Positions 1-64,000 are shown, numbered from the stretch's first letter. The stretch is 64,000 bases of DNA from an uncultured delta proteobacterium (GCA_963850305.1 CAWKKR010000002.1:1-64000); one strand, 5' to 3'. Made by a program: numbers and translations. The notes: a model not told the origin generated them from the sequence alone.

Positions 1-980
1 CGCAGCGGGAGCCAGAAACGTCATAACGAGCGGCCGGGTCGGCGGCTCCGCGATGGGGCGACTGCATCGCCAACGTGTCGCCGTCCGAAAAGTCTCCGCC
101 GCGAACGGCCCGCCTGGACGTTTCCACGTGATTGGCGCAATTGACGCACGGAACCTGGGGATACGGATCCACGTACCAATCGAGCACCCATTCGAGGACA
201 TTTCCTGCGAGGTCGGACTGGCCGTATTTGCCGTCCCCCTTCGGCGATTCGGACCCGACCGCGTTCGTGCCACCCTGGACACAAGCGGTGATTGGATAGC
301 GTTCACCGCCGTAATTCGCGTAGGTGCAATCGACCATCTCGGCGCTCGGCGGGTCCGACCACGGGTAGACACGCTGTTCGCTCCCCCGCCGCTGCGGCGT
401 ACTCCCATTCGACCTCGGTCGGCAAACGTCCGCCGTCCCAAACACAAAATGCGAAGGCTTCGTACCACGTGATGCAGTTGATCGGCCGTGAGTCGCCGGC
501 TCCTGGTTGTTCCGTCCAGGTCTGCGTCTGAGCGTCGCACTGTATCGCGCTCGCGAGCGCGACTCTGTCGGCCGGCAGATCCGCGGTCCACGCCGCGTCC
601 CATCCGGGATCGGTCGGATCGTTCGGATTCTTCCCGCGGCCCGGCGCGATCATTCCCGGAGAGTACGCCGCTACGAAGTTCCAAATGTCCCCACGGTGAT
701 CTCGTAAGTGTCGAGCCGAAAGTCGCTCACGGTAGCAGGAAATTTCGGGTCGTTGGTGCGGTTGAAGGTGCCGCCCGGCACGACGGACGAACTGCAGCAG
801 TCAGTGTTCCCGTTCGGCCCGCACTGGGTGCTAGCCGCGGCAACTCCTTCCCGAACCGGCGCCGCTGTCTGTCGCGTCCCCGCTGGAGTCCCCTGCCGCG
901 CCGCCGCCGCACGCGGTGAACAACCAGCACGCCAAAGGTATCGCGAACCACAGACACTCGACTCGCCCCGTGGCTTTCAT
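1..980 (-). pseudogene. Formylglycine-generating-enzyme (SUMF1/FGE-sulfatase) domain lipoprotein, frameshifted, runs off the window start
   Basis: Motif RPINCITWYEAFAFCVWDGGRLPTEVEWEYAA in ORF 303-653. Upstream pieces (VPGGTFNRTND..FRLDTYEITVG) lie in other frames. Lipoprotein-like start at ATG 980. Confidence 0.75.
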
Positions 981-1448
981 GGTGCCCCCAAGAGTTGCCA
1001 TCCCGTTGCGTCAAAGTTAGCACGAGGCTTCGAACCCACCGGGACGTGGTGATGAAATCGGTTCCTTGTTCAACTCGGTGGCCCTCATGGAAAGGGCGCG
1101 GCTCCTTTGCAGCGGCGAGCGACGCGAGGGCGATCGTGAATGGAACCAAATCCGCGGATTCGCATCACCAGCTTCGCCTGGCACTCCGACGCGCGCATCG
1201 CGCGGGACTCTCGGCGTGCGCGTCGGAACCCCGCGTTGCACCGCCGCCGCGAAGCGAAAATATGTAACAGCTTCCAGTGCTTGGTCGTGCCCCCGGTGGT
1301 TCCGCTCAGATGGATCCACACGCTCGCGGAAATCGGAGCACGGTGGACTGAGTGCTGACACTCTGAGATACTCCTCGGGGGTCCTCGGGGCCTGCACGCA
1401 GTTTTAGGGACGCGCGAGTCCACTGACGCGCGTCTTGGAGGTACGGGG

Positions 1449-2712
1449 ATGTGCATTTCGCGACGACGACCTTGGGTTGAATGCGCCCTCTTGTCCAGCC
1501 TGCTTCTAGGGTGCAGTGGTCGCACCAGACGAGCGACGACGACCCAGCCGGCGAACGCGCGGGCGACGCCAGCACTGCGCCAGATGCGAGTCCGCCGCCC
1601 ATCACTCCAGGCCAATCCGTCGCGACGGCGCCTACATCAACAGCCACGCTCGGTGCTCCTTCTGCAGCGAAGCTGACAACGTGTGCGCCGGGCGGAGCGG
1701 TGGCGAATGCGGATGCTGACTGCAGGTCTGCACCGCTCGCTCAAACGACGACGTTCCCTCCGATGCAGTCGGTGGGACTGGGTCCCACAGCAACCGTTAC
1801 CGCCGCCGCGCTATCGGGAGGCACGCTCTACGCGGGGTTCGAATGGACCACGTGCGCTCACGCAGGCTGTTCGACGTCCGCTGGGGTCTACCGAACCGAC
1901 GGCAGCACCGGTTGGCAAACCGTGTTCCCGAACGACGGCCGCGTCATACTGGCCACGTCGAGTTCTTCCGCCCTCTGGGTGCGCACGACACCCCACCTCG
2001 TAGCGGCCGGCGAGCCCATTTACCAGGCGGTCGCGAATTCGTCCACCGCCGTAACCGCGTCGACGATTTCGACTGCGGGATACGCGACCGGGCTCGCACT
2101 CACGCCGACGTCCTTGTTCTCGATGACTTCCGCATCGGACTGGTCCTCGTCTGCACTGTACCGCGACGACATGGCCGCGAACGGCCATTGGGGCTCGTCC
2201 GCGCCCTTGCTCCTAATCCAAGGTCCCGCCGCTTCTCTCCGAACAAATGGCCAAGCGCTCGCGTGGGCCGAGGGTCTCGCCGGAGATACCATCGTGGTCG
2301 GCGACCTCACGGGAAATGGCCTCGATACGTCGTGCTGCTCCCTTCCGGTTCGGAGTACACGTCGCTGGAAATCGGGAGCAGCGCCGCCTTCGTAGCTTAT
2401 AATCAGGAGAGCCCCACAGCTGGAGCAATCTGTGCTCTCGATCTCCAGACGGGAGCGGCTGCCGTGACCCTCGCCCTAGGCCCGGGGATCCAAGTGTGCC
2501 ACATGGCCGTCAATTCGACGCGCCTGTTTTGGACCCAAGCGGCGGCAGAAGGTTCGCCGTGCACACAGGTCTGGAGCCAACCGTTGACCGGAGGAATGCC
2601 GAGCATCCTCGCGTGCAGCGCGGAAACCCTCGGGGATCTGCTCGTTGCAAACGACACCGCCGTATATTGGATCGACGACCAGGTTCGCCACATAGATCCG
2701 AGCACCTTGTGA
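1449..2712 (+). pseudogene. Secreted lipoprotein with repeat/propeller-like body, split over three frames
   Basis: Lipobox-like LLLGC in ORF 1449. The body continues in ORFs 1481 and 1843 (AVNSTRLFWT, VANDTAVYWID). Confidence 0.5.
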
Positions 2713-2781
2713 TCAGAGCGTGGAAAAGCAAGGCAGGGGCATCGTTGGGTTCGGCAGTTTGATGCCGAAAGTGAGGACCAC

Positions 2782-3255
2782 ATGGGCTATCGCATTTCTC
2801 TGAAAGTCGCCGTCATGGCGACCACGCCGTTACTGATGGCGCCGCTCTGCAGGTCGGTCTATCCGAACTGGCCCGTCAGCCCACCGGCGCCTTACAATGT
2901 CGACGCGAGTTTCAACGCGACGAAGTTTCGCACGAATGCTCAATATGTCGAAACGAACGTGATGGCTTCGACACATTCGAACGGTGTGGTCGCGCTCGGC
3001 CTTGCCGCCGACTGGGACAATGTCGAACCATGCGACAAATGCCCCGGTGGCAATTGCACGAATCCCCCCGTGAGCTGGCCGGTGGGTTGGCCGACTGCCA
3101 ACGACGTCTCGGGTCGGCACCTCGAGACGCTCGGCGCGGATTCGTACCGATGCAACTTCAATTTCGCGTATCTGGACGCGTACCTCGACACACACGTGGA
3201 TCCTTACGGGTCGCGCACCGCATACCGAAGTTTCGAAATTCAGCTCGCGCCGGAG
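2782..3255 (+). pseudogene. Hypothetical secreted protein, 3'-truncated by the 101-bp element
   Basis: GAGGA RBS, ATG and signal-like N-terminus. Plausible coding sequence stops exactly at the repeat junction (..EIQLAPE|IRSSKP). Confidence 0.55.
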
Positions 3256-3356
3256 ATCAGGTCCTCCAAACCCGTCCTGGCCGTCCCCCGCCGGTCCCCG
3301 CCGTCTCCGCGCCGGGCTTGAGCCGTCAACGCCGGGGATTTCCCGTATAATGTGAG
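3256..3356 (-). repeat. 101-bp element copy 1 (putative IS91/ISCR oriIS or mini-element)
   Basis: ATCAGGTCCTCCAAACCCGTCC...GGGGATTTCCCGTATAATGTGAG, identical to copies 2 and 3. Confidence 0.95.
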
Positions 3357-3421
3357 ACGGCGTCCCGGACGACACGTGCTCGGCGATTCGGTGGAAGCCG
3401 CGCTCAAGGACGGCGTGGACA

Positions 3422-4528
3422 TCATTCCGACCACTGCCCTGATCCGCCGCTGGGACGCGCCACGCCGCGTCGGGGATACCGAAGCCGGAGAGCGATTGCG
3501 CGGACGGATCGCGCTGCTCGAGAGGCTTGCGGCGTCGCCGAGCGCTCGATGAACCGACGACGCGCTGACGACGCGCCCTTAGGTTCGAGCCCCTGCACGT
3601 CTCGGTCGGACGTCGCCGCTTTGACCTCGTACCGAACGTGTAATGCCGTCGTATTCGACTCCGTCTCGAGAGCGAGCTCGACGCGGTGACCGTCTTTCCA
3701 CTTCCACTCGAGCCGATATTCCGCCTGCTTCGTGGAGATGCACTGGAGCACGCGACTCGCGCACGCCTCGGGCCGAGAGACGCGGCCTCCGAAGGCCGCG
3801 CCGTAGTGCTTCTCGAGGTCTCTTTTCACGTCGCCCCAGCGCGTCAGCACGACGTTGTCCGAGGCACCTGCGTCGAACGGCGCGACCACCTCGATCGCAC
3901 AGAGTTTGCCCTGGCAGAACTCGACGTCCGTCTCGCCGGCAAAGGACATATTGGGCGGGAGGCGATTGCAAGAGCCGTCTCCGTCTTCGTCGACGGCCCA
4001 GGCCCCTGCGATTCGGTCGCAGCGCTCTTTCGCGGCGGAGAACGAATCGTCGAAGCGGTAACCGAGCGCCCCGAGCGGCGCGGAATCCGTGCTGGCCGCG
4101 CCTATACGCCCGCCGCCGGCGGAGTAGACGATGCACACGCCGCGAAAGCCGTGCAGCGAACGAACGCCCATGGACCCGGTTCCGTTGGACGCAAAGCCGG
4201 TCCCCGTCACGGCGTCCGCGGCCGATACGACGACCCCGTCGCAACCTTGCAAGGCGGCGGCTCTTCGAAGCTCGTCCATGATCGCGGCCGAGTCATCGGA
4301 TGAAAGGAACTCTTGTCGTGCTTCGACGAAGCCGATCTCTTGGTACGCCCGCTGCGGAGGCCCCGTGAGGAACACGTCCACGTCCGCCGCCAGCCGCGGG
4401 GACCGGACTTGGGCGGTGGCATCCGTCTGCGTGTAGCTGACCGCGGTGCCGCATGCCGTGAGGGTGAGAGCGATCCCGCTCAGACACACGTTCACGTTCC
4501 GTCCAAAAAAGCTGCGCGACCGACCCAC
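3422..4528 (-). CDS. Hypothetical lipoprotein
   Basis: Lipobox LTAC, segment PPQRAYQEIGFVEAR..ELRRAAALQGCDGVVV and several paired Cys. Exact ends are uncertain. Confidence 0.6.
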   Translation of the reverse strand: MGRSRSFFGRNVNVCLSGIALTLTACGTAVSYTQTDATAQVRSPRLAADVDVFLTGPPQRAYQEIGFVEARQEFLSSDDSAAIMDELRRAAALQGCDGVVVSAADAVTGTGFASNGTGSMGVRSLHGFRGVCIVYSAGGGRIGAASTDSAPLGALGYRFDDSFSAAKERCDRIAGAWAVDEDGDGSCNRLPPNMSFAGETDVEFCQGKLCAIEVVAPFDAGASDNVVLTRWGDVKRDLEKHYGAAFGGRVSRPEACASRVLQCISTKQAEYRLEWKWKDGHRVELALETESNTTALHVRYEVKAATSDRDVQGLEPKGASSARRRFIERSATPQASRAARSVRAIALRLRYPRRGVARPSGGSGQWSE

Positions 4529-4771
4529 GTTTTCGGCCGAAGTTAGCCGATTGCACGAACCGCCACAATAGACGCCGAATCGTCACGAACGCGCCTAGGG
4601 GCGAGGCCGCGTCCATGGACCTACGACGTCAGGTGGCGCCGAGACCCCACAATCAAGCGGACTTGGCTTCGATTTCCGAGCGCCCGTTCGCCAGTTCGAT
4701 CACGTCGCGCAGGCGGTCGTAGGCCTTCCTGAGTTGGCCCGGGACGATGTGCATGAGCGCCACCGGTGGAG

Positions 4772-4872
4772 ATCAGGTCCTCCAAACCCGTCCTGGCCGT
4801 CCCCCGCCGGTCCCCGCCGTCTCCGCGCCGGGCTTGAGCCGTCAACGCCGGGGATTTCCCGTATAATGTGAG
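4772..4872 (-). repeat. 101-bp element copy 2
   Basis: Identical to copy 1. Confidence 0.95.
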
Positions 4873-5830
4873 GCTCGGACGTCGCGTTCGGCATCGTTCT
4901 TTCTCGTCCGTGGACCGTCGGTGAACTCGTGCGCGAGTACGGCGGCGTCGCCGACGACGGCATCGACGCGCGGGTCGTCGACCGACTCGTGTCGCCCGAG
5001 CACGCGACGTCGGAGCGCGATCTCGTCGTCGTCACTTCCACGCGCCGCACCGCCGACGCCACCGGCTTAAAGGCGTACTCCTCTGTCAACGCGACGTCGC
5101 AGCGCGCTGTCCGGACGGACGTCGCTGGGTCCACGATCACGCGACGTGGGTCGTCGCAAGCCTGCTCGAAGACGTCGCAGGCCCGCGCGCCGCTCCGTTC
5201 GTGCACGCGGCGGCCTTCGTCGACGAGGCCGCCGCGCTCGACCCGACCGCGACCGTCCTTCGCGGCGCGGTCGTGCATGCCGGCGCGCGCATCGGCGCTC
5301 ACACCGTCATCGGCGAAGGCGCGGTCGTCTACGGCCGCACGCGCATCGACGAACGCGTGACGGTCGGCCCACTCGCCGTGATCGGCCGTCCGGGATTTGG
5401 TTGGGCCGCGGGCCCTGACGGCGCGATCATCCGCGTCCCACAGCTGGGCGGCGTGATCATCGAAGCAGACGTCGAGGTAGGCGCGCTCGCGACCATCGAC
5501 GCCGGCACCCTCTCCCCGACCATCCTGCGCCGCGGCGTCAAACTCGACGCGCACGTGCACGTCGGCGCACAACGTCGAGATCGGCGAGCGCACGATCGTC
5601 GCGGCTCAGGCGGGTTTCGCGGGTTCGGCGCGCATCGGCGCGGGCGTCTCGGTCGGGCGGCCAAGCCGGCGTCACGGATCACGCGACCGTCGGCGCAGGC
5701 GCGCGCATCGCCGCGAAGAGCGGCGTGATCGGGGATGTCGCTCCGGGCACGGTCGTGGCAGGATACCCCGCGATCCGAGGATGGAATGGCTTCGAGCGTG
5801 GGCGAGGCTCCTCGGACAGAGAAAGCGCAC
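4873..5830 (+). pseudogene. lpxD: UDP-3-O-acylglucosamine N-acyltransferase, start lost at the repeat, several frameshifts
   Basis: Hexapeptide repeats and [43 protein letters not shown]. Followed by fabZ and lpxA. Confidence 0.85.
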
Positions 5831-6302
5831 GAAGACGCGAACTCCGAAGCGCCGCATCCAGATCGACATCGCGAAGATCCTGGCAGATCTTGCCGCACCG
5901 GTATCCGTTCGTGATGGTCGATCGCGTGACCGATCTCGTCGCCGGTGAAGAGCATCTCGCGGTCACAAGATGGTGAGCTACAACGAGCCTTGGTGCCAAG
6001 GGCACTTCCCGGGCGTCCGATCATGCCCGGCGTGCTCATCATCGAGTCGCTCGCGCAGATCGGCGGCATCCTCGCTTACGCGAGCGAGCCGTTCGACGCG
6101 ACGCAGAGCCTCATGTACTTTCTCGGCATCGACAAAGCGAAGTTCCGGCAGGCCCGTGATCCCCGGCGATCGCCTCGATCTGTTCGTCGAGGTCGTGCAC
6201 CACCGATCGAACGTGTGGAAGATGCGCGGCGAGGCGACGGTGGACGGCGCGCTGTGCGCGCAGGGCGAGCTCCTCGCGTCCATCGTCGATCGCGACGGCT
6301 GA
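5830..6302 (+). pseudogene. fabZ: 3-hydroxyacyl-ACP dehydratase, frameshifted
   Basis: [48 protein letters not shown] and PVIPGDRL spread over several frames. Confidence 0.9.
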
Positions 6303-6313
6303 GCGGGCGCGTC

Positions 6314-7090
6314 ATGACCGACCCGGTCAACCGTTCACTCGACGGCCGTCGTCGACCCGAGCGCGCGGCTCGCGAGCGGAGCGTGGTCCGCTGTCGTACG
6401 TCGGTCCCGGCGCGGTCATCGGTGAAGGGACGGAGCTCGTCGCGCAGGCCACGGTGCTCGGACCGTGCCGCGTCGGCAAGAACAACCGCGTTCCACCCGC
6501 ACGCGACCCTCGGCGCGCCGCCGCAAGACCGGTCTTGGTCGGGCGAGCCGACCGAGCTCGTCGTCGGCGACGACAATCAATTCCGCGAAGGCGTCACCGT
6601 CCATCGCGGCACCGTGAAGGGCGGCGGCGTGACGCGCATCGGCTCGCGCTGTCTCTTCATGGTCGGCGCCCACGTCGCGCACGACTGCACCGTCGAGGAT
6701 CGCGTGACCCTCGCGAACTACACGAGCCTCGGCGGCCACGTCCAGCGTCCGCGAGCGAGCCGTGCTCGGCGGGCACGTCGCGGTCGCGCCGTTCGTCGTC
6801 GTCGGAGAGCTCTCGTTCGCCGCCGGCGGCGCCATGATCGAACGCGACGTCCCGCCCTTCGTCACCGTCCAAGGCGATCGCGCGCGCGTCCGCGGCCTGA
6901 ACCGAGTGGGCCTGATGCGCGCCGACGTCCCCGAAGCGTCTCGCGAAGCGCTGGCGTAACCGCGTATCGAATGCTCTTCCGCTCCAAAGAGCCGATGGCG
7001 CTCGCGGTGCACGCCGTCGAGCTAGAACTGGGGCACGATCCGTACGTGAAGCGGCTGGTGGAGTTCGTCAGGGGGAGATCGAGCGCGTGA
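6314..7090 (+). pseudogene. lpxA: UDP-N-acetylglucosamine acyltransferase, frameshifted
   Basis: LGAPPQD..VGDDNQFREGVTVHRGT..GAHVAHDC..LANYTSLGGHV, then DVPPFVTVQG..GLNRVGL. Confidence 0.9.
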
Positions 7091-7131
7091 GTTGACGCCT
7101 CCGGGTAAGGTGGACGACGATTCGTCCGAGA

Positions 7132-9144
7132 GTGGAAGAGGAGCCGGTCGAGAGCGGTGGCGTTACGCAATATCCCAGGCGGCGCGTCCGGAATGCGATC
7201 GTCTTTGGTTGCGCGTCGTGGGCCGTCGCCATTGCGTTGTTCATCCCGTGGGGACGGGCGCTGCGCGGCCCCTTGGATCGGTTCGTATTACGAGCAGGCT
7301 TGCGGCTCACGTTCGACTCTTTCGAGCTCGGGTGGGGCGCGGTAACGCTCCACGGGGTTCGGTTCAGTTTGGCCGACACGAGCGGCATCGACGGCACCGC
7401 GCGGAGCGTCCACGTCACGTGGAAGCCGAGGCGCATCGACGCCACGGACGTCCGCGTCGGGTTCGTGGGCGCGCCCTTGGATGACGTCCTCGAACTGGCG
7501 AGATGGGCGCAGCAGCACCGCGCAGCGCTGTCGGTCCCCATTTTCGCGAACAACGGCGGCGCGCGTTCGACCCGGACGCTGGATTCGGATCGCCAAGTCA
7601 CGGTCACGGCTTCCGGATCGGCGTTCGTCCTCACGCAAGAGCCGAACTCGCCGGTCATTGCGTCGGGGAGCTTCGGCTCGAACGGCGTCGAGGTCCTCGT
7701 CGGCGATCCAGCGTCGCCGTCGTTTCGAATGGAGGTTCCCCGCACGTCTCGGAGCGTCGTCCTCACGGTCGCACCGACCCCCCTTCCCGAATTCGCGCGC
7801 GCCATCGGAGCGGACGCGACGTCCGAGAAGATCCTGATCAGCGGGCGCGCGACCCTGGAACCTCCCGTCAGCCTCGAGGCTCCGATCTCAGCTCGCGTCG
7901 AAGGTCGCGTCGAAGGCTGGACGCTTCGGCCACCGCTCGAGCTCGAAGGCCTCTCGTTCGGGCACGTCGCGACCTTTCGAACGGAGGTCGAAGCAACACG
8001 CGTCGCGTCGCAACTCACCCTCCGAAATGGCCGTGTCGACGTCGGTGACAGCCACTTCCACGTCGAGGGCACTCTAGGCAAACAACCGCGAGACAGTCGC
8101 CCCAGCGGTAACGGCCTTCGCGTGCTTGGTGCAATCTCGTGTCGCGTGATCGCAGACGCTGCGGCAACCGCTCCCGCCGGATCCGGGCTCATCACGGTTC
8201 TAAACGGAAGCCACGCCGAACGCCGAACGAGCGGCTGGATACCGGTTTTTACCGGTTTCTCGGGCGACGGCGCGCTCGACGCGTTGCGGCCTGGCGGGTG
8301 GCTCGTCGGATCGAATTGCGGGATCGTGCCGCTCGCGCTCCTTCGAGGCGAGGCGCGAGAGATCCTGGAAGCTCGGCTGGGTCGCCCTCCGAACAACTGG
8401 ATGAGCGTGTTCGGACGAGATTACCCAGGGTTCACGTTCTCGGACAACGTCGGTCCGGGTCCGAAGGTTCCGCCCGCGGAGCTCACTCCGAATCCGGTGA
8501 CCGCGGAGATCAGTCCGGCGGAGCGTCGCGGGTATGTCGGAGAGCTCGTCTCCTTCGACGTGGTGGTTCACGCCAATCCTGCCATGGTTCGGGGAGCGTG
8601 GACCGCTGCGTGCGCGGGCCCGGCGAGGTTCGCGTCATCGGCGGTCGCCGTTCCAGGCGAAGAACATCGTCACCTCGAAGCTCTCGTCGAACCATGGCGC
8701 CCCGCTCCTGACGGCGGCCTCCGCATTGCCCAGCCTTACTCCGGAACCCACTTCCCACCCGTCCTTCAGCACACGTTGCCAATCGTTCCTCTCGACTACG
8801 AAGAGCTCGCTCCGGTGTGGGTCGACCGCGGACGTGAAGAAGCGCTGCCCGAGCTCAGCGTCTCTCAGCGCGACGACGAGATGGTCGTCCGGTACCAACC
8901 GAGGATCACCGATGCTCGGTTTAGCAAGGTCCGTGCGATTCTCATCCGAAGCAACGGGACCAATCTGCTCTACGTCGGCGCCACCATCGTTGCCGTGTCG
9001 GAAGGCGGCTACCCGAAGGAGGCGGGTGCGGAGACGTGGGCCCTCGCGTTTCCGGCGTCAGTTTCTCGTCCCGTTCGAGTGCTCGTGTCGGAGCATCACG
9101 AGGATGCCTGTGAGTTTCGCACGGTCGAACTCACGGTTCGGTGA
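7132..9144 (+). CDS. Hypothetical membrane-anchored protein
   Basis: 670-aa ORF with an N-terminal TM helix and a beta-rich body. No recognisable family. Confidence 0.5.
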   Translation: MEEEPVESGGVTQYPRRRVRNAIVFGCASWAVAIALFIPWGRALRGPLDRFVLRAGLRLTFDSFELGWGAVTLHGVRFSLADTSGIDGTARSVHVTWKPRRIDATDVRVGFVGAPLDDVLELARWAQQHRAALSVPIFANNGGARSTRTLDSDRQVTVTASGSAFVLTQEPNSPVIASGSFGSNGVEVLVGDPASPSFRMEVPRTSRSVVLTVAPTPLPEFARAIGADATSEKILISGRATLEPPVSLEAPISARVEGRVEGWTLRPPLELEGLSFGHVATFRTEVEATRVASQLTLRNGRVDVGDSHFHVEGTLGKQPRDSRPSGNGLRVLGAISCRVIADAAATAPAGSGLITVLNGSHAERRTSGWIPVFTGFSGDGALDALRPGGWLVGSNCGIVPLALLRGEAREILEARLGRPPNNWMSVFGRDYPGFTFSDNVGPGPKVPPAELTPNPVTAEISPAERRGYVGELVSFDVVVHANPAMVRGAWTAACAGPARFASSAVAVPGEEHRHLEALVEPWRPAPDGGLRIAQPYSGTHFPPVLQHTLPIVPLDYEELAPVWVDRGREEALPELSVSQRDDEMVVRYQPRITDARFSKVRAILIRSNGTNLLYVGATIVAVSEGGYPKEAGAETWALAFPASVSRPVRVLVSEHHEDACEFRTVELTVR

Positions 9145-9187
9145 CCTCTGGCTCACTTACGCGAGCGCCGCGCCGCACCGGGCGGCC

Positions 9188-9375
9188 GAAAAATTCAGGA
9201 CGGAACGCCTAGTCCGGTTCGGCGCGCACGAAAAATCCAGGATGGACCTTCCCCCTGGGTTCGAATCGAACAAAAGTTTCAGGATCGGACCTTCCCCCCT
9301 GGGTTCGAATCGAACGAAAGTTTCAGGTTGAACCTCGCCCCCGGGTTCGAATCGAACAAAAGTTCAAGATGGAGG
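9188..9375. repeat. About 42-bp tandem repeat, about 4.5 units
   Basis: Units start at 9188, 9230, 9272, 9316 and 9358. Consensus AAAGTTTCAGGATGGACCTTCCCCCTGGGTTCGAATCGAAC. Confidence 0.85.
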
Positions 9376-9433
9376 GTAGACCCACGAAAACTAACCCACG
9401 CCTTTTCACTCACTTCACCTCGAACAAATGGGA

Positions 9434-9534
9434 ATCAGGTCCTCCAAACCCGTCCTGGCCGTCCCCCGCCGGTCCCCGCCGTCTCCGCGCCGGGCTTGAG
9501 CCGTCAACGCCGGGGATTTCCCGTATAATGTGAG
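9434..9534 (-). repeat. 101-bp element copy 3
   Basis: Identical to copies 1 and 2. It truncates a minus-strand ORF starting at 9601 (MTRLERLIRALGVDELARRLG). Confidence 0.95.
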
Positions 9535-10610
9535 AACGACCGAGCCGCCGCGCGAGCTCGTCGACGCCAAGGGCACGGATGAGCCGTTCGAGTCGCGTCA
9601 CGACGCACGCTCCGGCTGTGAACGCGCGATGCGTAGCGCAGTGATGATGTCAGCGGCGAGCGCGTCTTCGCCACGCGAGCGGCACAACGCCACTACGTCG
9701 CGGAGCTCGAGCCCGCCGACGTAGCGCGGCGAGATACCAGGCACGCGGACACGCGCGAGACCGAGCAAGAGGTCGGCCTCCACGATCGCGACGCCGTCCG
9801 CGTCACGACGGATCGGAACACGACCGTCCGAACACACGATCGCCAACGCGCTCTTGGCGCGCAGCTCGGCCGTGCTGCGGGTAGATCCTCGCTTCGACGT
9901 CGTGTGCAAACGACGACTCCTTCGCTTCGTCACGTCGGACCCCCTTTTTTCGGGGTCGACGCGCTCGCTCGGTCTATTTGCCCGAGGCCGTCACCAGGAC
10001 GACCACGGGGATGGTCAGGGGGGCGGGGCTCGACCGTGCGCGGTGCGCGCGACGGGAGCCCCGATGGTGGGCCGCCGTCGCCGTCGCCATCGGCGCCGCT
10101 GGACGGCGCGGAGGAGCGTCGTGCGACTCGTGCGACTCGTCGTGCTCGTCGGCTCGATCGTGAGCGCCGAGCGCCACGCAGGACGCGCGGCGTGGTCGCT
10201 GTGAGCCGGAGTCGCCGAGCGTCGCGCGACAGAGCGCCGCGAACGTTGCGAGCGAAGGCCAGGGCACGACGTGCCTGGACGGCTACGCGGCGAGCGCTGG
10301 CGACGTCCTGGAGGCACGTATCGGCGTCCTCGCCCGGGACGGGGAAACGCTCGTCGAGCCGCAACTCCGGCAGCTCGCGAGCGAGCGCGTCGGCGAGCAG
10401 AATCGCGTCCAGATCCGCGGGATCTGGCTCGATAACACCTGATATATCGGGTGTTGGCGGCGCGACGACGCTCGGTGTTTGACCGAGCGGGGGGGAATGC
10501 TGTACGTTTGAGCCGCCCCTGAAATGGGGAAGCGGTAGCGAGTCGTTTTCCATCGACTGGATCTCCTCGTCGGCCCAGCCACACCGCCCTCTTCGTCCGA
10601 CCAAGACCAA
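9535..10610 (-). mobile_element. Fragment of a satellite/prophage-like early operon (three small overlapping ORFs)
   Basis: ORFs 9930-10610, 9598-9933 and truncated 9535-9601 overlap by GTGA start/stop junctions. They are divergent from an XRE repressor and share a GADGDGDGxPP motif with ORF 22323-23027. Confidence 0.5.
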
Positions 10611-10695
10611 GGGCGGCGGTGGTGTATCCGCGATTTGGCGGGCGATGCGCCCGCGCGATGCGGGCAGACGCGCCCGCGGGAAGCAGGATTGATCG

Positions 10696-10723
10696 AACCC
10701 TGCGCGACTGTCCAGGGTTTTTT
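10696..10723 (+). terminator. Possible intrinsic terminator
   Basis: AACCCTG-N10-CAGGGTT followed by a T run. Confidence 0.35.
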
Positions 10724-10748
10724 ATGATCAGTGTGCTATCCTTGCCTC

Positions 10749-11054
10749 ATGAGCAGCGCTGACGGCCATCGGACGGGCCGCCCCCTCGGGCGCCGGGAGA
10801 GCCCTCGCCCACTGATCGACGATCATCGCGCCACGATGCGCGACCTTCGCAAATCGCTCGGCTTGAGCCAGTCCGAGGTGGCGGCCGCGATCGACAGCGA
10901 TCAGGCCGTCGTGAGCAGGATCGAGCGGAGTCCCGACGTGCTGCTTTCTAGCCTTCGCAGGTACGCGAGCGGGCTCGGGGCGCGCTTCGAGGCCGCGTTC
11001 GTGCTCGCGGACGGCCGGCGCGTCGTGGTGATCGACGAGCCGGCGAGCGAGTAA
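10749..11054 (+). CDS. XRE-family HTH regulator
   Basis: MRDLRKSLGLSQSEVAAAIDSDQAVVSRIERSPDVLLSSLRRYASGLG. Confidence 0.85.
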   Translation: MSSADGHRTGRPLGRRESPRPLIDDHRATMRDLRKSLGLSQSEVAAAIDSDQAVVSRIERSPDVLLSSLRRYASGLGARFEAAFVLADGRRVVVIDEPASE

Positions 11055-11100
11055 CGCATTTCACCGTGCGGCCGTCTGGAGTCTCTGTTCCGCCCCGCGA

Positions 11101-11126
11101 TTGTACGTTTGACGTACAACGTACAA
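11101..11126. promoter_or_regulatory. Inverted-repeat operator upstream of higBA
   Basis: TTGTACGT-TTG-ACGTACAA, plus a second ACGTACAA half-site, just before the higB start. Confidence 0.65.
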
Positions 11127-11143
11127 AGCGCTAAGCCTACGAC

Positions 11144-11419
11144 GTGATTCGGTCGTTCCGCTGCAAGGACACGCAGGCTCTCTACGAGGGCAAGCGATCC
11201 AAGCCGTTCGCTTCCGTGCGGAGCGTCGCCGAGCGGAAGCTACAGATGCTCGACGCTGCCACGACCCTCGGCGACCTAGCCACGCCAGGCAACCACCTGG
11301 AAGCTCTCAAGGGCGACCGAGAGGGTCAGCACTCGATCCGAATCAACGGCCAGTTTCGGGTTTGCTTCCGGTGGACCGACGCCGGACCCGAGGACGTGGA
11401 GATAGTCGATTACCACTGA
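11144..11419 (+). CDS. higB: HigB toxin (plasmid maintenance killer protein family)
   Basis: MIRSFRCKDTQALY..PGNHLEALKGDREGQHSIRINGQFRVCFRW..VEIVDYH. Confidence 0.95.
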   Translation: MIRSFRCKDTQALYEGKRSKPFASVRSVAERKLQMLDAATTLGDLATPGNHLEALKGDREGQHSIRINGQFRVCFRWTDAGPEDVEIVDYH

Positions 11420-11492
11420 TATTTGCTGAGTCCGTTCACCATTTTATTTAGCGAGATGCTCTCGCCCCTCTGCGGAGAGGAGTTTTTTATAA

Positions 11493-11825
11493 ATGTCTAA
11501 GTTGAAGAACGGGATGCGCCCCATCCACCCCGGAGAGATCCTCCGTGAAGAGTACCTCGCGCCGCTCGGCATGAGCGCGAACGCCCTGGCGCACGTCTTG
11601 AACGTGCCCGCCAACCGCGTCAGCGGCATCCTCTCGGGGCGCCGCGCTGTCACGGCGGACACTGCGCTTCGCCTCGGCCGCGCTCTCGGCACGACGCCTA
11701 CGTTCTGGCAGAACCTCCAGGCAGCGTACGACCTGCGCGTGGCTGAAGGTGAAAGCGGGTCCGATCTACGGACAATCCGCCGCGTACAGCATCCGGCTTC
11801 GAGCTCCGCGGCGAAGCGGGCCTAG
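11493..11825 (+). CDS. higA: HigA antitoxin
   Basis: PIHPGEILREEYL..RRAVTADTALRLGRALGTTPTFWQNLQAAYDL. Confidence 0.95.
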   Translation: MSKLKNGMRPIHPGEILREEYLAPLGMSANALAHVLNVPANRVSGILSGRRAVTADTALRLGRALGTTPTFWQNLQAAYDLRVAEGESGSDLRTIRRVQHPASSSAAKRA

Positions 11826-11850
11826 CCCCGCCACGCCAACGCGGGCCCAC

Positions 11851-14150
11851 CTACGGGGGAAGCGAGTCGAGCATCTTCCCAACCAAGCGCTTCAGGAGCG
11901 CATCGCCGCTGAGGTGTTCCTTCGCGTACCCGTCAATGATGGTCTCGCGCATCAAGTCTTCTGAGACCGCGATACACCCCGTCCGCACGTGGTCGAGGCA
12001 CGCGGCGGCGTCCTCGAAGAGCTTTTGCACGTCCTTGAGCGAGAGGTAGGCGATGCCAGCGGCTAGTCCGCGCCCGGTGTCGTCGAGGGCGATCCGCGGC
12101 GACACCACAATGACCTTCGTGTCGCGTGCCGGCGGCAAGTCCTTGTCGTGCTCGTCGAGCCATGTGGGATGCGCGTGCGCCTGGCGAACCGTCTCGTAGC
12201 TGATGGGGTGCCCGGGTTTCTCGTCGGATTTAGCCTCGAAGACGTAGCGCTGGCCGTCTTCGGTCCACCACAGGGAGTCTGGTGCGCCCTTCTTCTTCTT
12301 GTCGTAGCTCTTGGTTTTGAAGCCGAGCATGCGGCCCAGCGAGGTCAGGCCGCCCTGGAACAGGGCCGCCGTCGTCACGGAGACGTCCTTGCGTACCTTC
12401 TCGACGTGGTCGCCGAATTTCTTCCCGCGAAACGTCCAATCGTTCAGGAGGTCGATGACCTCGTCGACGCCCATGGGAGCGCCGAGCGCCGGTGCCGTCT
12501 CGGGTCTGATGAAAGACAGCGAAGCGAGCCACCGCACTCCGGAGGCGAGGTTCGACGCGAGGTCGACGTGTTTCTGGAATTGGAGCTTGTGCGATTCGTT
12601 CTTCGACAATCGATACGCCATGTCCGCGGCGAGCGCCGCCTGGTACTCCCAGAATGCGCGGTACGGTTTCAGCTTTGGGTCGCCGAGCTGGTCGGTGATT
12701 TTCACGGCCGTGTGATGAGCCTGGGAGTAGTCCGCTCGCCAGAGCTGGTAGACGAACAGCGTCTCGTGCTCGGCCGTTGCGGCGAGCGCGGCAGTCTCCT
12801 CTCCGAGGACTCGACCCAACTGCTTCGTGCGGGCGCGTAGCGCCACCTCCGCGTCGTCGTTCCAAGCGTCGCCGTGCTCGAAGAAGTCCTCCAAGAGCTT
12901 TTCCGAGGCCGCCAGGTCGAGGCCGTTCGATACCTCCTGTCCGAGGTCGAGCTCGGCCTGGAGCTCCGGGTGGAGGCCCTTGCTGTTCGTGCCTAGGGCA
13001 ATCCAGCCCGTGAGGTCCTTCCCGAGACAGAGAACGAGCGCGTAGTCGTTCTTGTCGCGGGTGCACCTTCCCATCGCTTGCGTCAGGCGGACCCGCATCC
13101 GGTTTCGCACGACGGAGTAGGCGTTGAGCCGGTTTCTCATGAACGCCTCTTGCAGGTTCATCACTGCCGGAGCGTTCACCAGGACCATGCGCCGACAGTC
13201 CTCGCCGGGAAGGTCGATTCCATCGTAGCGGTTCGTCAGCACGAGCGCGGTCGGCACCGTCGAGTGCGTGAACTTGTCGAGGCTCTCCTCGACGTCGTCG
13301 GCGTTAAGCGTCGTCACCCCTCCGCTCCGAAGGGTCCTGGCGTGCTTGGAGGCTTCCTTCTTCGTACCCGAGACGATGACGAGCGAACGCGACTCACTGA
13401 CCGCACGGGTGTAGCAGTGGTTCCCAGCATCCTTGGCCATCAGGTGCGGGAACAAGAATCAGGCGGCGCCCCGTGTTCCCTTCCGGGACGTCCGAAGCCT
13501 CGATAGCCTTGATTTTCTGAACGCCGAACATCCTTTCGAGGTCGCCGTCCGCGCCGAGTGTCGCCGACATATAGAGGCGGTGATCTGCGCAGGCGAACGT
13601 CGAGTGGGTGTCCGTCGGAGGATGGGGCCGGAACAAGAACGAGGAGAGACGTACACGTTGCACGCCGCGAGGTGGTTCTTGAGCACGCGCCACGAGTAAC
13701 GAACCGACTTCGGCGCGTTGTCGGGACCGCATGTGCGGTCGGAAGCCGCAAGAGCGCATCGAGTTTTGATGCGTACGCGGGGAGCGGGATGAGGTCGACG
13801 TCACTCAGCGAGGCGTTGCCCTTCGCGTGTCGGAGCCCCGGATTAATCCAATCGCCGAAGAAAACCCACCGCACCGGAGCCGTGGAGCGTCGAGCTCGGA
13901 GCGGTCGTCGCCGGCGAGGCGCGCCGCGGCAAACGACGAGCCGGTGCCCGAGTCCGCGCGCACGCCGACGCGCGCAGCGTCGCGCTCGACGAGCAAGCGA
14001 CGCAAGGCCCAGAAGGTCATCCACCGTGCCGGCGGACGCGACGTCAAGCAATCGGTGCTCTACCTGCGCCCGAGCTCCACAAGCGGCTCGCGGTGCGCTG
14101 CGCCGAGCTCGGCGAGACGCTCTCCGACTTCGTGGCGGACGCCGTGACAC
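11851..14150 (-). pseudogene. SF2 (DinG/Rad3-like) helicase with C-terminal PD-(D/E)xK nuclease; 5' part frameshifted and truncated
   Basis: YMSATLG, RYDGIDLP and QAMGRCTR helicase motifs; PDSLW..VFEAKS nuclease motif. No Walker A region seen. Confidence 0.75.
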
Positions 14151-14332
14151 GCGCTCTCGCGTAAATCGCGCGGCACGGGCTCTGGATTTCCATCGTTCGT
14201 CTCGACTCGAGGCTCTCTCCGGGATAAGCGTCGGTGCTTGGAGGAGGAGAGACATAAACAAAACCGAAGATCACGGCAAAGACCGATGGCGTTCCACCAG
14301 CGGATTCAGGCAAAGACGTTACCTGGGGAGAG

Positions 14333-14752
14333 ATGCACGCAGGCGACTGCGTCATGGCCGCGGGCAGCACGGTGACAATCTACTCAGATGGCAACGCCAA
14401 GTTCGAAGCATCCGTCTGGACGAACCACACGCATTCGGGCGACACGTGGCAGCACATCCTCACGTTCCTCGATTTCCGTGGTCTCGAGCTGTTCAGCAGC
14501 CCGACGCTATACGGCCCGAACCACATGAATGACGGCAACCCGCCTCCGCACTACAAATGGGGCCCGGTCTGGTTCAAGTTCGATCCGGCCAATTCGATGC
14601 TGCTACCCAAGCGCAGGCCCGCGGTTGGTGCTGAGCGAAAGGCGCCGACCAACTTCACACGAACCACGACACGCTTACGTTCCGCCCGAGACACGCGGAG
14701 GAGCTCCGCGTCCGCTGCGCTCGCGAGCGCAGGAGCGTCTCCGACGCTGTGA
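14333..14752 (+). CDS. Small hypothetical protein, probably frameshifted at its ends
   Basis: Trp/aromatic-rich plausible core (IYSDGNAKFEASVWTNHTHSGDTWQH) and GGAG upstream. Confidence 0.45.
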   Translation: MHAGDCVMAAGSTVTIYSDGNAKFEASVWTNHTHSGDTWQHILTFLDFRGLELFSSPTLYGPNHMNDGNPPPHYKWGPVWFKFDPANSMLLPKRRPAVGAERKAPTNFTRTTTRLRSARDTRRSSASAALASAGASPTL

Positions 14753-14994
14753 CGGCCGCGCTTTCTGCCTGGCTTCGCTGATTCGGGCTCGGGTATTTCC
14801 ATCGTGCTGCGACGCGCCTACCGTGCGTCGATGCCCCGCCACCTGAAGGTCTGCGAGGAGCAGGCCGAGCCCCCCGAGCTCGGTTCGCGCGAGCTCCCGA
14901 TCCGCGTGCTGCCCGAGCATCCCTGGTTCGCGGAGCGGCGCTGTCACGCGATGATGGCGCCGCTCGTCATCGACGCCGCGACGTGGCTCGAGAG

Positions 14995-15095
14995 ATCAGG
15001 GCCTCCAAACCCGTCCTGGTCGTCACCCGCCGGTCCCCGCCGTCTCCGCGCCGGGCTTGGGCCGTCAACGCCGGGGATTTCCCGTATATTGTGAC
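14995..15095 (-). repeat. 101-bp element copy 4, putative oriIS of the adjacent transposase
   Basis: 95/101 identical to copies 1-3. Its outer end lies about 190 bp past the transposase stop. Confidence 0.9.
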
Positions 15096-15184
15096 CAATT
15101 CCAACGGACCTCGACGCACCTCCGCGCTGCGGGTCGCTCGGGAGAGCGCCTGCGGCCGCCCTGGTCGGCTGCTGACTCACTGCG

Positions 15185-16916
15185 TCACCAGTCGTCGGGC
15201 GGGGGCGGGTCGAAGTCGTCGGTGGGGGAGCGGGCTCGGGCGACCGTGGGCGCGGCGAGTTCGAGGCCGAGCTCCCCGAGGAGCTGGCGGGCGCGGTCGG
15301 CCTCCGTCACGACCTCCACGAACTTCAGGCGGCCGCCACACGGACACGCCAGGGCATCGACGTCGTGAACGCGTCTTTAGGAGGGTCGCCCAGTCGATCC
15401 TCCAGGCTCCCGACGAGTACCGCGCCTTGCCAGGCTCGAAGGGTGCGCGCTTCGGCGGAGCGAAGAGGCGTGCCGGGTCGAGCACCGCTTCCGTGGCGCC
15501 GGGAGGTACGGGGAGACGAGGCGCGTCGATCCCGTGATCTCCTTCCGCCGCCATGGCCCTTGTCTTTGCGACCACCTGGATGGACGGTGGCTCGGTCACG
15601 GCAGGCCCGATACTCCCGCCCACTTCGGTGGTCGTCGTGCACACGGAGTTCCCGGCCACGGTGGCCGGCGGCTCCGGCACCACGCTCTTCCTCCACGACG
15701 AGTGCGGGCCGAGGACGCCATGGAATCGTAGTAGCGGATGCCGCGGCGGGGGAATCAAGGCCGAAAGGCGCGCGAGTAGCTCGACCGGATCCATCACGCG
15801 GTGGGTTTCGCCGCGACGCCATGGGCGTTGCAGTTGGTACGCGACGCGGCCGTCCCGCGTCATCGAGAGCCGCTCCAGGCTGAGCGGGGCTCGCGTGCAA
15901 TAGCGGAGCAGCTTCTCTCGGCCCGCCCGATCGTGTGCTTCTATGCGGACGCCCGCGTGCAGGTTGAAGCCGAGCGACTCGGTGCCGTACTTTCCCTTGG
16001 ATCTGCGGGGCGCGGTGGCGTCACCGTCGCCGCCGGGTTGCACGAGCTCGGCGAGCCCTCGGGCGTCGAGCCGGACGAGCCCCTTCTGGCTGAGCGACGT
16101 GCTCACGCAGGCGTCCATCGCACTCGGGTCCGTCGACTCTACCCGTTCATGGTTGTACTCGGCGAGCAGTCCCTTCCGACGAAGCCAGGCGACGAGCCGC
16201 TTGTAGACGCGCTCGATCACGTCCCCGAGCGCGAACGAATCGGGTGCTGGAACCGCGTGGAACGTCGCGCGCTCGTCCTCGTCGTGGCGCGTGAACACCC
16301 CGTCGATAACGGTGGCGTGGACATGGCAGTTCAGGTTCAGCGCGCCTCCGAAACGGTGCTGCACCGAGACTGCACCGCCCTGACCACCCGAGATGCCGAT
16401 CTCGACCGCCCTCCTCCGGTACCACGCGAGCGTCTCCTCCATGAAGATGCGGGTCAGCGCCGTGAACGCCTGCGCGTTCGACGCCAGCAAGAATCTCAGT
16501 TCGAACGGAACGCTCAGGACCCACTGACGCACGGGAGCGTTCGGGAGAACTCGATCCGTCAAATGTGCCGCCGAGTTGCACATTCGCCTCGCGTTGCAGG
16601 ACGGGCACAGCCCCCTCATCTTGCACGAAAAGGCCACGACGATCTGGCGGTGACACGCGCGACATTCGGCGCGTCCGAATCCGTGCGCCAGGATCCCGCA
16701 GCGCAGGTAGGCGCGTAGCTCGCGCTCGACGTACGTCGGGAGCGGGCGATCGTGCTTCTCGCGGGATTCAGCGAGGAACGTCTCGAGGTGCTCGGCGACC
16801 AGCCGGTAGAGCAACGTCTCTTCGGGTCGGTGGCGCTCGTAGCCACGTTGCCGGCGGTCGACGGAAGACCCCGCGAGGTCGGGCACGACCGGTCTCGACA
16901 GCGAGGACCGGGCCAT
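15185..16916 (-). CDS. IS91/ISCR-family rolling-circle (HUH) transposase, +1 frameshift near 15375
   Basis: Zn-binding CGILAHGF..CRAC..FSCKMRGLCPSC, HUH motif NLNCHVH, LLRYCTR and LLRFHGVLGP. The C-terminus RVHDVDALACPCGGRLK continues in another frame to TGA at 15185. Confidence 0.92.
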
Positions 16917-17247
16917 GAACGAAGGTCAGCGATTCCCCCGTGTCTCGGGTGCCCTGACGGTGGCCAACGCCGGGGTCGCGATGGCGAGCCGCCACGACGA
17001 CCTCGGAGAAAGTCGCGTGCGAGACGGGAAACGGCGGCGGCGAACTGAACGAGGGAGGGATCGCGCTCGGCGAGGGCGTCGTCGACGGAGAGAGCTTCCC
17101 GCGATGCTCGTCTCGTGCCGCCCGTGCTCGACGACGGGGCGTCAGCGACGTGACAACCGGCCAGGCAGATGGACGCGGCGCGTCGAAAAGCTAGCGTCAC
17201 GGAATTCCTCCATTGCCTGGGCTCGCGTAGCTGCTGCGACGGCCGCC

Positions 17248-17275
17248 GAGTTCATAATGTCCCATTACCGGACAA
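17248..17275 (-). other. Degenerate dif-like (XerC/XerD) site
   Basis: Minus strand TTGTCCGGTAA-TGGGACA-TTATGAACTC has the TAA-spacer-TTATG layout, with a 7-bp spacer instead of 6. Confidence 0.4.
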
Positions 17276-17499
17276 CGTCACCGCGGCGGGCTCGGGCGCC
17301 GCACACATTCCCCTACACGCCCTAATCTTAGCGCGATAAGGTTGGACGGTCAAGGGGCGATCAAGGGCAATCTAGAGCCTTCAAACGACGCTGTTCGACA
17401 TCGAAACGCGAGGTAGCAAGCGAGGCTTAAACGTGGCTCTGAGCGTGGCTCAAGCAAGGTAACAAGCGTGGCTTTTTGTGGCATTTTACCACGATTTTT

Positions 17500-17672
17500 C
17501 CATGGATCCGGCCGAGATCGCGATGGGCGCCGTCGAGGGCATGAACAACAAAGCCCGCGTCACCACGAAACTCGCGTACGGTTTCAGGACCTACGAACAT
17601 GCAGAAATCGCCCTGTTCCACAGGCTCGGCGCGTTACCCGAGCCGCCGTGGCTCACCCACAGATTCTCGTGA
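17500..17672 (+). pseudogene. ISL3-family transposase C-terminal remnant
   Basis: GAVEGMNNKARVTTKLAYGFRTY..LPEP..LTHRF. Confidence 0.8.
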
Positions 17673-18303
17673 GGAGGCGTTCATAGCAGTCTCTCGAAGC
17701 AAGGTGCGAACCACGATGCCGGCCAGCCGCTTGAGATGAGGCGCGGGGCACGCTGCTCTACGTGCTTCCCGCGCTGCTTGGGGAGCGATCCATCGACGTC
17801 GGGATGCCAGTCCGGTCCATTAAGAAAGTCCATGCTCGATTGACGCTCTTCGACGACACCGTGGCCTCGTCTTTCTCGACTTTCCAGGCCGCGGTAGCAG
17901 CAATCGCCGACGCAACGCGTCGCCATCAATCTCGAGCCGCAGGTGCCTGCCAGCCTATGCGCTCGAGATGTCTCCGCGCGATCTCGAGGAACGCTCGGGC
18001 AGCGGGTGAGACGCGGCCGCCGCTCAAGTGCACTGCATAGAGGGGTCGCGCTGGCGGTGCGTATGCATCGAGCACCTGGTTTCTTTGCCGCCTTCGGACC
18101 AAAGAGTAACCAAGGAGCTGCCCGTCATCCCCCCAATCGCCCCGCGCATGATCATTAGCTCACGCAACGTCAGCGGGCGGCGCTCCGTCGGTTCGTCGTC
18201 GGCACCATCGCCGTCGCCGCGCGTGACGACGGCCGCCCGCGCGTCGGCAAGCTCTCGGGGAGACAGCCACGCCCGCACCGGCGCAGTGAGCGAGGATCTC
18301 ACC

Positions 18304-18492
18304 TCAGTCGTCCTCGCCGTCCTCGTCGTCCTCGCCGTCCTCGTCGTCCTCGTCGTCCTCGGCCAAGATCCGGTCGGCCTCGAAAACATCTTCGGGTGTC
18401 CACTCGTCGTCGGGGATGTTCATTTCGTCACCGAGTTCCTCGACGTCCTCGATTGTCGTGTCCAGCAGCGCAGCCACTTCCTGGTTGGTCAT
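18304..18492 (-). CDS. Very acidic 62-aa protein
   Basis: 31 of 62 residues are D/E, with one R and no K. Co-oriented in the element operon. Confidence 0.6.
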   Translation of the reverse strand: MTNQEVAALLDTTIEDVEELGDEMNIPDDEWTPEDVFEADRILAEDDEDDEDGEDDEDGEDD

Positions 18493-18694
18493 GGGCTCGA
18501 TCTACTGCCTGCGCCCCTGTATGGATAGAGTCCGGCGCCGAAGGTGGCGTCACCTTCCCGCGCGTCAACTCACGGGTCAGGGCGCGTTGCATCCACTTGG
18601 TCACCGGCAGCCCGGCTGCCGTCGCGGCGGCGTGGATTCGCTGCTTACGCACTAGCGACAGTCGAATGCACACTCGAGGCAGCTTGCTAGGCAA
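18428..18694 (-). CDS. Putative ribbon-helix-helix DNA-binding protein
   Basis: PRVCIRLSLVRKQRIHAAATAAGLPVTKWMQRAL pattern. Confidence 0.5.
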   Translation of the reverse strand: MPSKLPRVCIRLSLVRKQRIHAAATAAGLPVTKWMQRALTRELTRGKVTPPSAPDSIHTGAQAVDRAHDQPGSGCAAGHDNRGRRGTR

Positions 18695-18965
18695 GGCGCA
18701 TCACCTCCGCTCGAAGCGCGGCCAACTCTGATTCCAGGGCCTCGATCCTCTCCACGATTGCTTGCCGGCGATGGGCGCGGGAGCCAGCGGCGCGGCACGC
18801 ACCTCCATGGTACCGCGCACCGGGACGCTGGCGGTCGCTTAGCGGCCCGCCGCACGCCTCGCAGACGCGCCGCTCCCCGGCGGCACCGGCTGGGACGTGC
18901 AAGGCGAAAGCCGCCGCACGTGCGCCTGAGAGCGCGGTCGGCGGGGGTGTTTCGTCGCCCGTCAC
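18687..18965 (-). CDS. Small Zn-finger / coiled-coil protein
   Basis: CEACGGPL..RPGARYHGGACR followed by IEALESELAALR. Confidence 0.6.
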   Translation of the reverse strand: MTGDETPPPTALSGARAAAFALHVPAGAAGERRVCEACGGPLSDRQRPGARYHGGACRAAGSRAHRRQAIVERIEALESELAALRAEVMRLA

Positions 18966-19445
18966 CGTGCGCTCCCGTTCGCGCGGGGCCGCCGGAGGAT
19001 GATTTCCGCCATGGATGGATCTTGGCGCCTGATCGGGGTCGGCCCCGTCCCGCCCGACAGGGCCATCGCGCGAGGTGCCGGGGGCCCGGGAGAGGCGGGC
19101 GGGGCGGCGGCGGTCTTCGCTTCCTTCTCTCGGCGCCTCGCCCCTGCGGCCTCGTCGCGCTCAGTCTGGACCTCGACTGCGCGCCGCTCGAGATCCGCAA
19201 GCGTCGAAGCGTCGAAGCGCTCGACGCACGCGAGGTAGAGCGGCGACCCCAGTCCAGCGAAATTTCTTCGCGTGTTCTCGACCTTCACTCGCTCCTTCGC
19301 CTCGCGCACGCGCTCGGGCCGCCTCTGCGACAAGACGCTTTGCCACTTCGCGCGCGTCTCGATTCTCTTTCGGCGTGGAGTCGAGGGCGGCTTCAGCTTC
19401 CCGTTGCGCGGCTACGGCGGTCTTGTACTGGTCTTCTGAGGTCAT
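18962..19445 (-). CDS. Hypothetical helical protein, one frameshift near 19310
   Basis: AAGGA RBS and MTSEDQYK start; continues in the ORF 18962-19333 frame. Confidence 0.45.
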
Positions 19446-19473
19446 CTCTTCTCGTTCCTTTCTTGGAGCGCGT

Positions 19474-19616
19474 GGGCTGATGACGATGTGACGCTCGATG
19501 ACGATGAAAACCCCCGTCCCCCCAGAAAATGCGGCACGTACAGTGGTGGGACTGAACAGGAAATTTCCCGCGTAAGCATGTTTCATCGTCATCGATCGTC
19601 ACATCGTCATCAGCCC
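19474..19616. repeat. 36-bp inverted repeat (35/36) around a 71-bp spacer, putative replication origin
   Basis: Arms 19474-19509 and 19581-19616, built of GATGAC-like units, immediately after the replicase stop. Confidence 0.8.
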
Positions 19617-21994
19617 CCCACGCCCTCGACGTACCAGGGCACGCCTTTCGGCCCCTTTTTCTGATGGTTGAACCGAAGTTTGCCGGCGGTTCGTCGCTTA
19701 TTCGTCCTGAGCGCGAGGCCGAGGGTTCTTGTGTCCAGTTTCTGCGGATCGCAGCCACAAAGCTCAGACAGCCCTTTGATGAGGTCGGGGTGTCGACTCA
19801 TCGTGTCGATCACCTCTGATGCGAGCATCACTTTTGCGCCAAACGCCAACTGCCAGGCGGTGAGTGCGCTCTCCAGCGCGTTCCCTTCGGTGTCCCCGGA
19901 CTCCACGAGCTCCGTACGGCCACCGATGGGGTCCGGCATGCCCGCCCATACGAGCGCGCCCCGCACGACCCGCGACCACCCCTCGAAGGACCCCCACGGC
20001 GTCAGTTTTTGGTCGGGGCATCCTGCGGCGAAATAGCCCCGCAGCACGGTCAGCGCGGCGCTCGCGAGCGCCGGCCGTTGCTCGCGTACGTGTGCCTCCA
20101 GGTCCGGATACTTGAAACCTGTACGGGTCTCGGGATGCTCCAGCGGACTTTCGAGGCGGACGTGGAGCGTGCGGCCGATCAGTTCGGTGCTGAGCGTGAG
20201 ATTTTTTGCTGTCACGAGCCAGAGCGCTCGCATCGGCATCGACACCATTTCGGTCACCCCGAGTTTCCGATCCTGATAGATCCTGCTCGTTAGTGTCGCC
20301 GCGAGTACCTGCGAGTCGAGAGTCCCCTTCACGTTGTCGAGCAGCACGATCGGATCCGCGGCCATTGCGAGCGACAAGAGACGCTTTCGCATTTCGTCCT
20401 CGTTAGTGTGAACCATCCGGGCGAGGGATCGACCGCTGTAGATTTGCCCGATGATGTCCGCGAGCTTGGTTCCGCCCGCGCGATTAACGTTCTTGTCAAA
20501 AAGCCCGAGCGGAACGCAGTCGTTGATTGCTGTATCAGCAAATGGCGTCAGTAAGAGCGCCATCCACGCAGAACAGTGCTCTTCGTTTTGAAACGGGAAG
20601 TCCTGGACGATGTCGTACAGAGCCGCAATGGCGGTAGTGGCGTCGTCCAGAGTCGGCTCGGGCGGGATCGTTGGGTAGTCCGCGTTCGGCGCGTAAAACA
20701 GACCAGTGGCCTGGTCGTATCCGGGTACGTCGAGCACCGTGCCGTCGGGACGCAGCACCGGGCACTCTGCAATCCCTTCGAGTCGTCGGATCCCGGGCCA
20801 CGCGCCCCGAACGTGCAGCTCAGAAATAGGATCATCCGGCACAGGGCACGAAACCAGCGTCCAGACTTCTTTCACCAATTTCCAGCGCTGAAACGCGCAG
20901 ACATGCGACACGAGCCCTCGGAGTCTGGCCCTCGGCATCGCCACGATCCGCGGAGCGTCTGGTTTGCGGGTGATGCCATCTTCGATGGTCTCGTTCGGAT
21001 CGCGGACAATTTCGGCGAGTTTCCACCCGCGGTAGTAGACGTTCGGTAAGGTTGCCAGCGCCGGAATCATCGCGTCCGCAACTTCCAGCTCGTCGAAACC
21101 GGCGATGATACTGACGCGATCCTCGTTGTCCGCGCCGGGGACGGAGCTCGCCCCCGCCGCATCCGGAACACGTGCCCGAACCGGCAGCCACTTCCGGATC
21201 TTTTTGATGATCTTTGCGCCGTCGCCTCGCAGGTTTTCCGCGACCGTCGGCCAGCCGGTGACCTCCTCGTTTGCTGCGACTCTCTCCGCGGTGCCGGCCA
21301 CCCTCGCGGCTCGCGCCGCTGGATCTTCCGATCCCCCGACCCACGCCACGAGCCCGACGAAATCTGTCGTCTCTTCGACGGACCACCCCATACGCAGCAG
21401 CGCGCCACCTAGTGCCCAGCACAGGTTGTGACGGGCGCCTTTCGCCGGAAAGTATCGCGCGAGCAACGATGCGCTCGCCAGCTTGCCGACGCTCTCGAGC
21501 AGCACCTTCTTCTCGACCGCTGGCACTTTCGTCGGATCCGAGCCGTCCTCGAATTCGATCGGCTCCCCCTCGACGTGCACGCTCCCCGGAAAGACAGTGT
21601 GCTCCCCGGTCGAGCGTATCTCGCAGAGCATCGCTTTGTCGTTGGGGGCGTCCGGATCTTTGAATTGCAGCAATCTCTCGAACGGCGAGAAGTACAGCCA
21701 GTGCGACGCGCGCTTCGACGCGCGGCCGAACCGACCTGGCGTGGCAGGTAAGAAGTACGGCGCGAGCGTGACGGCCTCAGGGCAATCTAGGTCGATGTCG
21801 ACGAGCCCTTTTGACGGAGCGCCGAGGAGCACGCCGATGTTCTGCGGCGCGCCGTTGAAGTACTTCTGCGCGTCCTCTTGCGTGATCCTGAGATTTTGCC
21901 AGCCGTCGAACCCCGGATTTTTGCTCCGGTGCGGGACCGGTACCGGTTGCCAGCCGAGCTCGAGAAATCTCCGCGCGATGTCGAGCGCGCTCAT
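19610..21994 (-). CDS. Bifunctional primase-polymerase fused to a P-loop helicase-like domain
   Basis: WQPVPV..KNP..GW..NIGVLLG..LVDIDLD (Prim-Pol) and HTVFPGSVH. C-terminal FPF..LLTP..IVLLDNV. Confidence 0.88.
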   Translation of the reverse strand: MSALDIARRFLELGWQPVPVPHRSKNPGFDGWQNLRITQEDAQKYFNGAPQNIGVLLGAPSKGLVDIDLDCPEAVTLAPYFLPATPGRFGRASKRASHWLYFSPFERLLQFKDPDAPNDKAMLCEIRSTGEHTVFPGSVHVEGEPIEFEDGSDPTKVPAVEKKVLLESVGKLASASLLARYFPAKGARHNLCWALGGALLRMGWSVEETTDFVGLVAWVGGSEDPAARAARVAGTAERVAANEEVTGWPTVAENLRGDGAKIIKKIRKWLPVRARVPDAAGASSVPGADNEDRVSIIAGFDELEVADAMIPALATLPNVYYRGWKLAEIVRDPNETIEDGITRKPDAPRIVAMPRARLRGLVSHVCAFQRWKLVKEVWTLVSCPVPDDPISELHVRGAWPGIRRLEGIAECPVLRPDGTVLDVPGYDQATGLFYAPNADYPTIPPEPTLDDATTAIAALYDIVQDFPFQNEEHCSAWMALLLTPFADTAINDCVPLGLFDKNVNRAGGTKLADIIGQIYSGRSLARMVHTNEDEMRKRLLSLAMAADPIVLLDNVKGTLDSQVLAATLTSRIYQDRKLGVTEMVSMPMRALWLVTAKNLTLSTELIGRTLHVRLESPLEHPETRTGFKYPDLEAHVREQRPALASAALTVLRGYFAAGCPDQKLTPWGSFEGWSRVVRGALVWAGMPDPIGGRTELVESGDTEGNALESALTAWQLAFGAKVMLASEVIDTMSRHPDLIKGLSELCGCDPQKLDTRTLGLALRTNKRRTAGKLRFNHQKKGPKGVPWYVEGVGG

Positions 21995-22326
21995 TGCGTC
22001 GCCCTCCACGCGCGCAGCGTCCACCGGTAGTCCGGCTGCCACGGCGGCTGCCAGTGCTCCGGCACTGGCAGTCTCGGTCTGCGCTCGTCGTGCTGTCCGT
22101 GCAGCAGCTCGACGATCCAGATCACGACGGCGGTCGTCTCGTCCTCATGATGAGTCAGCTCTCCGAGCGGATACCTCAGTCGGATGATCGGGAGATCCCC
22201 GTACCCTGATAGGGCCTCGACGCTCACGTGGTGGCCGGCGATCCGGTGTCCGGCGCGTGCCCCGCGCCCTCCGAGCGTCGCGCGGAGGATGCGCTGCGCG
22301 TGCGCGACATGCGGGCGCGCTCTCAC
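21991..22326 (-). CDS. Hypothetical protein
   Basis: Start/stop overlaps with both neighbouring ORFs. Confidence 0.45.
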   Translation of the reverse strand: MRARPHVAHAQRILRATLGGRGARAGHRIAGHHVSVEALSGYGDLPIIRLRYPLGELTHHEDETTAVVIWIVELLHGQHDERRPRLPVPEHWQPPWQPDYRWTLRAWRATQ

Positions 22327-22940
22327 GACACCCTCCGCGGGCGCGTGGATCGCGCGGCGAGCGCGATGATCTCAGCCTCATCCCAGGCGGACTCGGGCGG
22401 CGGCGACGATGCCGCGGGCGCGGGCGCGCCGAGCCCGAGCGCCGCGAGGACGTCGTCGACGCGGACTAGGACATGGCGCGCCCCCGCGTGTCGCCGGGCG
22501 TGCGGGATGCTGTGCTCGTCGACGAGCTCCCGGAGCTGTCGCGGCGTGAGTGCGAGCGCCGCACGGAGCACGTCGGCCATCGACGGATGGTCGGTGACGA
22601 CGAGCGGCGCGACGTCGATGCGAGCGAGGGCTAACGGTGGTGGGTCGCCGTCGCCGTCGCCGTCGGCGCCGGCCGCAGCCTGCCGCGATGCCGCACTAGC
22701 CCGCGCTCGTCGGGGCGTGCGCCGCTGCGCCCGACGCGGGGGCGTGCGGGGGATTAGTCCGGCGGCCGCCCACGCACGTCCGATGGCCGTCCACCGGCGA
22801 CGGATACGCTCGGCCCTTCGCCGCTCGGGCGGGGGCAGCGTCGCGACCCGCGCCTCTGCGGCGCGGACGGCCGCCATGACCCGCCTCAAGTGTTCGGAGG
22901 GCGTGACAGTGTCGGAGGGCTGTGCGATACTCTGCATGTC
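22323..22940 (-). CDS. Arg-rich protein with a C-terminal excisionase-like HTH
   Basis: LTPRQLRELVDEHSIPHARR..HVLVRVDDVLAAL, positioned next to the att site. Confidence 0.45.
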   Translation of the reverse strand, partial: DMQSIAQPSDTVTPSEHLRRVMAAVRAAEARVATLPPPERRRAERIRRRWTAIGRAWAAAGLIPRTPPRRAQRRTPRRARASAASRQAAAGADGDGDGDPPPLALARIDVAPLVVTDHPSMADVLRAALALTPRQLRELVDEHSIPHARRHAGARHVLVRVDDVLAALGLGAPAPAASSPPPESAWDEAEIIALAARSTRPRRVS

Positions 22941-23045
22941 GTGATCCTGAGGCGCTCGGAGCTGGCCGCTCCGGGCGCCGCGCGTTTTGTGCGCGGCGTC
23001 GGCCTCGTCATCGGATGATGCGCTCACGACGGCGCTCTGTCGAGG

Positions 23046-23930
23046 TCATCGTCGACGCTCGCGTTCGGCGGCTAGGTCCACCACGACCGCGCCTCGTTTC
23101 CTCTCGTCGAGCCGCGTCGCGAGCGTTCGAGCGACGTCGAGCGCACCTGCCGTGACCGCCGCGACGATCGCGCGTTCGAGAGCCGCGTCCGATACCGCCC
23201 CCGTTCCGGTGTCGACTGGTGTCGACTCGTCGCGAGTGGTCGGGAGCTGGGGCGATTCGATTCCCATGTCCGGCGCCTGCGCAGCCGAATTCTCGACGAT
23301 CGGCGCGATTTCCAGATCGGCTTCGAATCCCGTTGGGGACGCTACATTCAGTCTGTTTTTCGGCTCGATCGTCGCAACGCGGACACCGTTGCCAACATAT
23401 TGCCAAAAATTATTTTTGGCCGACGCCTGCGAGGGGCTCTCGCCCGCCGATTCCGGAGGGACGTCGAGCGCCGCGAGGTACTCGCGTCCACCGCCTGGCG
23501 CGAGATGCGCGTAGCGGAGTGTCATCGTCAACGTTGAGTGTCCGAGCCATTCCTGTACTTGGCGCAGCGGCGTGCCGCCGATCGTGAGATTGGACGCGAA
23601 CGAATGTCGCAGGTCGTGCCATCGCAATAGCCGGCGCTGCGCGCGGCGTGCGGCGCGGCTCAGCGCGCCGTGCAGGTGCCAGATCGTCAAAGGCAATGCG
23701 TGCTCGTCGTGCTGGCAGAACACGAGAGGCCCTCGAAGGTGACGGTGCTCCTTTAGCGCCGCTTCGAGGGTCGCGCTCATTAGAATCTCTCGCGGCTTCC
23801 CGCTCTTCGTCGTGTCGACGGTGACGCCCGCGGTCCGAGATCGCCGGAACGTGATTCGCTTGCGGCGAAAATCGATGTCCGTCCACTCGATCGCGAGTTG
23901 CTCGCCGGCTCGCGCGCCCGTGCCGTCAGG
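23046..23930 (-). pseudogene. Tyrosine integrase, catalytic half only; the reading frame crosses the att site
   Basis: TGARAGEQLAIEWTDIDF, TKSGKPR, HDLRHSFAS and LGHSTLTMTLRYAH. The N-terminal domain is absent. Confidence 0.88.
23322..23342 (+). other. att core: 3' end of tRNA-Glu
   Basis: TTCGAATCCCGTTGGGGACGC is T-loop, T-stem 3' side, acceptor TGGGGAC and discriminator G. No 5' half is present. Confidence 0.75.
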
Positions 23931-24185
23931 TCTCTTCGCGTCGAGCACTTGGATCAGCACGGTGCCTCCAAGCGGTCCGCCAGATCTTCTCACCGGTGAG
24001 ACGTTAGACCGGGTGCGTTCAAGCAATCAGCCTGAGTTCGAAGCGAGTCGGACGGACTGCCGCGACCCTTATCCGCCGCCACTACGAGCGGTGAGGGGAG
24101 CGGTGGGATCGATGGACGGCGGCCGGACGTTCGCGGCTCGCCCGATGCCCGCGCGGCTCGCCGACGTCTCGACGCTGCAGGCGAG

Positions 24186-24782
24186 CTAACCGGCAACTTG
24201 CCTCACGATCCGATCGAACGCGGCCAAGCGTTCTGGTTCGTCCATGGCTTCGCTGAATTCACCGATGATGCGACGGATGCGGCTCATGTCGACGGTCTTT
24301 CTGTGAAACGTCAACAACCGTTCGATGTCTTGCTGATCTTGAGGCCGGAACGCCACCGCCTTGTAGATGATGAGGTCCTCGATGCGGACGACCGGGATAG
24401 AGACTCCCCCGACGTCGATTTGCTCGGCCGCAGCAATCGATTCGAGCTCGAACGGCAGCCACGCGAGGGTGACGTCGACGTCCACGCCGCTCGCTTCGTG
24501 ACGGAGCAGCAACACCTGTCTCGCGGTCGCGAACTCGATGGCGTCCTGGATGCGAGCGATAAGCCCGTGCTTCGCCAACGCGCCTGCCAGCGTGCGTACA
24601 TCCATCTCACCGACGGCAACAGTGATATCTACGTCCCGGGTCAGTCGCGGAACGCCACGGGCGATTACGGCCATGCCACCGATGAGCATGCCCGATGCCG
24701 GTAGGGCGGCTAGCGCCTGTGCAACCGCTCGGAGTGCCTGTCCGAGCGGACCCTTCAGCGTCGCGGTTCGCTTCGCTGCCAC
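24186..24782 (-). CDS. Nucleotidyltransferase (AbiEii/DUF6036-like)
   Basis: LIGGMAVIARGVPRLTRDVD..EDLIIYKAVAFRPQDQQDI. Confidence 0.85.
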   Translation of the reverse strand: MAAKRTATLKGPLGQALRAVAQALAALPASGMLIGGMAVIARGVPRLTRDVDITVAVGEMDVRTLAGALAKHGLIARIQDAIEFATARQVLLLRHEASGVDVDVTLAWLPFELESIAAAEQIDVGGVSIPVVRIEDLIIYKAVAFRPQDQQDIERLLTFHRKTVDMSRIRRIIGEFSEAMDEPERLAAFDRIVRQVAG

Positions 24783-24836
24783 CCGACGCCTCGTTTCAGT
24801 CGGTCCCAGGCCGCGCGTGCGAGCTCCTCGTTGCGC

Positions 24837-25019
24837 TCACGTGCGGGGTCGACGGCGCCCGCCGGGAGCGGATTCGAGCGTCGCGAGCTCGAGTGCCTCT
24901 TCGATCGCTTTCGAGGGGGCCGGCGGACCCTCCAATTCGCGTGCTTGCCGTTCGCGGCGTTCGGCGGCCCGCCAGCCATCGACTCGTCTCCGGAGCTCTT
25001 CAGCAGTGGTGGAAGCCAC
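24837..25019 (-). CDS. Small partner protein upstream of the nucleotidyltransferase (putative antitoxin), probably frameshifted
   Basis: Position and size; a similar pair occurs at 49809-50469. Confidence 0.45.
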   Translation of the reverse strand: MASTTAEELRRRVDGWRAAERRERQARELEGPPAPSKAIEEALELATLESAPGGRRRPRT

Positions 25020-25221
25020 GGCGGGAGGATAGCACGCGGAGCCGGCGGTTCACCGTGCCACCGGCAGTGAGCGGAACCGTCCGTTCCCTGCCGCTCTTTG
25101 TCGGTCCGAGCTTGCCACGCTAACCGCCGGAGGGGCGAAGGGCCGTCCCGGGCGAAACATCGGGCTGACCGCGGCGCTTTCGGAACTTCTCTTGCGCGTC
25201 CAACAGACGGCCTCGAGTAGG

Positions 25222-25304
25222 GCGTCGTGCAGGGCAATTTCGTCGTCGACGTCGAGGAATTCGGGGGGCGTCACTTCGCTAGTTTTGCGAACAGCTCTCG
25301 GTGC
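25222..25304 (-). pseudogene. Remnant of an abrB-doc junction
   Basis: 83 bp highly similar to 28513-28595 (ELFAKLAK / TPPEFLDVDDEIALHDAL). Confidence 0.75.
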
Positions 25305-25665
25305 TGCGGCGAATGCCTTCTTCGAGCGCGAAGAACTGTGGATTCCGCGATGCCATCGGGCCGCGAAGCTTATCGATCTCCGCTTCTGGCGCATGGACCT
25401 CGAACCTGACGATCTTTGCGATCTTCAGCGCTTGGCCAAGCAATTCAGCAACGTTCTCACGATGTGCGAGCAGGGCGGCGGCGTCTACGTATCCCTCGCG
25501 ACAGTGGGCGACGTTGCCGCTGAAAGAGAAGGCGTAGTGCATGCAACCCGGCTCCGTGCGCGTCTTGGCGACGAGCTTCAGCGCCAGAGCTTTGAAAGCG
25601 TCAAGTTGCCCGTCTTGGACCTCGCAGTACGGTACCAAGGTGCAGCAAGTGTCAGGCGTAAACAT
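25279..25665 (-). CDS. ABM-family (putative quinol monooxygenase-like) protein
   Basis: LDAFKALALKLVAKTRTEPGCMHYAF..REGYVDAAALLAH, with a CAGGAG RBS. Confidence 0.8.
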   Translation of the reverse strand: MFTPDTCCTLVPYCEVQDGQLDAFKALALKLVAKTRTEPGCMHYAFSFSGNVAHCREGYVDAAALLAHRENVAELLGQALKIAKIVRFEVHAPEAEIDKLRGPMASRNPQFFALEEGIRRSTESCSQN

Positions 25666-25719
25666 TCATGTCTCCTGTGGTTCTCACGGACGATGTGACC
25701 GCACTGTGAAGAGGGAATC

Positions 25720-25758
25720 CTAACGTCGGTACGTTAGAGCCACTTTCAGTGGCTCTAA
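25720..25758. promoter_or_regulatory. Overlapping palindromes, likely operator
   Basis: CTAACGT-N4-ACGTTAG and TTAGAGCCACT-TTC-AGTGGCTCTAA upstream of the ABM gene. Confidence 0.5.
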
Positions 25759-26245
25759 ACACTTGGATGACCAGAGCGTCGACCGGACTGATGGTTTCTG
25801 CACCTGAAAACGGGCCCTCGCCCAATCGGGGAACGTTTTCAGGTGCTCTACCTCATCGGGAGACGCTCTAGTCTATCCGCGGGAAGAAGCCGCGCCACGG
25901 GCTCGTCGGCGCGGGTGAGAAGAACCTCTTCGCCGCCCTCTTCGCGTTGGCGTACTCAGTCGATCGGCTCGATCATCATCGACCCGAGGAACGTGGGGTC
26001 GGTGCCATTGCCGATCACCAGAGTCAGGCGGCCATCCGCAACGTCCACGTCGATGGCCTTCTTCACGTGGTAGTTGCCGGGCTCGCCCACCGACGCGTCG
26101 TCGTACAGGACCGAGGCCCCGCGGGCGACGCACGCCGCGGGCGGCTCTTGTCGAGGCGCTTGGTTTCGCGGGGCTTCGGCGTCCACCACTGCGGGTTCCA
26201 CTGCGGACCCTGCCTCCCAGTCATGACGATGCTGGGACGCGGAAG

Positions 26246-26899
26246 TCAGCCCCGAACCGTACGGGCTTTCCGGGCACTGCCGCTCGGCCCGTGGCTAGTC
26301 CCCCGCGGCAGAAGAACCAAGTCGGCCGCTTCGTCGGCGTCTTTGAGGAGCGTCTTGCGCGGCGTGCCCATCTGCGCGCGCATCGTTAGACCGCGGGAAA
26401 GGTCGACGACCTGGCTCGCGCGCGCGGCTACAGGAAAATCAGACGGGATTTCTCCCGCGCTGATCCCGTCCCGGAAACGACCTTCCACTAGCGCCACGGC
26501 GCCAGCCGCAGCGTTCTGTAGGAACAGCCGGACCTCTGCGTCGTCCACAAGCGGCGCGACGCACACGAGAAGACAACCCACGGCCGAGCCTTCCTCGGTC
26601 GCACTCTCGACGGCGTGCCTCAGGAAGCTGGCGAGCGAGGCGCGAAGAGCCTGCGGCGAGAGGAGTGCCTTCGCAGCGAGAGCGCCCTTCTTCTCTGCGT
26701 ACGCCCTGAGGACGCGCAGGAATAGCGTCCGCTTGTCCCCGAAGACGGAATACAGGCTCGGCCTTCCCACGCCCATCCCGTCGACGAGGTCATCGATCGT
26801 CACGCCGTCATAGCCCTTCGACCAGAACACCTGAGTCGCTTTCTCCAACGCCTCCCTCTCGTCGAAGCTGCGCGGTCTTCCACGCGGCCTGAATGTCAT
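26246..26899 (-). CDS. TetR/AcrR-family regulator
   Basis: RGRPRSFD..VFWSKGYDGVTIDDLVDGMGVGRPSLYSVFGDK. Confidence 0.95.
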   Translation of the reverse strand: MTFRPRGRPRSFDEREALEKATQVFWSKGYDGVTIDDLVDGMGVGRPSLYSVFGDKRTLFLRVLRAYAEKKGALAAKALLSPQALRASLASFLRHAVESATEEGSAVGCLLVCVAPLVDDAEVRLFLQNAAAGAVALVEGRFRDGISAGEIPSDFPVAARASQVVDLSRGLTMRAQMGTPRKTLLKDADEAADLVLLPRGTSHGPSGSARKARTVRG

Positions 26900-27065
26900 T
26901 TTGAATCATTTAGTTCAAAACTCGTTGCACTTGACCCTTCACTCCAATATCGTACCGAGTAGTTCGAAATTGGCAAAGCGACCCTTGGCTTTTGTCCGCA
27001 GCGACAAGGCCCGAAGCGTTGGCACTACTGGTTCGATCTTCCCTCCCTCGCACCACGGACCACCC

Positions 27066-28040
27066 ATGAAACATTCGATCGCTCTCGTCACCGGCACCAC
27101 CTCCGGGCTCGGTTATGCGGCAGCCCGCATGCTCGCCGCCGAGGGCTGCCGCCAGGTCATCGTCACCGGCCGCAGCCTGGCCCGGGTCCAGGAAACGGCC
27201 GCTCAGCTCGCGGCTGAGACCAAGACCCAGGTCTTCACGCCGCTGGAGCTGGATCTGAACGCACCGAACAGCGTCCAGTCCGCCCTCGCCGAGCTGGTCA
27301 AGCGAGGTCGGCCGATCGATTTCCTACTGCTCAATGCAGGGATGGTCCCAGGTAAGAACCGCGAGCTCACTGTGGCGGGCGTCGAGGCATCTCAGGCCCC
27401 GCTCATCGGTCATCATCAACTGTCTGTCGGGTTGCTCCGCGCCAACCTGCTAAGCCCCAACGCGCGCATTGTCATCGCCGGCGCGGAACCTGCCCGAGGG
27501 GACGTCCCTATGTTCAGCTTCACCGACGTGGCGGCCTTCGCGGCCAAAGACCACCAGGGTGACCGAACCGCCGCTGTTGAAGCCCTGCTGCGCAACGGGC
27601 CGAACGTGAAGTACGTGCCCAACCGGGCGTATGCCGACGCGAAGCTCATCATCGCTTGGTGGGTCGCTGCACTGGCGCGCCGGCTGCCGTCCGGCATGGC
27701 CGTGTACGCCGTCTCGCCCGGCAGCGCGCCCGACACCCTGGCGTCGCGTAACGCTGGCCCGGCCTTGAAGTGGGTGTTCATTCCGCTGGTGAAGCTCCTC
27801 CCCGGGATGACCATGACTCCCGAAGTCGCCGCGCGTCGGTACCTCCAGGCATCGGAGTTCGGAACGGACGTCTCAGGGCAATTCTTCGCCTCGGCGCCGA
27901 AGAAGCTCACGGGCCCAATTGAGGCGATGCGCCACCCGCACCTTCACGATCGCGCCAACCAGGAAGCCGCGTGGCAGGCCGTCGTCAAGGTCTCCGGCGT
28001 CGACTTCTCCTCCGCAGCACCCGTGAGCGCGGTGTCCTGA
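27066..28040 (+). CDS. Short-chain dehydrogenase/reductase
   Basis: TGTTSGLG, LNAG and YADAK motifs; divergent from the TetR gene. Confidence 0.9.
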   Translation: MKHSIALVTGTTSGLGYAAARMLAAEGCRQVIVTGRSLARVQETAAQLAAETKTQVFTPLELDLNAPNSVQSALAELVKRGRPIDFLLLNAGMVPGKNRELTVAGVEASQAPLIGHHQLSVGLLRANLLSPNARIVIAGAEPARGDVPMFSFTDVAAFAAKDHQGDRTAAVEALLRNGPNVKYVPNRAYADAKLIIAWWVAALARRLPSGMAVYAVSPGSAPDTLASRNAGPALKWVFIPLVKLLPGMTMTPEVAARRYLQASEFGTDVSGQFFASAPKKLTGPIEAMRHPHLHDRANQEAAWQAVVKVSGVDFSSAAPVSAVS

Positions 28041-28173
28041 GGGAGCACCCGATCGCGGCTAAATTGAACGTGGTGACCCAAATGAGCTGGCGAGTCCCTG
28101 CACGCGCGCATGCGGATTATGTGTGAAGACATCGTGAAGGATCGCGGCGAGAAAAGCCGTGACGAGAGACGCT

Positions 28174-28460
28174 TCAATCCACCGACCCGAGCAATGCCGC
28201 CGCTGCCTTCAACTGCCCGGGCGAGGGCAGGGTGGCCACCCGTCGAAGCGCCCGCTCGGTGATGAACCTCTCGGGCGTGCCCGGCGGCAAGTTCCGCAGC
28301 CGTTCCAGGATGCGAGGGTGCAGGTTCAGCAGCCCAAGGATCTGACTGACCCGGGACGGCGCGCTACCAGCCCGCTGAGCGATGGCGTTCCGGGTCGGCA
28401 CGGCCCCGGAAGCCAGCAAGTCGCGCCATTCCTCGGCTCTGAGCAGGAGCCCGACGATGG
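28174..28460 (-). pseudogene. HTH-containing mobile-element gene fragment
   Basis: TRNAIAQRAG..SRVSQILGLLNLHPRI..ITERALR. Confidence 0.45.
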
Positions 28461-28469
28461 GCGGGGGCT

Positions 28470-28565
28470 TCGTTCTCTGATGCCCGCCTGTCCGCCGTGT
28501 TCTTCCAGCAGCGCGTCGTGCAGCGCGATCACGTCGTCGACGTCGAGGAACTCAGGGGCAGTCAC
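28470..28565 (-). pseudogene. doc: Doc/Fic toxin N-terminus, truncated
   Basis: EFLDVDDVIALHDALLEEHGGQAGIR, coupled to the upstream AbrB gene. Confidence 0.75.
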
Positions 28566-28801
28566 TTCGCTAGCTTCGCGAACAGCTCTCGGTGCCGGGC
28601 GATGACCTTCTTGGTCGACGTTGACACGCGGCGCTGATGATCTTCCTTCTCGGCCTTCGAGCGAACAGGCTCGACGATGATGCGCGCGCCATCCGTGACG
28701 ACTTCGAGCTCGGTGTCTCGGCCGATGTTGAGCAGGTCGAGGATGGGCTTCTCGATCACGAGGCCGAGGCTGTTGCCGATGGCGGAGAGGTGCTTTCGCA
28801 T
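28562..28801 (-). CDS. AbrB/MazE-family antitoxin
   Basis: MRKHLSAIGNSLGLVIEKPILDLLNIGRDTELEV; palindrome GTTAT..ATAAC at about 28805-28823. Confidence 0.85.
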   Translation of the reverse strand: MRKHLSAIGNSLGLVIEKPILDLLNIGRDTELEVVTDGARIIVEPVRSKAEKEDHQRRVSTSTKKVIARHRELFAKLAK

Positions 28802-28925
28802 GATGTTATTACGAATGTATAACGTCACCCGCGGTCCAGGGCAAGGTCTCGAGTCGGAGGCGGCTCACCCGACCAATCGGACTCGGACTCGAGCAATTTC
28901 ATGAACATCCACCGCTTGTCCTAAC

Positions 28926-28947
28926 GGTTCGAATCCCTTGGGGACGC
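28926..28947 (+). other. Second, degenerate tRNA-Glu 3'-end att remnant
   Basis: GGTTCGAATCCCTTGGGGACGC, one base shorter than the 23322 copy. Confidence 0.6.
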
Positions 28948-29034
28948 AGCGTTTCCACCATCGCGATTTCGCTCGTGTATCGCTGTGACCCTTTCGGGCA
29001 CTTTGGAACTGCGCCGAAGGATTTCGGATGTCGG

Positions 29035-29320
29035 AGCAGTAGGTTCGCTGCCCTCCATGAACCAGAGGAAGGCGTGGGTATCGAGCAGCAGGTTCATGCC
29101 GTGTACGGCGCGAAATCCTCGAGCGGCTCGTCGAAGTCGTCACGCACGTGGAGCAAGTCCTTAGCAGCGCCGAAACGCGGGCGGCGCGATGAGCTTCCCG
29201 CAGGAAGAAGCCGCGCCACAGGCTCGTCGGGCGGGTGAGAAGGACCTCTTCTCCGGCCTGAACGCGCCCGAGTATCTCGGCGAACCGAGCTTCGGCCTGG
29301 GCGACATCGACGACGTGCAT
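29035..29320 (-). pseudogene. Phd/YefM antitoxin (frameshifted) plus truncated VapC
   Basis: MHVVDVAQAEARFAEILGRVQAGEEVLLTR / PVARLLP..DDFDEPLEDF, followed by MNLLLDTHAFLWF. Confidence 0.8.
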
Positions 29321-29974
29321 GGGAGAGAGCGTAGCACCGGTCGGGTCGGCGCGGGCCCCGCCAATCCACTGGCCTCTCCGCAAGACCAAAGGAGTTCCAG
29401 CCTAGTAGCGGGTCGACGGGTCGAGCGGGAAGCGGCCCGAAGTGCCATCACGCCGCCTCCGTGAGGTCGATCAGCGCGGTTCTAAATTCATCCAGTTGGG
29501 GTCGCTACGTTAGGAAACCCGCCCTCGACGGCGAAGAATCGGCCGATGACGGCTTCACCCTCGACCTGAAACCGAGTCGATCTCGCGTCGTGTGCTCACT
29601 CACCTCACGCAGCTCGACTCGAGCGAGGTCCGGTCGTCGTACTCGGTGCCTGGACGTTCGTTGGAGCAAGGGTGGGCTCAATGGGCGTCACAGGCGTCGG
29701 CGGTACGGGCGTCGGTGTCGGTGGTGTCACCGGCGTGGGCGGCGCGGCCTCGGCGACGCGTCGGGTTCGTCGCGAGTAGAATCGACGGAGCGATCTCGTC
29801 TACGTCGCCCTCGTGCCAGCGCACCCTCGACGCGGCCCGTCTCGCTCGTCGGCGGGGTGCTCCGAGCGCACGCGGGAGGAACTCGTCGCGGAGGGACCCC
29901 GGTGCCTCATATGACCGAGGTAGCCGGCACGGCCCCCATGAATCGCGATTTCCGCCCTGGCTCAATTCGCGGTC

Positions 29975-30034
29975 GTTCGACCTTCGTTCGAGGTGTGTTC
30001 GAGGTGTGTTCGATCTTCGTTCGAGATCCTTCGA
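29975..30034. repeat. 11-bp-period GTTCGA array, 6 units
   Basis: GTTCGA at 29975, 29986, 29997, 30008 and 30019; TTCGA at 30030. Confidence 0.75.
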
Positions 30035-30569
30035 CCGACCTCCGCGGGACGCGTCGTCCGCAAGGCGAGGTGCATGACGAGCTCTTCGCGACCGTCGGGG
30101 TCGACCGCGAGCACGTCGTACCGTCCCTCCGAGACGATGGTGAGGAAGCGAGCCCGACACCGCTCTCAGAACCGAGGCCCACACCGAGACCGATCCCCAA
30201 TCTCCCGTCCCCCCGCCGCGCAGGCGCGGCTGCATCTCGCCACGAGGCCCGAAGGCTGGCCCGGCGGCAGCAACCGACTCTCGCCGCGCCCGTCACTCCG
30301 GTGCGTCCCCCCAAATCTGTCGGCGCTGCGAATTTGTGCGCGTTCCCGCTCCCCATCCCGAAACCGTCTCTTCTTCCGGCTCCGCTCCCGCGCCCGTCAC
30401 CGCAACCGGCCCGACCTCCAATCGAGGCTGCGGCACCCCCCGAATGCGCGACGCTCACAAAGTCCCCGCGAACTGCGAGCTTTGCATGGTGTGCGCGTCC
30501 GGCACGAAAACGTGTTCGCGTGCAACGGCGAGGACCCGTGCCGGACCTCCGGCAACGCGCGCCGTGCCA

Positions 30570-31155
30570 GCGCAAGCGCGCACCGAGCGCTCGGGAAAGC
30601 GACACCCGCGCGTAGCAAGGCCAGCTACGTGTCCGGAAGCGCGCACCGAGCGCTCGGGAAGGCGACCCCGACGTCCGGCAACGCGAGCCAAGCGTCGGGA
30701 AGGGCGGCCCGGGCACGCGGAGCGTCGACACCAGCGTCGGGAAACGCGGCCCGGACACGCGGAGCGTCGACACCAGCGTCGGGAAGGGCGGCCCGGACAC
30801 GCGGAGCGTCGACACCAGCGCGCGATAAGGCGAGTTACGTGTCCGGAAGCGCGCGCCGAGCGCTTGGAACGACGCTCCGGATGCTGGAGCCGACGCTCCG
30901 GATGCTTGAGCCGACGCTTCGGATGCTTGAGCCGACGCTTCGGATGCTTGAGCCGACGCTCCGGATGCTAGAGCCGACGCTCCGGGTGCAAGAGCCGACG
31001 CTCCGGGTGCTAGAGCCAACGCTCCGGATGCTAGAGCCGACGCTCCGGGTGCAAGAGCCGACGCTCCGGGTGCAAGAGCCGACGCTCCGGGTGCAAGAGC
31101 CGACGTTCCAGGTGCAAGAGCCGACGCTCCGGGTGCAAGAGCCGACGCTCCGGAA
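30570..31155. repeat. 21-bp-phase tandem repeat region
   Basis: About 13 copies of GAGCCGACGCTCCGG(A/G)TGC(TT/TA/AA) at about 30870-31155, three 42-bp units at 30691-30816, and matches at 63- and 210-bp offsets. Confidence 0.9.
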
Positions 31156-31336
31156 GCGTGGGCGAGTTTCTCCGCGATTGCAGGTGGGCGGATCTGACGC
31201 GCCGTGACGTTTGGGCCAGCTCGTTGCCCAGGCACAGTGGAAGAGTCTAGTTCGACTGAACAGCCGTAAATCGTGCATGATCATCGCGCCCATTCGCGAT
31301 AGGAACGTTCTCCGGCAGCGCACTCGGAGGACGAGG

Positions 31337-32296
31337 ATGACCGATACCAATGGCGTCGAGGTGGATCTCTGGCACGTCGAAAGCTCTTCGGGCGAGGTGC
31401 TCGTCGTCACGATCGAGCAGCTCGACGAGGCCTTCAATCTGGGTCACGTGAACGAGCAGACGCGCGTGTGGCAAGAGGGAATGCCAGTCGCCGTGTCGCT
31501 CCGGGAGCTGCTGGGGCTCGACTCCGAGGACTCCGCAGAACAGAGGTTCGAGGAGCCCCCGCCCGCCGTCGAGCCGCGGTACGCCCAGGCGCCCGCACCG
31601 CATGCGAACGCACAGCAGGCCCAGGCGCCCGCACCGTCTCATTATCCGCCGGCAGCCGCGCCGTCCTATCGGCCGCCAGCGGCGGGCGCGGCGAGCGGTC
31701 CGTCGACGACGTCGGTGTGGCCGCCGCCGGTCGTCGCGACGAGCGTGCGTCCCTCCGCGTCCGTTCCGCCGCCCTCGGGTCCGCCGGGTTCGTGGCAGAT
31801 GAACGCCGTCCCGAGCGTCATGCCGACGGCCTTCGACGTCGAGGACGACTTCGTGCCCTTCGCGAGGCCGAGGAGCCGCTCGGGGCTGGTGTTCGGCATG
31901 GTCGGCGCGCTTGCGCTCGCCGCGGGCGCCATGGCGTACATGAATTCGAACGCCGACGCGACGACGGCCGCCGCGACGGTGGCACCGGCGGTCGTCGCGC
32001 CGGCGCAGAGCCGCGCGCTCGACACCGGCAACGCGCCGCTTCACCTTTCGGACGTGCCGCCGGCGGAGATCACGAAGCCGGACGCGCCGCTCGCGGCCCC
32101 GGCAACACCGAACGTCGACGAGAATCTGTCGCTCCGCGAGGTGGCGCTCCGAGCTGCCAACGCCAAGAGCAAGTCGCACGCACACGCCAGGGCCGCCGCT
32201 GCCGGAAAAGGCCGGCGTCACGGCAGGAGCAACGTCGCGGCGTTCAAGAGCACCAAGGGCGGCAGCAAGTACGATCCGCTGAACGGATCGCTCTGA
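31337..32296 (+). CDS. Pro-rich single-TM hypothetical protein
   Basis: GAGG RBS, N-terminal TIEQLDEAF..VNEQTRVWQEGM domain, TM helix and YDPLNGSL tail. Confidence 0.7.
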   Translation: MTDTNGVEVDLWHVESSSGEVLVVTIEQLDEAFNLGHVNEQTRVWQEGMPVAVSLRELLGLDSEDSAEQRFEEPPPAVEPRYAQAPAPHANAQQAQAPAPSHYPPAAAPSYRPPAAGAASGPSTTSVWPPPVVATSVRPSASVPPPSGPPGSWQMNAVPSVMPTAFDVEDDFVPFARPRSRSGLVFGMVGALALAAGAMAYMNSNADATTAAATVAPAVVAPAQSRALDTGNAPLHLSDVPPAEITKPDAPLAAPATPNVDENLSLREVALRAANAKSKSHAHARAAAAGKGRRHGRSNVAAFKSTKGGSKYDPLNGSL

Positions 32297-32420
32297 CGCT
32301 CTCGTAGCCGCCGCCTGCTCTTGGACGCGCCCGGACCGAACCGGCTGACGCCGTCGATCCAGGAATCCGTCCCCGCCGCAGGGTGCGCGGGTGGCATGCC
32401 GTGTGCTTGGCGTGCCTCTC

Positions 32421-33536
32421 ATGACTCCACTTCGCGGTTCGTCGTTCGCGTGTTCTCTGGCGGCCTCGTTGATGATGGCAGCCTGCGGCGCCTCCGAGAC
32501 GCGGCCGCCGGTTTCAGCACCGCCGCCATCCGCGTCCGCGGCGGTCCTGCCTGCTGCGACGGCGTCCTCCGTCGCCAGCGCGACCGCGCCCCCCGTCGAG
32601 CCGCCCAAGGAAGAAGCTCACCGGCTGGTCGTCGCCACCATCGCCTGCTGGCTCGGCGGCGTCTGGACCGATGCCGAGGGGGACCTCGACGACGCGACCC
32701 GGGCTGCCGACGCGGAACGCCTTTGCCACGACGTGGTGAAGCGGATCTACGGCACCGACGATCCGGGGCGATTCGAGCGGCTGCGCGCGGTCGAAGCCGG
32801 CGAGGTCATCACCGCGAGGGACAAGATCCTGGCAGTGGCCCGCGCCGACTCGGTGGACGCCGCCCGGCAAGAGCAGCTCGGCAAATTCTTCGACGCCGTC
32901 GCCGACGCGGAGCGCGAGACCATGATGGCCCGGCGCGCCGGCGATCGCGTGAAGAAGGACATCGCAGGCGAGCGCGAGGCAGCGAAGCTCCGCCCGGACG
33001 AAGCCGCCGCCGTGGGTCCCCTGAGCGAAACCAAGGCATTCGACGCCCTGCTCACGATCGACGTCGGGGGTCTCACGCCCGAGGCGCGCGCGGTGGCGGT
33101 TCTATGCGCCATGGACCGGATGCAGACCGCTCGCGGGCTCACGAAGCACCTCAAGGTGTACGTGGTCGAGCGGCCCTTCTCGGTTTACTTCGGCGTGGCT
33201 GCGCCGGACGTACCGCGGGACACCAAGAAGCCGCTGAAGGGCGGAGCCTGGCTCGCCTACCTGACGTCCGTCGCACAGGCGGCCGGGCACCCCGTGCCGG
33301 AAGCTGCGAAGTCGCTCACCGACCGTGAGCTCCTCGCGTGGGGTGGAACGCTCGACGGCCTCGCCGACCAACTCCGCGCCCTCATCGGCCAGCTCTCGGA
33401 CGCGACGGATCTCGAGCGCGTGTCCCGGGCGATCGTCGAGCGGGTCGACATCGGGTACCGGGCGTCCGAGACGGCCGTTCAGCGACAGCCGGAGCCCGCT
33501 GGACCGCCGCGCAGCCTCCGGCCTCCCAAGTCGTGA
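32421..33536 (+). CDS. Hypothetical lipoprotein
   Basis: Lipobox MAAC and a long helical ORF. Confidence 0.7.
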   Translation: MTPLRGSSFACSLAASLMMAACGASETRPPVSAPPPSASAAVLPAATASSVASATAPPVEPPKEEAHRLVVATIACWLGGVWTDAEGDLDDATRAADAERLCHDVVKRIYGTDDPGRFERLRAVEAGEVITARDKILAVARADSVDAARQEQLGKFFDAVADAERETMMARRAGDRVKKDIAGEREAAKLRPDEAAAVGPLSETKAFDALLTIDVGGLTPEARAVAVLCAMDRMQTARGLTKHLKVYVVERPFSVYFGVAAPDVPRDTKKPLKGGAWLAYLTSVAQAAGHPVPEAAKSLTDRELLAWGGTLDGLADQLRALIGQLSDATDLERVSRAIVERVDIGYRASETAVQRQPEPAGPPRSLRPPKS

Positions 33537-33540
33537 AGCC

Positions 33541-34518
33541 TCACATCGAAGAGCGTGCCAGAAGCTCGACGGACCGCAGGCGCGCCTGGAGGGTCGGCGC
33601 GGGATGAACGACGATGAGCTCGTCGGCATCGGCGAAGCGAGCGAAGCTGTCGATGTAGGCCTTGACGTCCGCCTCCGTCCCGACGGCGGAGTACGTGCTC
33701 ATGGCTCTCACCGTTTCCCCGGCCGGTGACTCCAGGATCGCCTGCGCCTCTTCGTCCGTGAACCGCGCTCGGCGGCCGAGCAACGCTTTGACGCGGGCGC
33801 GCTGCACCGCCGCAAAATGCTCGCGGGCCTCCGCGGCCGTGTCGGCGGCCAGGACGTTCACCCCCGCCATGACATGAGGCCGGTCGAGCTGCTTCGACGG
33901 GCGAAACTCGCCGCGATAGACGGCCACCGCTTGCTCGAGCAGAGCGGGGGCGAAGTGGGAGGCGAACGCGTATGGCAACCCGAGCCGCGCGGCGAGCTTC
34001 GCGCCGAAGAGCGACGACCCGAGAACGTAAAGCGGCACGCGCGTATTTTTGCCGGGCGTCGCCTCCACACCCACGACCCGCGATTCGTCGCCCAGATAGG
34101 CTTGAAGATCGAGCACGTCGCTGGGAAACGACTCGGCGGATGACGGATGGACACGCAGCGCGCGCGTAGTGGTGGGATCGGTGCCGGGGGCCCGGCCCAG
34201 CCCCAGGTCGATGCGTCCGGGATGCAAGCTCTCGAGCGTGCCGAATTGCTCCGCAATCACGAGCGGTGCGTGGTTCGGGAGCATGATCCCCCCCGCGCCG
34301 ACGCGAATGGTTCGGGTGTGGGCAGCGACATGCGCGATGAGCACGCTCGTCGCCGATGAGGCGATGGTCGGGATATTGTGGTGCTCCGCGTACCAGACGC
34401 GGCGGTAGCCCAAGGCCTCCGCACGCTGCGCGACGGCCACGACGCCGGCAAAGGTTTCGCGCGGTGACTGTCCGGGCGCGACGAACGCGAGGTCGAGAAT
34501 GGAAAGGGGGACGGCCAT
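33541..34518 (-). CDS. LLM-class flavin-dependent oxidoreductase
   Basis: [54 protein letters not shown]. Confidence 0.95.
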
Positions 34519-34822
34519 GTTTCGGGCGCGGGCGGTCGAGGAAACCCCCAACTTGAGGCTAAGATCGGCTGCTGCAAGTCCACGCCCCGGATCGACGGCA
34601 GCGATCGAAGCCGGTCCGGATACACAGCCGGACGCGGCAAAGGCGGAAGCGGTGTGTTCTCGTGAAGCCGTTGCACCCGAGCGCAGTCATTGCGCCTGCG
34701 GACTTTCGAAAGATCCCCCCGCCGAACGAGGGCTGCGGTGCATATCGAACCGCCCTCGAGATCCAGCGAGTGGCCTGGAACGTGCTTATGCGTGCGAGTA
34801 CGAAAGAAGGAGGCTCGTGCCC

Positions 34823-35071
34823 ATGTCCAAAAACGAATCCATGAAGGCCCTGAACGACGCCGTGCAAGAGCTCGAGACCGCGCGGGAGACCGCGCGGGTG
34901 AAGCTGCATCTCCTCTCGATGGACGCGCGGAACACGTGGGACGGCATGGAAGCGAAGTTCCTGGAGCTCAAACAGAACGTCGAGAACCAGGGCGAAAAGG
35001 TCGCCGAGGCCTCGGCCTCCGCCGCCCGCGATCTGGCGCGCTCGATTCGAAAACTGGTCGATCAGGTCTAG
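34823..35071 (+). CDS. Small coiled-coil hypothetical protein
   Basis: AGGAGG RBS; ARVKLHLLSMDARNTW. Confidence 0.75.
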   Translation: MSKNESMKALNDAVQELETARETARVKLHLLSMDARNTWDGMEAKFLELKQNVENQGEKVAEASASAARDLARSIRKLVDQV

Positions 35072-35167
35072 GACGCCTTCGACCGTTTGGCAGCGGACGA
35101 TTTCGCGTCCGCTGCCGGGCGCGGCCGGAAGAACGTCGCTCCGCCGGGATTGCGGAGCGACGCAAAC

Positions 35168-36019
35168 TCACACGGCGACAATGGGGGTCACCAGGCGACC
35201 AGCTGCCTTTGGTGTCCGCGAGCCTATGCCTATGCCGATGCCGCAGAGGTCGACCGCGAGCCTGAGGCGCGGATCGCCCTGGAGCCGCTGCCAGGCGCGT
35301 TCCATGTCGCGCGACCACCTGATATCGTCGAACACGAACAGAGCTCCGTCGGTTGATTGCTGCCAGATCCGGTCGAAGTACGACAGGGTCGGCTCGAACT
35401 GGTGATGGCCGTCGATGAAGACGAAGTCTACCGGCTCGGTCAGCGCGCGATCGAGAGTGAGCTCGAAGAACCCTTGCACGTAGTCCACGCGATTCAGACC
35501 AAGGGTACCGTGGAGTTCTCTCGCAACCTCCACACGCGCCGGCGACGCCTCGAGCGTGACGACGCGGCCGCGCCCTCTCGCTTCGAGGGCTGCGGCAATG
35601 TATGCGCTCGAGATCCCCACGTTCGTTCCGAGCTCGATGACGCGCTCCGGAGCGAATTCGTCTACGAGGACGTTGAGCCCGATGGCGTCGTGCACGCGGC
35701 GACTGGCCCTGCAAGCGTCAGCGACGGTCAGTCCGGCATCGAATGGGCCCTCGGCTGCGATGTCGCGGAGGAACCGTTTGGACGCGCGGAGCCGCGAGCG
35801 CTGCGCTTCGATTCGATCTGCCCACGAGCGGGAAGCACCGATGTCGTGCGCGCGCATCCTCCTGAGGGCCCTGACGAGCCTGGGCGCAAGCGGATGGTCG
35901 AACCGCTCGATGATGTCGAGGTTCGCGGTCGTTCGCCGGCTGGCAAGGCCGCTGAGCACGCGACGTCGCGCGAGGAGCGCCGCACGCGAAGCGCGGCTGG
36001 AAAACACGCCCAACTGCAT
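35168..36019 (-). CDS. Class I SAM-dependent methyltransferase
   Basis: VIELGTNVGIS, DFVFIDGHH and VFDDIRWS. Confidence 0.9.
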   Translation of the reverse strand: MQLGVFSSRASRAALLARRRVLSGLASRRTTANLDIIERFDHPLAPRLVRALRRMRAHDIGASRSWADRIEAQRSRLRASKRFLRDIAAEGPFDAGLTVADACRASRRVHDAIGLNVLVDEFAPERVIELGTNVGISSAYIAAALEARGRGRVVTLEASPARVEVARELHGTLGLNRVDYVQGFFELTLDRALTEPVDFVFIDGHHQFEPTLSYFDRIWQQSTDGALFVFDDIRWSRDMERAWQRLQGDPRLRLAVDLCGIGIGIGSRTPKAAGRLVTPIVAV

Positions 36020-36082
36020 GGGAAGCAGCCTACCTTTTTCGCGCCGCGCTCATCAACTCTACGTCGTCGGTGGACGGGTCAG

Positions 36083-37420
36083 TCAAGACGTGGCCGTGGG
36101 AACTGGGGTCCCTTCGGCGCTCTCCAGCGGGTCGTCGCGCTCGGGGTGATGGAACAGAATGACCACCACCACCGACGAGAGCGCCAGGAGCGCCAGGAGC
36201 CAGAAGGCTGCGTTGAAGCTCCGCGTGATGCCCACGAGCCAGCCCGTCACGAGCGGCGCCACGAAGCCGGAGACGGCAAAGAACGTGTCCATGACGCCGA
36301 GTGCCGTGCCGGCGCACCGGTGGGCGACATCCACGGTCACGGCGTAAAACGCGGCGTTCGCGCTCATGCTCAATCCCACGGCGAGCGAGAGAAACACGAG
36401 CATGACGCTCCGGTCGTGCGCGAAGATCACGGGCAGAATGCAGAGACCCGCGAGTAGCTGCGAGATCCAGATCGGATGAGAGCGCGCAGCCCGCAGGCTG
36501 CCGGTCTTGCGCAGCAACGCATCCGACAGATACCCGAAGGCCCAGAGCAGAATCGCCGCGACCGTCCACGGCAGGATCGAGAACAGGCCAACTTGCTTAA
36601 GATCGAAGTGATAAGCCTTTTCGAGATACGTGGGCATCCACGTCATGAAGAAGAAGAGGAAGTAGCCGAACACGAAGAAGGACCAGTCGTTGGCGAGCAA
36701 GGTGCGGTTCGAGAGCAGGAACTTCCACATGCCGCGCGTCTGGTGGCGACGACGCTCGAGCGTCACGCTCGCCACGACCGGATCGCCGGGCTTGCCGTCG
36801 CGGATGTGCGCGAGCTCCGCGGCATTCACGAATCGGCTGTGCTCGGGAAAATCCACGAACAGGAACCACCACAGTGGAAGCCACAAGAGGCCGAGCCCCA
36901 TGAGCACGACGAACATGCCGCGCCATCCCACATGAAGGATGAGCTGTGTGGCGACCGGCGCGCCGAGCGCGAGCGCGACGGGCACGGCCACGAGCGAATT
37001 GGATAGTGCGATGGCGCGCTCGTGGCTGGACAGCCAGTCCGCGACGCCGCGGTTCATGGCGGGGAAGTTCGGCCCTTCCGCGACGCCGAGCAGAATGCGT
37101 GCGCCGGCGAGCATCACGAAGCCCGTGGAAAATCCGGTGAGGCCGATGGCGATGGACCACAAAAGTGCCGCCCAGAACAGCGTCTTGCGCGCGCCGTAGC
37201 GGTCCGCGACCACGCCGCCGAGGAGCGTCGTGAGCATGTACCCGATGCTGAACGCCGCGAGGATGAAGCCGCTGAGAAGGTCTTCGTCGTGCTTGCTGAA
37301 ATGCAGCTCGCGGGCGATGTCGCCGATGGCGTAGGAGATCGCCGAGCGGTCGATGTAGTTGACCATCGTGATCGCGAAGATCAGGGCGACGACGAGCCAG
37401 CGGAAGCGGGTCATGGGCAT
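36083..37420 (-). CDS. MFS transporter (anion:cation symporter type)
   Basis: NYIDRSAIS, GVVADRYGAR, RILLGVAEGPNFP and about 12 TM helices. Confidence 0.95.
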   Translation of the reverse strand: MPMTRFRWLVVALIFAITMVNYIDRSAISYAIGDIARELHFSKHDEDLLSGFILAAFSIGYMLTTLLGGVVADRYGARKTLFWAALLWSIAIGLTGFSTGFVMLAGARILLGVAEGPNFPAMNRGVADWLSSHERAIALSNSLVAVPVALALGAPVATQLILHVGWRGMFVVLMGLGLLWLPLWWFLFVDFPEHSRFVNAAELAHIRDGKPGDPVVASVTLERRRHQTRGMWKFLLSNRTLLANDWSFFVFGYFLFFFMTWMPTYLEKAYHFDLKQVGLFSILPWTVAAILLWAFGYLSDALLRKTGSLRAARSHPIWISQLLAGLCILPVIFAHDRSVMLVFLSLAVGLSMSANAAFYAVTVDVAHRCAGTALGVMDTFFAVSGFVAPLVTGWLVGITRSFNAAFWLLALLALSSVVVVILFHHPERDDPLESAEGTPVPTATS

Positions 37421-37658
37421 CGGCCGACTTCAGCATGAAGCGCGACTCGGCGGGGGAATCAGCGCTTTTCGGCGCGGCCGCTCGAGCGAGCGCTCGCGGC
37501 TCCGGCCATGCGGAACGAGCGGTTGGGAGCGCGGACGGGTCAGCGTGGCGTCCAGCCAGTGCGCGCACCCCCGGCGCGTGCAACAGTCCCGCCGCCCGAT
37601 GGAGGCGACCGCATCGCGTTCGTCGGACCTGTAGGCTTTCGAAACCGGAGGACTTTCA

Positions 37659-38459
37659 ATGAACGAACAGCGACGGGGCAGTGGACAGACAGCGCTCATC
37701 ACGGGTGCCTCGATGGGGATCGGCGTCGATCTCGCCGAGTGCTTCGCCGAGGACGGATACGACGTGATCCTCACCGCGCGCTCCGAAAGCGCGCTCTCGG
37801 CCCTGGCCGAGCGGCTCGGGCACGAGCACCGCGTGAAGGCGACGTCGATTGTCGCCGATCTCGGGGAGCGGGGAGCGGGCTCCCGGCTCATCGAGGAGAT
37901 CCTGCGCCGCGGCACGAGAGTGGACGTGCTCGTGAACAACGCCGGCTACGGCATCGCCGGAGCCTTCGCCGGCTCGAAGCTCGAGGACCAGCTCGGGATC
38001 ATCGACGTCAACGACCGAGCCCTCGTGGAGCTGACGCACCACACGTGGCCGGGGATGCTGGAGCGTCGGCGCGGGGGCATCCTGAACGTCGCGTCCACGG
38101 CGGCGTTCCAGCCGGGGCCGCTCATGGCCGTTTATTACGCGTCCAAGGCGTTCGTTCTCTCGTTCTCCGAGGCGCTGTGGCGCGAGGCCGCCGGCACCGG
38201 CGTCCACGTGAGCTGCTTGTGTCCTGGCCCCACCACGAGCAACTTCCGTGCTCGCGCCGGAACGGGCAAAACGCGGCTCTCCAAGCGCCCCAAGATGTCT
38301 GCGCGCGACGTGGCACGCCTGGGGTACGGGGGCTTCCAGAAGAACGAGCGCGTCGTGGTCACGGGTTTCACGAACGCGCTCGCCGCGCGTCTCGTGCCGT
38401 TTCTGCCGCGCGCCGCCGTGTTGAACTCCGTACACGCGCTCCAGTCGCCAGGGGAATAA
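37659..38459 (+). CDS. Short-chain dehydrogenase/reductase
   Basis: TGASMGIG, NNAG and YYASK. Confidence 0.95.
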   Translation: MNEQRRGSGQTALITGASMGIGVDLAECFAEDGYDVILTARSESALSALAERLGHEHRVKATSIVADLGERGAGSRLIEEILRRGTRVDVLVNNAGYGIAGAFAGSKLEDQLGIIDVNDRALVELTHHTWPGMLERRRGGILNVASTAAFQPGPLMAVYYASKAFVLSFSEALWREAAGTGVHVSCLCPGPTTSNFRARAGTGKTRLSKRPKMSARDVARLGYGGFQKNERVVVTGFTNALAARLVPFLPRAAVLNSVHALQSPGE

Positions 38460-38572
38460 AAGGTCGTCGTTGCCCCGAGCGGGCCGGAGGTCGCGCCGCG
38501 GCTCGGGCGGTCGACGTTTTGCCTTGACCAAAGGTATACTTTATGTTTACCATTGGTGTCGGAGGCGTGGAC

Positions 38573-39706
38573 ATGCGAACCGTCGATGCAACGATGTATG
38601 CACTCGGGTGCGGGCTCCTCGTCATGGCGCTGGGCGGCCTTCTCGAGGCGTGCTCAACGGCCAAGGAACAAGGCTCTTCGACCGATGGAGGCGCACCGGG
38701 CGTCGGCGCTTCGGGCGGAAGCGCCGGCGTGGGAGCGGCGGGGTCGAGCGCTGTCGCAGCTGGCGGCACGAACGTGGGCTATGGCAGCGGGGGAGCGGCC
38801 GCGGGGACCGGGGGGAGCGTCGCCGCCAGCGCCGGCGGCACCGGTGGCGGCGTCGACGCGGGCAGCGTCACGGTGTGCAATGACATCGCCGCCGGCGCAT
38901 CGACGCTGACCGTGAACGGCACGACCCGCACGTTCTCGGTGCAGCTGCCGGCGGACACGTCCCACATGGCACTCCTCTTTCTCTGGCACGGGTGGCTGCA
39001 AGTACCCACCGATTTCGCGAACGCGATCGTGTACGACGTGCCGTCCGGTAAGTGGGTGCCGTTCGATCCGGACGCTTTTCCGATGCCGCTGATGATCGTG
39101 ACCCCGTACGATCTGAATCTGATCCCGCCCGCCGGGCTCGACTGGGACATAGCGAGCGGCGCCCAGGATTTTCCGTTCTTCGAGGCCATGCTCCAGTGCA
39201 TCCAGCAGCAGTTCAGCATCGACAAGACGCGGATCTACTCCTTCGGGTTCTCGGCGGGCGCGGTCTTCAGCGATCTTCTGTCCGCGAAGTATCCGCACTT
39301 ATTCGCCGCCACCGTCAGCGAGTCCGGCGCGTGGTTCAACGACACGAACGAGTGGGCGGATGTATCCGTCCCGATCATGCAATGGCAGTGGCCGCCGTTT
39401 AGCCCCGCGGATGAGGGCAACGTCCTTTTGACCCACGGCGGGCCCAACGACTATGCGACCGTCATCAGCCTGGAGCAGGCCAATCAGCAGGCGATCCCGT
39501 TCCTCTACGACAACCAGCGCACCGTCGTGGACTGCGCGCATACCTTCGGCCACTCTCTCGATCCGGACCTCACGCAGAGCATGTATTACGAGTACCTGTG
39601 GGACCACCAGCTCGGGGGTCCGCCGCTATCGGCGATGATTCCCGACTTCCCTACGCAGGCCAAGCCTGTCGGTGCCACGAGCTGCACGTTCCACCCGTAC
39701 CCGTGA
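38573..39706 (+). CDS. Secreted alpha/beta-hydrolase (esterase) lipoprotein
   Basis: Lipobox-like LEAC, Gly-rich linker, FLWHG and RIYSFGFSAGA nucleophile elbow. Confidence 0.75.
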   Translation: MRTVDATMYALGCGLLVMALGGLLEACSTAKEQGSSTDGGAPGVGASGGSAGVGAAGSSAVAAGGTNVGYGSGGAAAGTGGSVAASAGGTGGGVDAGSVTVCNDIAAGASTLTVNGTTRTFSVQLPADTSHMALLFLWHGWLQVPTDFANAIVYDVPSGKWVPFDPDAFPMPLMIVTPYDLNLIPPAGLDWDIASGAQDFPFFEAMLQCIQQQFSIDKTRIYSFGFSAGAVFSDLLSAKYPHLFAATVSESGAWFNDTNEWADVSVPIMQWQWPPFSPADEGNVLLTHGGPNDYATVISLEQANQQAIPFLYDNQRTVVDCAHTFGHSLDPDLTQSMYYEYLWDHQLGGPPLSAMIPDFPTQAKPVGATSCTFHPYP

Positions 39707-39814
39707 GATAGGGACGCCGCGGCGCGGGCGCGCGGGCGCGGTAGGTAGTAGGGGGAGAACGGACGACAGCGCAACGGCTCGCCCGACTTCCCGGCGTGTT
39801 AGAGTGAGCGGTCG

Positions 39815-40477
39815 ATGTCGCTCTTTCGGTTGCAGACCTGGGTCCTGTGCGGAGGCGTCCTAGTCGCGTGCGGCGGCACGGTCAGTTCGCGACGCGAACC
39901 CGACGGCGGTGGCATTGCCGGCGCGGGCGGCTCGACGTCGAGCGGCGGAACTTCCGGCGCAGGCGCGGGCGGAATCTCGTCGAGCGGCGGAGCGGCTTCG
40001 ACGGGAGGCGGGTCATCCACGGGCGGCGCCGGGTATTCGTGCGACGGCAAGATGCTGGCGCGCCCGACGCAGCATCGTCCGGCGAGCGTGAGCTGCCCGG
40101 CCAATGAGGCGGCCACACCCTGCACCGACGGGGGCCCGCTCGTCTGCGGCGCGGGCTGCGTGACCGACTCGGACTGCGCCCCGAAATCCGTGTGTAGCTG
40201 CGACGGCACCGTCTTCGGGTGGGCGCAGCAGAGCGTGGGCAACGCGTGTCTTGCGGGCAACTGTCGGACCGATGCGGATTGCTCGAGCGGCTTCTGTTCA
40301 TCGAGCTACGGGGAAGGAGGGGCGTTCTACGGCATCGCGGGTTACTTCTGTCACACGTGCGAGGACTCGTGTTCGAACGACTCGCAATGCAATGTGGACG
40401 GCGGACCCGCGGGCTACTGCGCCTACCAGACCGCGACCGGCGCCTGGGCGTGCCAGTACACCTTCAGCGCGGGCTGA
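39815..40477 (+). CDS. Cys-rich lipoprotein
   Basis: LVAC lipobox, Gly/Ser linker and CxxDxDC repeats. Confidence 0.8.
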   Translation: MSLFRLQTWVLCGGVLVACGGTVSSRREPDGGGIAGAGGSTSSGGTSGAGAGGISSSGGAASTGGGSSTGGAGYSCDGKMLARPTQHRPASVSCPANEAATPCTDGGPLVCGAGCVTDSDCAPKSVCSCDGTVFGWAQQSVGNACLAGNCRTDADCSSGFCSSSYGEGGAFYGIAGYFCHTCEDSCSNDSQCNVDGGPAGYCAYQTATGAWACQYTFSAG

Positions 40478-40481
40478 ACGC

Positions 40482-41771
40482 TCACGAGCCCCCGAGGTAC
40501 GCGAGCAGATCCGCCCGCGCGTCACTCGATAGCCCGAGGCCGAACGGATGCCCCGGTATCGGCCCCGTGCCGTGAAGCGCGCCCGTATAGCCCGGTGACA
40601 CGCGGTCCGGATCGAGGACTGCCGCGAGGTCCGGCGCTCGACCGTCGTGAAAGAGCGGGCCGCGCGCTGCGACGCCGTGAAGCGACGGCACGCGATACGT
40701 CCCGGTGCCGCGATCCGCGGAGAGCCCGAGTGTCGGGTCCGTGCCGACGACGTCGAGGGGCACGGGCGCACCCGTGAGCGCAGGCGGCACGTGACAGCTC
40801 GCGCACTCGACGCCGAACGTCGCGGCTCCCCGCGTCGCGGCGCTCGTCTCGGGCGTGCCGGTCGGCAGAGAATCCGCGAGCGAGCGCACGTAGTACGCGA
40901 GCCCGAGCGACACTTCGCGCGGGGGTCGCAGTGTCTCCTGGTGCGACGTGATGACGAGCGTCTCGATCCGGATCGCGAGCGACGTGACATCGCGCTGCTG
41001 CACGGTCGCGTCCGCTTGCAGATATCCGAGCCAGCGCACGGGGCGCAGATCCGCGATGCGAACGGGTTCGGTGCCGCTCGTGGTCGTGACGTCGAGACGC
41101 CCGGGGCCCCAGGCGAGCAGGTTGGCCGCGACGGCAGGGTCCAGGGCCTTGGTCGCCGCAACGAGGAGCGCGCCCCAATCGAGATCGGGATTGGGGGCAC
41201 CCGCGACGAGCGCTCCGTCGCGCAACAGAGAGTGGCACGTGGCGCACGTCTCCGCGAGCGTGGTGCTGCCGTCCGCGAGCCGAACGCGGACGAGCCCTCC
41301 GACGCCGAGGGAGGGGTCCGCCCACAAGCCGTACGTCGCCGCGTCCGCGGTCGTGTGAAGCACTGTCGTCGCCGGATCCGCGAGCTGCACTGGGTAGCGA
41401 GAGAACGCAGCCTCGCCGACCGCCAGGAGCGACTCTTCCGACCCCGAGCGAGCCGCGTCGTCGATGACGAGGGCCGTCGCGCTGGTGCCGAGCCGATCGC
41501 CCGCGTGGCCCGAGTCGAGGACGGCTTCCGTGAGCGGCTCCGTCGGAGGGTTCCACTCGGGCAACGACGACCAATCTCCCGTCGTGCCCGTGTCGTAGTG
41601 CGCGAGCCGGAGCGACGAGTAGCCGTTCGCCGGATTCACGAGCGACGCGACCAGTTCGGCGCGACGATAGTGCGCGTCCGTGAGATACGGATCCGGCGCA
41701 CCCGGCGAGCCGCACGCGACGGCGGTCAGCGCGGCAAGAAAAAGGGCCGCGCCGCGCATCATGGATAGCAT
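40482..41771 (-). CDS. Di-heme c-type cytochrome lipoprotein
   Basis: Two CxxCH motifs (CATCH, CASCH) and YRVPSLHGV..GPLFHDG..GHPFG. Confidence 0.8.
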   Translation of the reverse strand: MLSMMRGAALFLAALTAVACGSPGAPDPYLTDAHYRRAELVASLVNPANGYSSLRLAHYDTGTTGDWSSLPEWNPPTEPLTEAVLDSGHAGDRLGTSATALVIDDAARSGSEESLLAVGEAAFSRYPVQLADPATTVLHTTADAATYGLWADPSLGVGGLVRVRLADGSTTLAETCATCHSLLRDGALVAGAPNPDLDWGALLVAATKALDPAVAANLLAWGPGRLDVTTTSGTEPVRIADLRPVRWLGYLQADATVQQRDVTSLAIRIETLVITSHQETLRPPREVSLGLAYYVRSLADSLPTGTPETSAATRGAATFGVECASCHVPPALTGAPVPLDVVGTDPTLGLSADRGTGTYRVPSLHGVAARGPLFHDGRAPDLAAVLDPDRVSPGYTGALHGTGPIPGHPFGLGLSSDARADLLAYLGGS

Positions 41772-42059
41772 GGCACACTCCGCCTGTAGCCAAGTAAAGC
41801 ACGTGCCGCGGCGTGCCCGAGGGCCATGGTCGTCTGCGGGCTTCGAGTCGCGACGGTCGGCGCTGGGGACGCGGGCCCCCTGAGCGACGTGCGGCCGCGT
41901 CCCTCGAGGATCAGGGCCGATCAATCGACGATTTTGAAGAAATGATCGGGGCCGCAGAGGGGTAACGTGGCGTAAAGTGCCGGCGCTCGTGGTCGCCCCG
42001 TTCAAATTCCCGCGCCGCGGTGAGCGCGCTGACGCGCAGGTTCGAAGGAGCGCTGCGCC

Positions 42060-45000
42060 ATGATCCAGCGGCTCGTGGAGCTGGCGCTCAAGATGCCGGC
42101 CATCGTCGCGGTCCTGGCGCTCGCGTGTCTCTTCGGAGGACTCTACTGCTACGAGAATCTCGACATCGAGGCCTACCCCAATCCGGTGGCGCCCATGATC
42201 GAGCTCATCACGCAGCCCAACGGCTGGTCTGCAGAGGAGGTCGAGCGCTACGTCACGGTGAAGCTGGAGGTCGGTCTATCGGGGATGGTGCACCTCGACC
42301 ACATCCGCTCGGAGTCGCTCTTCGGCCTGTCGGACGTGAAGTGCTACTTCACCTGGGATATCCCCTACAAGGAGGCGAAGCAGGAGGTGCTCAACCGCCT
42401 GCAGTTCATCCAGATACCGGATGGCCTCCAGCCGCAGCTCTCGCCGTGGAACGCCATCGGGGAGATCTTCCGCTACCGGGTCGTCGGCAAGGGTTACTCC
42501 CTCACCGATCTCAAGACGGCCGAGGACTGGATCCTCGAGAGGCAGTTTCGCCAGGTGCCGGGCGTCATCGACGTGGTCGGCTTCGGCGGACTGACGAAGG
42601 AGTATCACGTCGAGGTCGACCCTTCGGAGCTGAACGGGCAACACCTCACGATCAACCAGCTGACGGACGCGCTCGCTGCCGCCAACCGGAACGTCGGGGG
42701 TCAGCGCGTGACTCTCGGTCAGCAGTCGTTCGACGTGCGCGGGCTCGGGCTCATCAAGTCGCTCGGGGACATCCGCGAGGTCGTGGTGGGAGAGACCAAC
42801 GGCGTGCCCGTGCGTGTTCGAGAGATCGCGCACGTCTTGATCGGCCACTCGCCGCGGCTCGGCCTCGTCGGCAGGGATCTCGATCCCGACATCGTGCAGG
42901 GCGTCGTGCTCATGCGCTACGGCGGCGACACGCTCAAGACCATCGAGGGCGTGCACGAGCGGGTGGATTACATCCGCAAGTATCACCTCCTGCCGCCGGG
43001 GATGGACATCGAGCCTTACTACGACCGCTCGGCGCTCGTGGAGCTGACCACTCACACGGTCATCGAGAATCTGCTCGTCGGTATGTTGCTCGTGACGGGG
43101 ATGCTGTGGCTGTTCCTCGGGCACGCACGGGCCGCGTTGATCACGGCCGTCAATATCCCGCTGGCGCTGATGATCGCGTTCATCGGCATGGTGACCACGG
43201 GGACGCCCGCCAACCTGATCTCGCTCGGCGCCGTCGACTTCGGCATCGTCGTCGACTCGACGGTGATCATGGTCGAGAACATTTTCCGCCACCTCGGACC
43301 CGAAGGGCAGGGCAAAATCAAGGAGCGCATCGTCGAGGCGGCCGAGGACGTCGCGCCGTCGATGCTGTTTTCCACGCTCATCATCGGAACGGCCTTCATC
43401 CCGCTGTTCACGCTGACCGGCGTGGCCGGCGTCATCTTCTCGCCGATGGCGCACACGTACGCGTTCGCCATCGGCGGCGCCATGTTCCTGGCCGTCACGC
43501 TCACACCCGTGCTCGCGTCCCGCGGTCTGGCCGTCATGGCCGCGGGCCACGAGGAGGCGAACTGGTTGATGCGCGCGCTGAACCGGGTCTACGTGCCGCT
43601 GTTCGCCTTCGCGATCCGCCGCAGGCGGCTGGCGGTCCTGATCGCGGCCGTACCCGTCATCGTCATCTTCGCGCTGAGCTCGGCGATGGGGCGCGAGTTC
43701 ATGCCCAAGCTCGAGGAAGGCAATTTCTGGATCCGTGCGACGCTACCCATGTCGGTATCGCTCGAGCAGGCCGCCAAGTACGTCGGGCGCATGCGCGCGA
43801 TCGTGCTCGGCTGTCCGAACGAGGGCGCGGGCGGCGCCGCCCAGTGCGACGACGCGCACCGCAGTCATCCGGAGCTGACGACCGTCGTCTCGCAACTCGG
43901 ACGCCCCGACGACGGTACCGATGTCTCGGGTTTTTACAATATCGAGCTGTTCGCGCCCCTCAAGCCCAACAGTGAGTGGCGTCACGGTCTGACCAAGGAG
44001 AGCATGACGAGGGAGCTGTCGAAGGAGCTCGTCGCCGCTTTTCCGGGCGTCACCTTCAACTTCTCGCAGGCGATCAGCGACAACGTCGAAGAGGCCATGT
44101 CGGGCGTCAAGGGCGAGAACACCGTCAAGGTCATCGGGCCCGACCTGTCGACCAACGAGGCCATCGGCTCCAGGATCCAGGACATCCTCGCGACCGTGCC
44201 CGGCATCGAGGATCTCGGGATGTTTCACTCGCTCGGGCAGCCGAGCGTGCTCATCACGCCCGACCGGGCAGCGTGCGGCCGCTACGGGGTCAACGTCGGC
44301 GACGTCGAGCAGGTGGTGCAGACGGCCATCGGCGGCCAGGCGGTCACGCAGGTTTACGAGGGCGAGAAGTCTTTCGATCTCACCGTTCGCTGGATGCCCG
44401 AGTTCCGGAAGGACCCGCAGGAGATGCGCGATTCTCCTGATCCCGACACCCGGCGGCGGCAGCGTGCCCCTCGGGCAGTTGGCGCGCCTGCAGATCAAGG
44501 ATGGTCCGTCGCTCGTCTACCGCGAGGACGTGCGCCGCTACACGCCGGTGAAGTTCTCCGTACGCGGGCGCGATCTGGCCTCGACGATAAGGGAGGCGCA
44601 GGAGAAGATCCGCGCACAGGTGAAGCTGCCCTACGACACGCACCTCGAATGGGCGGGCGAGATCAACCAGCTCAACGAGACGACCGGGCGCCTCGCCATC
44701 ATCATCCCGCTGACGTTGCTGCTCATTGCGTTCCTGGTCTACTCGTCGGTCAAGAACTGGCGGGACATGGTCGTCGTGCTCGCCGGCATCCCGTGCGCGT
44801 GCTCCGGGGGCGTGGTGGCTCTACTCATCACCCACACGACTTTCTCGATCTCCGCGGCGATGGGCTTCATCTCGATCTTCGGCGTTGCGATTCAGGACGC
44901 GCTGATCGTCGTGCCCTACGCGCAGCGGTTGTGGAAGGAGGGCGTCGAGCTCGAGAAGGGCGCGCAGCTGGCCGCCGAGCGCGGCCTGCGACCGGTGTTG

Positions 45001-45186
45001 ATGACCACGTTCGTGGCCATGATCGGCCTGCTGCCCGCCGCCCTGTCGCATGGCATCGGCTCGGAAACGCAAAAGCCGCTGGCCATCGTCGTCATCGGTG
45101 GCGCGCTCGTGCTGGCGATCTTGCCGCGCCTGCTGCAGCCGGCGCTGATGGTGTTGCTCCACAGGCGCGCCGCGACGACGGCGTGA
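42060..45186 (+). CDS. CusA/CzcA-family heavy-metal RND permease, one frameshift near 44430
   Basis: DIEAYPN, ANLISLGAVDFGIVVDSTVIMVENI, LRPVLMT and GSETQKPLAIVVIGG. Confidence 0.92.
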
Positions 45187-45194
45187 ACCCCGTC

Positions 45195-46241
45195 TCAGCC
45201 AGGTAACCCGAGCTCGCGCCACCGCAGCATCCCGCCCGAGACGTTCGCGACCCGGGCCACGCCGGCTTTTCGAAGAATGACGGTCGCCAGTCCCGAACGC
45301 TTGCCCGTCTGACAGACGACGACGACGGGCTTGTCGGTCTTCACTTCCGCGGCGCGCTGGCGGAGTTCGTCGAGCGGGATGAGCTGGGCGCCGTCCAGGT
45401 GTCCGAGCTCGCCGTCGAACTCCACGAGACCTCGCACGTCGAGGACGTTCACGGCGTCCCGGTGGCGCGCGACCCACTCGGCGGCGATCTCGTGAAGGCC
45501 CGCGTACGTGGTGACGACCGGGCCCCACTCCGGCGCGGCTGGCGACACCTCGGGCTTCCCGCAGCGCAGGTTCGCGGGCAAGGCGATGTCGAGCTGTCTG
45601 GGGTGCGGAAGCCCGAGGTTTCGCATGTACCCGACGAAGTCCTCCTCGCGGACATCCCCTCCGATGCGCGGATTGTAGCGTCGCTCTTCGCCGATGGTGC
45701 TCGAGGTGCGGCCCTCGTAGTCGTGACCGGGGTATACGGCGCAGCCGTCCGGCAGGGTGAACAGCTCCTCCCGGATCGAGTGGAAGAGGCGATGCGCGTC
45801 TCCTTGCTGAAAATCCGTCCGTCCGGCCCCGCGCACGAGGAGTGCGTCGCCGGTGAAGACGGTGTCGTGGTTCGCCGTCACGAATGCGACGCAGCCGGCC
45901 GTGTGCCCCGGCGTCGCGCGCACCTCGAGCGACTCGACCCCGAAACGAATCCTGTCGCCGGAGACGAGGGGAGTGTCGACGTTCTCGGCTCCGTAGCGGG
46001 GCGAGAGTCCGATACGGCAGCCGAACGCGGTCTTCATGAGCCACGCCCCTGTGACGTGATCCGCGTGACAGTGCGTGTCGAGCACGTGACAGAGACGGAG
46101 CTCGAGCTCCCGGACGAGCGCCGCGTCTCGAGCGTGCTGCTCGAAGACGCAATCGATCAGCACGGCCTCGCGAGTCTGCGCGTCGGCGAGCAGATAGGTG
46201 TAGGTGCTCGAGAGAGCATCGAAGAGCTGGCGGAAGAGCAT
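45195..46241 (-). CDS. Persulfide dioxygenase (ETHE1-like MBL fold) fused to rhodanese
   Basis: FRQLFD..STYTYLL, THCHADHVTG, TPGHT and GRTDFQQG; C-terminal VVCQTGKRS. Confidence 0.92.
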   Translation of the reverse strand: MLFRQLFDALSSTYTYLLADAQTREAVLIDCVFEQHARDAALVRELELRLCHVLDTHCHADHVTGAWLMKTAFGCRIGLSPRYGAENVDTPLVSGDRIRFGVESLEVRATPGHTAGCVAFVTANHDTVFTGDALLVRGAGRTDFQQGDAHRLFHSIREELFTLPDGCAVYPGHDYEGRTSSTIGEERRYNPRIGGDVREEDFVGYMRNLGLPHPRQLDIALPANLRCGKPEVSPAAPEWGPVVTTYAGLHEIAAEWVARHRDAVNVLDVRGLVEFDGELGHLDGAQLIPLDELRQRAAEVKTDKPVVVVCQTGKRSGLATVILRKAGVARVANVSGGMLRWRELGLPG

Positions 46242-46452
46242 CGGAGCCTTTCATCGCCGCCGCTCGGTCGTCACGGCGGTCGAACGGTCGTTTAGCAGAG
46301 TGGAGCCCGGGCGTGCTCACGAACGGGCCCTAGCCCGAGCCGCCGGTCACACGCGCTTCGTGCGCGTCAGGCTCCGGCGGCCCTTCAGCCGCCGTTGCGA
46401 CCGCCCGGTCGCGAGTTACATGACGTCGCACTTCGCGGCGGAGGGCACGGCC

Positions 46453-47538
46453 ATGCGAGTCTGTCTCAGCGTCTGGTTGATTTGCGGTATCGGGCTCGCG
46501 GCGCAGGCTGCCCGCGCCGAAGAAGGGCATGACGAGCCGGTCCACGTGGTCGAACCCGCTCCGCCGCGTGCGCGTTCGGCGGCGGATGAGCTGGTGCTCG
46601 GAGGGCATTTCTTTCAGCTTCCCGCGCTTCAGCGCTCGCCTTTCATCACGACGTATTTCTCCCTTCGGCAAGGATTTCAGACGATCGACTCTCCCGACGC
46701 GCCCGTGCGCCCCGGGCGAACGTACGGCGTGGATGCACTCGGTGTCGTCGAACGCATCGACGCGGGGTTCGAGTTCTTGAAAGTGCTCCAGCTCACGATC
46801 GGCGTGGATGCGGCGGCGTATTCCGGCAACGGTTTCAAGTCGGTCGTGGTTGGCGGGGCGGGGTACTCGTACAGGGGGCACGTCGGGGCGGGGGCCCGGA
46901 TCTTCCGGGGCTCCTCGACGCAGCTGACGGCCCGGGCCTCGCTCGAAGCGGGGAATGCCGACCAGCTCCAGACGCTCACACTCATCAACGCCCTCATCAC
47001 TCAGCCCCAGCAATCGATCGATCAAATCATCGACGGCACCCTGGGTCGGCTCATCGTGAACAAGGCGAATCGGACGGCGGAGAATCTGTCGTTTCACCTG
47101 GCTCAGAGCTTCGGCCCGGCGCTCGGCCTTCAGTTAGAGGCGGGGCTCGAGCACGCGAACATCGACGTCGAGTTCTTCAGTGAAGCGCTCGCGCGCGCCG
47201 ACGACACCAGTGTCTCCTTCTGGACGCCGGACTTTGCCGTCGCCGTCGGTCTGGACCTGAAGCCCCTCGTCCCGGTGCTTCCGATCTCCGTGATGGGCGA
47301 GTACTCGATCACGAGCGCCCACGCGAGCAGTGACCTGGGGAGTCAGTGGCTCACGACGAGCCAGCGCGCGGGGGTCGGGGTCTACTACTCGGGTCGCCCG
47401 GAGCTGGCTCTCGGTCTCAGTGCATACCGAACGTTCAGCGTCGAAACGACGGAAGGGTTCAATCCGAGCGGGAACGCCCTTCCCGGGGGCCGTCCGAGAA
47501 CCGATACGGTCCTTTTGACGCTCGGATATACCTGGTGA
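46453..47538 (+). CDS. Hypothetical outer-membrane beta-barrel-like protein
   Basis: Signal peptide, alternating beta pattern and terminal LTLGYTW. Confidence 0.6.
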   Translation: MRVCLSVWLICGIGLAAQAARAEEGHDEPVHVVEPAPPRARSAADELVLGGHFFQLPALQRSPFITTYFSLRQGFQTIDSPDAPVRPGRTYGVDALGVVERIDAGFEFLKVLQLTIGVDAAAYSGNGFKSVVVGGAGYSYRGHVGAGARIFRGSSTQLTARASLEAGNADQLQTLTLINALITQPQQSIDQIIDGTLGRLIVNKANRTAENLSFHLAQSFGPALGLQLEAGLEHANIDVEFFSEALARADDTSVSFWTPDFAVAVGLDLKPLVPVLPISVMGEYSITSAHASSDLGSQWLTTSQRAGVGVYYSGRPELALGLSAYRTFSVETTEGFNPSGNALPGGRPRTDTVLLTLGYTW

Positions 47539-47556
47539 GCTGGTCCGTCCGGGATG

Positions 47557-48618
47557 TCAGAGAAGATCGGGGACCCACGTTCCGCCCGTGCACGAAGGCG
47601 CGGACGGGTTTGCGGCTGTCGCGAGCGCGAAGCCCACGCCGACGCACATCTCCCGCGGGAACTCGATGTCGGCGGTGGTGGGGTTTTGCCAGGTGCAGGT
47701 CGTGCGGATCGTGTCGCCCTGGTGAAGGATGAACGGAGCGTCCACGGGCCAGCCGGTAGTGACCAGGTTGAACTGCATGTCGGACGTCCATCTCGGATCG
47801 TCGTGCATATCTTCGATGGCTCCCGTCCCCGCGCGGATCACCTGGGTCGTCGCGCTGGAGCCGTACTCGTGCATGTGGTTCGCCATCATGAGAAACTGGA
47901 CGTCCGACTGAGCCACGCACTCGGTGCTCGACGTGGTGGTCTCCGCCGGCAAGATATCGAAGCCCAAGTTCAGATTGACGAACATCGCGGCGATCTTGCG
48001 GGTCGGGTCCACCGGTGCAAACTCGATGTCGAGGACGGAGTTCCCGTCGATCGTGTCCTCGCCGGTGTTCAGATAGTGAACGTTCAACATGACGCCGTTC
48101 CCCTTCTTCAGGCGGAACGCCACGCCGGCAGGCAGGGCCGCAACGTTGCCGCCGCCCGTCCCGCCGCCGACGCCCCCGAGATATGCCCCCAGGGCGAGGT
48201 CGGTCGAGTCGGAGCCTGCGTCGGAGGACGCGCCGCCATCCGCGGAGGCCCCGGAGCCCGATGTGAACTCGGTGCCCATGCAGGGGAAGCTGGTGCCGAG
48301 CTTCACGGACGTGTCCGAGAAGGAGAACGCGACCGCGTGGTGCCCGTATTTCGACTGGTAGCCCCCCACGTCGAGCACGTCCACGTCGTGATCGAACGGA
48401 GCCATGAGGTACTGGCAATAGGTGACGTCGCCGCCCGGTGGGATGTTCGGAACCGTCACTGCCGTCAGTCGCGTGTAGCCGGCGGGGGCGGGAGGAGGAT
48501 CGAACGTGTTGCTAACAGAGGTGGTCGTCTGGGCGGACGAGCTGCTCGATTGCTGTCCGGAGCCACAGGCGACGAGCGCCGGCAGACCGAGGGCCAATGA
48601 AAGGAACGCGTAGCGCAT
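47557..48618 (-). CDS. Copper type II ascorbate-dependent monooxygenase-like lipoprotein
   Basis: GHH, VHYLN, HMH and EMC copper-ligand motifs; LVAC lipobox. Confidence 0.8.
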   Translation of the reverse strand: MRYAFLSLALGLPALVACGSGQQSSSSSAQTTTSVSNTFDPPPAPAGYTRLTAVTVPNIPPGGDVTYCQYLMAPFDHDVDVLDVGGYQSKYGHHAVAFSFSDTSVKLGTSFPCMGTEFTSGSGASADGGASSDAGSDSTDLALGAYLGGVGGGTGGGNVAALPAGVAFRLKKGNGVMLNVHYLNTGEDTIDGNSVLDIEFAPVDPTRKIAAMFVNLNLGFDILPAETTTSSTECVAQSDVQFLMMANHMHEYGSSATTQVIRAGTGAIEDMHDDPRWTSDMQFNLVTTGWPVDAPFILHQGDTIRTTCTWQNPTTADIEFPREMCVGVGFALATAANPSAPSCTGGTWVPDLL

Positions 48619-48814
48619 GGCGAGACTCTTCCGCCAACCGACCGCAATTTCTCAATGTGAACGTCTCTGACCCGTATCGCAAGAATACTCACGCCGGGGA
48701 TCGAGAACCGCGGTCGAAAACGACTGGAGCAGCTGGAATTTTCCCGGCACACGGGCGCAAAGCGGCTCGTCGAGGCGGGCGCAACGCGGGGAGGGGCGAG
48801 AGCGGTTCAGACCA

Positions 48815-49609
48815 CTAATGCCGCCGCCCGTGACTGTATGGCACCTTGACGACCGACATCGAGGACGGAGAGCCAGGGCGCGCGAAACCTGCCGAGCGGC
48901 GCGCGGTCGTCCTGGATCGGGCGCCGTACGCGTAGCCGCCGTACCCGTAGCCATAGCCGTAGCCGTAATAATCCGACGACGCCCATTCTGCGCGGGCGTT
49001 CGCTTCGGCCTCAGCGTCTGCCTGCTCCGCAGCGAGCTCTGCGTCGTGCGCGTCGGCCTCGGCTGCCGCGGCGTCGCGGTTCTCCGCGGCGACGCGCGCG
49101 CGCTCCGACTCGTCGAGGGCGTGCGCCTGAGCCGGGCTCATCCACTGACCATCCCGCTGGACGTAGCCCTTGCTGCGCATCAGCTGTTCCCGCGTCGTCC
49201 AGCCGCCGTCGGTCTTCACGAAGCCGAGCCGAGCGCGCGCCGCGGCGTTGTTGGAATCGATGCCGATGACCTCGAGCAAGAGCTGGTGCTCGCGCGAGCG
49301 CATGTCGTGATTGCGACAGTAGTCGGCGAGCGCGAGACGCGACGGGACGTCCTTCGGCCCGAGCACGGCGTACTTCGACTCGAACACACCGACGAGCGAT
49401 TGCGTCTTCTCGATCCGCTCGACCGAGTCCGCGGGGAGGGAGATCTCGCCGGACTCGAGCTCCACGACGACCTTGTCGCCGTGGCGAGAGGCTTTGCCTT
49501 CGATGGTGGTTCCGCCGGTGAGGACGACTTTGTCCGCGAAGGCGGGCACCGCGAACACGAGCGCGCCGAGAAACGTGGCCGCGACGAGGAGGCTGGGACG
49601 CACCGACAT
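48815..49609 (-). CDS. Secreted hypothetical protein
   Basis: Signal peptide AFA-DKVVLTGG and ARARLGFVKTDGGW. Confidence 0.7.
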   Translation of the reverse strand: MSVRPSLLVAATFLGALVFAVPAFADKVVLTGGTTIEGKASRHGDKVVVELESGEISLPADSVERIEKTQSLVGVFESKYAVLGPKDVPSRLALADYCRNHDMRSREHQLLLEVIGIDSNNAAARARLGFVKTDGGWTTREQLMRSKGYVQRDGQWMSPAQAHALDESERARVAAENRDAAAAEADAHDAELAAEQADAEAEANARAEWASSDYYGYGYGYGYGGYAYGARSRTTARRSAGFARPGSPSSMSVVKVPYSHGRRH

Positions 49610-49808
49610 AACTCCCACTGGGGTCAGCTAGATTATTTCCCGTCCGCGCCCCGCCCGCCAGGGGCTTGTGGAAAAGGCTCGCCGGGGCATGCGCTCAACC
49701 TCGGCGTCCCCGCCCGGAACCCGCATCGCCCGCCGGAGGCGCGATTGAGAGTGGCGCAGGGTCCGCCGAGGTGCCCAAATGCAAGCGGCGTGCTAGGCTC
49801 CGGGGTGG

Positions 49809-50045
49809 ATGTCGCCCGAGGAAGAGAGACGCGCGGCCCGCAGTCGATGGACGGTGGAGACATTCGAACTGGGCGAGGCTTCGGAGGATGCAGATGTCCT
49901 CTATTGGGCATCCATCCCCCTCGATCGGCGTGCACGCGCGGTATGGGACGTGAGTCTGGAGACCTGGTCGCTCATCGACCCAGACGTGTTGGATGAACCC
50001 GGACTTTGTCGATCTTTTTCGCGCGTTGTCCGAAGCGCGCGTTGA
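49809..50045 (+). CDS. Small partner of the nucleotidyltransferase
   Basis: DVLYWASIPLDRRARAVW; overlaps the next gene. Confidence 0.6.
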   Translation: MSPEEERRAARSRWTVETFELGEASEDADVLYWASIPLDRRARAVWDVSLETWSLIDPDVLDEPGLCRSFSRVVRSAR

Positions 50046-50469
50046 GTTCCTGGTTGTCGGCGCGTACGCGGTGGGCATCCATGGCCACCCGCGCGCCACC
50101 AAGGATCTCGACGTGTGGGTGCGCGCCACGCCGGAGAATGCCGAAAAGGTCATCGCCGCCCTCCGCGCTTTCGGGGCACCATTGGGCGACCTCACGGGGG
50201 CGGACCTCGCGACGCCTGGGACGGGGTTCAAGATGGGCGTTGCGCCTCGCCGGATCGACATCCTGACGAAGATCTCGGGCATCGATTTCGACGCGGCGTG
50301 GCCGGGGCGAGAGCAAGCAGAGTTCGGCGACGGGGTCCGGGCGAACGTGATCGGCCGGGACGATTTGATTGCGAACAAGCGCGCTGCCGGGCGTCCGCAA
50401 GACCTCGCAGACGTCGCTTTCCTGGAGCGCCTCGAGCGGCTGGAGCACGCGGGAAAGCGAGGAGAGTGA
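49993..50469 (+). CDS. Nucleotidyltransferase (DUF6036-like)
   Basis: LVVGAYAVGIHGHPRATKDLDVW..DLIANKRAAGRPQDLADV. Confidence 0.88.
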   Translation: MNPDFVDLFRALSEARVEFLVVGAYAVGIHGHPRATKDLDVWVRATPENAEKVIAALRAFGAPLGDLTGADLATPGTGFKMGVAPRRIDILTKISGIDFDAAWPGREQAEFGDGVRANVIGRDDLIANKRAAGRPQDLADVAFLERLERLEHAGKRGE

Positions 50470-50663
50470 CGGCACCGTCGCAGCCGACATGGGGCCCGCG
50501 TCCGGCTGTTGGCGGCCCGCTCCCGCTCGCGGGAGCCGCGCTCCGCGCGGCGTTCTAGCGCGACTCAATGCTCCCCACCGCCGCAGCCGGCGGCTTCAGG
50601 TGGACCTGGGTGCGGCATCCGCCGGCACTGGCATATCGCGCGCGAGGCCCTAGGGTGTTCGCC

Positions 50664-51743
50664 ATGCGATACAACCTTCTCGGCAATACGGGTCTTTACG
50701 TATCGGAGCTTTGCCTTGGCGCCATGACGTTCGGCGGCGGGAGCGGCATGTGGCAAGCGATCGGCCGGCTCGGAGAGCAGGAATCTCGCGCGCTCGTCTC
50801 GGCCGCGTTCGACGCGGGCGTCAACTTCATCGACACGGCCGACGTCTACTCCGAGGGCGACAGCGAGCGGCTCGTCGGCGCTGCGCTCAAAGCCATCAAT
50901 CGCCCTCGCGAACAGGTCGTCGTCGCGACGAAGGTCCGCGGCCGCGCCGGCGCGGGCGTGAATCAAGTCGGTCTGTCGCGCGCGCACATCCTGTCGAGCA
51001 TCGACGGAAGCCTCCGCCGCCTCGGTCTCGACCACGTCGATCTCTACCAGATCCACGGCTTCGATCCGGCGACGCCCATCGAAGAAACGGTGCGCGCGCT
51101 CGATGACGTGGTCCGCTCGGGCAAGGCCCGTTACCTCGGCTTCAGCAATCTGCCAGCCTGGGTCGCGTCCCACGCCATCACGTTCGCGGAAGAGAACGGC
51201 CTCGCTCGCTTTCAGAGCGCGCAAGTCTATTACTCCATCGCCGGCCGTGACATCGAGCGGGAAATCGCGCCGATGTGCCAGGCGCGCCGTCTCGCCATCA
51301 TGCCTTGGAGCCCGCTCGCCGGGGGTCTGCTCTCCGGCAAGTTCGACCCGGAAAAGAAAGGGCCGTCGGACGCGCGCCGCTCGTCCTTCGATTTCCCACC
51401 CGTGAACATGGAGCGCCTGCCGCACGTCCTCACGGCGCTCCGGAGCGTCGCGGAAAGCACCGGCGCCTCCGTGGCGCGCGTCGCGCTCGCGTGGCAACTG
51501 ACGAAGCCGTTCGTCACGAGCATCATCATCGGCGCGAAGAAGCCCGAGCAGCTCGCCGACAATCTCGCCGCCACGACGCTTGAGCTCTCGACCGAGCACG
51601 TGAAGCTCCTCGACGACGCGAGCGCCTTGCCTCTCGAGTACCCCGGATGGATGGTGGCCTTTCAGAATTCACGCGACCCACGCGGGTCCGCGAGCGCGCC
51701 GACGGAAGCGCAGATCCGGGCCGCGGCCGGGCGGGTCAAGTAG
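50664..51743 (+). CDS. Aldo/keto reductase
   Basis: LGNTGLYVSELCLGAMTFG, FIDTADVY, DLYQIH and WSPLAGGLLSGK. Confidence 0.95.
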   Translation: MRYNLLGNTGLYVSELCLGAMTFGGGSGMWQAIGRLGEQESRALVSAAFDAGVNFIDTADVYSEGDSERLVGAALKAINRPREQVVVATKVRGRAGAGVNQVGLSRAHILSSIDGSLRRLGLDHVDLYQIHGFDPATPIEETVRALDDVVRSGKARYLGFSNLPAWVASHAITFAEENGLARFQSAQVYYSIAGRDIEREIAPMCQARRLAIMPWSPLAGGLLSGKFDPEKKGPSDARRSSFDFPPVNMERLPHVLTALRSVAESTGASVARVALAWQLTKPFVTSIIIGAKKPEQLADNLAATTLELSTEHVKLLDDASALPLEYPGWMVAFQNSRDPRGSASAPTEAQIRAAAGRVK

Positions 51744-51795
51744 CGTCCTAGGTCAAGCAAGCGCGCTCTCGGCGTCCACCGCGCGATCCGGCCCG

Positions 51796-52131
51796 TCACA
51801 TCCCCGGTATCGGCATGATCTCGACGACCTCGATGAACCCGTCCGGCATCATGAAATGCGGATGCCCCTTCAGCGTCTCCGCGAGTGCTTCCTTCGACTC
51901 CGCTTGCAGAACCGAATAGCCGCCGAGATCGTTCGTCGTCGGCGCGGCCCCGCCCTTGTTCACGCGCAGGCTCTTCCCGAGCGGCGCGCCCATGTCGACG
52001 ATCGACGGTCCCGCCTTCTTGGCCCACGTCATCCACGCGTCCATTCCGGCCTTCTGCTGTTCCGGCGTCGACATTTGCATCTGCTCGAACCCCGACGACG
52101 GTGCCTTGTACAGAACGAGAAATTTCTTCAC
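51796..52131 (-). CDS. YCII-related protein
   Basis: KKFLVLY..AWMTW..IVDMGAPLG..GGYSVLQAES..HPH. Confidence 0.75.
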   Translation of the reverse strand: MKKFLVLYKAPSSGFEQMQMSTPEQQKAGMDAWMTWAKKAGPSIVDMGAPLGKSLRVNKGGAAPTTNDLGGYSVLQAESKEALAETLKGHPHFMMPDGFIEVVEIMPIPGM

Positions 52132-52317
52132 GGCAGACCCTCTTTCCAAGCATCCGCGAACGGCGAACGCGCGCCGCATCATGCATCGTGAAAGGCCTCG
52201 ATGCCAGGGCCGCCGCTACGCCCGCGATCATGCGCTCCACGGAGCGCCGAGATCGAAGACGTCTCCCTTCGTGGAAAGGACGTCGCGCGGCGTGGGGAAA
52301 GGCCGACCCGCGGACTC

Positions 52318-53364
52318 TTACTCGGAACTTTCTTCCGCGACGGGCTGCGACTTCGCGCGCAGGGCGGCTTCGTCGTGGTTCTTCCGGAGCTGGACGAGAC
52401 CATCCGGCGTGGCCGTCGCGGCGGGCGGGCGCTTTCCGATGGGGCGATGCTTCGCCATGTACGCGCAGTAGTCGATGCCGGTGCGGACGGCTTCTTGCGG
52501 CGTCATCCCGGTGAAGAGGGGCCAGAAGAGGTTGCAGGTGCCGCAGGGTTCGATTTCACGACGCCGGCCCGACGCATGGTAGTCGCGGTACTTGCGCGCC
52601 GTCGCGTGACGATAGAGCTCGAGCACCGAGTTTTCCCGCGCGTCGCCCCAGCCGTGCTGGCCGTCCTGGTCCATGCAGCAGAGAGTGACGCGCCCGCTCG
52701 CCAGGATATCCAGACGGGTCACGTGCTCGCACCCGTATCGCGGGACGGGCAAGCTGCTCTTGATGTCGCCCTTGTAGTTGAAGAGGCCGACGATGAAGCT
52801 CTTCACGCCCTTGTTCTTGCAATATCGAAGGAAGTCGTCTTGCTCCTCGAGGGTCGTGTCCCCGAGGCGCGTCATGCGAAACGTGATCTGGCGCGCGAGC
52901 CGGTGCTTGCGAGTCCGGTCCGTCATGTACTCCATGTTGTCGAGCGTCCGCTTGAGGGGGATGCCCATGACGGTGCGGTACTTCTCGGGGTTCAGCGTAT
53001 TCACGCTAACGAACAGGTGATCGACGCCGAGGTCGAGCATCTGGTCGACCTTCTTCGGCGTCATGCCGTAGCCGTTCGTGTACAGGCGGAGCTTCGTCTT
53101 CGGCAGACGGCGGCGAATGTGCTCGAGCCGCGGCAGGATCTTCGGGTCCGAGAAGGGGTCCCCCTGGAGGAAGGGCTCGATCGCCCGAAGCGGGAACTCA
53201 CGACAATCTTCGATGATTTTCTCGAAGAGATCCTGGTCCATCGGCCCCTTGTCGCGCGCCAGAGCATTGTTCGGACAGAACACGCACTTGGCGTTGCAGT
53301 GGTTCGTCGTCTCCACCGAGACGAGCCTCGGATACTCACTCCCGGAAGACTCCAAGATAGACAC
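52318..53364 (-). CDS. Radical SAM protein with SPASM/twitch domain
   Basis: ETTNHCNAKCVFCP; C-terminal CEH..GRVTLCCMD..PCGTC. Confidence 0.92.
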   Translation of the reverse strand: MSILESSGSEYPRLVSVETTNHCNAKCVFCPNNALARDKGPMDQDLFEKIIEDCREFPLRAIEPFLQGDPFSDPKILPRLEHIRRRLPKTKLRLYTNGYGMTPKKVDQMLDLGVDHLFVSVNTLNPEKYRTVMGIPLKRTLDNMEYMTDRTRKHRLARQITFRMTRLGDTTLEEQDDFLRYCKNKGVKSFIVGLFNYKGDIKSSLPVPRYGCEHVTRLDILASGRVTLCCMDQDGQHGWGDARENSVLELYRHATARKYRDYHASGRRREIEPCGTCNLFWPLFTGMTPQEAVRTGIDYCAYMAKHRPIGKRPPAATATPDGLVQLRKNHDEAALRAKSQPVAEESSE

Positions 53365-53373
53365 AGCGGGAGG

Positions 53374-55851
53374 CTAGCCGACGCTCTCCTTCCTCGCAAG
53401 CATGAGCACCGAAGGCAGCACCAGAACGGCCGCCGTCACGGCCGCAATTTCGCCGGTGGCCGCCACGAGCCCGAAGCTTCGCACGGCCTTGTTGATCGAC
53501 AGCATGAGTGCCAGGTACCCGAGCGTCGTCGTGAGGGAGCACAGGATGACGGCTCCGCCGGTCTCGACGATCACACGTTCGATCGAGCCGCCGGATTCCT
53601 TCTCGCGCCGCGACATGACGTTCAGTGCGTAGTCCGCACCTACCCCGATGCTGATCGGCAAGCCGACGAAATTCAAGAAGTTGAGCTTGATGCCGTCGAG
53701 CGCGCAAAAGGCGAAGAGCCACGAGAGTCCGAGCACCAGCGTTGCGAGCGCGAACCACCCCGGCTTCCGGGCGCGAAAGCTGACCAGGATCACGACGAGC
53801 GTCCCGAGGAAGCTGAGCCCGATGGCCTTCGGCGCATCCTCGCGAATCGCGATGAGCATGTCCGAGAAGATGACGGGATTGCCCGAGCCGTGAATGACGT
53901 CGCCGTTCGGCAGGCGCACTTCCCGGAAAGCGTCCGCCCAGCGCATCAGGTAGTGCGCGTCGTACACGCTCACGTGTTCACTCGGGACGATATAAAGGAT
54001 CCGGCCCCGGGTTCCGTCGCGCTCGGAGAAGGGGCGCGCGAGGTCGTCCGGCAGATCTCGAATCCCGATGGGCCCGAGCGACTCGGGCATGTGCGGCTCG
54101 AGCCTCGCCCAGTCGGCGTCGGAGATGAATTTCCGCCGCCGTGCGCGCGTCACGCGGTCCCGGATCTCCGCGAGGAGGGCGAGCTTCTCCTGCTGGTGAT
54201 CGGGCAGCAGGCTGTCGATGGTGACCACCTTGGAAAAGGGCTTCTTGCCGGCGGGTGCGGCCGCGTTGCGCCGGTTCAGCTCGGCGACGAGCGGTTCGAG
54301 CTGATCGAGTCGGTCGATCAGGATGGCCCGGCCGTCTTGACCTTGCCGTCCGACGATCTCGTCGACCTTGTCGCCGAGCAATCGCGCCGGCGTCGCGGCA
54401 GTGTCTTCGTTCCGGATGTTCCTGAAATCGTACTCCAGCGGATCGTGCGCCAGGTAACGCACCGTGAGCGCAAGGCTCGCGACGCCGCTCAGGAGCGCGA
54501 GGGCCGCGACGGGGCGATTGAATCGGCGCGCCAGCCACGCGAACGGTCTTCCATAGAGCGCGGAAAACCTCGAGGTGAGTCCGTTCCGGCCTTGCCGGAA
54601 CATCGGCGCGACGCGCTCGGTGGCAACGAGGATGGCCGGCAAGAGCAGGTAGGTCGCGACCCAGCACAGCAACATGCCCGAGCCGCCGATGACGCCGAAG
54701 TCCTTGAACCCGCGGAAATCCGTGATGGAGAGCGAGCCGTAGGCGACGCCGGCCGCGCCCGCCGCCGACAGCGTGGCGACCCACGTGCCCCGATGCGCGA
54801 CCGCGACGGCCTCGTCCACGCCGCGCCCCTCGTCACGGCGGGCCTCGGCATACCGGGCCATGTAGATGATACCGAAGTTGATGCCGTTGCCCGCGATGAT
54901 GCTCGCGAGAAACCCCGTCGCCGTGTTCAGGTAACCGACGGAGTATTTCGCGACGCCGAAAGCCCACACGCAGCCGACGCCGATGGTGAGGCCCATCGCG
55001 AAGAGCGTGCGAAGCTGCAGGAAGAACAGGAAAACGACGGTCAGAATGAGGCCGATGCCCCAGATCCCGACGTTCAGCAGATCGCGGGTGATCGCCTGTT
55101 GCTGCTCGGCGCTGGTGACGAGGTCGCCGGTGTAGCCAAAGTGCATCGTCGGGTCCCACCGGCGGGGATTAAGGCCGTCGATGATCGCCTGCACTTTCCG
55201 CACGAGCTCGAACGCGCGCTGATCGCCGGTGCCGAACGGCGTGCGGATGAGGAACGTCGCGAGCTTCCCGTCCCTGGAGACGTAGTAGCCGTCCCGCCCC
55301 GGAGCCGACTTTCTGGCGCTGTCCTCCTTCTTCTTCAGCTTGTCGATGATGTCGTCGACGGAGAGTTTCTTGGGCGCGTCCTCGTCGTCGAGCCCGAGGT
55401 CCATCCCCGTCGCGCGCGCGATCTCGGCGTCGTACGAGTCGGTCACCTCGTCGCGCAGCTCTTTCAGGTCGGCCAGGTCCGCGTAAAGCCCCTCGTTCTT
55501 CTCGAAGAAGGCCTGCATTCTACGCGGCCCGTCGTCGATGCCGCCGACGAGGTCCGGGCCGAGGGCGAGAATCTTCGGAACGGCAGCGTCGACGAATTTC
55601 TCGAGCGCGCGCGTGTCATGGCCCTGAGCGACGACCGCCAGCGTCGAGCTGCCGGGCAGCCGCGCGTCGTCGCGGTGCATCTCGATCACGCTCGGTTTGC
55701 TGCCGGGCAGGAGCTCCGTGAAGCTCGTTCGAAGAGTCAGCTTCGACGCCGCGTAGCCCGTCGGGACGACGGACAGCAGCATGGCGGCGATGACCCAGAG
55801 TGGGTGCCGCGTCTGCAGGGCGATGAGCCAATCGACGAACTTCGACCTCAA
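53374..55851 (-). CDS. MMPL/RND-family lipid transporter
   Basis: IIAGNGINFGI..RY, PISIGVGADY and LCSLTTTLGY. The start is approximate (TTG at 55851). Confidence 0.88.
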   Translation of the reverse strand: MRSKFVDWLIALQTRHPLWVIAAMLLSVVPTGYAASKLTLRTSFTELLPGSKPSVIEMHRDDARLPGSSTLAVVAQGHDTRALEKFVDAAVPKILALGPDLVGGIDDGPRRMQAFFEKNEGLYADLADLKELRDEVTDSYDAEIARATGMDLGLDDEDAPKKLSVDDIIDKLKKKEDSARKSAPGRDGYYVSRDGKLATFLIRTPFGTGDQRAFELVRKVQAIIDGLNPRRWDPTMHFGYTGDLVTSAEQQQAITRDLLNVGIWGIGLILTVVFLFFLQLRTLFAMGLTIGVGCVWAFGVAKYSVGYLNTATGFLASIIAGNGINFGIIYMARYAEARRDEGRGVDEAVAVAHRGTWVATLSAAGAAGVAYGSLSITDFRGFKDFGVIGGSGMLLCWVATYLLLPAILVATERVAPMFRQGRNGLTSRFSALYGRPFAWLARRFNRPVAALALLSGVASLALTVRYLAHDPLEYDFRNIRNEDTAATPARLLGDKVDEIVGRQGQDGRAILIDRLDQLEPLVAELNRRNAAAPAGKKPFSKVVTIDSLLPDHQQEKLALLAEIRDRVTRARRRKFISDADWARLEPHMPESLGPIGIRDLPDDLARPFSERDGTRGRILYIVPSEHVSVYDAHYLMRWADAFREVRLPNGDVIHGSGNPVIFSDMLIAIREDAPKAIGLSFLGTLVVILVSFRARKPGWFALATLVLGLSWLFAFCALDGIKLNFLNFVGLPISIGVGADYALNVMSRREKESGGSIERVIVETGGAVILCSLTTTLGYLALMLSINKAVRSFGLVAATGEIAAVTAAVLVLPSVLMLARKESVG

Positions 55852-56136
55852 GGGCGGGCCGCCGCAGCGAGCGTGCCCGGGGCGGGTCGGGGGTCCCGGC
55901 AATGACCTGGCTTCATGATCGTCGTGCTGGGGAAGCACCCTTGCATGAACCCGCCGGATCGCGAAGCCGGAAGTCGAGCCGGGATTCGCGTGGAACGCTG
56001 CCCGGTTCCACTGCCGAGGCTTGCCGCGAAAATCGCGTTTGCCTTGCGAGTCGAAAGCGGCCAAAATCTGCGGGATCCTCCGATGATCCCGAACCCTGCT
56101 GGTACTCCCGGGAGCGCCCGGACCGCACAGGTGCCC

Positions 56137-57045
56137 ATGCGGTCCACCTTCAAGCCGCACGATGTGGAGGAGCCCATCGATTACTGGATCAACCGCCCGG
56201 CTGCGAGCGTGCTGGTTCGACTCCTGGCCACGACCGCGATCACGCCGAACCAGGTGACCGTCTGGTCCGGCCTGTCGGGGATCGCCGCCGGCATCGCGCT
56301 GGGCGCGTCGAGTCCGTCGCGCATGTGGACGATGCCCGTCGGCGGCTTGTTGCTCTACCTGTCGGTTCTGCTCGATTGTGCGGACGGGCAACTGGCGCGT
56401 CTACGGGGTCATTCGTCCATGGTGGGTCGGGCGCTTGACGGCTACGCCGATGCGGTCGCCACGGCGGCCGTGTTCTTCGGCTTTGCGGCGTTCCTTTATC
56501 GCGCGGGACATGGATTTCTCTACGTCAACGTGATGGGCTGGACTGCCGGCTACAGCATGAAGTGGCACGTTCACTCGTACGATCACGCAAAGAATATCTA
56601 TTTGCACAATGTGCTCCCGCCTGAAGAACGCGCGAAGTCACTTCCAACCCTCGACGAGATCGCCGACGAACGCGATCGTCACGTGCGTGCGGGGGACCGG
56701 TTCGGCGCGTTGATCCTCCGCGGATTCGGGCATCTCACCAGGTCTCAGCGGACGGGATGGCAGGAGGAGCGCATGGGGCTGGGCCTGCCCGGCGCGTCGA
56801 CGGAGATCGAGCGCATCGAGTATCGGAACGCGTTTTACGAAACGATGCGCCTCTGGACGTGGAACGGGCTTGCCTCGCACCTCACGGTGCTCCTGGCGGC
56901 GGTGGCGCTGACGCCTGTTTATCCCGGCGCCGCTCTCGCCGCATGGTGGTTCATCCTGGGACCGATGAACCTCATGACCTTTTATCTGCGCGCTCACGAG
57001 CGACGTACCGAGAAGGCGCTGAAGCTCCGACTCCGACCGTCCTGA
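56137..57045 (+). CDS. CDP-alcohol phosphatidyltransferase family protein
   Basis: ITPNQVT and DCADGQLAR..SMVGRALDGYAD signature. Confidence 0.92.
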   Translation: MRSTFKPHDVEEPIDYWINRPAASVLVRLLATTAITPNQVTVWSGLSGIAAGIALGASSPSRMWTMPVGGLLLYLSVLLDCADGQLARLRGHSSMVGRALDGYADAVATAAVFFGFAAFLYRAGHGFLYVNVMGWTAGYSMKWHVHSYDHAKNIYLHNVLPPEERAKSLPTLDEIADERDRHVRAGDRFGALILRGFGHLTRSQRTGWQEERMGLGLPGASTEIERIEYRNAFYETMRLWTWNGLASHLTVLLAAVALTPVYPGAALAAWWFILGPMNLMTFYLRAHERRTEKALKLRLRPS

Positions 57046-57082
57046 GAAGGCGCCGGCGGGTGCGCTCCGTGGCGCCGGAATA

Positions 57083-59230
57083 TCAATGCGCCGAGGCGCC
57101 TTCGGCGAGGCCTCGGCGTTCCAGGATGGCCCGCATCGGCACGGCGTAGAGGAGCAACGCGCCGCATGCCAGAGACGCGAAGAGATGCTGTCCCTCGAGC
57201 GTGGCGTCGCCGCCGAACACGAACGCGATCTGCGTGAAGAGCGCGAACGCGACGAGCAGGAATGGAAGCCGCGGACGCAAGCGCGACAGGGCGACGAGCA
57301 TCACGACCCAGCTATAGTCGTAGGAAGTCATCGGCAGGGCAGAGAACAGGACGAGACCGGCGAGGGCCGCGCACACGGCCGCGCTTGCGCCTTGCCAGGC
57401 AGCCAGCACGATGACGGCGACGGACGCTGTCATCGCGAGCGCCCAGAGGGGGCGCTCCTCGACCCGGTGACGGAGCTGAGCGCTTTCCCAGCGTTCGAAT
57501 GGATCCGTCAGGCGTCCGTCCTCCAGATCCGTGGACATGTTGCCCGCGCGCCAGGCGAGGAGCGTCGAGAGTCCGATCTGATTGGCGAGAGGGGTGCTCG
57601 AGTGGCGCTCGATCACGTGCGCAAAGTCACGATACGAATGGAAGCCGACCACGGCGCCCGCACCCGCGGTGCCGACCAGCAGGGTCGCGCCGGCACCCAC
57701 GAGTAGCTTCCGGGCGGGGCCATTGGACCAGCCGTGACGCCACATCGTGACTAGCGCCCAGACGACGGCACCGAACACGAACATGAACGGAAACAGGCGG
57801 AGCAGGCCGGCGAGCGTCAGCGCCGCGCCGCCCGCGAAGAATCGCTTTCGCGCGAGCAAGGCGAAGCCGGCGGCGTCGCAGACGAGCCAGGTGTCCCGCC
57901 CGAGGCATCCGCCGACCCACAGGTAGCTCCAGTGAAAGCCGAGAGCGAGAAACAGGCAGGCCGCGACACCTGCGATCTCCCCGAATCCCCACCACAGGAA
58001 CGCGACGGTGCCGGCCAGAGCAAGGGCGTCGAGCTGACCCAGGAGGGCGAGTCGCGTCGCGGTCGGGCGGGTTCCCGACGTGAAGAGGCGGAGCCAGACC
58101 ACGGTCGGGGGCGTCCCGTTGAAGCCGTGATCGGCGAAAGCTTCGGGGAGGGAGTGCCAGACGAAGATGGCGCGAAACGCGGCGAGATCCGATTTGAAGC
58201 TCCGCCATCGTGCGCTCGTGAAGCGCGCCCGGCAAGCGCCGTCCGGTGTCTTCGTCCAATCCCCGGGGTAGAGGCGATTGTCCTCGAGGTCCCGGATCTG
58301 CTGGCTGTCGACCTCCGCGCCGCGACCGTTCTCCCGCTCGGCCTGGGCGGCGCATTCGTAGAGATCGAAGTAGCCGAGCTCCGGGAAATACTTCGTTCCA
58401 ACGAAGTAGTGAAACATGTCCCAGTAATGGACGGTGCCGGAGCCCTGGAAAGCGCCGAACTGGGTCCACGACAGGGCGCTCGTCACGACGAGTAGCGCGA
58501 GCGCGACCCGACGAGCGCGAGCTCCGAGCATCGGCACGAAGACGAAGAGCACCGTGAGCGCAGAGAGACCAAAGGCGATCTTCAGACTCTGCGTCTGCGC
58601 GAGTCTCGTGCTCTTGGTCGCGGTCGGCGGCGAAGCTCGAACGACTCGTGAGGGCGGCCACGGCTCCGGATTGCCGCAGTACACGCGCACCTCCGACGCC
58701 GCGTACACTCCATCACCCGACAGCGCTTCGAATCGCACGTAACGGGCCGCGGCGTCGAGGTTTCGAGTGGTTCGTTCGCGGAGACCAGGGTCGCTCACGG
58801 GGTCGAGCGTCCAGAGGGGCGTGTAGCTCTTGCCGTCGCTGGAGACACTCAGGCGATAGACGTCGTTGTTGTCCGCCTGGACGGCGGCCGCGGAAATGTG
58901 CACCGCGCTTCCGAGGTCCCACTCGGCGTAGGGACGCAGTCCCTTCAGTCGTGTCGCGAACGTCGATGCAGGCGTGTCGCCCTCGTACGAGAGCCGGCCG
59001 TCCGTGAGGTTCGCCGGATCATCGACACCCCGCGAGGACGCTACCGCACGCTTCAGGAGCAGATCGGTGCCGTCGCAGGCGGCGAACGCGGGATGAGCAA
59101 AGGCGAAGACGGCAGCGAGCAGAGAGAGAGCAAGGACGAGTAGGCTGCGCTCGAACCGGAACAACGATCCCTCTTGCCCGAGTTTCGTCCCGTAGCCAAC
59201 CGTCACGCGCGTCCCGATCCGACGGGCCAT
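57083..59230 (-). CDS. Discoidin (F5/8 type C) domain fused to a polytopic GT-C-like membrane domain
   Basis: LTDG..EWDLG..QADNNDVY..ARYVRF..SEVRVY, then many TM helices and HYFVGTKYFPELGYFDLYEC. Confidence 0.7.
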   Translation of the reverse strand: MARRIGTRVTVGYGTKLGQEGSLFRFERSLLVLALSLLAAVFAFAHPAFAACDGTDLLLKRAVASSRGVDDPANLTDGRLSYEGDTPASTFATRLKGLRPYAEWDLGSAVHISAAAVQADNNDVYRLSVSSDGKSYTPLWTLDPVSDPGLRERTTRNLDAAARYVRFEALSGDGVYAASEVRVYCGNPEPWPPSRVVRASPPTATKSTRLAQTQSLKIAFGLSALTVLFVFVPMLGARARRVALALLVVTSALSWTQFGAFQGSGTVHYWDMFHYFVGTKYFPELGYFDLYECAAQAERENGRGAEVDSQQIRDLEDNRLYPGDWTKTPDGACRARFTSARWRSFKSDLAAFRAIFVWHSLPEAFADHGFNGTPPTVVWLRLFTSGTRPTATRLALLGQLDALALAGTVAFLWWGFGEIAGVAACLFLALGFHWSYLWVGGCLGRDTWLVCDAAGFALLARKRFFAGGAALTLAGLLRLFPFMFVFGAVVWALVTMWRHGWSNGPARKLLVGAGATLLVGTAGAGAVVGFHSYRDFAHVIERHSSTPLANQIGLSTLLAWRAGNMSTDLEDGRLTDPFERWESAQLRHRVEERPLWALAMTASVAVIVLAAWQGASAAVCAALAGLVLFSALPMTSYDYSWVVMLVALSRLRPRLPFLLVAFALFTQIAFVFGGDATLEGQHLFASLACGALLLYAVPMRAILERRGLAEGASAH

Positions 59231-59254
59231 CGGCGGGGTGTGGCTATCTCCTCA

Positions 59255-60187
59255 TTACTGCGCGACGCCGGCGATGGGAATGCGATCGGCAATGATGACT
59301 TCGCCGATGACGATGATGCCGCCCGTACCGGTGACACCCCCGGACCCGAGCGTACCGCCGGAGCCGATGGCGCCACCGGTGCTCGTGACCGCGCCACCGG
59401 TGCTCGTGACCGCGCCGCCGGAGCCCGTGGTGCCGCCGGGCCCGACGACTGCACCGCCGGAGCCCGGCGTGCCGCCGGAGCTGACAATCGCGCCTCCGGA
59501 ACCGAGGGCGCCTCCGGAACCGAGCGTGCCGCCAACGCCGCTACCCCCCGAGCCAACGAGGCCGCCCGAACCGGATGAACCCCCGCTGCTGCTCGCGCCT
59601 CCCGAGCCTCCAGGGCCGCCGTCCCCTGGTCCGGGGAACGCGCATGCACCGTCGCTCGTGCACTCGCCCGTCGAACAGTCGGAGCCTTGAGTGCAGTCCG
59701 CGACGCAAAGGGCTTCTGTCGGGCCGACGGTGAAACAGCGTGTCCCAGGATCGCACGAGCCCTTCGACACGTACGTCGTCGCGGGGTCACAGAGCTTCAC
59801 GCAGAGCCCCTGTGTCCCTCCCTCGGTTGCGCAGAAGGTTCCGGTGGGACACGTGCCGCACTCGCCGAGAAACGTACCCGGTGGCTGAGGGCCCGCCGGA
59901 GCGCCGTTGCAACCGACGGTGGACGCCGCGTTGCTATCGGTGGCCGCGCACTGATCGCCGGCGGTACTACCCTGGCCGCCCGCGGCGGCGCCCGCACTTC
60001 CGCCCGTCGCACTCGACTGGCTGCCGCCGGTGTCGGACGCTCCACTGCCACCCGCGCCGCCGGCCGGGTTGCCGCCGGATCCGGCGTCGTTATTCTGCGC
60101 CCCTGGCCCGTTCGAGTCGTTGCTCGAGCCGCATGCGACGACCAGAGCCATCGCAAATGCAAGGTAAAGACTGCGAGCCATATTCAT
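59255..60187 (-). CDS. Gly/Cys-rich lipoprotein
   Basis: VVAC lipobox, Cys-rich core and (S/T)GG repeats. Confidence 0.75.
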   Translation of the reverse strand: MNMARSLYLAFAMALVVACGSSNDSNGPGAQNNDAGSGGNPAGGAGGSGASDTGGSQSSATGGSAGAAAGGQGSTAGDQCAATDSNAASTVGCNGAPAGPQPPGTFLGECGTCPTGTFCATEGGTQGLCVKLCDPATTYVSKGSCDPGTRCFTVGPTEALCVADCTQGSDCSTGECTSDGACAFPGPGDGGPGGSGGASSSGGSSGSGGLVGSGGSGVGGTLGSGGALGSGGAIVSSGGTPGSGGAVVGPGGTTGSGGAVTSTGGAVTSTGGAIGSGGTLGSGGVTGTGGIIVIGEVIIADRIPIAGVAQ

Positions 60188-60272
60188 GAAAGGTAGCGCG
60201 AGGGATCCCGTTCACGCAACTCCGGGCCGTTCATCGAGTGCGCGCATGTCGGAGAGGCGCGCCAAGCACCCG

Positions 60273-61667
60273 TCAAAAGCCGAAATCGACGTGGTGTCGC
60301 GGACTCGCCCTCGAAGACGAGTGCGCGGCGGCCTTCGCCGGATGCGGCGAGCGGAGCTCATGCGGCGCGGTGCGAGGCGCCGGGACGGGAATCGAAGCGG
60401 ATGACGCCGCCGGAGGAGTCGGCGCGATCGTCGGTTCCGCAGGCTGAGCCGACGTGACCACTGGGATTGTCGGAACTGCGGCCCGCACCGGCGGGGAAGG
60501 GGTCGCGATGGTCGGGTTCGGCGCGGGGGGGACCGCGGCGGCAGCTGGCGGTCCCGCTGCAGCAGACGCCGTGTCGTGCCCCGCCGGGCGAAGAACGAAC
60601 GCGGCGATTGTGCCCGCGAGAAGGAGGGCCCCGACAGTCGCGCCTGCGATCACCCGCCGGGGCGTTCGTCCGGTGTTCATCGACGTGTGCGTCAGCGCGC
60701 CGACGTCGCCGCTGATCGCGTTTCGCGCCGCGGTTGCCTGGGTCACGCGCGGCAACTCGAGCTGAGACGCCATGGCGTCCCGCGCGGTCGCGGGTCCCGC
60801 GGTCTGCAGCCCGGCCACGCTTCGGAGCTGCGTGGTGAGCTCACGCGCCGACTGGAATCGCACGGCGAGATCGCGTGCAGTGCACCGGGCGAACCACTCG
60901 TCGAACCCAGGCGGCAACGGCGCGAACGACGACGGCGCGGGAATGGGACGCACGCAGATCTGCAGGATGAGCTCGCCCAGAGCCTCGCTGTCGAACGGGC
61001 GCCGTCCCGTCACACATTCGAAGGCAATGACGCCCAGCGACCAGAGATCGGTCCGGTGATCGACGCTCCGGTTCCCCTCGGCTTGCTCCGGGCTCATGTA
61101 ATAGGGCGTGCCCAGAATGGCGCCAGTCCTCGTCTGGCTCGACGATTGACCGAGGCCGCTTCCGGTGTCCTTGGCGATGCCGAAGTCCAGCACCTTCGCG
61201 ACTTCATCGTCGTCGTTTCTCACGAGGAAAATATTGTCGGGCTTGAGATCGCGATGGACGATCCCGCCCTCGTGAGCGCGCGAAATGGCGCGGCCGACTT
61301 GCGTCAAGATTCGCGCGGTCGACTCCGCCGACAGATGCCCCACCGTGTCGAGCCGCTGCGCGAGGGTCTCGCCCTCCAGCAGTTCCATCGCGATGAAAGG
61401 CACCCCTTCCTCGACGCCGTAATCGAGTGTCTGGACGACGTGCGGGCTGCGGAGCGCGGCGGCAGCTTGCGCTTCGCGCATGAAGCGACCGAGGGCCTCG
61501 GGGTTCTTGGCGATGCTCGGATCTATGATCTTGATGGCGACCGTGGAATGAAGCGCAAGGTGTTCCGCTGCCCAGACCGAACCCATCCCGCCCTGGCCGA
61601 GGCGGCGGCTCAGCCGGAACTTTCCGGCGATGACATGGCCTTCGCCCCAGGCCTCGGATCCAAGCAT
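60273..61667 (-). CDS. Ser/Thr protein kinase with TM helix
   Basis: LGQGGMGSVW, VAIK, HRDLKPDN, DFG and YMSPEQ. Confidence 0.97.
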   Translation of the reverse strand: MLGSEAWGEGHVIAGKFRLSRRLGQGGMGSVWAAEHLALHSTVAIKIIDPSIAKNPEALGRFMREAQAAAALRSPHVVQTLDYGVEEGVPFIAMELLEGETLAQRLDTVGHLSAESTARILTQVGRAISRAHEGGIVHRDLKPDNIFLVRNDDDEVAKVLDFGIAKDTGSGLGQSSSQTRTGAILGTPYYMSPEQAEGNRSVDHRTDLWSLGVIAFECVTGRRPFDSEALGELILQICVRPIPAPSSFAPLPPGFDEWFARCTARDLAVRFQSARELTTQLRSVAGLQTAGPATARDAMASQLELPRVTQATAARNAISGDVGALTHTSMNTGRTPRRVIAGATVGALLLAGTIAAFVLRPAGHDTASAAAGPPAAAAVPPAPNPTIATPSPPVRAAVPTIPVVTSAQPAEPTIAPTPPAASSASIPVPAPRTAPHELRSPHPAKAAAHSSSRASPRHHVDFGF

Positions 61668-61780
61668 TGCTCTCAGGGTAACCTCGGGTCCGCGGCCGAG
61701 CCAACCTCGTTATTGACGCGACGCACAAGTAAACCTCTGGACAGACCCCGGCGGCTGCACGGTATCGTCGAGAAGCCGTC

Positions 61781-62794
61781 GTGAAGTTTCGCGTTCTCCT
61801 GGCTCTTGCGCTGGTTCTGCCGAGCCCATTGGCCAGAGCCCAGCAGGTCGATGATCGGGAGCGGAGTGCCGCTCGGGGTCTCGCCGAGGACGGCGTGAAC
61901 GCCTTGCAGACCGGAGACGCGGCGACCGCTGCCGACAAGCTCGAGCGCGCCTACCAGATCGTGCGCCTTCCGACGGTCGGGCTCTGGTCGGCGCGCGCAT
62001 TCGCCAAGGAAGGCAAGCTCGTCACCGCCGAGGAACGGTACGAAGACGTCATCCATTGGAGCGGGACGGCTTCCGAGATGAAGCAACAGGCAGCCGCGCA
62101 GGCGACCGCTGCCCACGAGCGCGATGAACTGCTCCCCCGGCTCGGGAGCGTGACGCTGAACGTGGAAGGCGCCTCGCCGAGCGCCGTCAACCTGACACTC
62201 GACGGAGAAACGGTGCTCGCGGCGCTGATCGGGACTTCGTTACCCGTCGACCCGAAGCACCATGTTCTCCGCGGCACCCGTGGAACCGAGGTCGTCGAAC
62301 AGGGATTCGACGTGTCGGAAGGTCAGAAGACGAGCGTGACGTTGAAGTTCAACGAGGCGCCCGCGCCGGCCGCAGCCCCCGCGGCGCCAACCCCGCCGGC
62401 GCCGGCGCCGCCCGCCACCGCACCCGCGGTGACGGACGTTGGAGCCGACCACGGGTCGTGGTGGAGCCCTCAGCGGACTCTCGGGGTCGCCCTGGGAGGA
62501 GCTGGAGTCGTAGCGGGAGTCGTCAGCGGCGTGTTCACGCTGCAAGCGCTCTCCAAGAAGTCCGATGCGGGCAAGTACTGCCACGGGAGCGCGTGCACCG
62601 ACTCGCGAGGGGTCGACCTGCTCGCCAATGCCCATTCCGCGGGCAACGTCGCGACAATCGCGGGCATCGCAGGGCTGGTGCTCGTGGGAGCCGGGGTTAC
62701 CGTGTTCGTCACCGCGCCGTCGGGTCAGTCGGTGGCGATGGCACCGAGCTACTTTGCCGGCGGTGGGGGCCTCGTCGCGACGGGGACGTTCTGA
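61781..62794 (+). CDS. TPR/PEGA-domain protein
   Basis: Signal peptide, TPR-like helices, PEGA-like LTLDG..LPVDP and hydrophobic C-terminal helices. Confidence 0.8.
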   Translation: MKFRVLLALALVLPSPLARAQQVDDRERSAARGLAEDGVNALQTGDAATAADKLERAYQIVRLPTVGLWSARAFAKEGKLVTAEERYEDVIHWSGTASEMKQQAAAQATAAHERDELLPRLGSVTLNVEGASPSAVNLTLDGETVLAALIGTSLPVDPKHHVLRGTRGTEVVEQGFDVSEGQKTSVTLKFNEAPAPAAAPAAPTPPAPAPPATAPAVTDVGADHGSWWSPQRTLGVALGGAGVVAGVVSGVFTLQALSKKSDAGKYCHGSACTDSRGVDLLANAHSAGNVATIAGIAGLVLVGAGVTVFVTAPSGQSVAMAPSYFAGGGGLVATGTF

Positions 62795-63846
62795 TGCGCC
62801 CGCTGAATCTCTTGCCCGTTGCCGTCATCGGCCTGCTCGGATGCAATTCCATTCTCGGCATCCAGGAGGGGCACCTCGTTGGAACCGGAGGCGGGAAGGG
62901 GGCGGGCGGCGCTCTCGGGTCGGGAGGGGCTGACGCCGGACTCGGAGGTGGCGGCGCTCCGGACGCGAGCTCCGGCGGAACGTCGGTGGGAGGCGCGTCC
63001 AATGGCGGTGCGGGGATCGGGGGCTCCGGCGTCGACGGCGGGGCCGACGCGGGCGCCATGCGAGGGCCCGCAGATCTTCCCGGAGAGATCCGCTGTGGGC
63101 AGCAGAGTTGCGATCTCGGAGCCGGGCAAGTCTGCTGCGCCACGGTTTCGACCGGTGACGCGCATTGTTCGCAGACCTGCGATAGCTCGACCGAGATCAA
63201 GCTCACGTGCGACGGCGCGGAGGATTGCACATCGGGCGACACCTGTTGTTATCCCTTCGGACAGGCGACCGCGTCGTGCGCCACGAGCTGCGCGGCCGGG
63301 GGTCGCGTGTTCTGCGGCACCGATGGCGATTGTGCCCCCGGTCAATACTGTGCGCCCGGGGGAGGGGCGCTCGAGACCGTCTTCGTTTGCAAGGACGTGC
63401 CGAAGACCAAGTTCGTGTTTTGCGCGGGCGCGCCCTGCGATCTCTCGCTGGGGCGAGTTTGCTGTTACGACAAGACCACCCAGACCGAGGCGTGCACGAC
63501 CTCGTGCGCGGGTTCGAACGTGATCCCGTTCGCCTGCGACGGTGACGACGACTGTGCCGGGACCCAGAGGTGCTGCGCGGACCACACGGGCCTCGGGCTC
63601 TTCACCGGGACGGCATGCGCCGCTTCGTGCTCCGTCGGGGCGAACGTCGCTTGTGAGGGGGCCGGGGGCGTGTGCACCGCCGGGGATTCCTGTTGCGAGG
63701 ATGTGCATGACGGGACGGTGTGCGGCGCGACCTGCACCACGCGGGTCACGTGCACGACGAGTGCAGATTGTCCGGCGGGAGAGACGTGCACGCTCACGAC
63801 CGCAGCCGGCCTCGGTCAGGCCAGCGGCACGTGGATCTGCCAGTAA
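62794..63846 (+). CDS. Cys-rich repeat lipoprotein
   Basis: LLGC-NSILGI lipobox and repeated CDGxxDC..CC units; TGATG overlap with the PEGA gene. Confidence 0.85.
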   Translation: MRPLNLLPVAVIGLLGCNSILGIQEGHLVGTGGGKGAGGALGSGGADAGLGGGGAPDASSGGTSVGGASNGGAGIGGSGVDGGADAGAMRGPADLPGEIRCGQQSCDLGAGQVCCATVSTGDAHCSQTCDSSTEIKLTCDGAEDCTSGDTCCYPFGQATASCATSCAAGGRVFCGTDGDCAPGQYCAPGGGALETVFVCKDVPKTKFVFCAGAPCDLSLGRVCCYDKTTQTEACTTSCAGSNVIPFACDGDDDCAGTQRCCADHTGLGLFTGTACAASCSVGANVACEGAGGVCTAGDSCCEDVHDGTVCGATCTTRVTCTTSADCPAGETCTLTTAAGLGQASGTWICQ

Positions 63847-64000
63847 GGACCTGGCGTGCGGGGCCGCAGCGCATGCCGCCGCGGGTCAGTTCACGTGTTC
63901 TGTCTGCGTCACGCACCCGAGCAGTACGTCGAGCGCGGCCTTCGTGTCGGATTTCACTATGTCGCACGAAGCCGGACACAGATCGATGTGTGTCGCGTCG

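Follow-up and report, generated by a model that had tools for sequence, protein, structure and literature searches.

Orphan ori-end modules of an ISCR/IS91-type element lie at joints between unrelated DNA pieces in the genome of an uncultured delta proteobacterium

How does a repeat come to recur in one orientation between pieces of DNA that are unrelated to each other, and has a transposase brought these pieces together? The question is raised by a window of 64,000 nucleotides, the whole stretch of DNA that was analysed. The initial annotation had described four co-oriented, oriIS-like copies, three of them identical and the fourth with six substitutions and next to an IS91/ISCR transposase gene; the intervals were said to be unrelated, to lack flanking duplications and to contain genes cut at the junctions. 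It had interpreted the locus as an archive of captured fragments stacked behind the transposase. The descriptive part of this account was confirmed, with cut genes borne out in two of the three cases named (ORF 2782 and lpxD), whereas the proposed organisation has to be revised.

In the window, a repeat finder detected four direct-repeat copies of 105 nt each, which belong to one family and all lie on the plus strand. Orphan module 1 (about 3253..3355; 3252-3356 according to the repeat finder) has exactly the sequence found at the ends of the intact elements on contigs C6 and C7. Orphan module 2 (about 4769..4871; 4768-4872) is 100% identical to copy 1, and orphan module 3 (about 9431..9533; 9430-9534) matches at 98%, being identical from position 9434. 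For module 4 (about 14992..15094; 14991-15095), the repeat finder gave 93%. The spacings between the copies are 1516, 4662, and 5561 nt. An alignment including the flanks revealed a sharp left edge, where similarity begins at GAGATCAGG; in copy 3, GGAATCAGG takes its place. On the right, the similarity of the three orphans stops at ...TATAATGTGAG, whereas copy 4 runs on past the module as ...GTGACCAATTCC into the body of an IS. Copy 4 constitutes the terminal 103 nt of this IS and is 95% identical to the orphans, from which it deviates by five internal differences and the last base, in agreement with the six substitutions noted earlier. That a sequence longer than 100 nt occurs three times without any difference cannot be due to chance. 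The window's intervals show no mutual similarity. For none of the three orphans or the three full IS copies do the two flanks share a direct repeat of the kind that a target-site duplication would leave. Inverted repeats of at least 40 nt were not reported by the repeat finder in the window.

The gene next to copy 4 (15177-16916, minus strand), whose stop codon is 82 nt from the end of the copy, is an ORF of 579 aa for an ISCR/IS91-family transposase. Its product matches PF04986 (Y2_Tnp, 89.8 bits) and PF14319 (Zn_Tnp_IS91, 60.5 bits), both above the cut-offs. The best NCBIfam match is ISCR clade Ia with 334 bits versus a curated cut-off of 925, and the IS91 family scores 83-86 bits versus 125. 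Because the Pfam domains are present and the NCBIfam scores stay below the cut-offs, the enzyme is a distant IS91/ISCR member and not an equivalog. The translation contains an HVH triplet and the stretch LLRYCTRAP, read by eye as candidates for the HUH motif and the catalytic tyrosine(s). The genome contains only three Y2_Tnp genes and three full elements. Two of these, each 2.7 kb long (C6:8502-11212 and C7:14145-16892), encode an intact transposase; the window's IS copy shares with these two the extent 14992..17219 (minus strand). Relative to the C6 and C7 copies, its gene carries a frameshift behind WATLLK that puts roughly the last 60-65 residues out of frame.

In all three full IS copies, the repeat forms the terminal 103-105 nt, approximately 80 nt beyond the transposase stop codon. 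The terminus, which starts with GAGATCAGG, is located about 184 nt from the stop. The far (ter) end lies some 770 nt upstream of the gene, is unrelated to the ori end and is rich in GGACTG. The two ends thus differ and lack terminal inverted repeats, and the ori end is downstream of the transposase gene. Module and IS body co-diverge: between the copies on C2 and C6, identity amounts to 95% for the module and to 89-91% for the IS as a whole. Each of the three orphan ends matches the last 100-105 nt of the C6 and C7 elements at 100%, without any further IS sequence. By alignment, the repeat is established as the oriIS-side (transposase-distal) end module, approximately 100 nt long, of a 2.7-kb ISCR/IS91-type rolling-circle IS, as the term oriIS-like had anticipated.

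The segments that adjoin the modules are of diverse content. The left segment (1..3252) is 99.4% identical to C5:6-3259, and its last bases, ...CGCGCCG, directly abut orphan end 1 on the left. Beyond this junction, the C5 sequence and its ORF-2782 paralogue continue differently; the paralogue reads past the junction, which confirms that ORF 2782 is cut there. Interval 1 (3356..4768; about 1.4 kb) contains one long ORF (3422-4528, minus strand) that has no Pfam or NCBIfam match; for the interval itself, neither the rest of the genome nor relatives contain a match. Interval 2 (4872..9430) comprises a copy of lpxD-fabZ-lpxA, an unannotated stretch and, after it, imperfect direct repeats (three copies of a 63-nt unit, 9174-9364). 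The lpxD-fabZ-lpxA copy (4890-7090) is 5'-truncated, frameshifted and distributed over several reading frames, and is 80% identical to the native locus C8:1592082-1594148. Homology to lpxD sets in 18-59 nt beyond the right edge of copy 2, and the missing upstream portion of the gene is not present to the left of this copy either; the lpxD start is cut at the junction, as had been noted. Since interval 2 is only 80% similar to native lpxD and the orphan end is 100% similar to the active IS, this piece was not recently copied from this chromosome. Interval 3 (9534..14991) contains an HTH gene (10731-11054), a HigB-like toxin gene (11144-11419), an adjoining HTH gene for a candidate HigA-type antitoxin (11493-11825), an ORF whose sole Pfam match is a helicase C-terminal domain (11851-13455, minus strand), and a DUF6294 gene (14333-14752).

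Whether such copies are clustered or dispersed, as the initial annotation had asked, was determined by means of a profile search of the genome. It yielded 27 matches to the end module at E<1e-8, which are strongly clustered on eight contigs: 14 pairs lie within 6 kb, where 0.65 were expected and none of 5000 simulations gave more than 5. In seven of ten adjacent pairs, the two copies are co-oriented. About 24 of the copies are orphan or partial and fall into several subfamilies. Five window-type copies are 100% identical among each other, and those on C9 and C5 are 98-99% identical. The intact elements have no arrays beside them, and many copies lie no more than 30 kb from contig ends.

The 800-nt flanks of all 27 matches were then used to search for paralogues elsewhere in the genome. 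A paralogue that spans the element was found for none of the 27 matches, and no empty site of an orphan end therefore exists among them. For 11 matches, flank homology stops at the element edge; it ends at most 6 nt from the left edge in seven cases and starts at the right edge in five. This supports the view that the orphan ends represent joints between unrelated pieces of DNA, and it agrees with the earlier statement that the copies are not simple insertions into contiguous DNA.

Evidence for the copying of chromosomal fragments comes from a second array on C9. There, a segment of 1,642 nt (C9:95343-96984) occupies all the space from one orphan end to the next. This segment was copied from C8:1696495-1694854, to which it is 99.8% identical, with approximately three differences and base-exact edges at both elements. 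The C8 sequence covers the 3' part of a hemD-like gene and some 447 initial codons of a nirB-like gene; both genes are cut. The hemD-nirB locus is syntenic in five of five genomes of the same genus, and the C9 copy is therefore the derived one. Furthermore, a stretch of 315 nt that matches C8:1185989-1186303 at 100% stops where the neighbouring element begins on its left side. The suggestion that fragments had been captured is thus borne out by the hemD-nirB copy between its two orphan ends.

The flanks point to a sequence preference on one side of the element. In four paralogue comparisons, (G/C)CCG lies in the flank directly 5' of the element. Among the 16 elements with an intact left terminus, CCG is found immediately 5' in seven (background 3.7%, P about 1e-6) and CG in ten (background 15.2%). 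Several observations count against capture. The 5' flanks at the three internal joints of the window are GGTG, ATGG, and TCGA, not CCG. The right (inner) end of the orphans is ...TGAG or ...TTGG and thus unlike the (G/C)CCG flank, which departs from the tetranucleotide rule of IS801. In addition, the profile search found no orphan end at the C8 donor sites; a simple one-ended transposition from a donor-site end would require a later loss of the insertion, or an insertion in the sister cell only. Finally, the duplicated block C5:8284-10122, which corresponds to C9:82715-84555, consists of left flank plus element, opposite to the polarity that the units presumably have. The greater age of interval 2 and the single-strand folds of the repeat, which are no better than shuffles, also speak against it.

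Judged from these sequence comparisons, miniature ori-end derivatives probably mediate one-ended or aberrant rolling-circle capture, and recombination would add to the mosaic. The transposase-less end modules may behave like the miniature right-end derivatives of IS801, with the transposase supplied in trans. Nicking would occur at the junction (G/C)CCG|GAGAYCAGG, and replication would head toward the DNA on the transposase side of the module. Termination at loosely defined sites could then lead to copying and re-insertion of neighbouring DNA, that is, to one-ended transposition, and recombination among the many copies could cause further rearrangements. The expected outcome would be clusters of mostly co-oriented orphan ends, each joining pieces of DNA that are unrelated and in many cases truncated. 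The role of the transposase in making the joints, the polarity of the units and any stacking at resident ends are inferred.

The joints might also have arisen without capture by a transposase, if plain miniature insertions were followed by events between the 100-nt copies such as recombination, unequal crossing-over, and deletion. Near-identical copies within the subfamilies could be short recombination substrates, the block of left flank plus element is compatible with such events, and interval 2 predates its orphan end by far. Moreover, most IS801 fragments in the Pseudomonas syringae genomes considered by Bardaji et al. are described as reorganisations and not as products of one-ended transposition (PMC3189936). 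Recombination alone, however, cannot place a hemD-nirB copy between the C9 ends while the C8 locus stays intact and element-free, and no empty/filled paralogous pair occurs among the 27 matches, so that we regard this scenario as rather unlikely. It is improbable that the 100-nt module is an independent landing-site repeat, that CCAATTCC marks the start of the true ori end, and that the IS body and other DNA insert on the right of the module, at a nick site ...T|GA. In favour of this view, every subfamily, also on two metagenome contigs, breaks at the right edge with a precision of 1-3 nt; the DNA to the right of it begins with G, then A or G, in 24 of 25 flanks (tallied by eye); most copies lack an IS body, and the genome has only three Y2_Tnp genes. 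Against this stand the location of the module at the same place in three of three full IS copies and in a 13-nt remnant of the IS body at C9:86950, and the co-divergence of module and IS body. The left (G/C)CCG loosely resembles the ends of similarity on the ter side of C6 and C7 (ACCG, ACTG), which agrees with the IS91 rule only with the module as a part of the IS, and the multiplication of the module itself would be left unexplained.

Contigs might also have been mis-joined through a short repeat. The proximity of many copies to contig ends and the 3.25-kb sequence with which both C2 and C5 begin could be read in this way. However, 1.6-kb repeats with 99.9% identity inside contigs suggest reads far longer than 105 nt, and approximately three differences from the donor combined with base-exact edges are unlike a chimeric join; an assembly artefact is therefore very improbable. 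A more far-reaching variant of capture is speculative and less likely to be true than not by a clear measure: the ori-end module would be a site-specific recombination site for the HUH transposase, and circles consisting of an ori end and copied DNA would integrate at a resident nick site. Arrays would then stack in an integron-like manner and sample host fragments without leaving an element at the donor. If true, this would be a bacterial Helitron-like shuffling of fragments that is still active in this genome, with the intact transposase, the identical ends and fresh captures of 99.8-100% identity with identified donors as signs of activity.

Contrary to the earlier proposal, the array is not organised behind the transposase of the window: this gene is frameshifted, its IS has lost the ter side, and its end is only 95% similar to the orphans, which match the ends of C6 and C7 at 100%; the family is genome-wide, and intact elements are without arrays. 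The proposed unit of cargo plus ori would have to be reversed, as the IS91 paradigm predicts an ori end plus DNA on the transposase side. Nor does the content resemble an integron- or CRISPR-like archive, being decayed or truncated, with lpxD-fabZ-lpxA read in several frames and no sign of order. The arrays look like by-products of transposition rather than a selected archive.

Other known arrangements do not fit the locus. An integron cassette array has no counterpart here, as no integron integrase lies beside the array and the repeat has no attC-like fold, its single-strand folds being no better than shuffles (z-scores -1.0 to +1.0); a tyrosine recombinase 8 kb away (23046-24026) scores 30-48 bits against integron-integrase models with cut-offs of 265-435. 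MITEs were dismissed because neither terminal inverted repeats nor target-site duplications are present, and a CRISPR array because of spacings of 1516 to 5561 nt and the lack of any Rfam family match. A simple insertion of the IS801 type disagrees with the 0/27 spanning paralogues and the absence of upstream lpxD to the left of copy 2. Integron arrays share with the locus the co-oriented repeats between unrelated pieces of DNA; the pieces found here, in contrast, are gene fragments and not cassettes.

Gene capture by IS91/ISCR elements has mostly been deduced from resistance loci, where the donor belongs to another species and the event is old. Toleman et al. are said to have presented ISCR elements as capturers of adjacent genes in 2006. 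With these the locus shares an oriIS downstream of the gene, unrelated neighbouring DNA and the best NCBIfam match. However, the score far below the cut-off indicates a distant relative, the putative host is a myxobacterium, resistance genes are absent, and the recurring unit is a bare ori end instead of a whole or truncated transposase gene. ISCR1, ISCR2, and ISCR8 are listed among the IS91-like 'common regions' credited with the capture of adjacent genes (PMC13393415). In the case of IS91, an ori-end sequence of 82 bp together with a tetranucleotide suffices, and no target duplication is formed; for IS91, IS1294, and IS801, failed termination is reported to mobilise adjacent DNA by one-ended transposition (PMC13181058). 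Functionally distinct ends, a target tetranucleotide at the ori end and the missing duplication are common to these elements as described there and to the one studied here. In contrast, the flank preference on the transferred strand is (G/C)CCG here versus CTTG, GTTC, and GTCC (PMC13181058), and the transposase, known from its sequence, has about 580 aa with a long upstream region.

The closest precedent is IS801 (IS91 family) of Pseudomonas syringae pv. phaseolicola, for which right-end miniatures of 229, 360, and 679 nt, with an inner end formed by a tetranucleotide like the target, and the recruitment of fragments of an adjacent gene have been described (Bardaji et al. 2011, PMC3189936). 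Of the array for which the initial annotation knew of no description, parts are already in print, namely right-end miniatures and recruited gene fragments. Like the miniatures of that report, the orphan ends are contiguous ori-end pieces without transposase, presumably served in trans, and without target duplication. They differ in size (about 100 versus 229-679 nt), in an inner end unlike the target tetranucleotide, in their abundance of about 24 orphan or partial copies in several subfamilies, and in that every testable copy is at a joint of unrelated DNA and not inside contiguous DNA. Eukaryotic Helitrons, as portrayed in the Helraiser study, are likewise HUH rolling-circle elements with a start end of prime importance, loose termination and decaying transduplicated gene fragments (PMC4778049); their RepHel enzyme architecture and host domain differ, and the present element is not a Helitron. 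Bacterial orphan ori ends may shuffle fragments quite generally, in a manner similar to non-autonomous Helitrons, and have so far received little description. In this genome, all components appear to be present together: orphan ends that are identical, transposase genes that are intact, and a capture with base-exact edges that matches a native locus at 99.8%. This would make the mechanism directly testable, including two puzzling points: why the donor site is clean and why the ori module always breaks at a fixed position on its inner side.

In the window's IS copy, about 500 nt of the ter side are missing. Their place is taken by sequence in common with C9:109180-110079, after which a putative IS end of a different element follows. 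Beyond this end, a fragment of an ISL3-type transposase was identified by eye.

Four copies of one direct-repeat family of 105 nt were located in the window by a repeat finder, at positions 3252-3356, 4768-4872 (100%), 9430-9534 (98%) and 14991-15095 (93%). Together with an alignment including 50-nt flanks, this result bears out the coordinates, identity and co-orientation reported for the four copies in the initial annotation. In the alignment all copies are sharp-edged, and their flanks contain no direct repeat. The left edge of similarity is GAGATCAGG, which is replaced by GGAATCAGG in copy 3. The three copies that lack a transposase (copies 1-3, referred to as orphan ends) terminate on the right with ...CCCGTATAATGTGAG. 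Copy 4 has five internal substitutions and ends with ...GTGACCAATTCC, followed by other sequence.

The transposase ORF beside copy 4 (15177-16916, minus strand, 579 aa) contains the domains PF04986 (Y2_Tnp) and PF14319 (Zn_Tnp_IS91). Its best NCBIfam match is "ISCR element clade Ia family transposase" with 334 bits versus a cut-off of 925, and the IS91 model yields 83-86 bits versus a cut-off of 125. Because these scores lie below the cut-offs, the predicted enzyme is classified as a distant ISCR/IS91-type transposase. The genome (11 contigs, 6.26 Mb; contigs are designated C1-C9 here, the window being C2:1-64000) contains three Y2_Tnp genes, namely that of the window, C6:8697-10439 and C7:14341-16083. 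In an alignment of the three loci, the first similar base coincides with the left repeat edge (C2 14992, C6 8513, C7 14157), and similarity runs on through the transposase gene, the repeat being located about 80 nt past the stop codon. Since similarity starts at this edge, the repeat is, as judged from the alignment, the terminal piece of an insertion sequence on its oriIS side; in IS91-family elements oriIS is described on this side of the element (PMC13181058). C6:8502-11212 and C7:14145-16892 are similar for 2.7 kb (87.7%). The window element departs from both at about 17216-17219 and continues with sequence common to C9:109180-110079. The end module diverges together with the element; C2 and C6 are 95% identical in the module and 89-91% identical over the insertion sequence. 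On C6 and C7 the encoded protein is intact, ending with ...WATLLKRVHDVDALACPCGGRL..., and the window protein is out of frame after WATLLK. The three orphan ends of the window are 100% identical to the ends of the C6 and C7 elements and not to the neighbouring copy 4. Relatives of the transposase were found at 64 loci of the species collection, with about 34-49% identity in the longer matches and up to 64% in short segments; a profile search of these loci for the end module gave nothing beyond one match at E=0.34.

The module does not fold better than shuffled sequences as single-stranded DNA (z -1.0 to +1.0, both strands, two subfamilies). By reading of the alignment, a 7-bp hairpin GACGGCC...GGCCGTC is present in the subfamily found on C9 and not kept in that of the window. 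The module contains a TATAAT motif, and a promoter role was considered and rejected; no sigma-70-like site was called in 3100-5100.

A BLAST search of the genome with the repeat gave 24 matches, and the profile built from them gave 27 at E<1e-8. These are located on C2 at 3253, 4769, 9431, 14992 and 120704 (plus strand) and 109532 (minus strand), on C9 at 84458, 86847, 91424, 95241 and 96984 (all plus strand) with an inverted partial copy at 94874, on C5 at 4472, 117126 and 398986 (plus strand) and 5524 and 8284 (minus strand), and on C8 at 39333 (plus strand) and 27797 and 71304 (minus strand). C1 has two matches, C7 has two more and C3 has one partial match. Diverged subfamilies, 75-83% identical to the window type, also occur in clusters. 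The copies are thus clustered in the assembly, a point for which the initial annotation had proposed the BLAST search: 14 pairs lie within 6 kb of each other, whereas 0.65 were expected and 5000 random placements never gave more than 5. Orientation is shared by seven of the ten adjacent pairs. No orphan copies lie beside the intact elements on C6 and C7. The element was found in none of 40 other genomes of the order, including six of the same genus; three of them gave 31-35-nt GC-rich matches only. A metagenome scan yielded two contigs from one sample, too short to show arrays, which carry a third subfamily (about 80% identical) at L094:1710-1817 and L095:11-114. Their left part is common and they diverge after ...TATATTGTGG, a right boundary shared with this genome. 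C9:94874-94937 and C3:41995-42055 are partial copies belonging to two different subfamilies; both start near module position 42, just after an internal GCCG, and a cut at a target-like site within the module may have produced them.

The 800-nt flanks of all 27 matches were compared with the genome, and for none of them was a paralogue found that spans the element. Homology stops within 6 nt of the left edge in seven cases (C2:3253, C5:8284 and C9:84458, 86847, 91424, 95241 and 96984), of which C5:8284 and C9:84458 represent one duplicated joint. It starts at the right edge in five cases (C3:41995, C5:5524, C5:398986, C8:27797 and C9:95241), two of which are weak (one involves a minisatellite, the other is a match at 71%). 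For example, C2:1-3252 and C5:6-3259 are 99.4% identical and part ways after ...CGCGCCG, where C2 enters the element and C5 continues with unrelated sequence found nowhere else. Both contigs begin with this 3.25-kb sequence, and it therefore probably extends beyond both contig starts; 380 nt of it (359-739) have relatives of 68-75% identity on C5, C6, C7 and C9. To the right of copy 2, homology to lpxD begins at 4872-4931, and left of this copy the upstream portion of lpxD is missing. The earlier proposal that the copies mark junctions consequently holds wherever the genome allows a comparison. The search of window positions 1-18000 against relatives revealed no empty allele and no match spanning a junction, because among the flanks of the copies only the lpxD-fabZ-lpxA part (4872-7073) has a counterpart there. 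Other matches in relatives are short, multi-copy or at the gene level (parts of 310-810, 11228-13312 and 15693-17679).

A second array was found at C9:84458-97086. It consists of five co-oriented orphan ends and the inverted partial copy, and its intervals contain an IS21-type pair (genes for an IstB-like ATPase and a Mu-transposase/rve integrase) and unknown ORFs. In addition, it holds two fresh copies of C8 sequence, one of 315 nt (100% identity) and one of 1,642 nt (99.8%). The longer one fills the entire gap between the elements C9:95241-95344 and C9:96984-97086 and corresponds to C8:1696495-1694854, a stretch comprising a hemD-like 3' end, a spacer and a nirB-like gene (889 aa) up to about codon 447. 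On C8 these genes have a sigma-54 activator gene and moeA as neighbours. Since the hemD-nirB arrangement is present in all five same-genus genomes searched, the sequence comparison identifies C8 as the native place and the C9 piece as a derived, truncated copy. The edges of the capture are base-exact: it begins with (GG)AACGAG straight after ...ACATTTT(GG) and ends with ...AACCCCG, followed at once by GAGACCAGG, and C8 continues with other sequence beyond both edges. The 315-nt copy of C8:1185989-1186303 lies to the left of the element at C9:95241 and ends with ...GTCGCCG at the element edge. A profile search of the genome detected no element at either C8 donor site.

In four cases (C5 versus C2, two C8 sites and C8:298932), comparison with a paralogue assigns the bases on the 5' side of the element to the flank; they read GCCG, GCCG, CCCG and GCCG. 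Among the 16 copies with an intact left terminus, CCG precedes the element in seven (background 3.7%, binomial P 8.5e-7) and CG in ten (background 15.2%, binomial P 2.2e-5), P values that are weakened by the fact that the copies are not all independent. The internal joints of the window, GGTG, ATGG and TCGA, depart from this rule. On the right, the boundary varies by no more than 1-3 nt across all subfamilies, with ...TGAG, ...TTGG or, where the IS body continues, ...TGA, and it is unlike the left-flank motif. At right-hand joints, in three donor comparisons only, the following DNA starts with GAG, GGA or GAC, resembling the start of the element itself.

According to the descriptions in PMC13181058 and PMC3189936, replication in IS91-family elements starts at oriIS, beside a target tetranucleotide, and proceeds through the element; proper termination often fails, and no duplication is made. 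For IS801, right-end miniatures of 229, 360 and 679 nt are described, which account for about a quarter of transposition events (26.3% of IS801 insertions), and fragments of a gene beside the far end were carried along at low frequency (PMC3189936). The orphan ends would accordingly correspond to derivatives that retain only the ori end and on which the C6 and C7 enzymes act in trans, and the passenger would be the DNA on the transposase side of an orphan end. This polarity, which fits the IS91/IS801 scheme, is the reverse of the [cargo + ori] unit of the initial annotation. The integron- or CRISPR-like archive suggested there is not supported, and both readings of the array were rejected. One-ended transposition of IS91/ISCR elements and IS801 miniatures are known parts, as is, by analogy, Helitron-like capture. 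In the literature searched, we found no description of bacterial arrays of orphan oriIS ends, of orphan ori ends that cluster in one orientation and mark all joints in a mosaic of fragments, or of donor and copy occurring in the same genome.

We consider it fairly probable that the joints were made by the transposase, with recombination contributing. The simple scheme does not account for the absence of elements from the donor sites, for the odd inner boundary or for the duplicated block of left flank plus element (C5:8284-10122 = C9:82715-84555). Plain insertion followed by homologous recombination is an unlikely source of the joints, and it is quite improbable that the module served as a landing site for incoming DNA. 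The chance that the joints are assembly artefacts appears very small, since repeats of 1.6 kb with 99.9% identity are resolved within contigs, which suggests that long reads were used; a query for public reads over window positions 2600-10200 listed none. Interval 2 (between copies 2 and 3) contains a second, decayed lpxD-fabZ-lpxA (4890-7090), whose lpxD occupies three reading frames relative to the native protein. Its identity is 80% to the native locus C8:1592082-1594148 and 74-76% to same-genus genomes. Given only 80% identity to the native locus, against full identity of the orphan end to the active element, either the interval stems from a different organism or its end was added later.

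The first ~24 kb of the window are mobile DNA and are followed by ordinary chromosomal genes. Genes for a PrimPol-domain protein (19610-22042, 810 aa) and a tyrosine recombinase (23046-24026) suggest an integrative island surrounding the array; the scans called no tRNA gene in 1-30000 and no Rfam family in 1-26000. Interval 3 (between copies 3 and 4) contains a gene for a HigB-like toxin (PF05015) with an adjacent HTH_3 gene, a candidate HigA-type antitoxin (11144-11825), and a further HTH_3 gene (10731-11054). Within window 17305-17700, the segment ending at 17511 looks like the end of another multi-copy insertion sequence, because its last ~200 nt recur on C1 and C5 at 77-80% identity. Right after 17511, the sequence resembles, by our own inspection, an ISL3-type transposase in its C-terminal part. 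At 9174-9364, immediately to the left of orphan end 3, three copies of a 63-nt unit form imperfect direct repeats with start-to-start distances of 42 and 86 nt and the common core GGGTTCGAATCGAAC(A/G)AAAGTTTCAGG.
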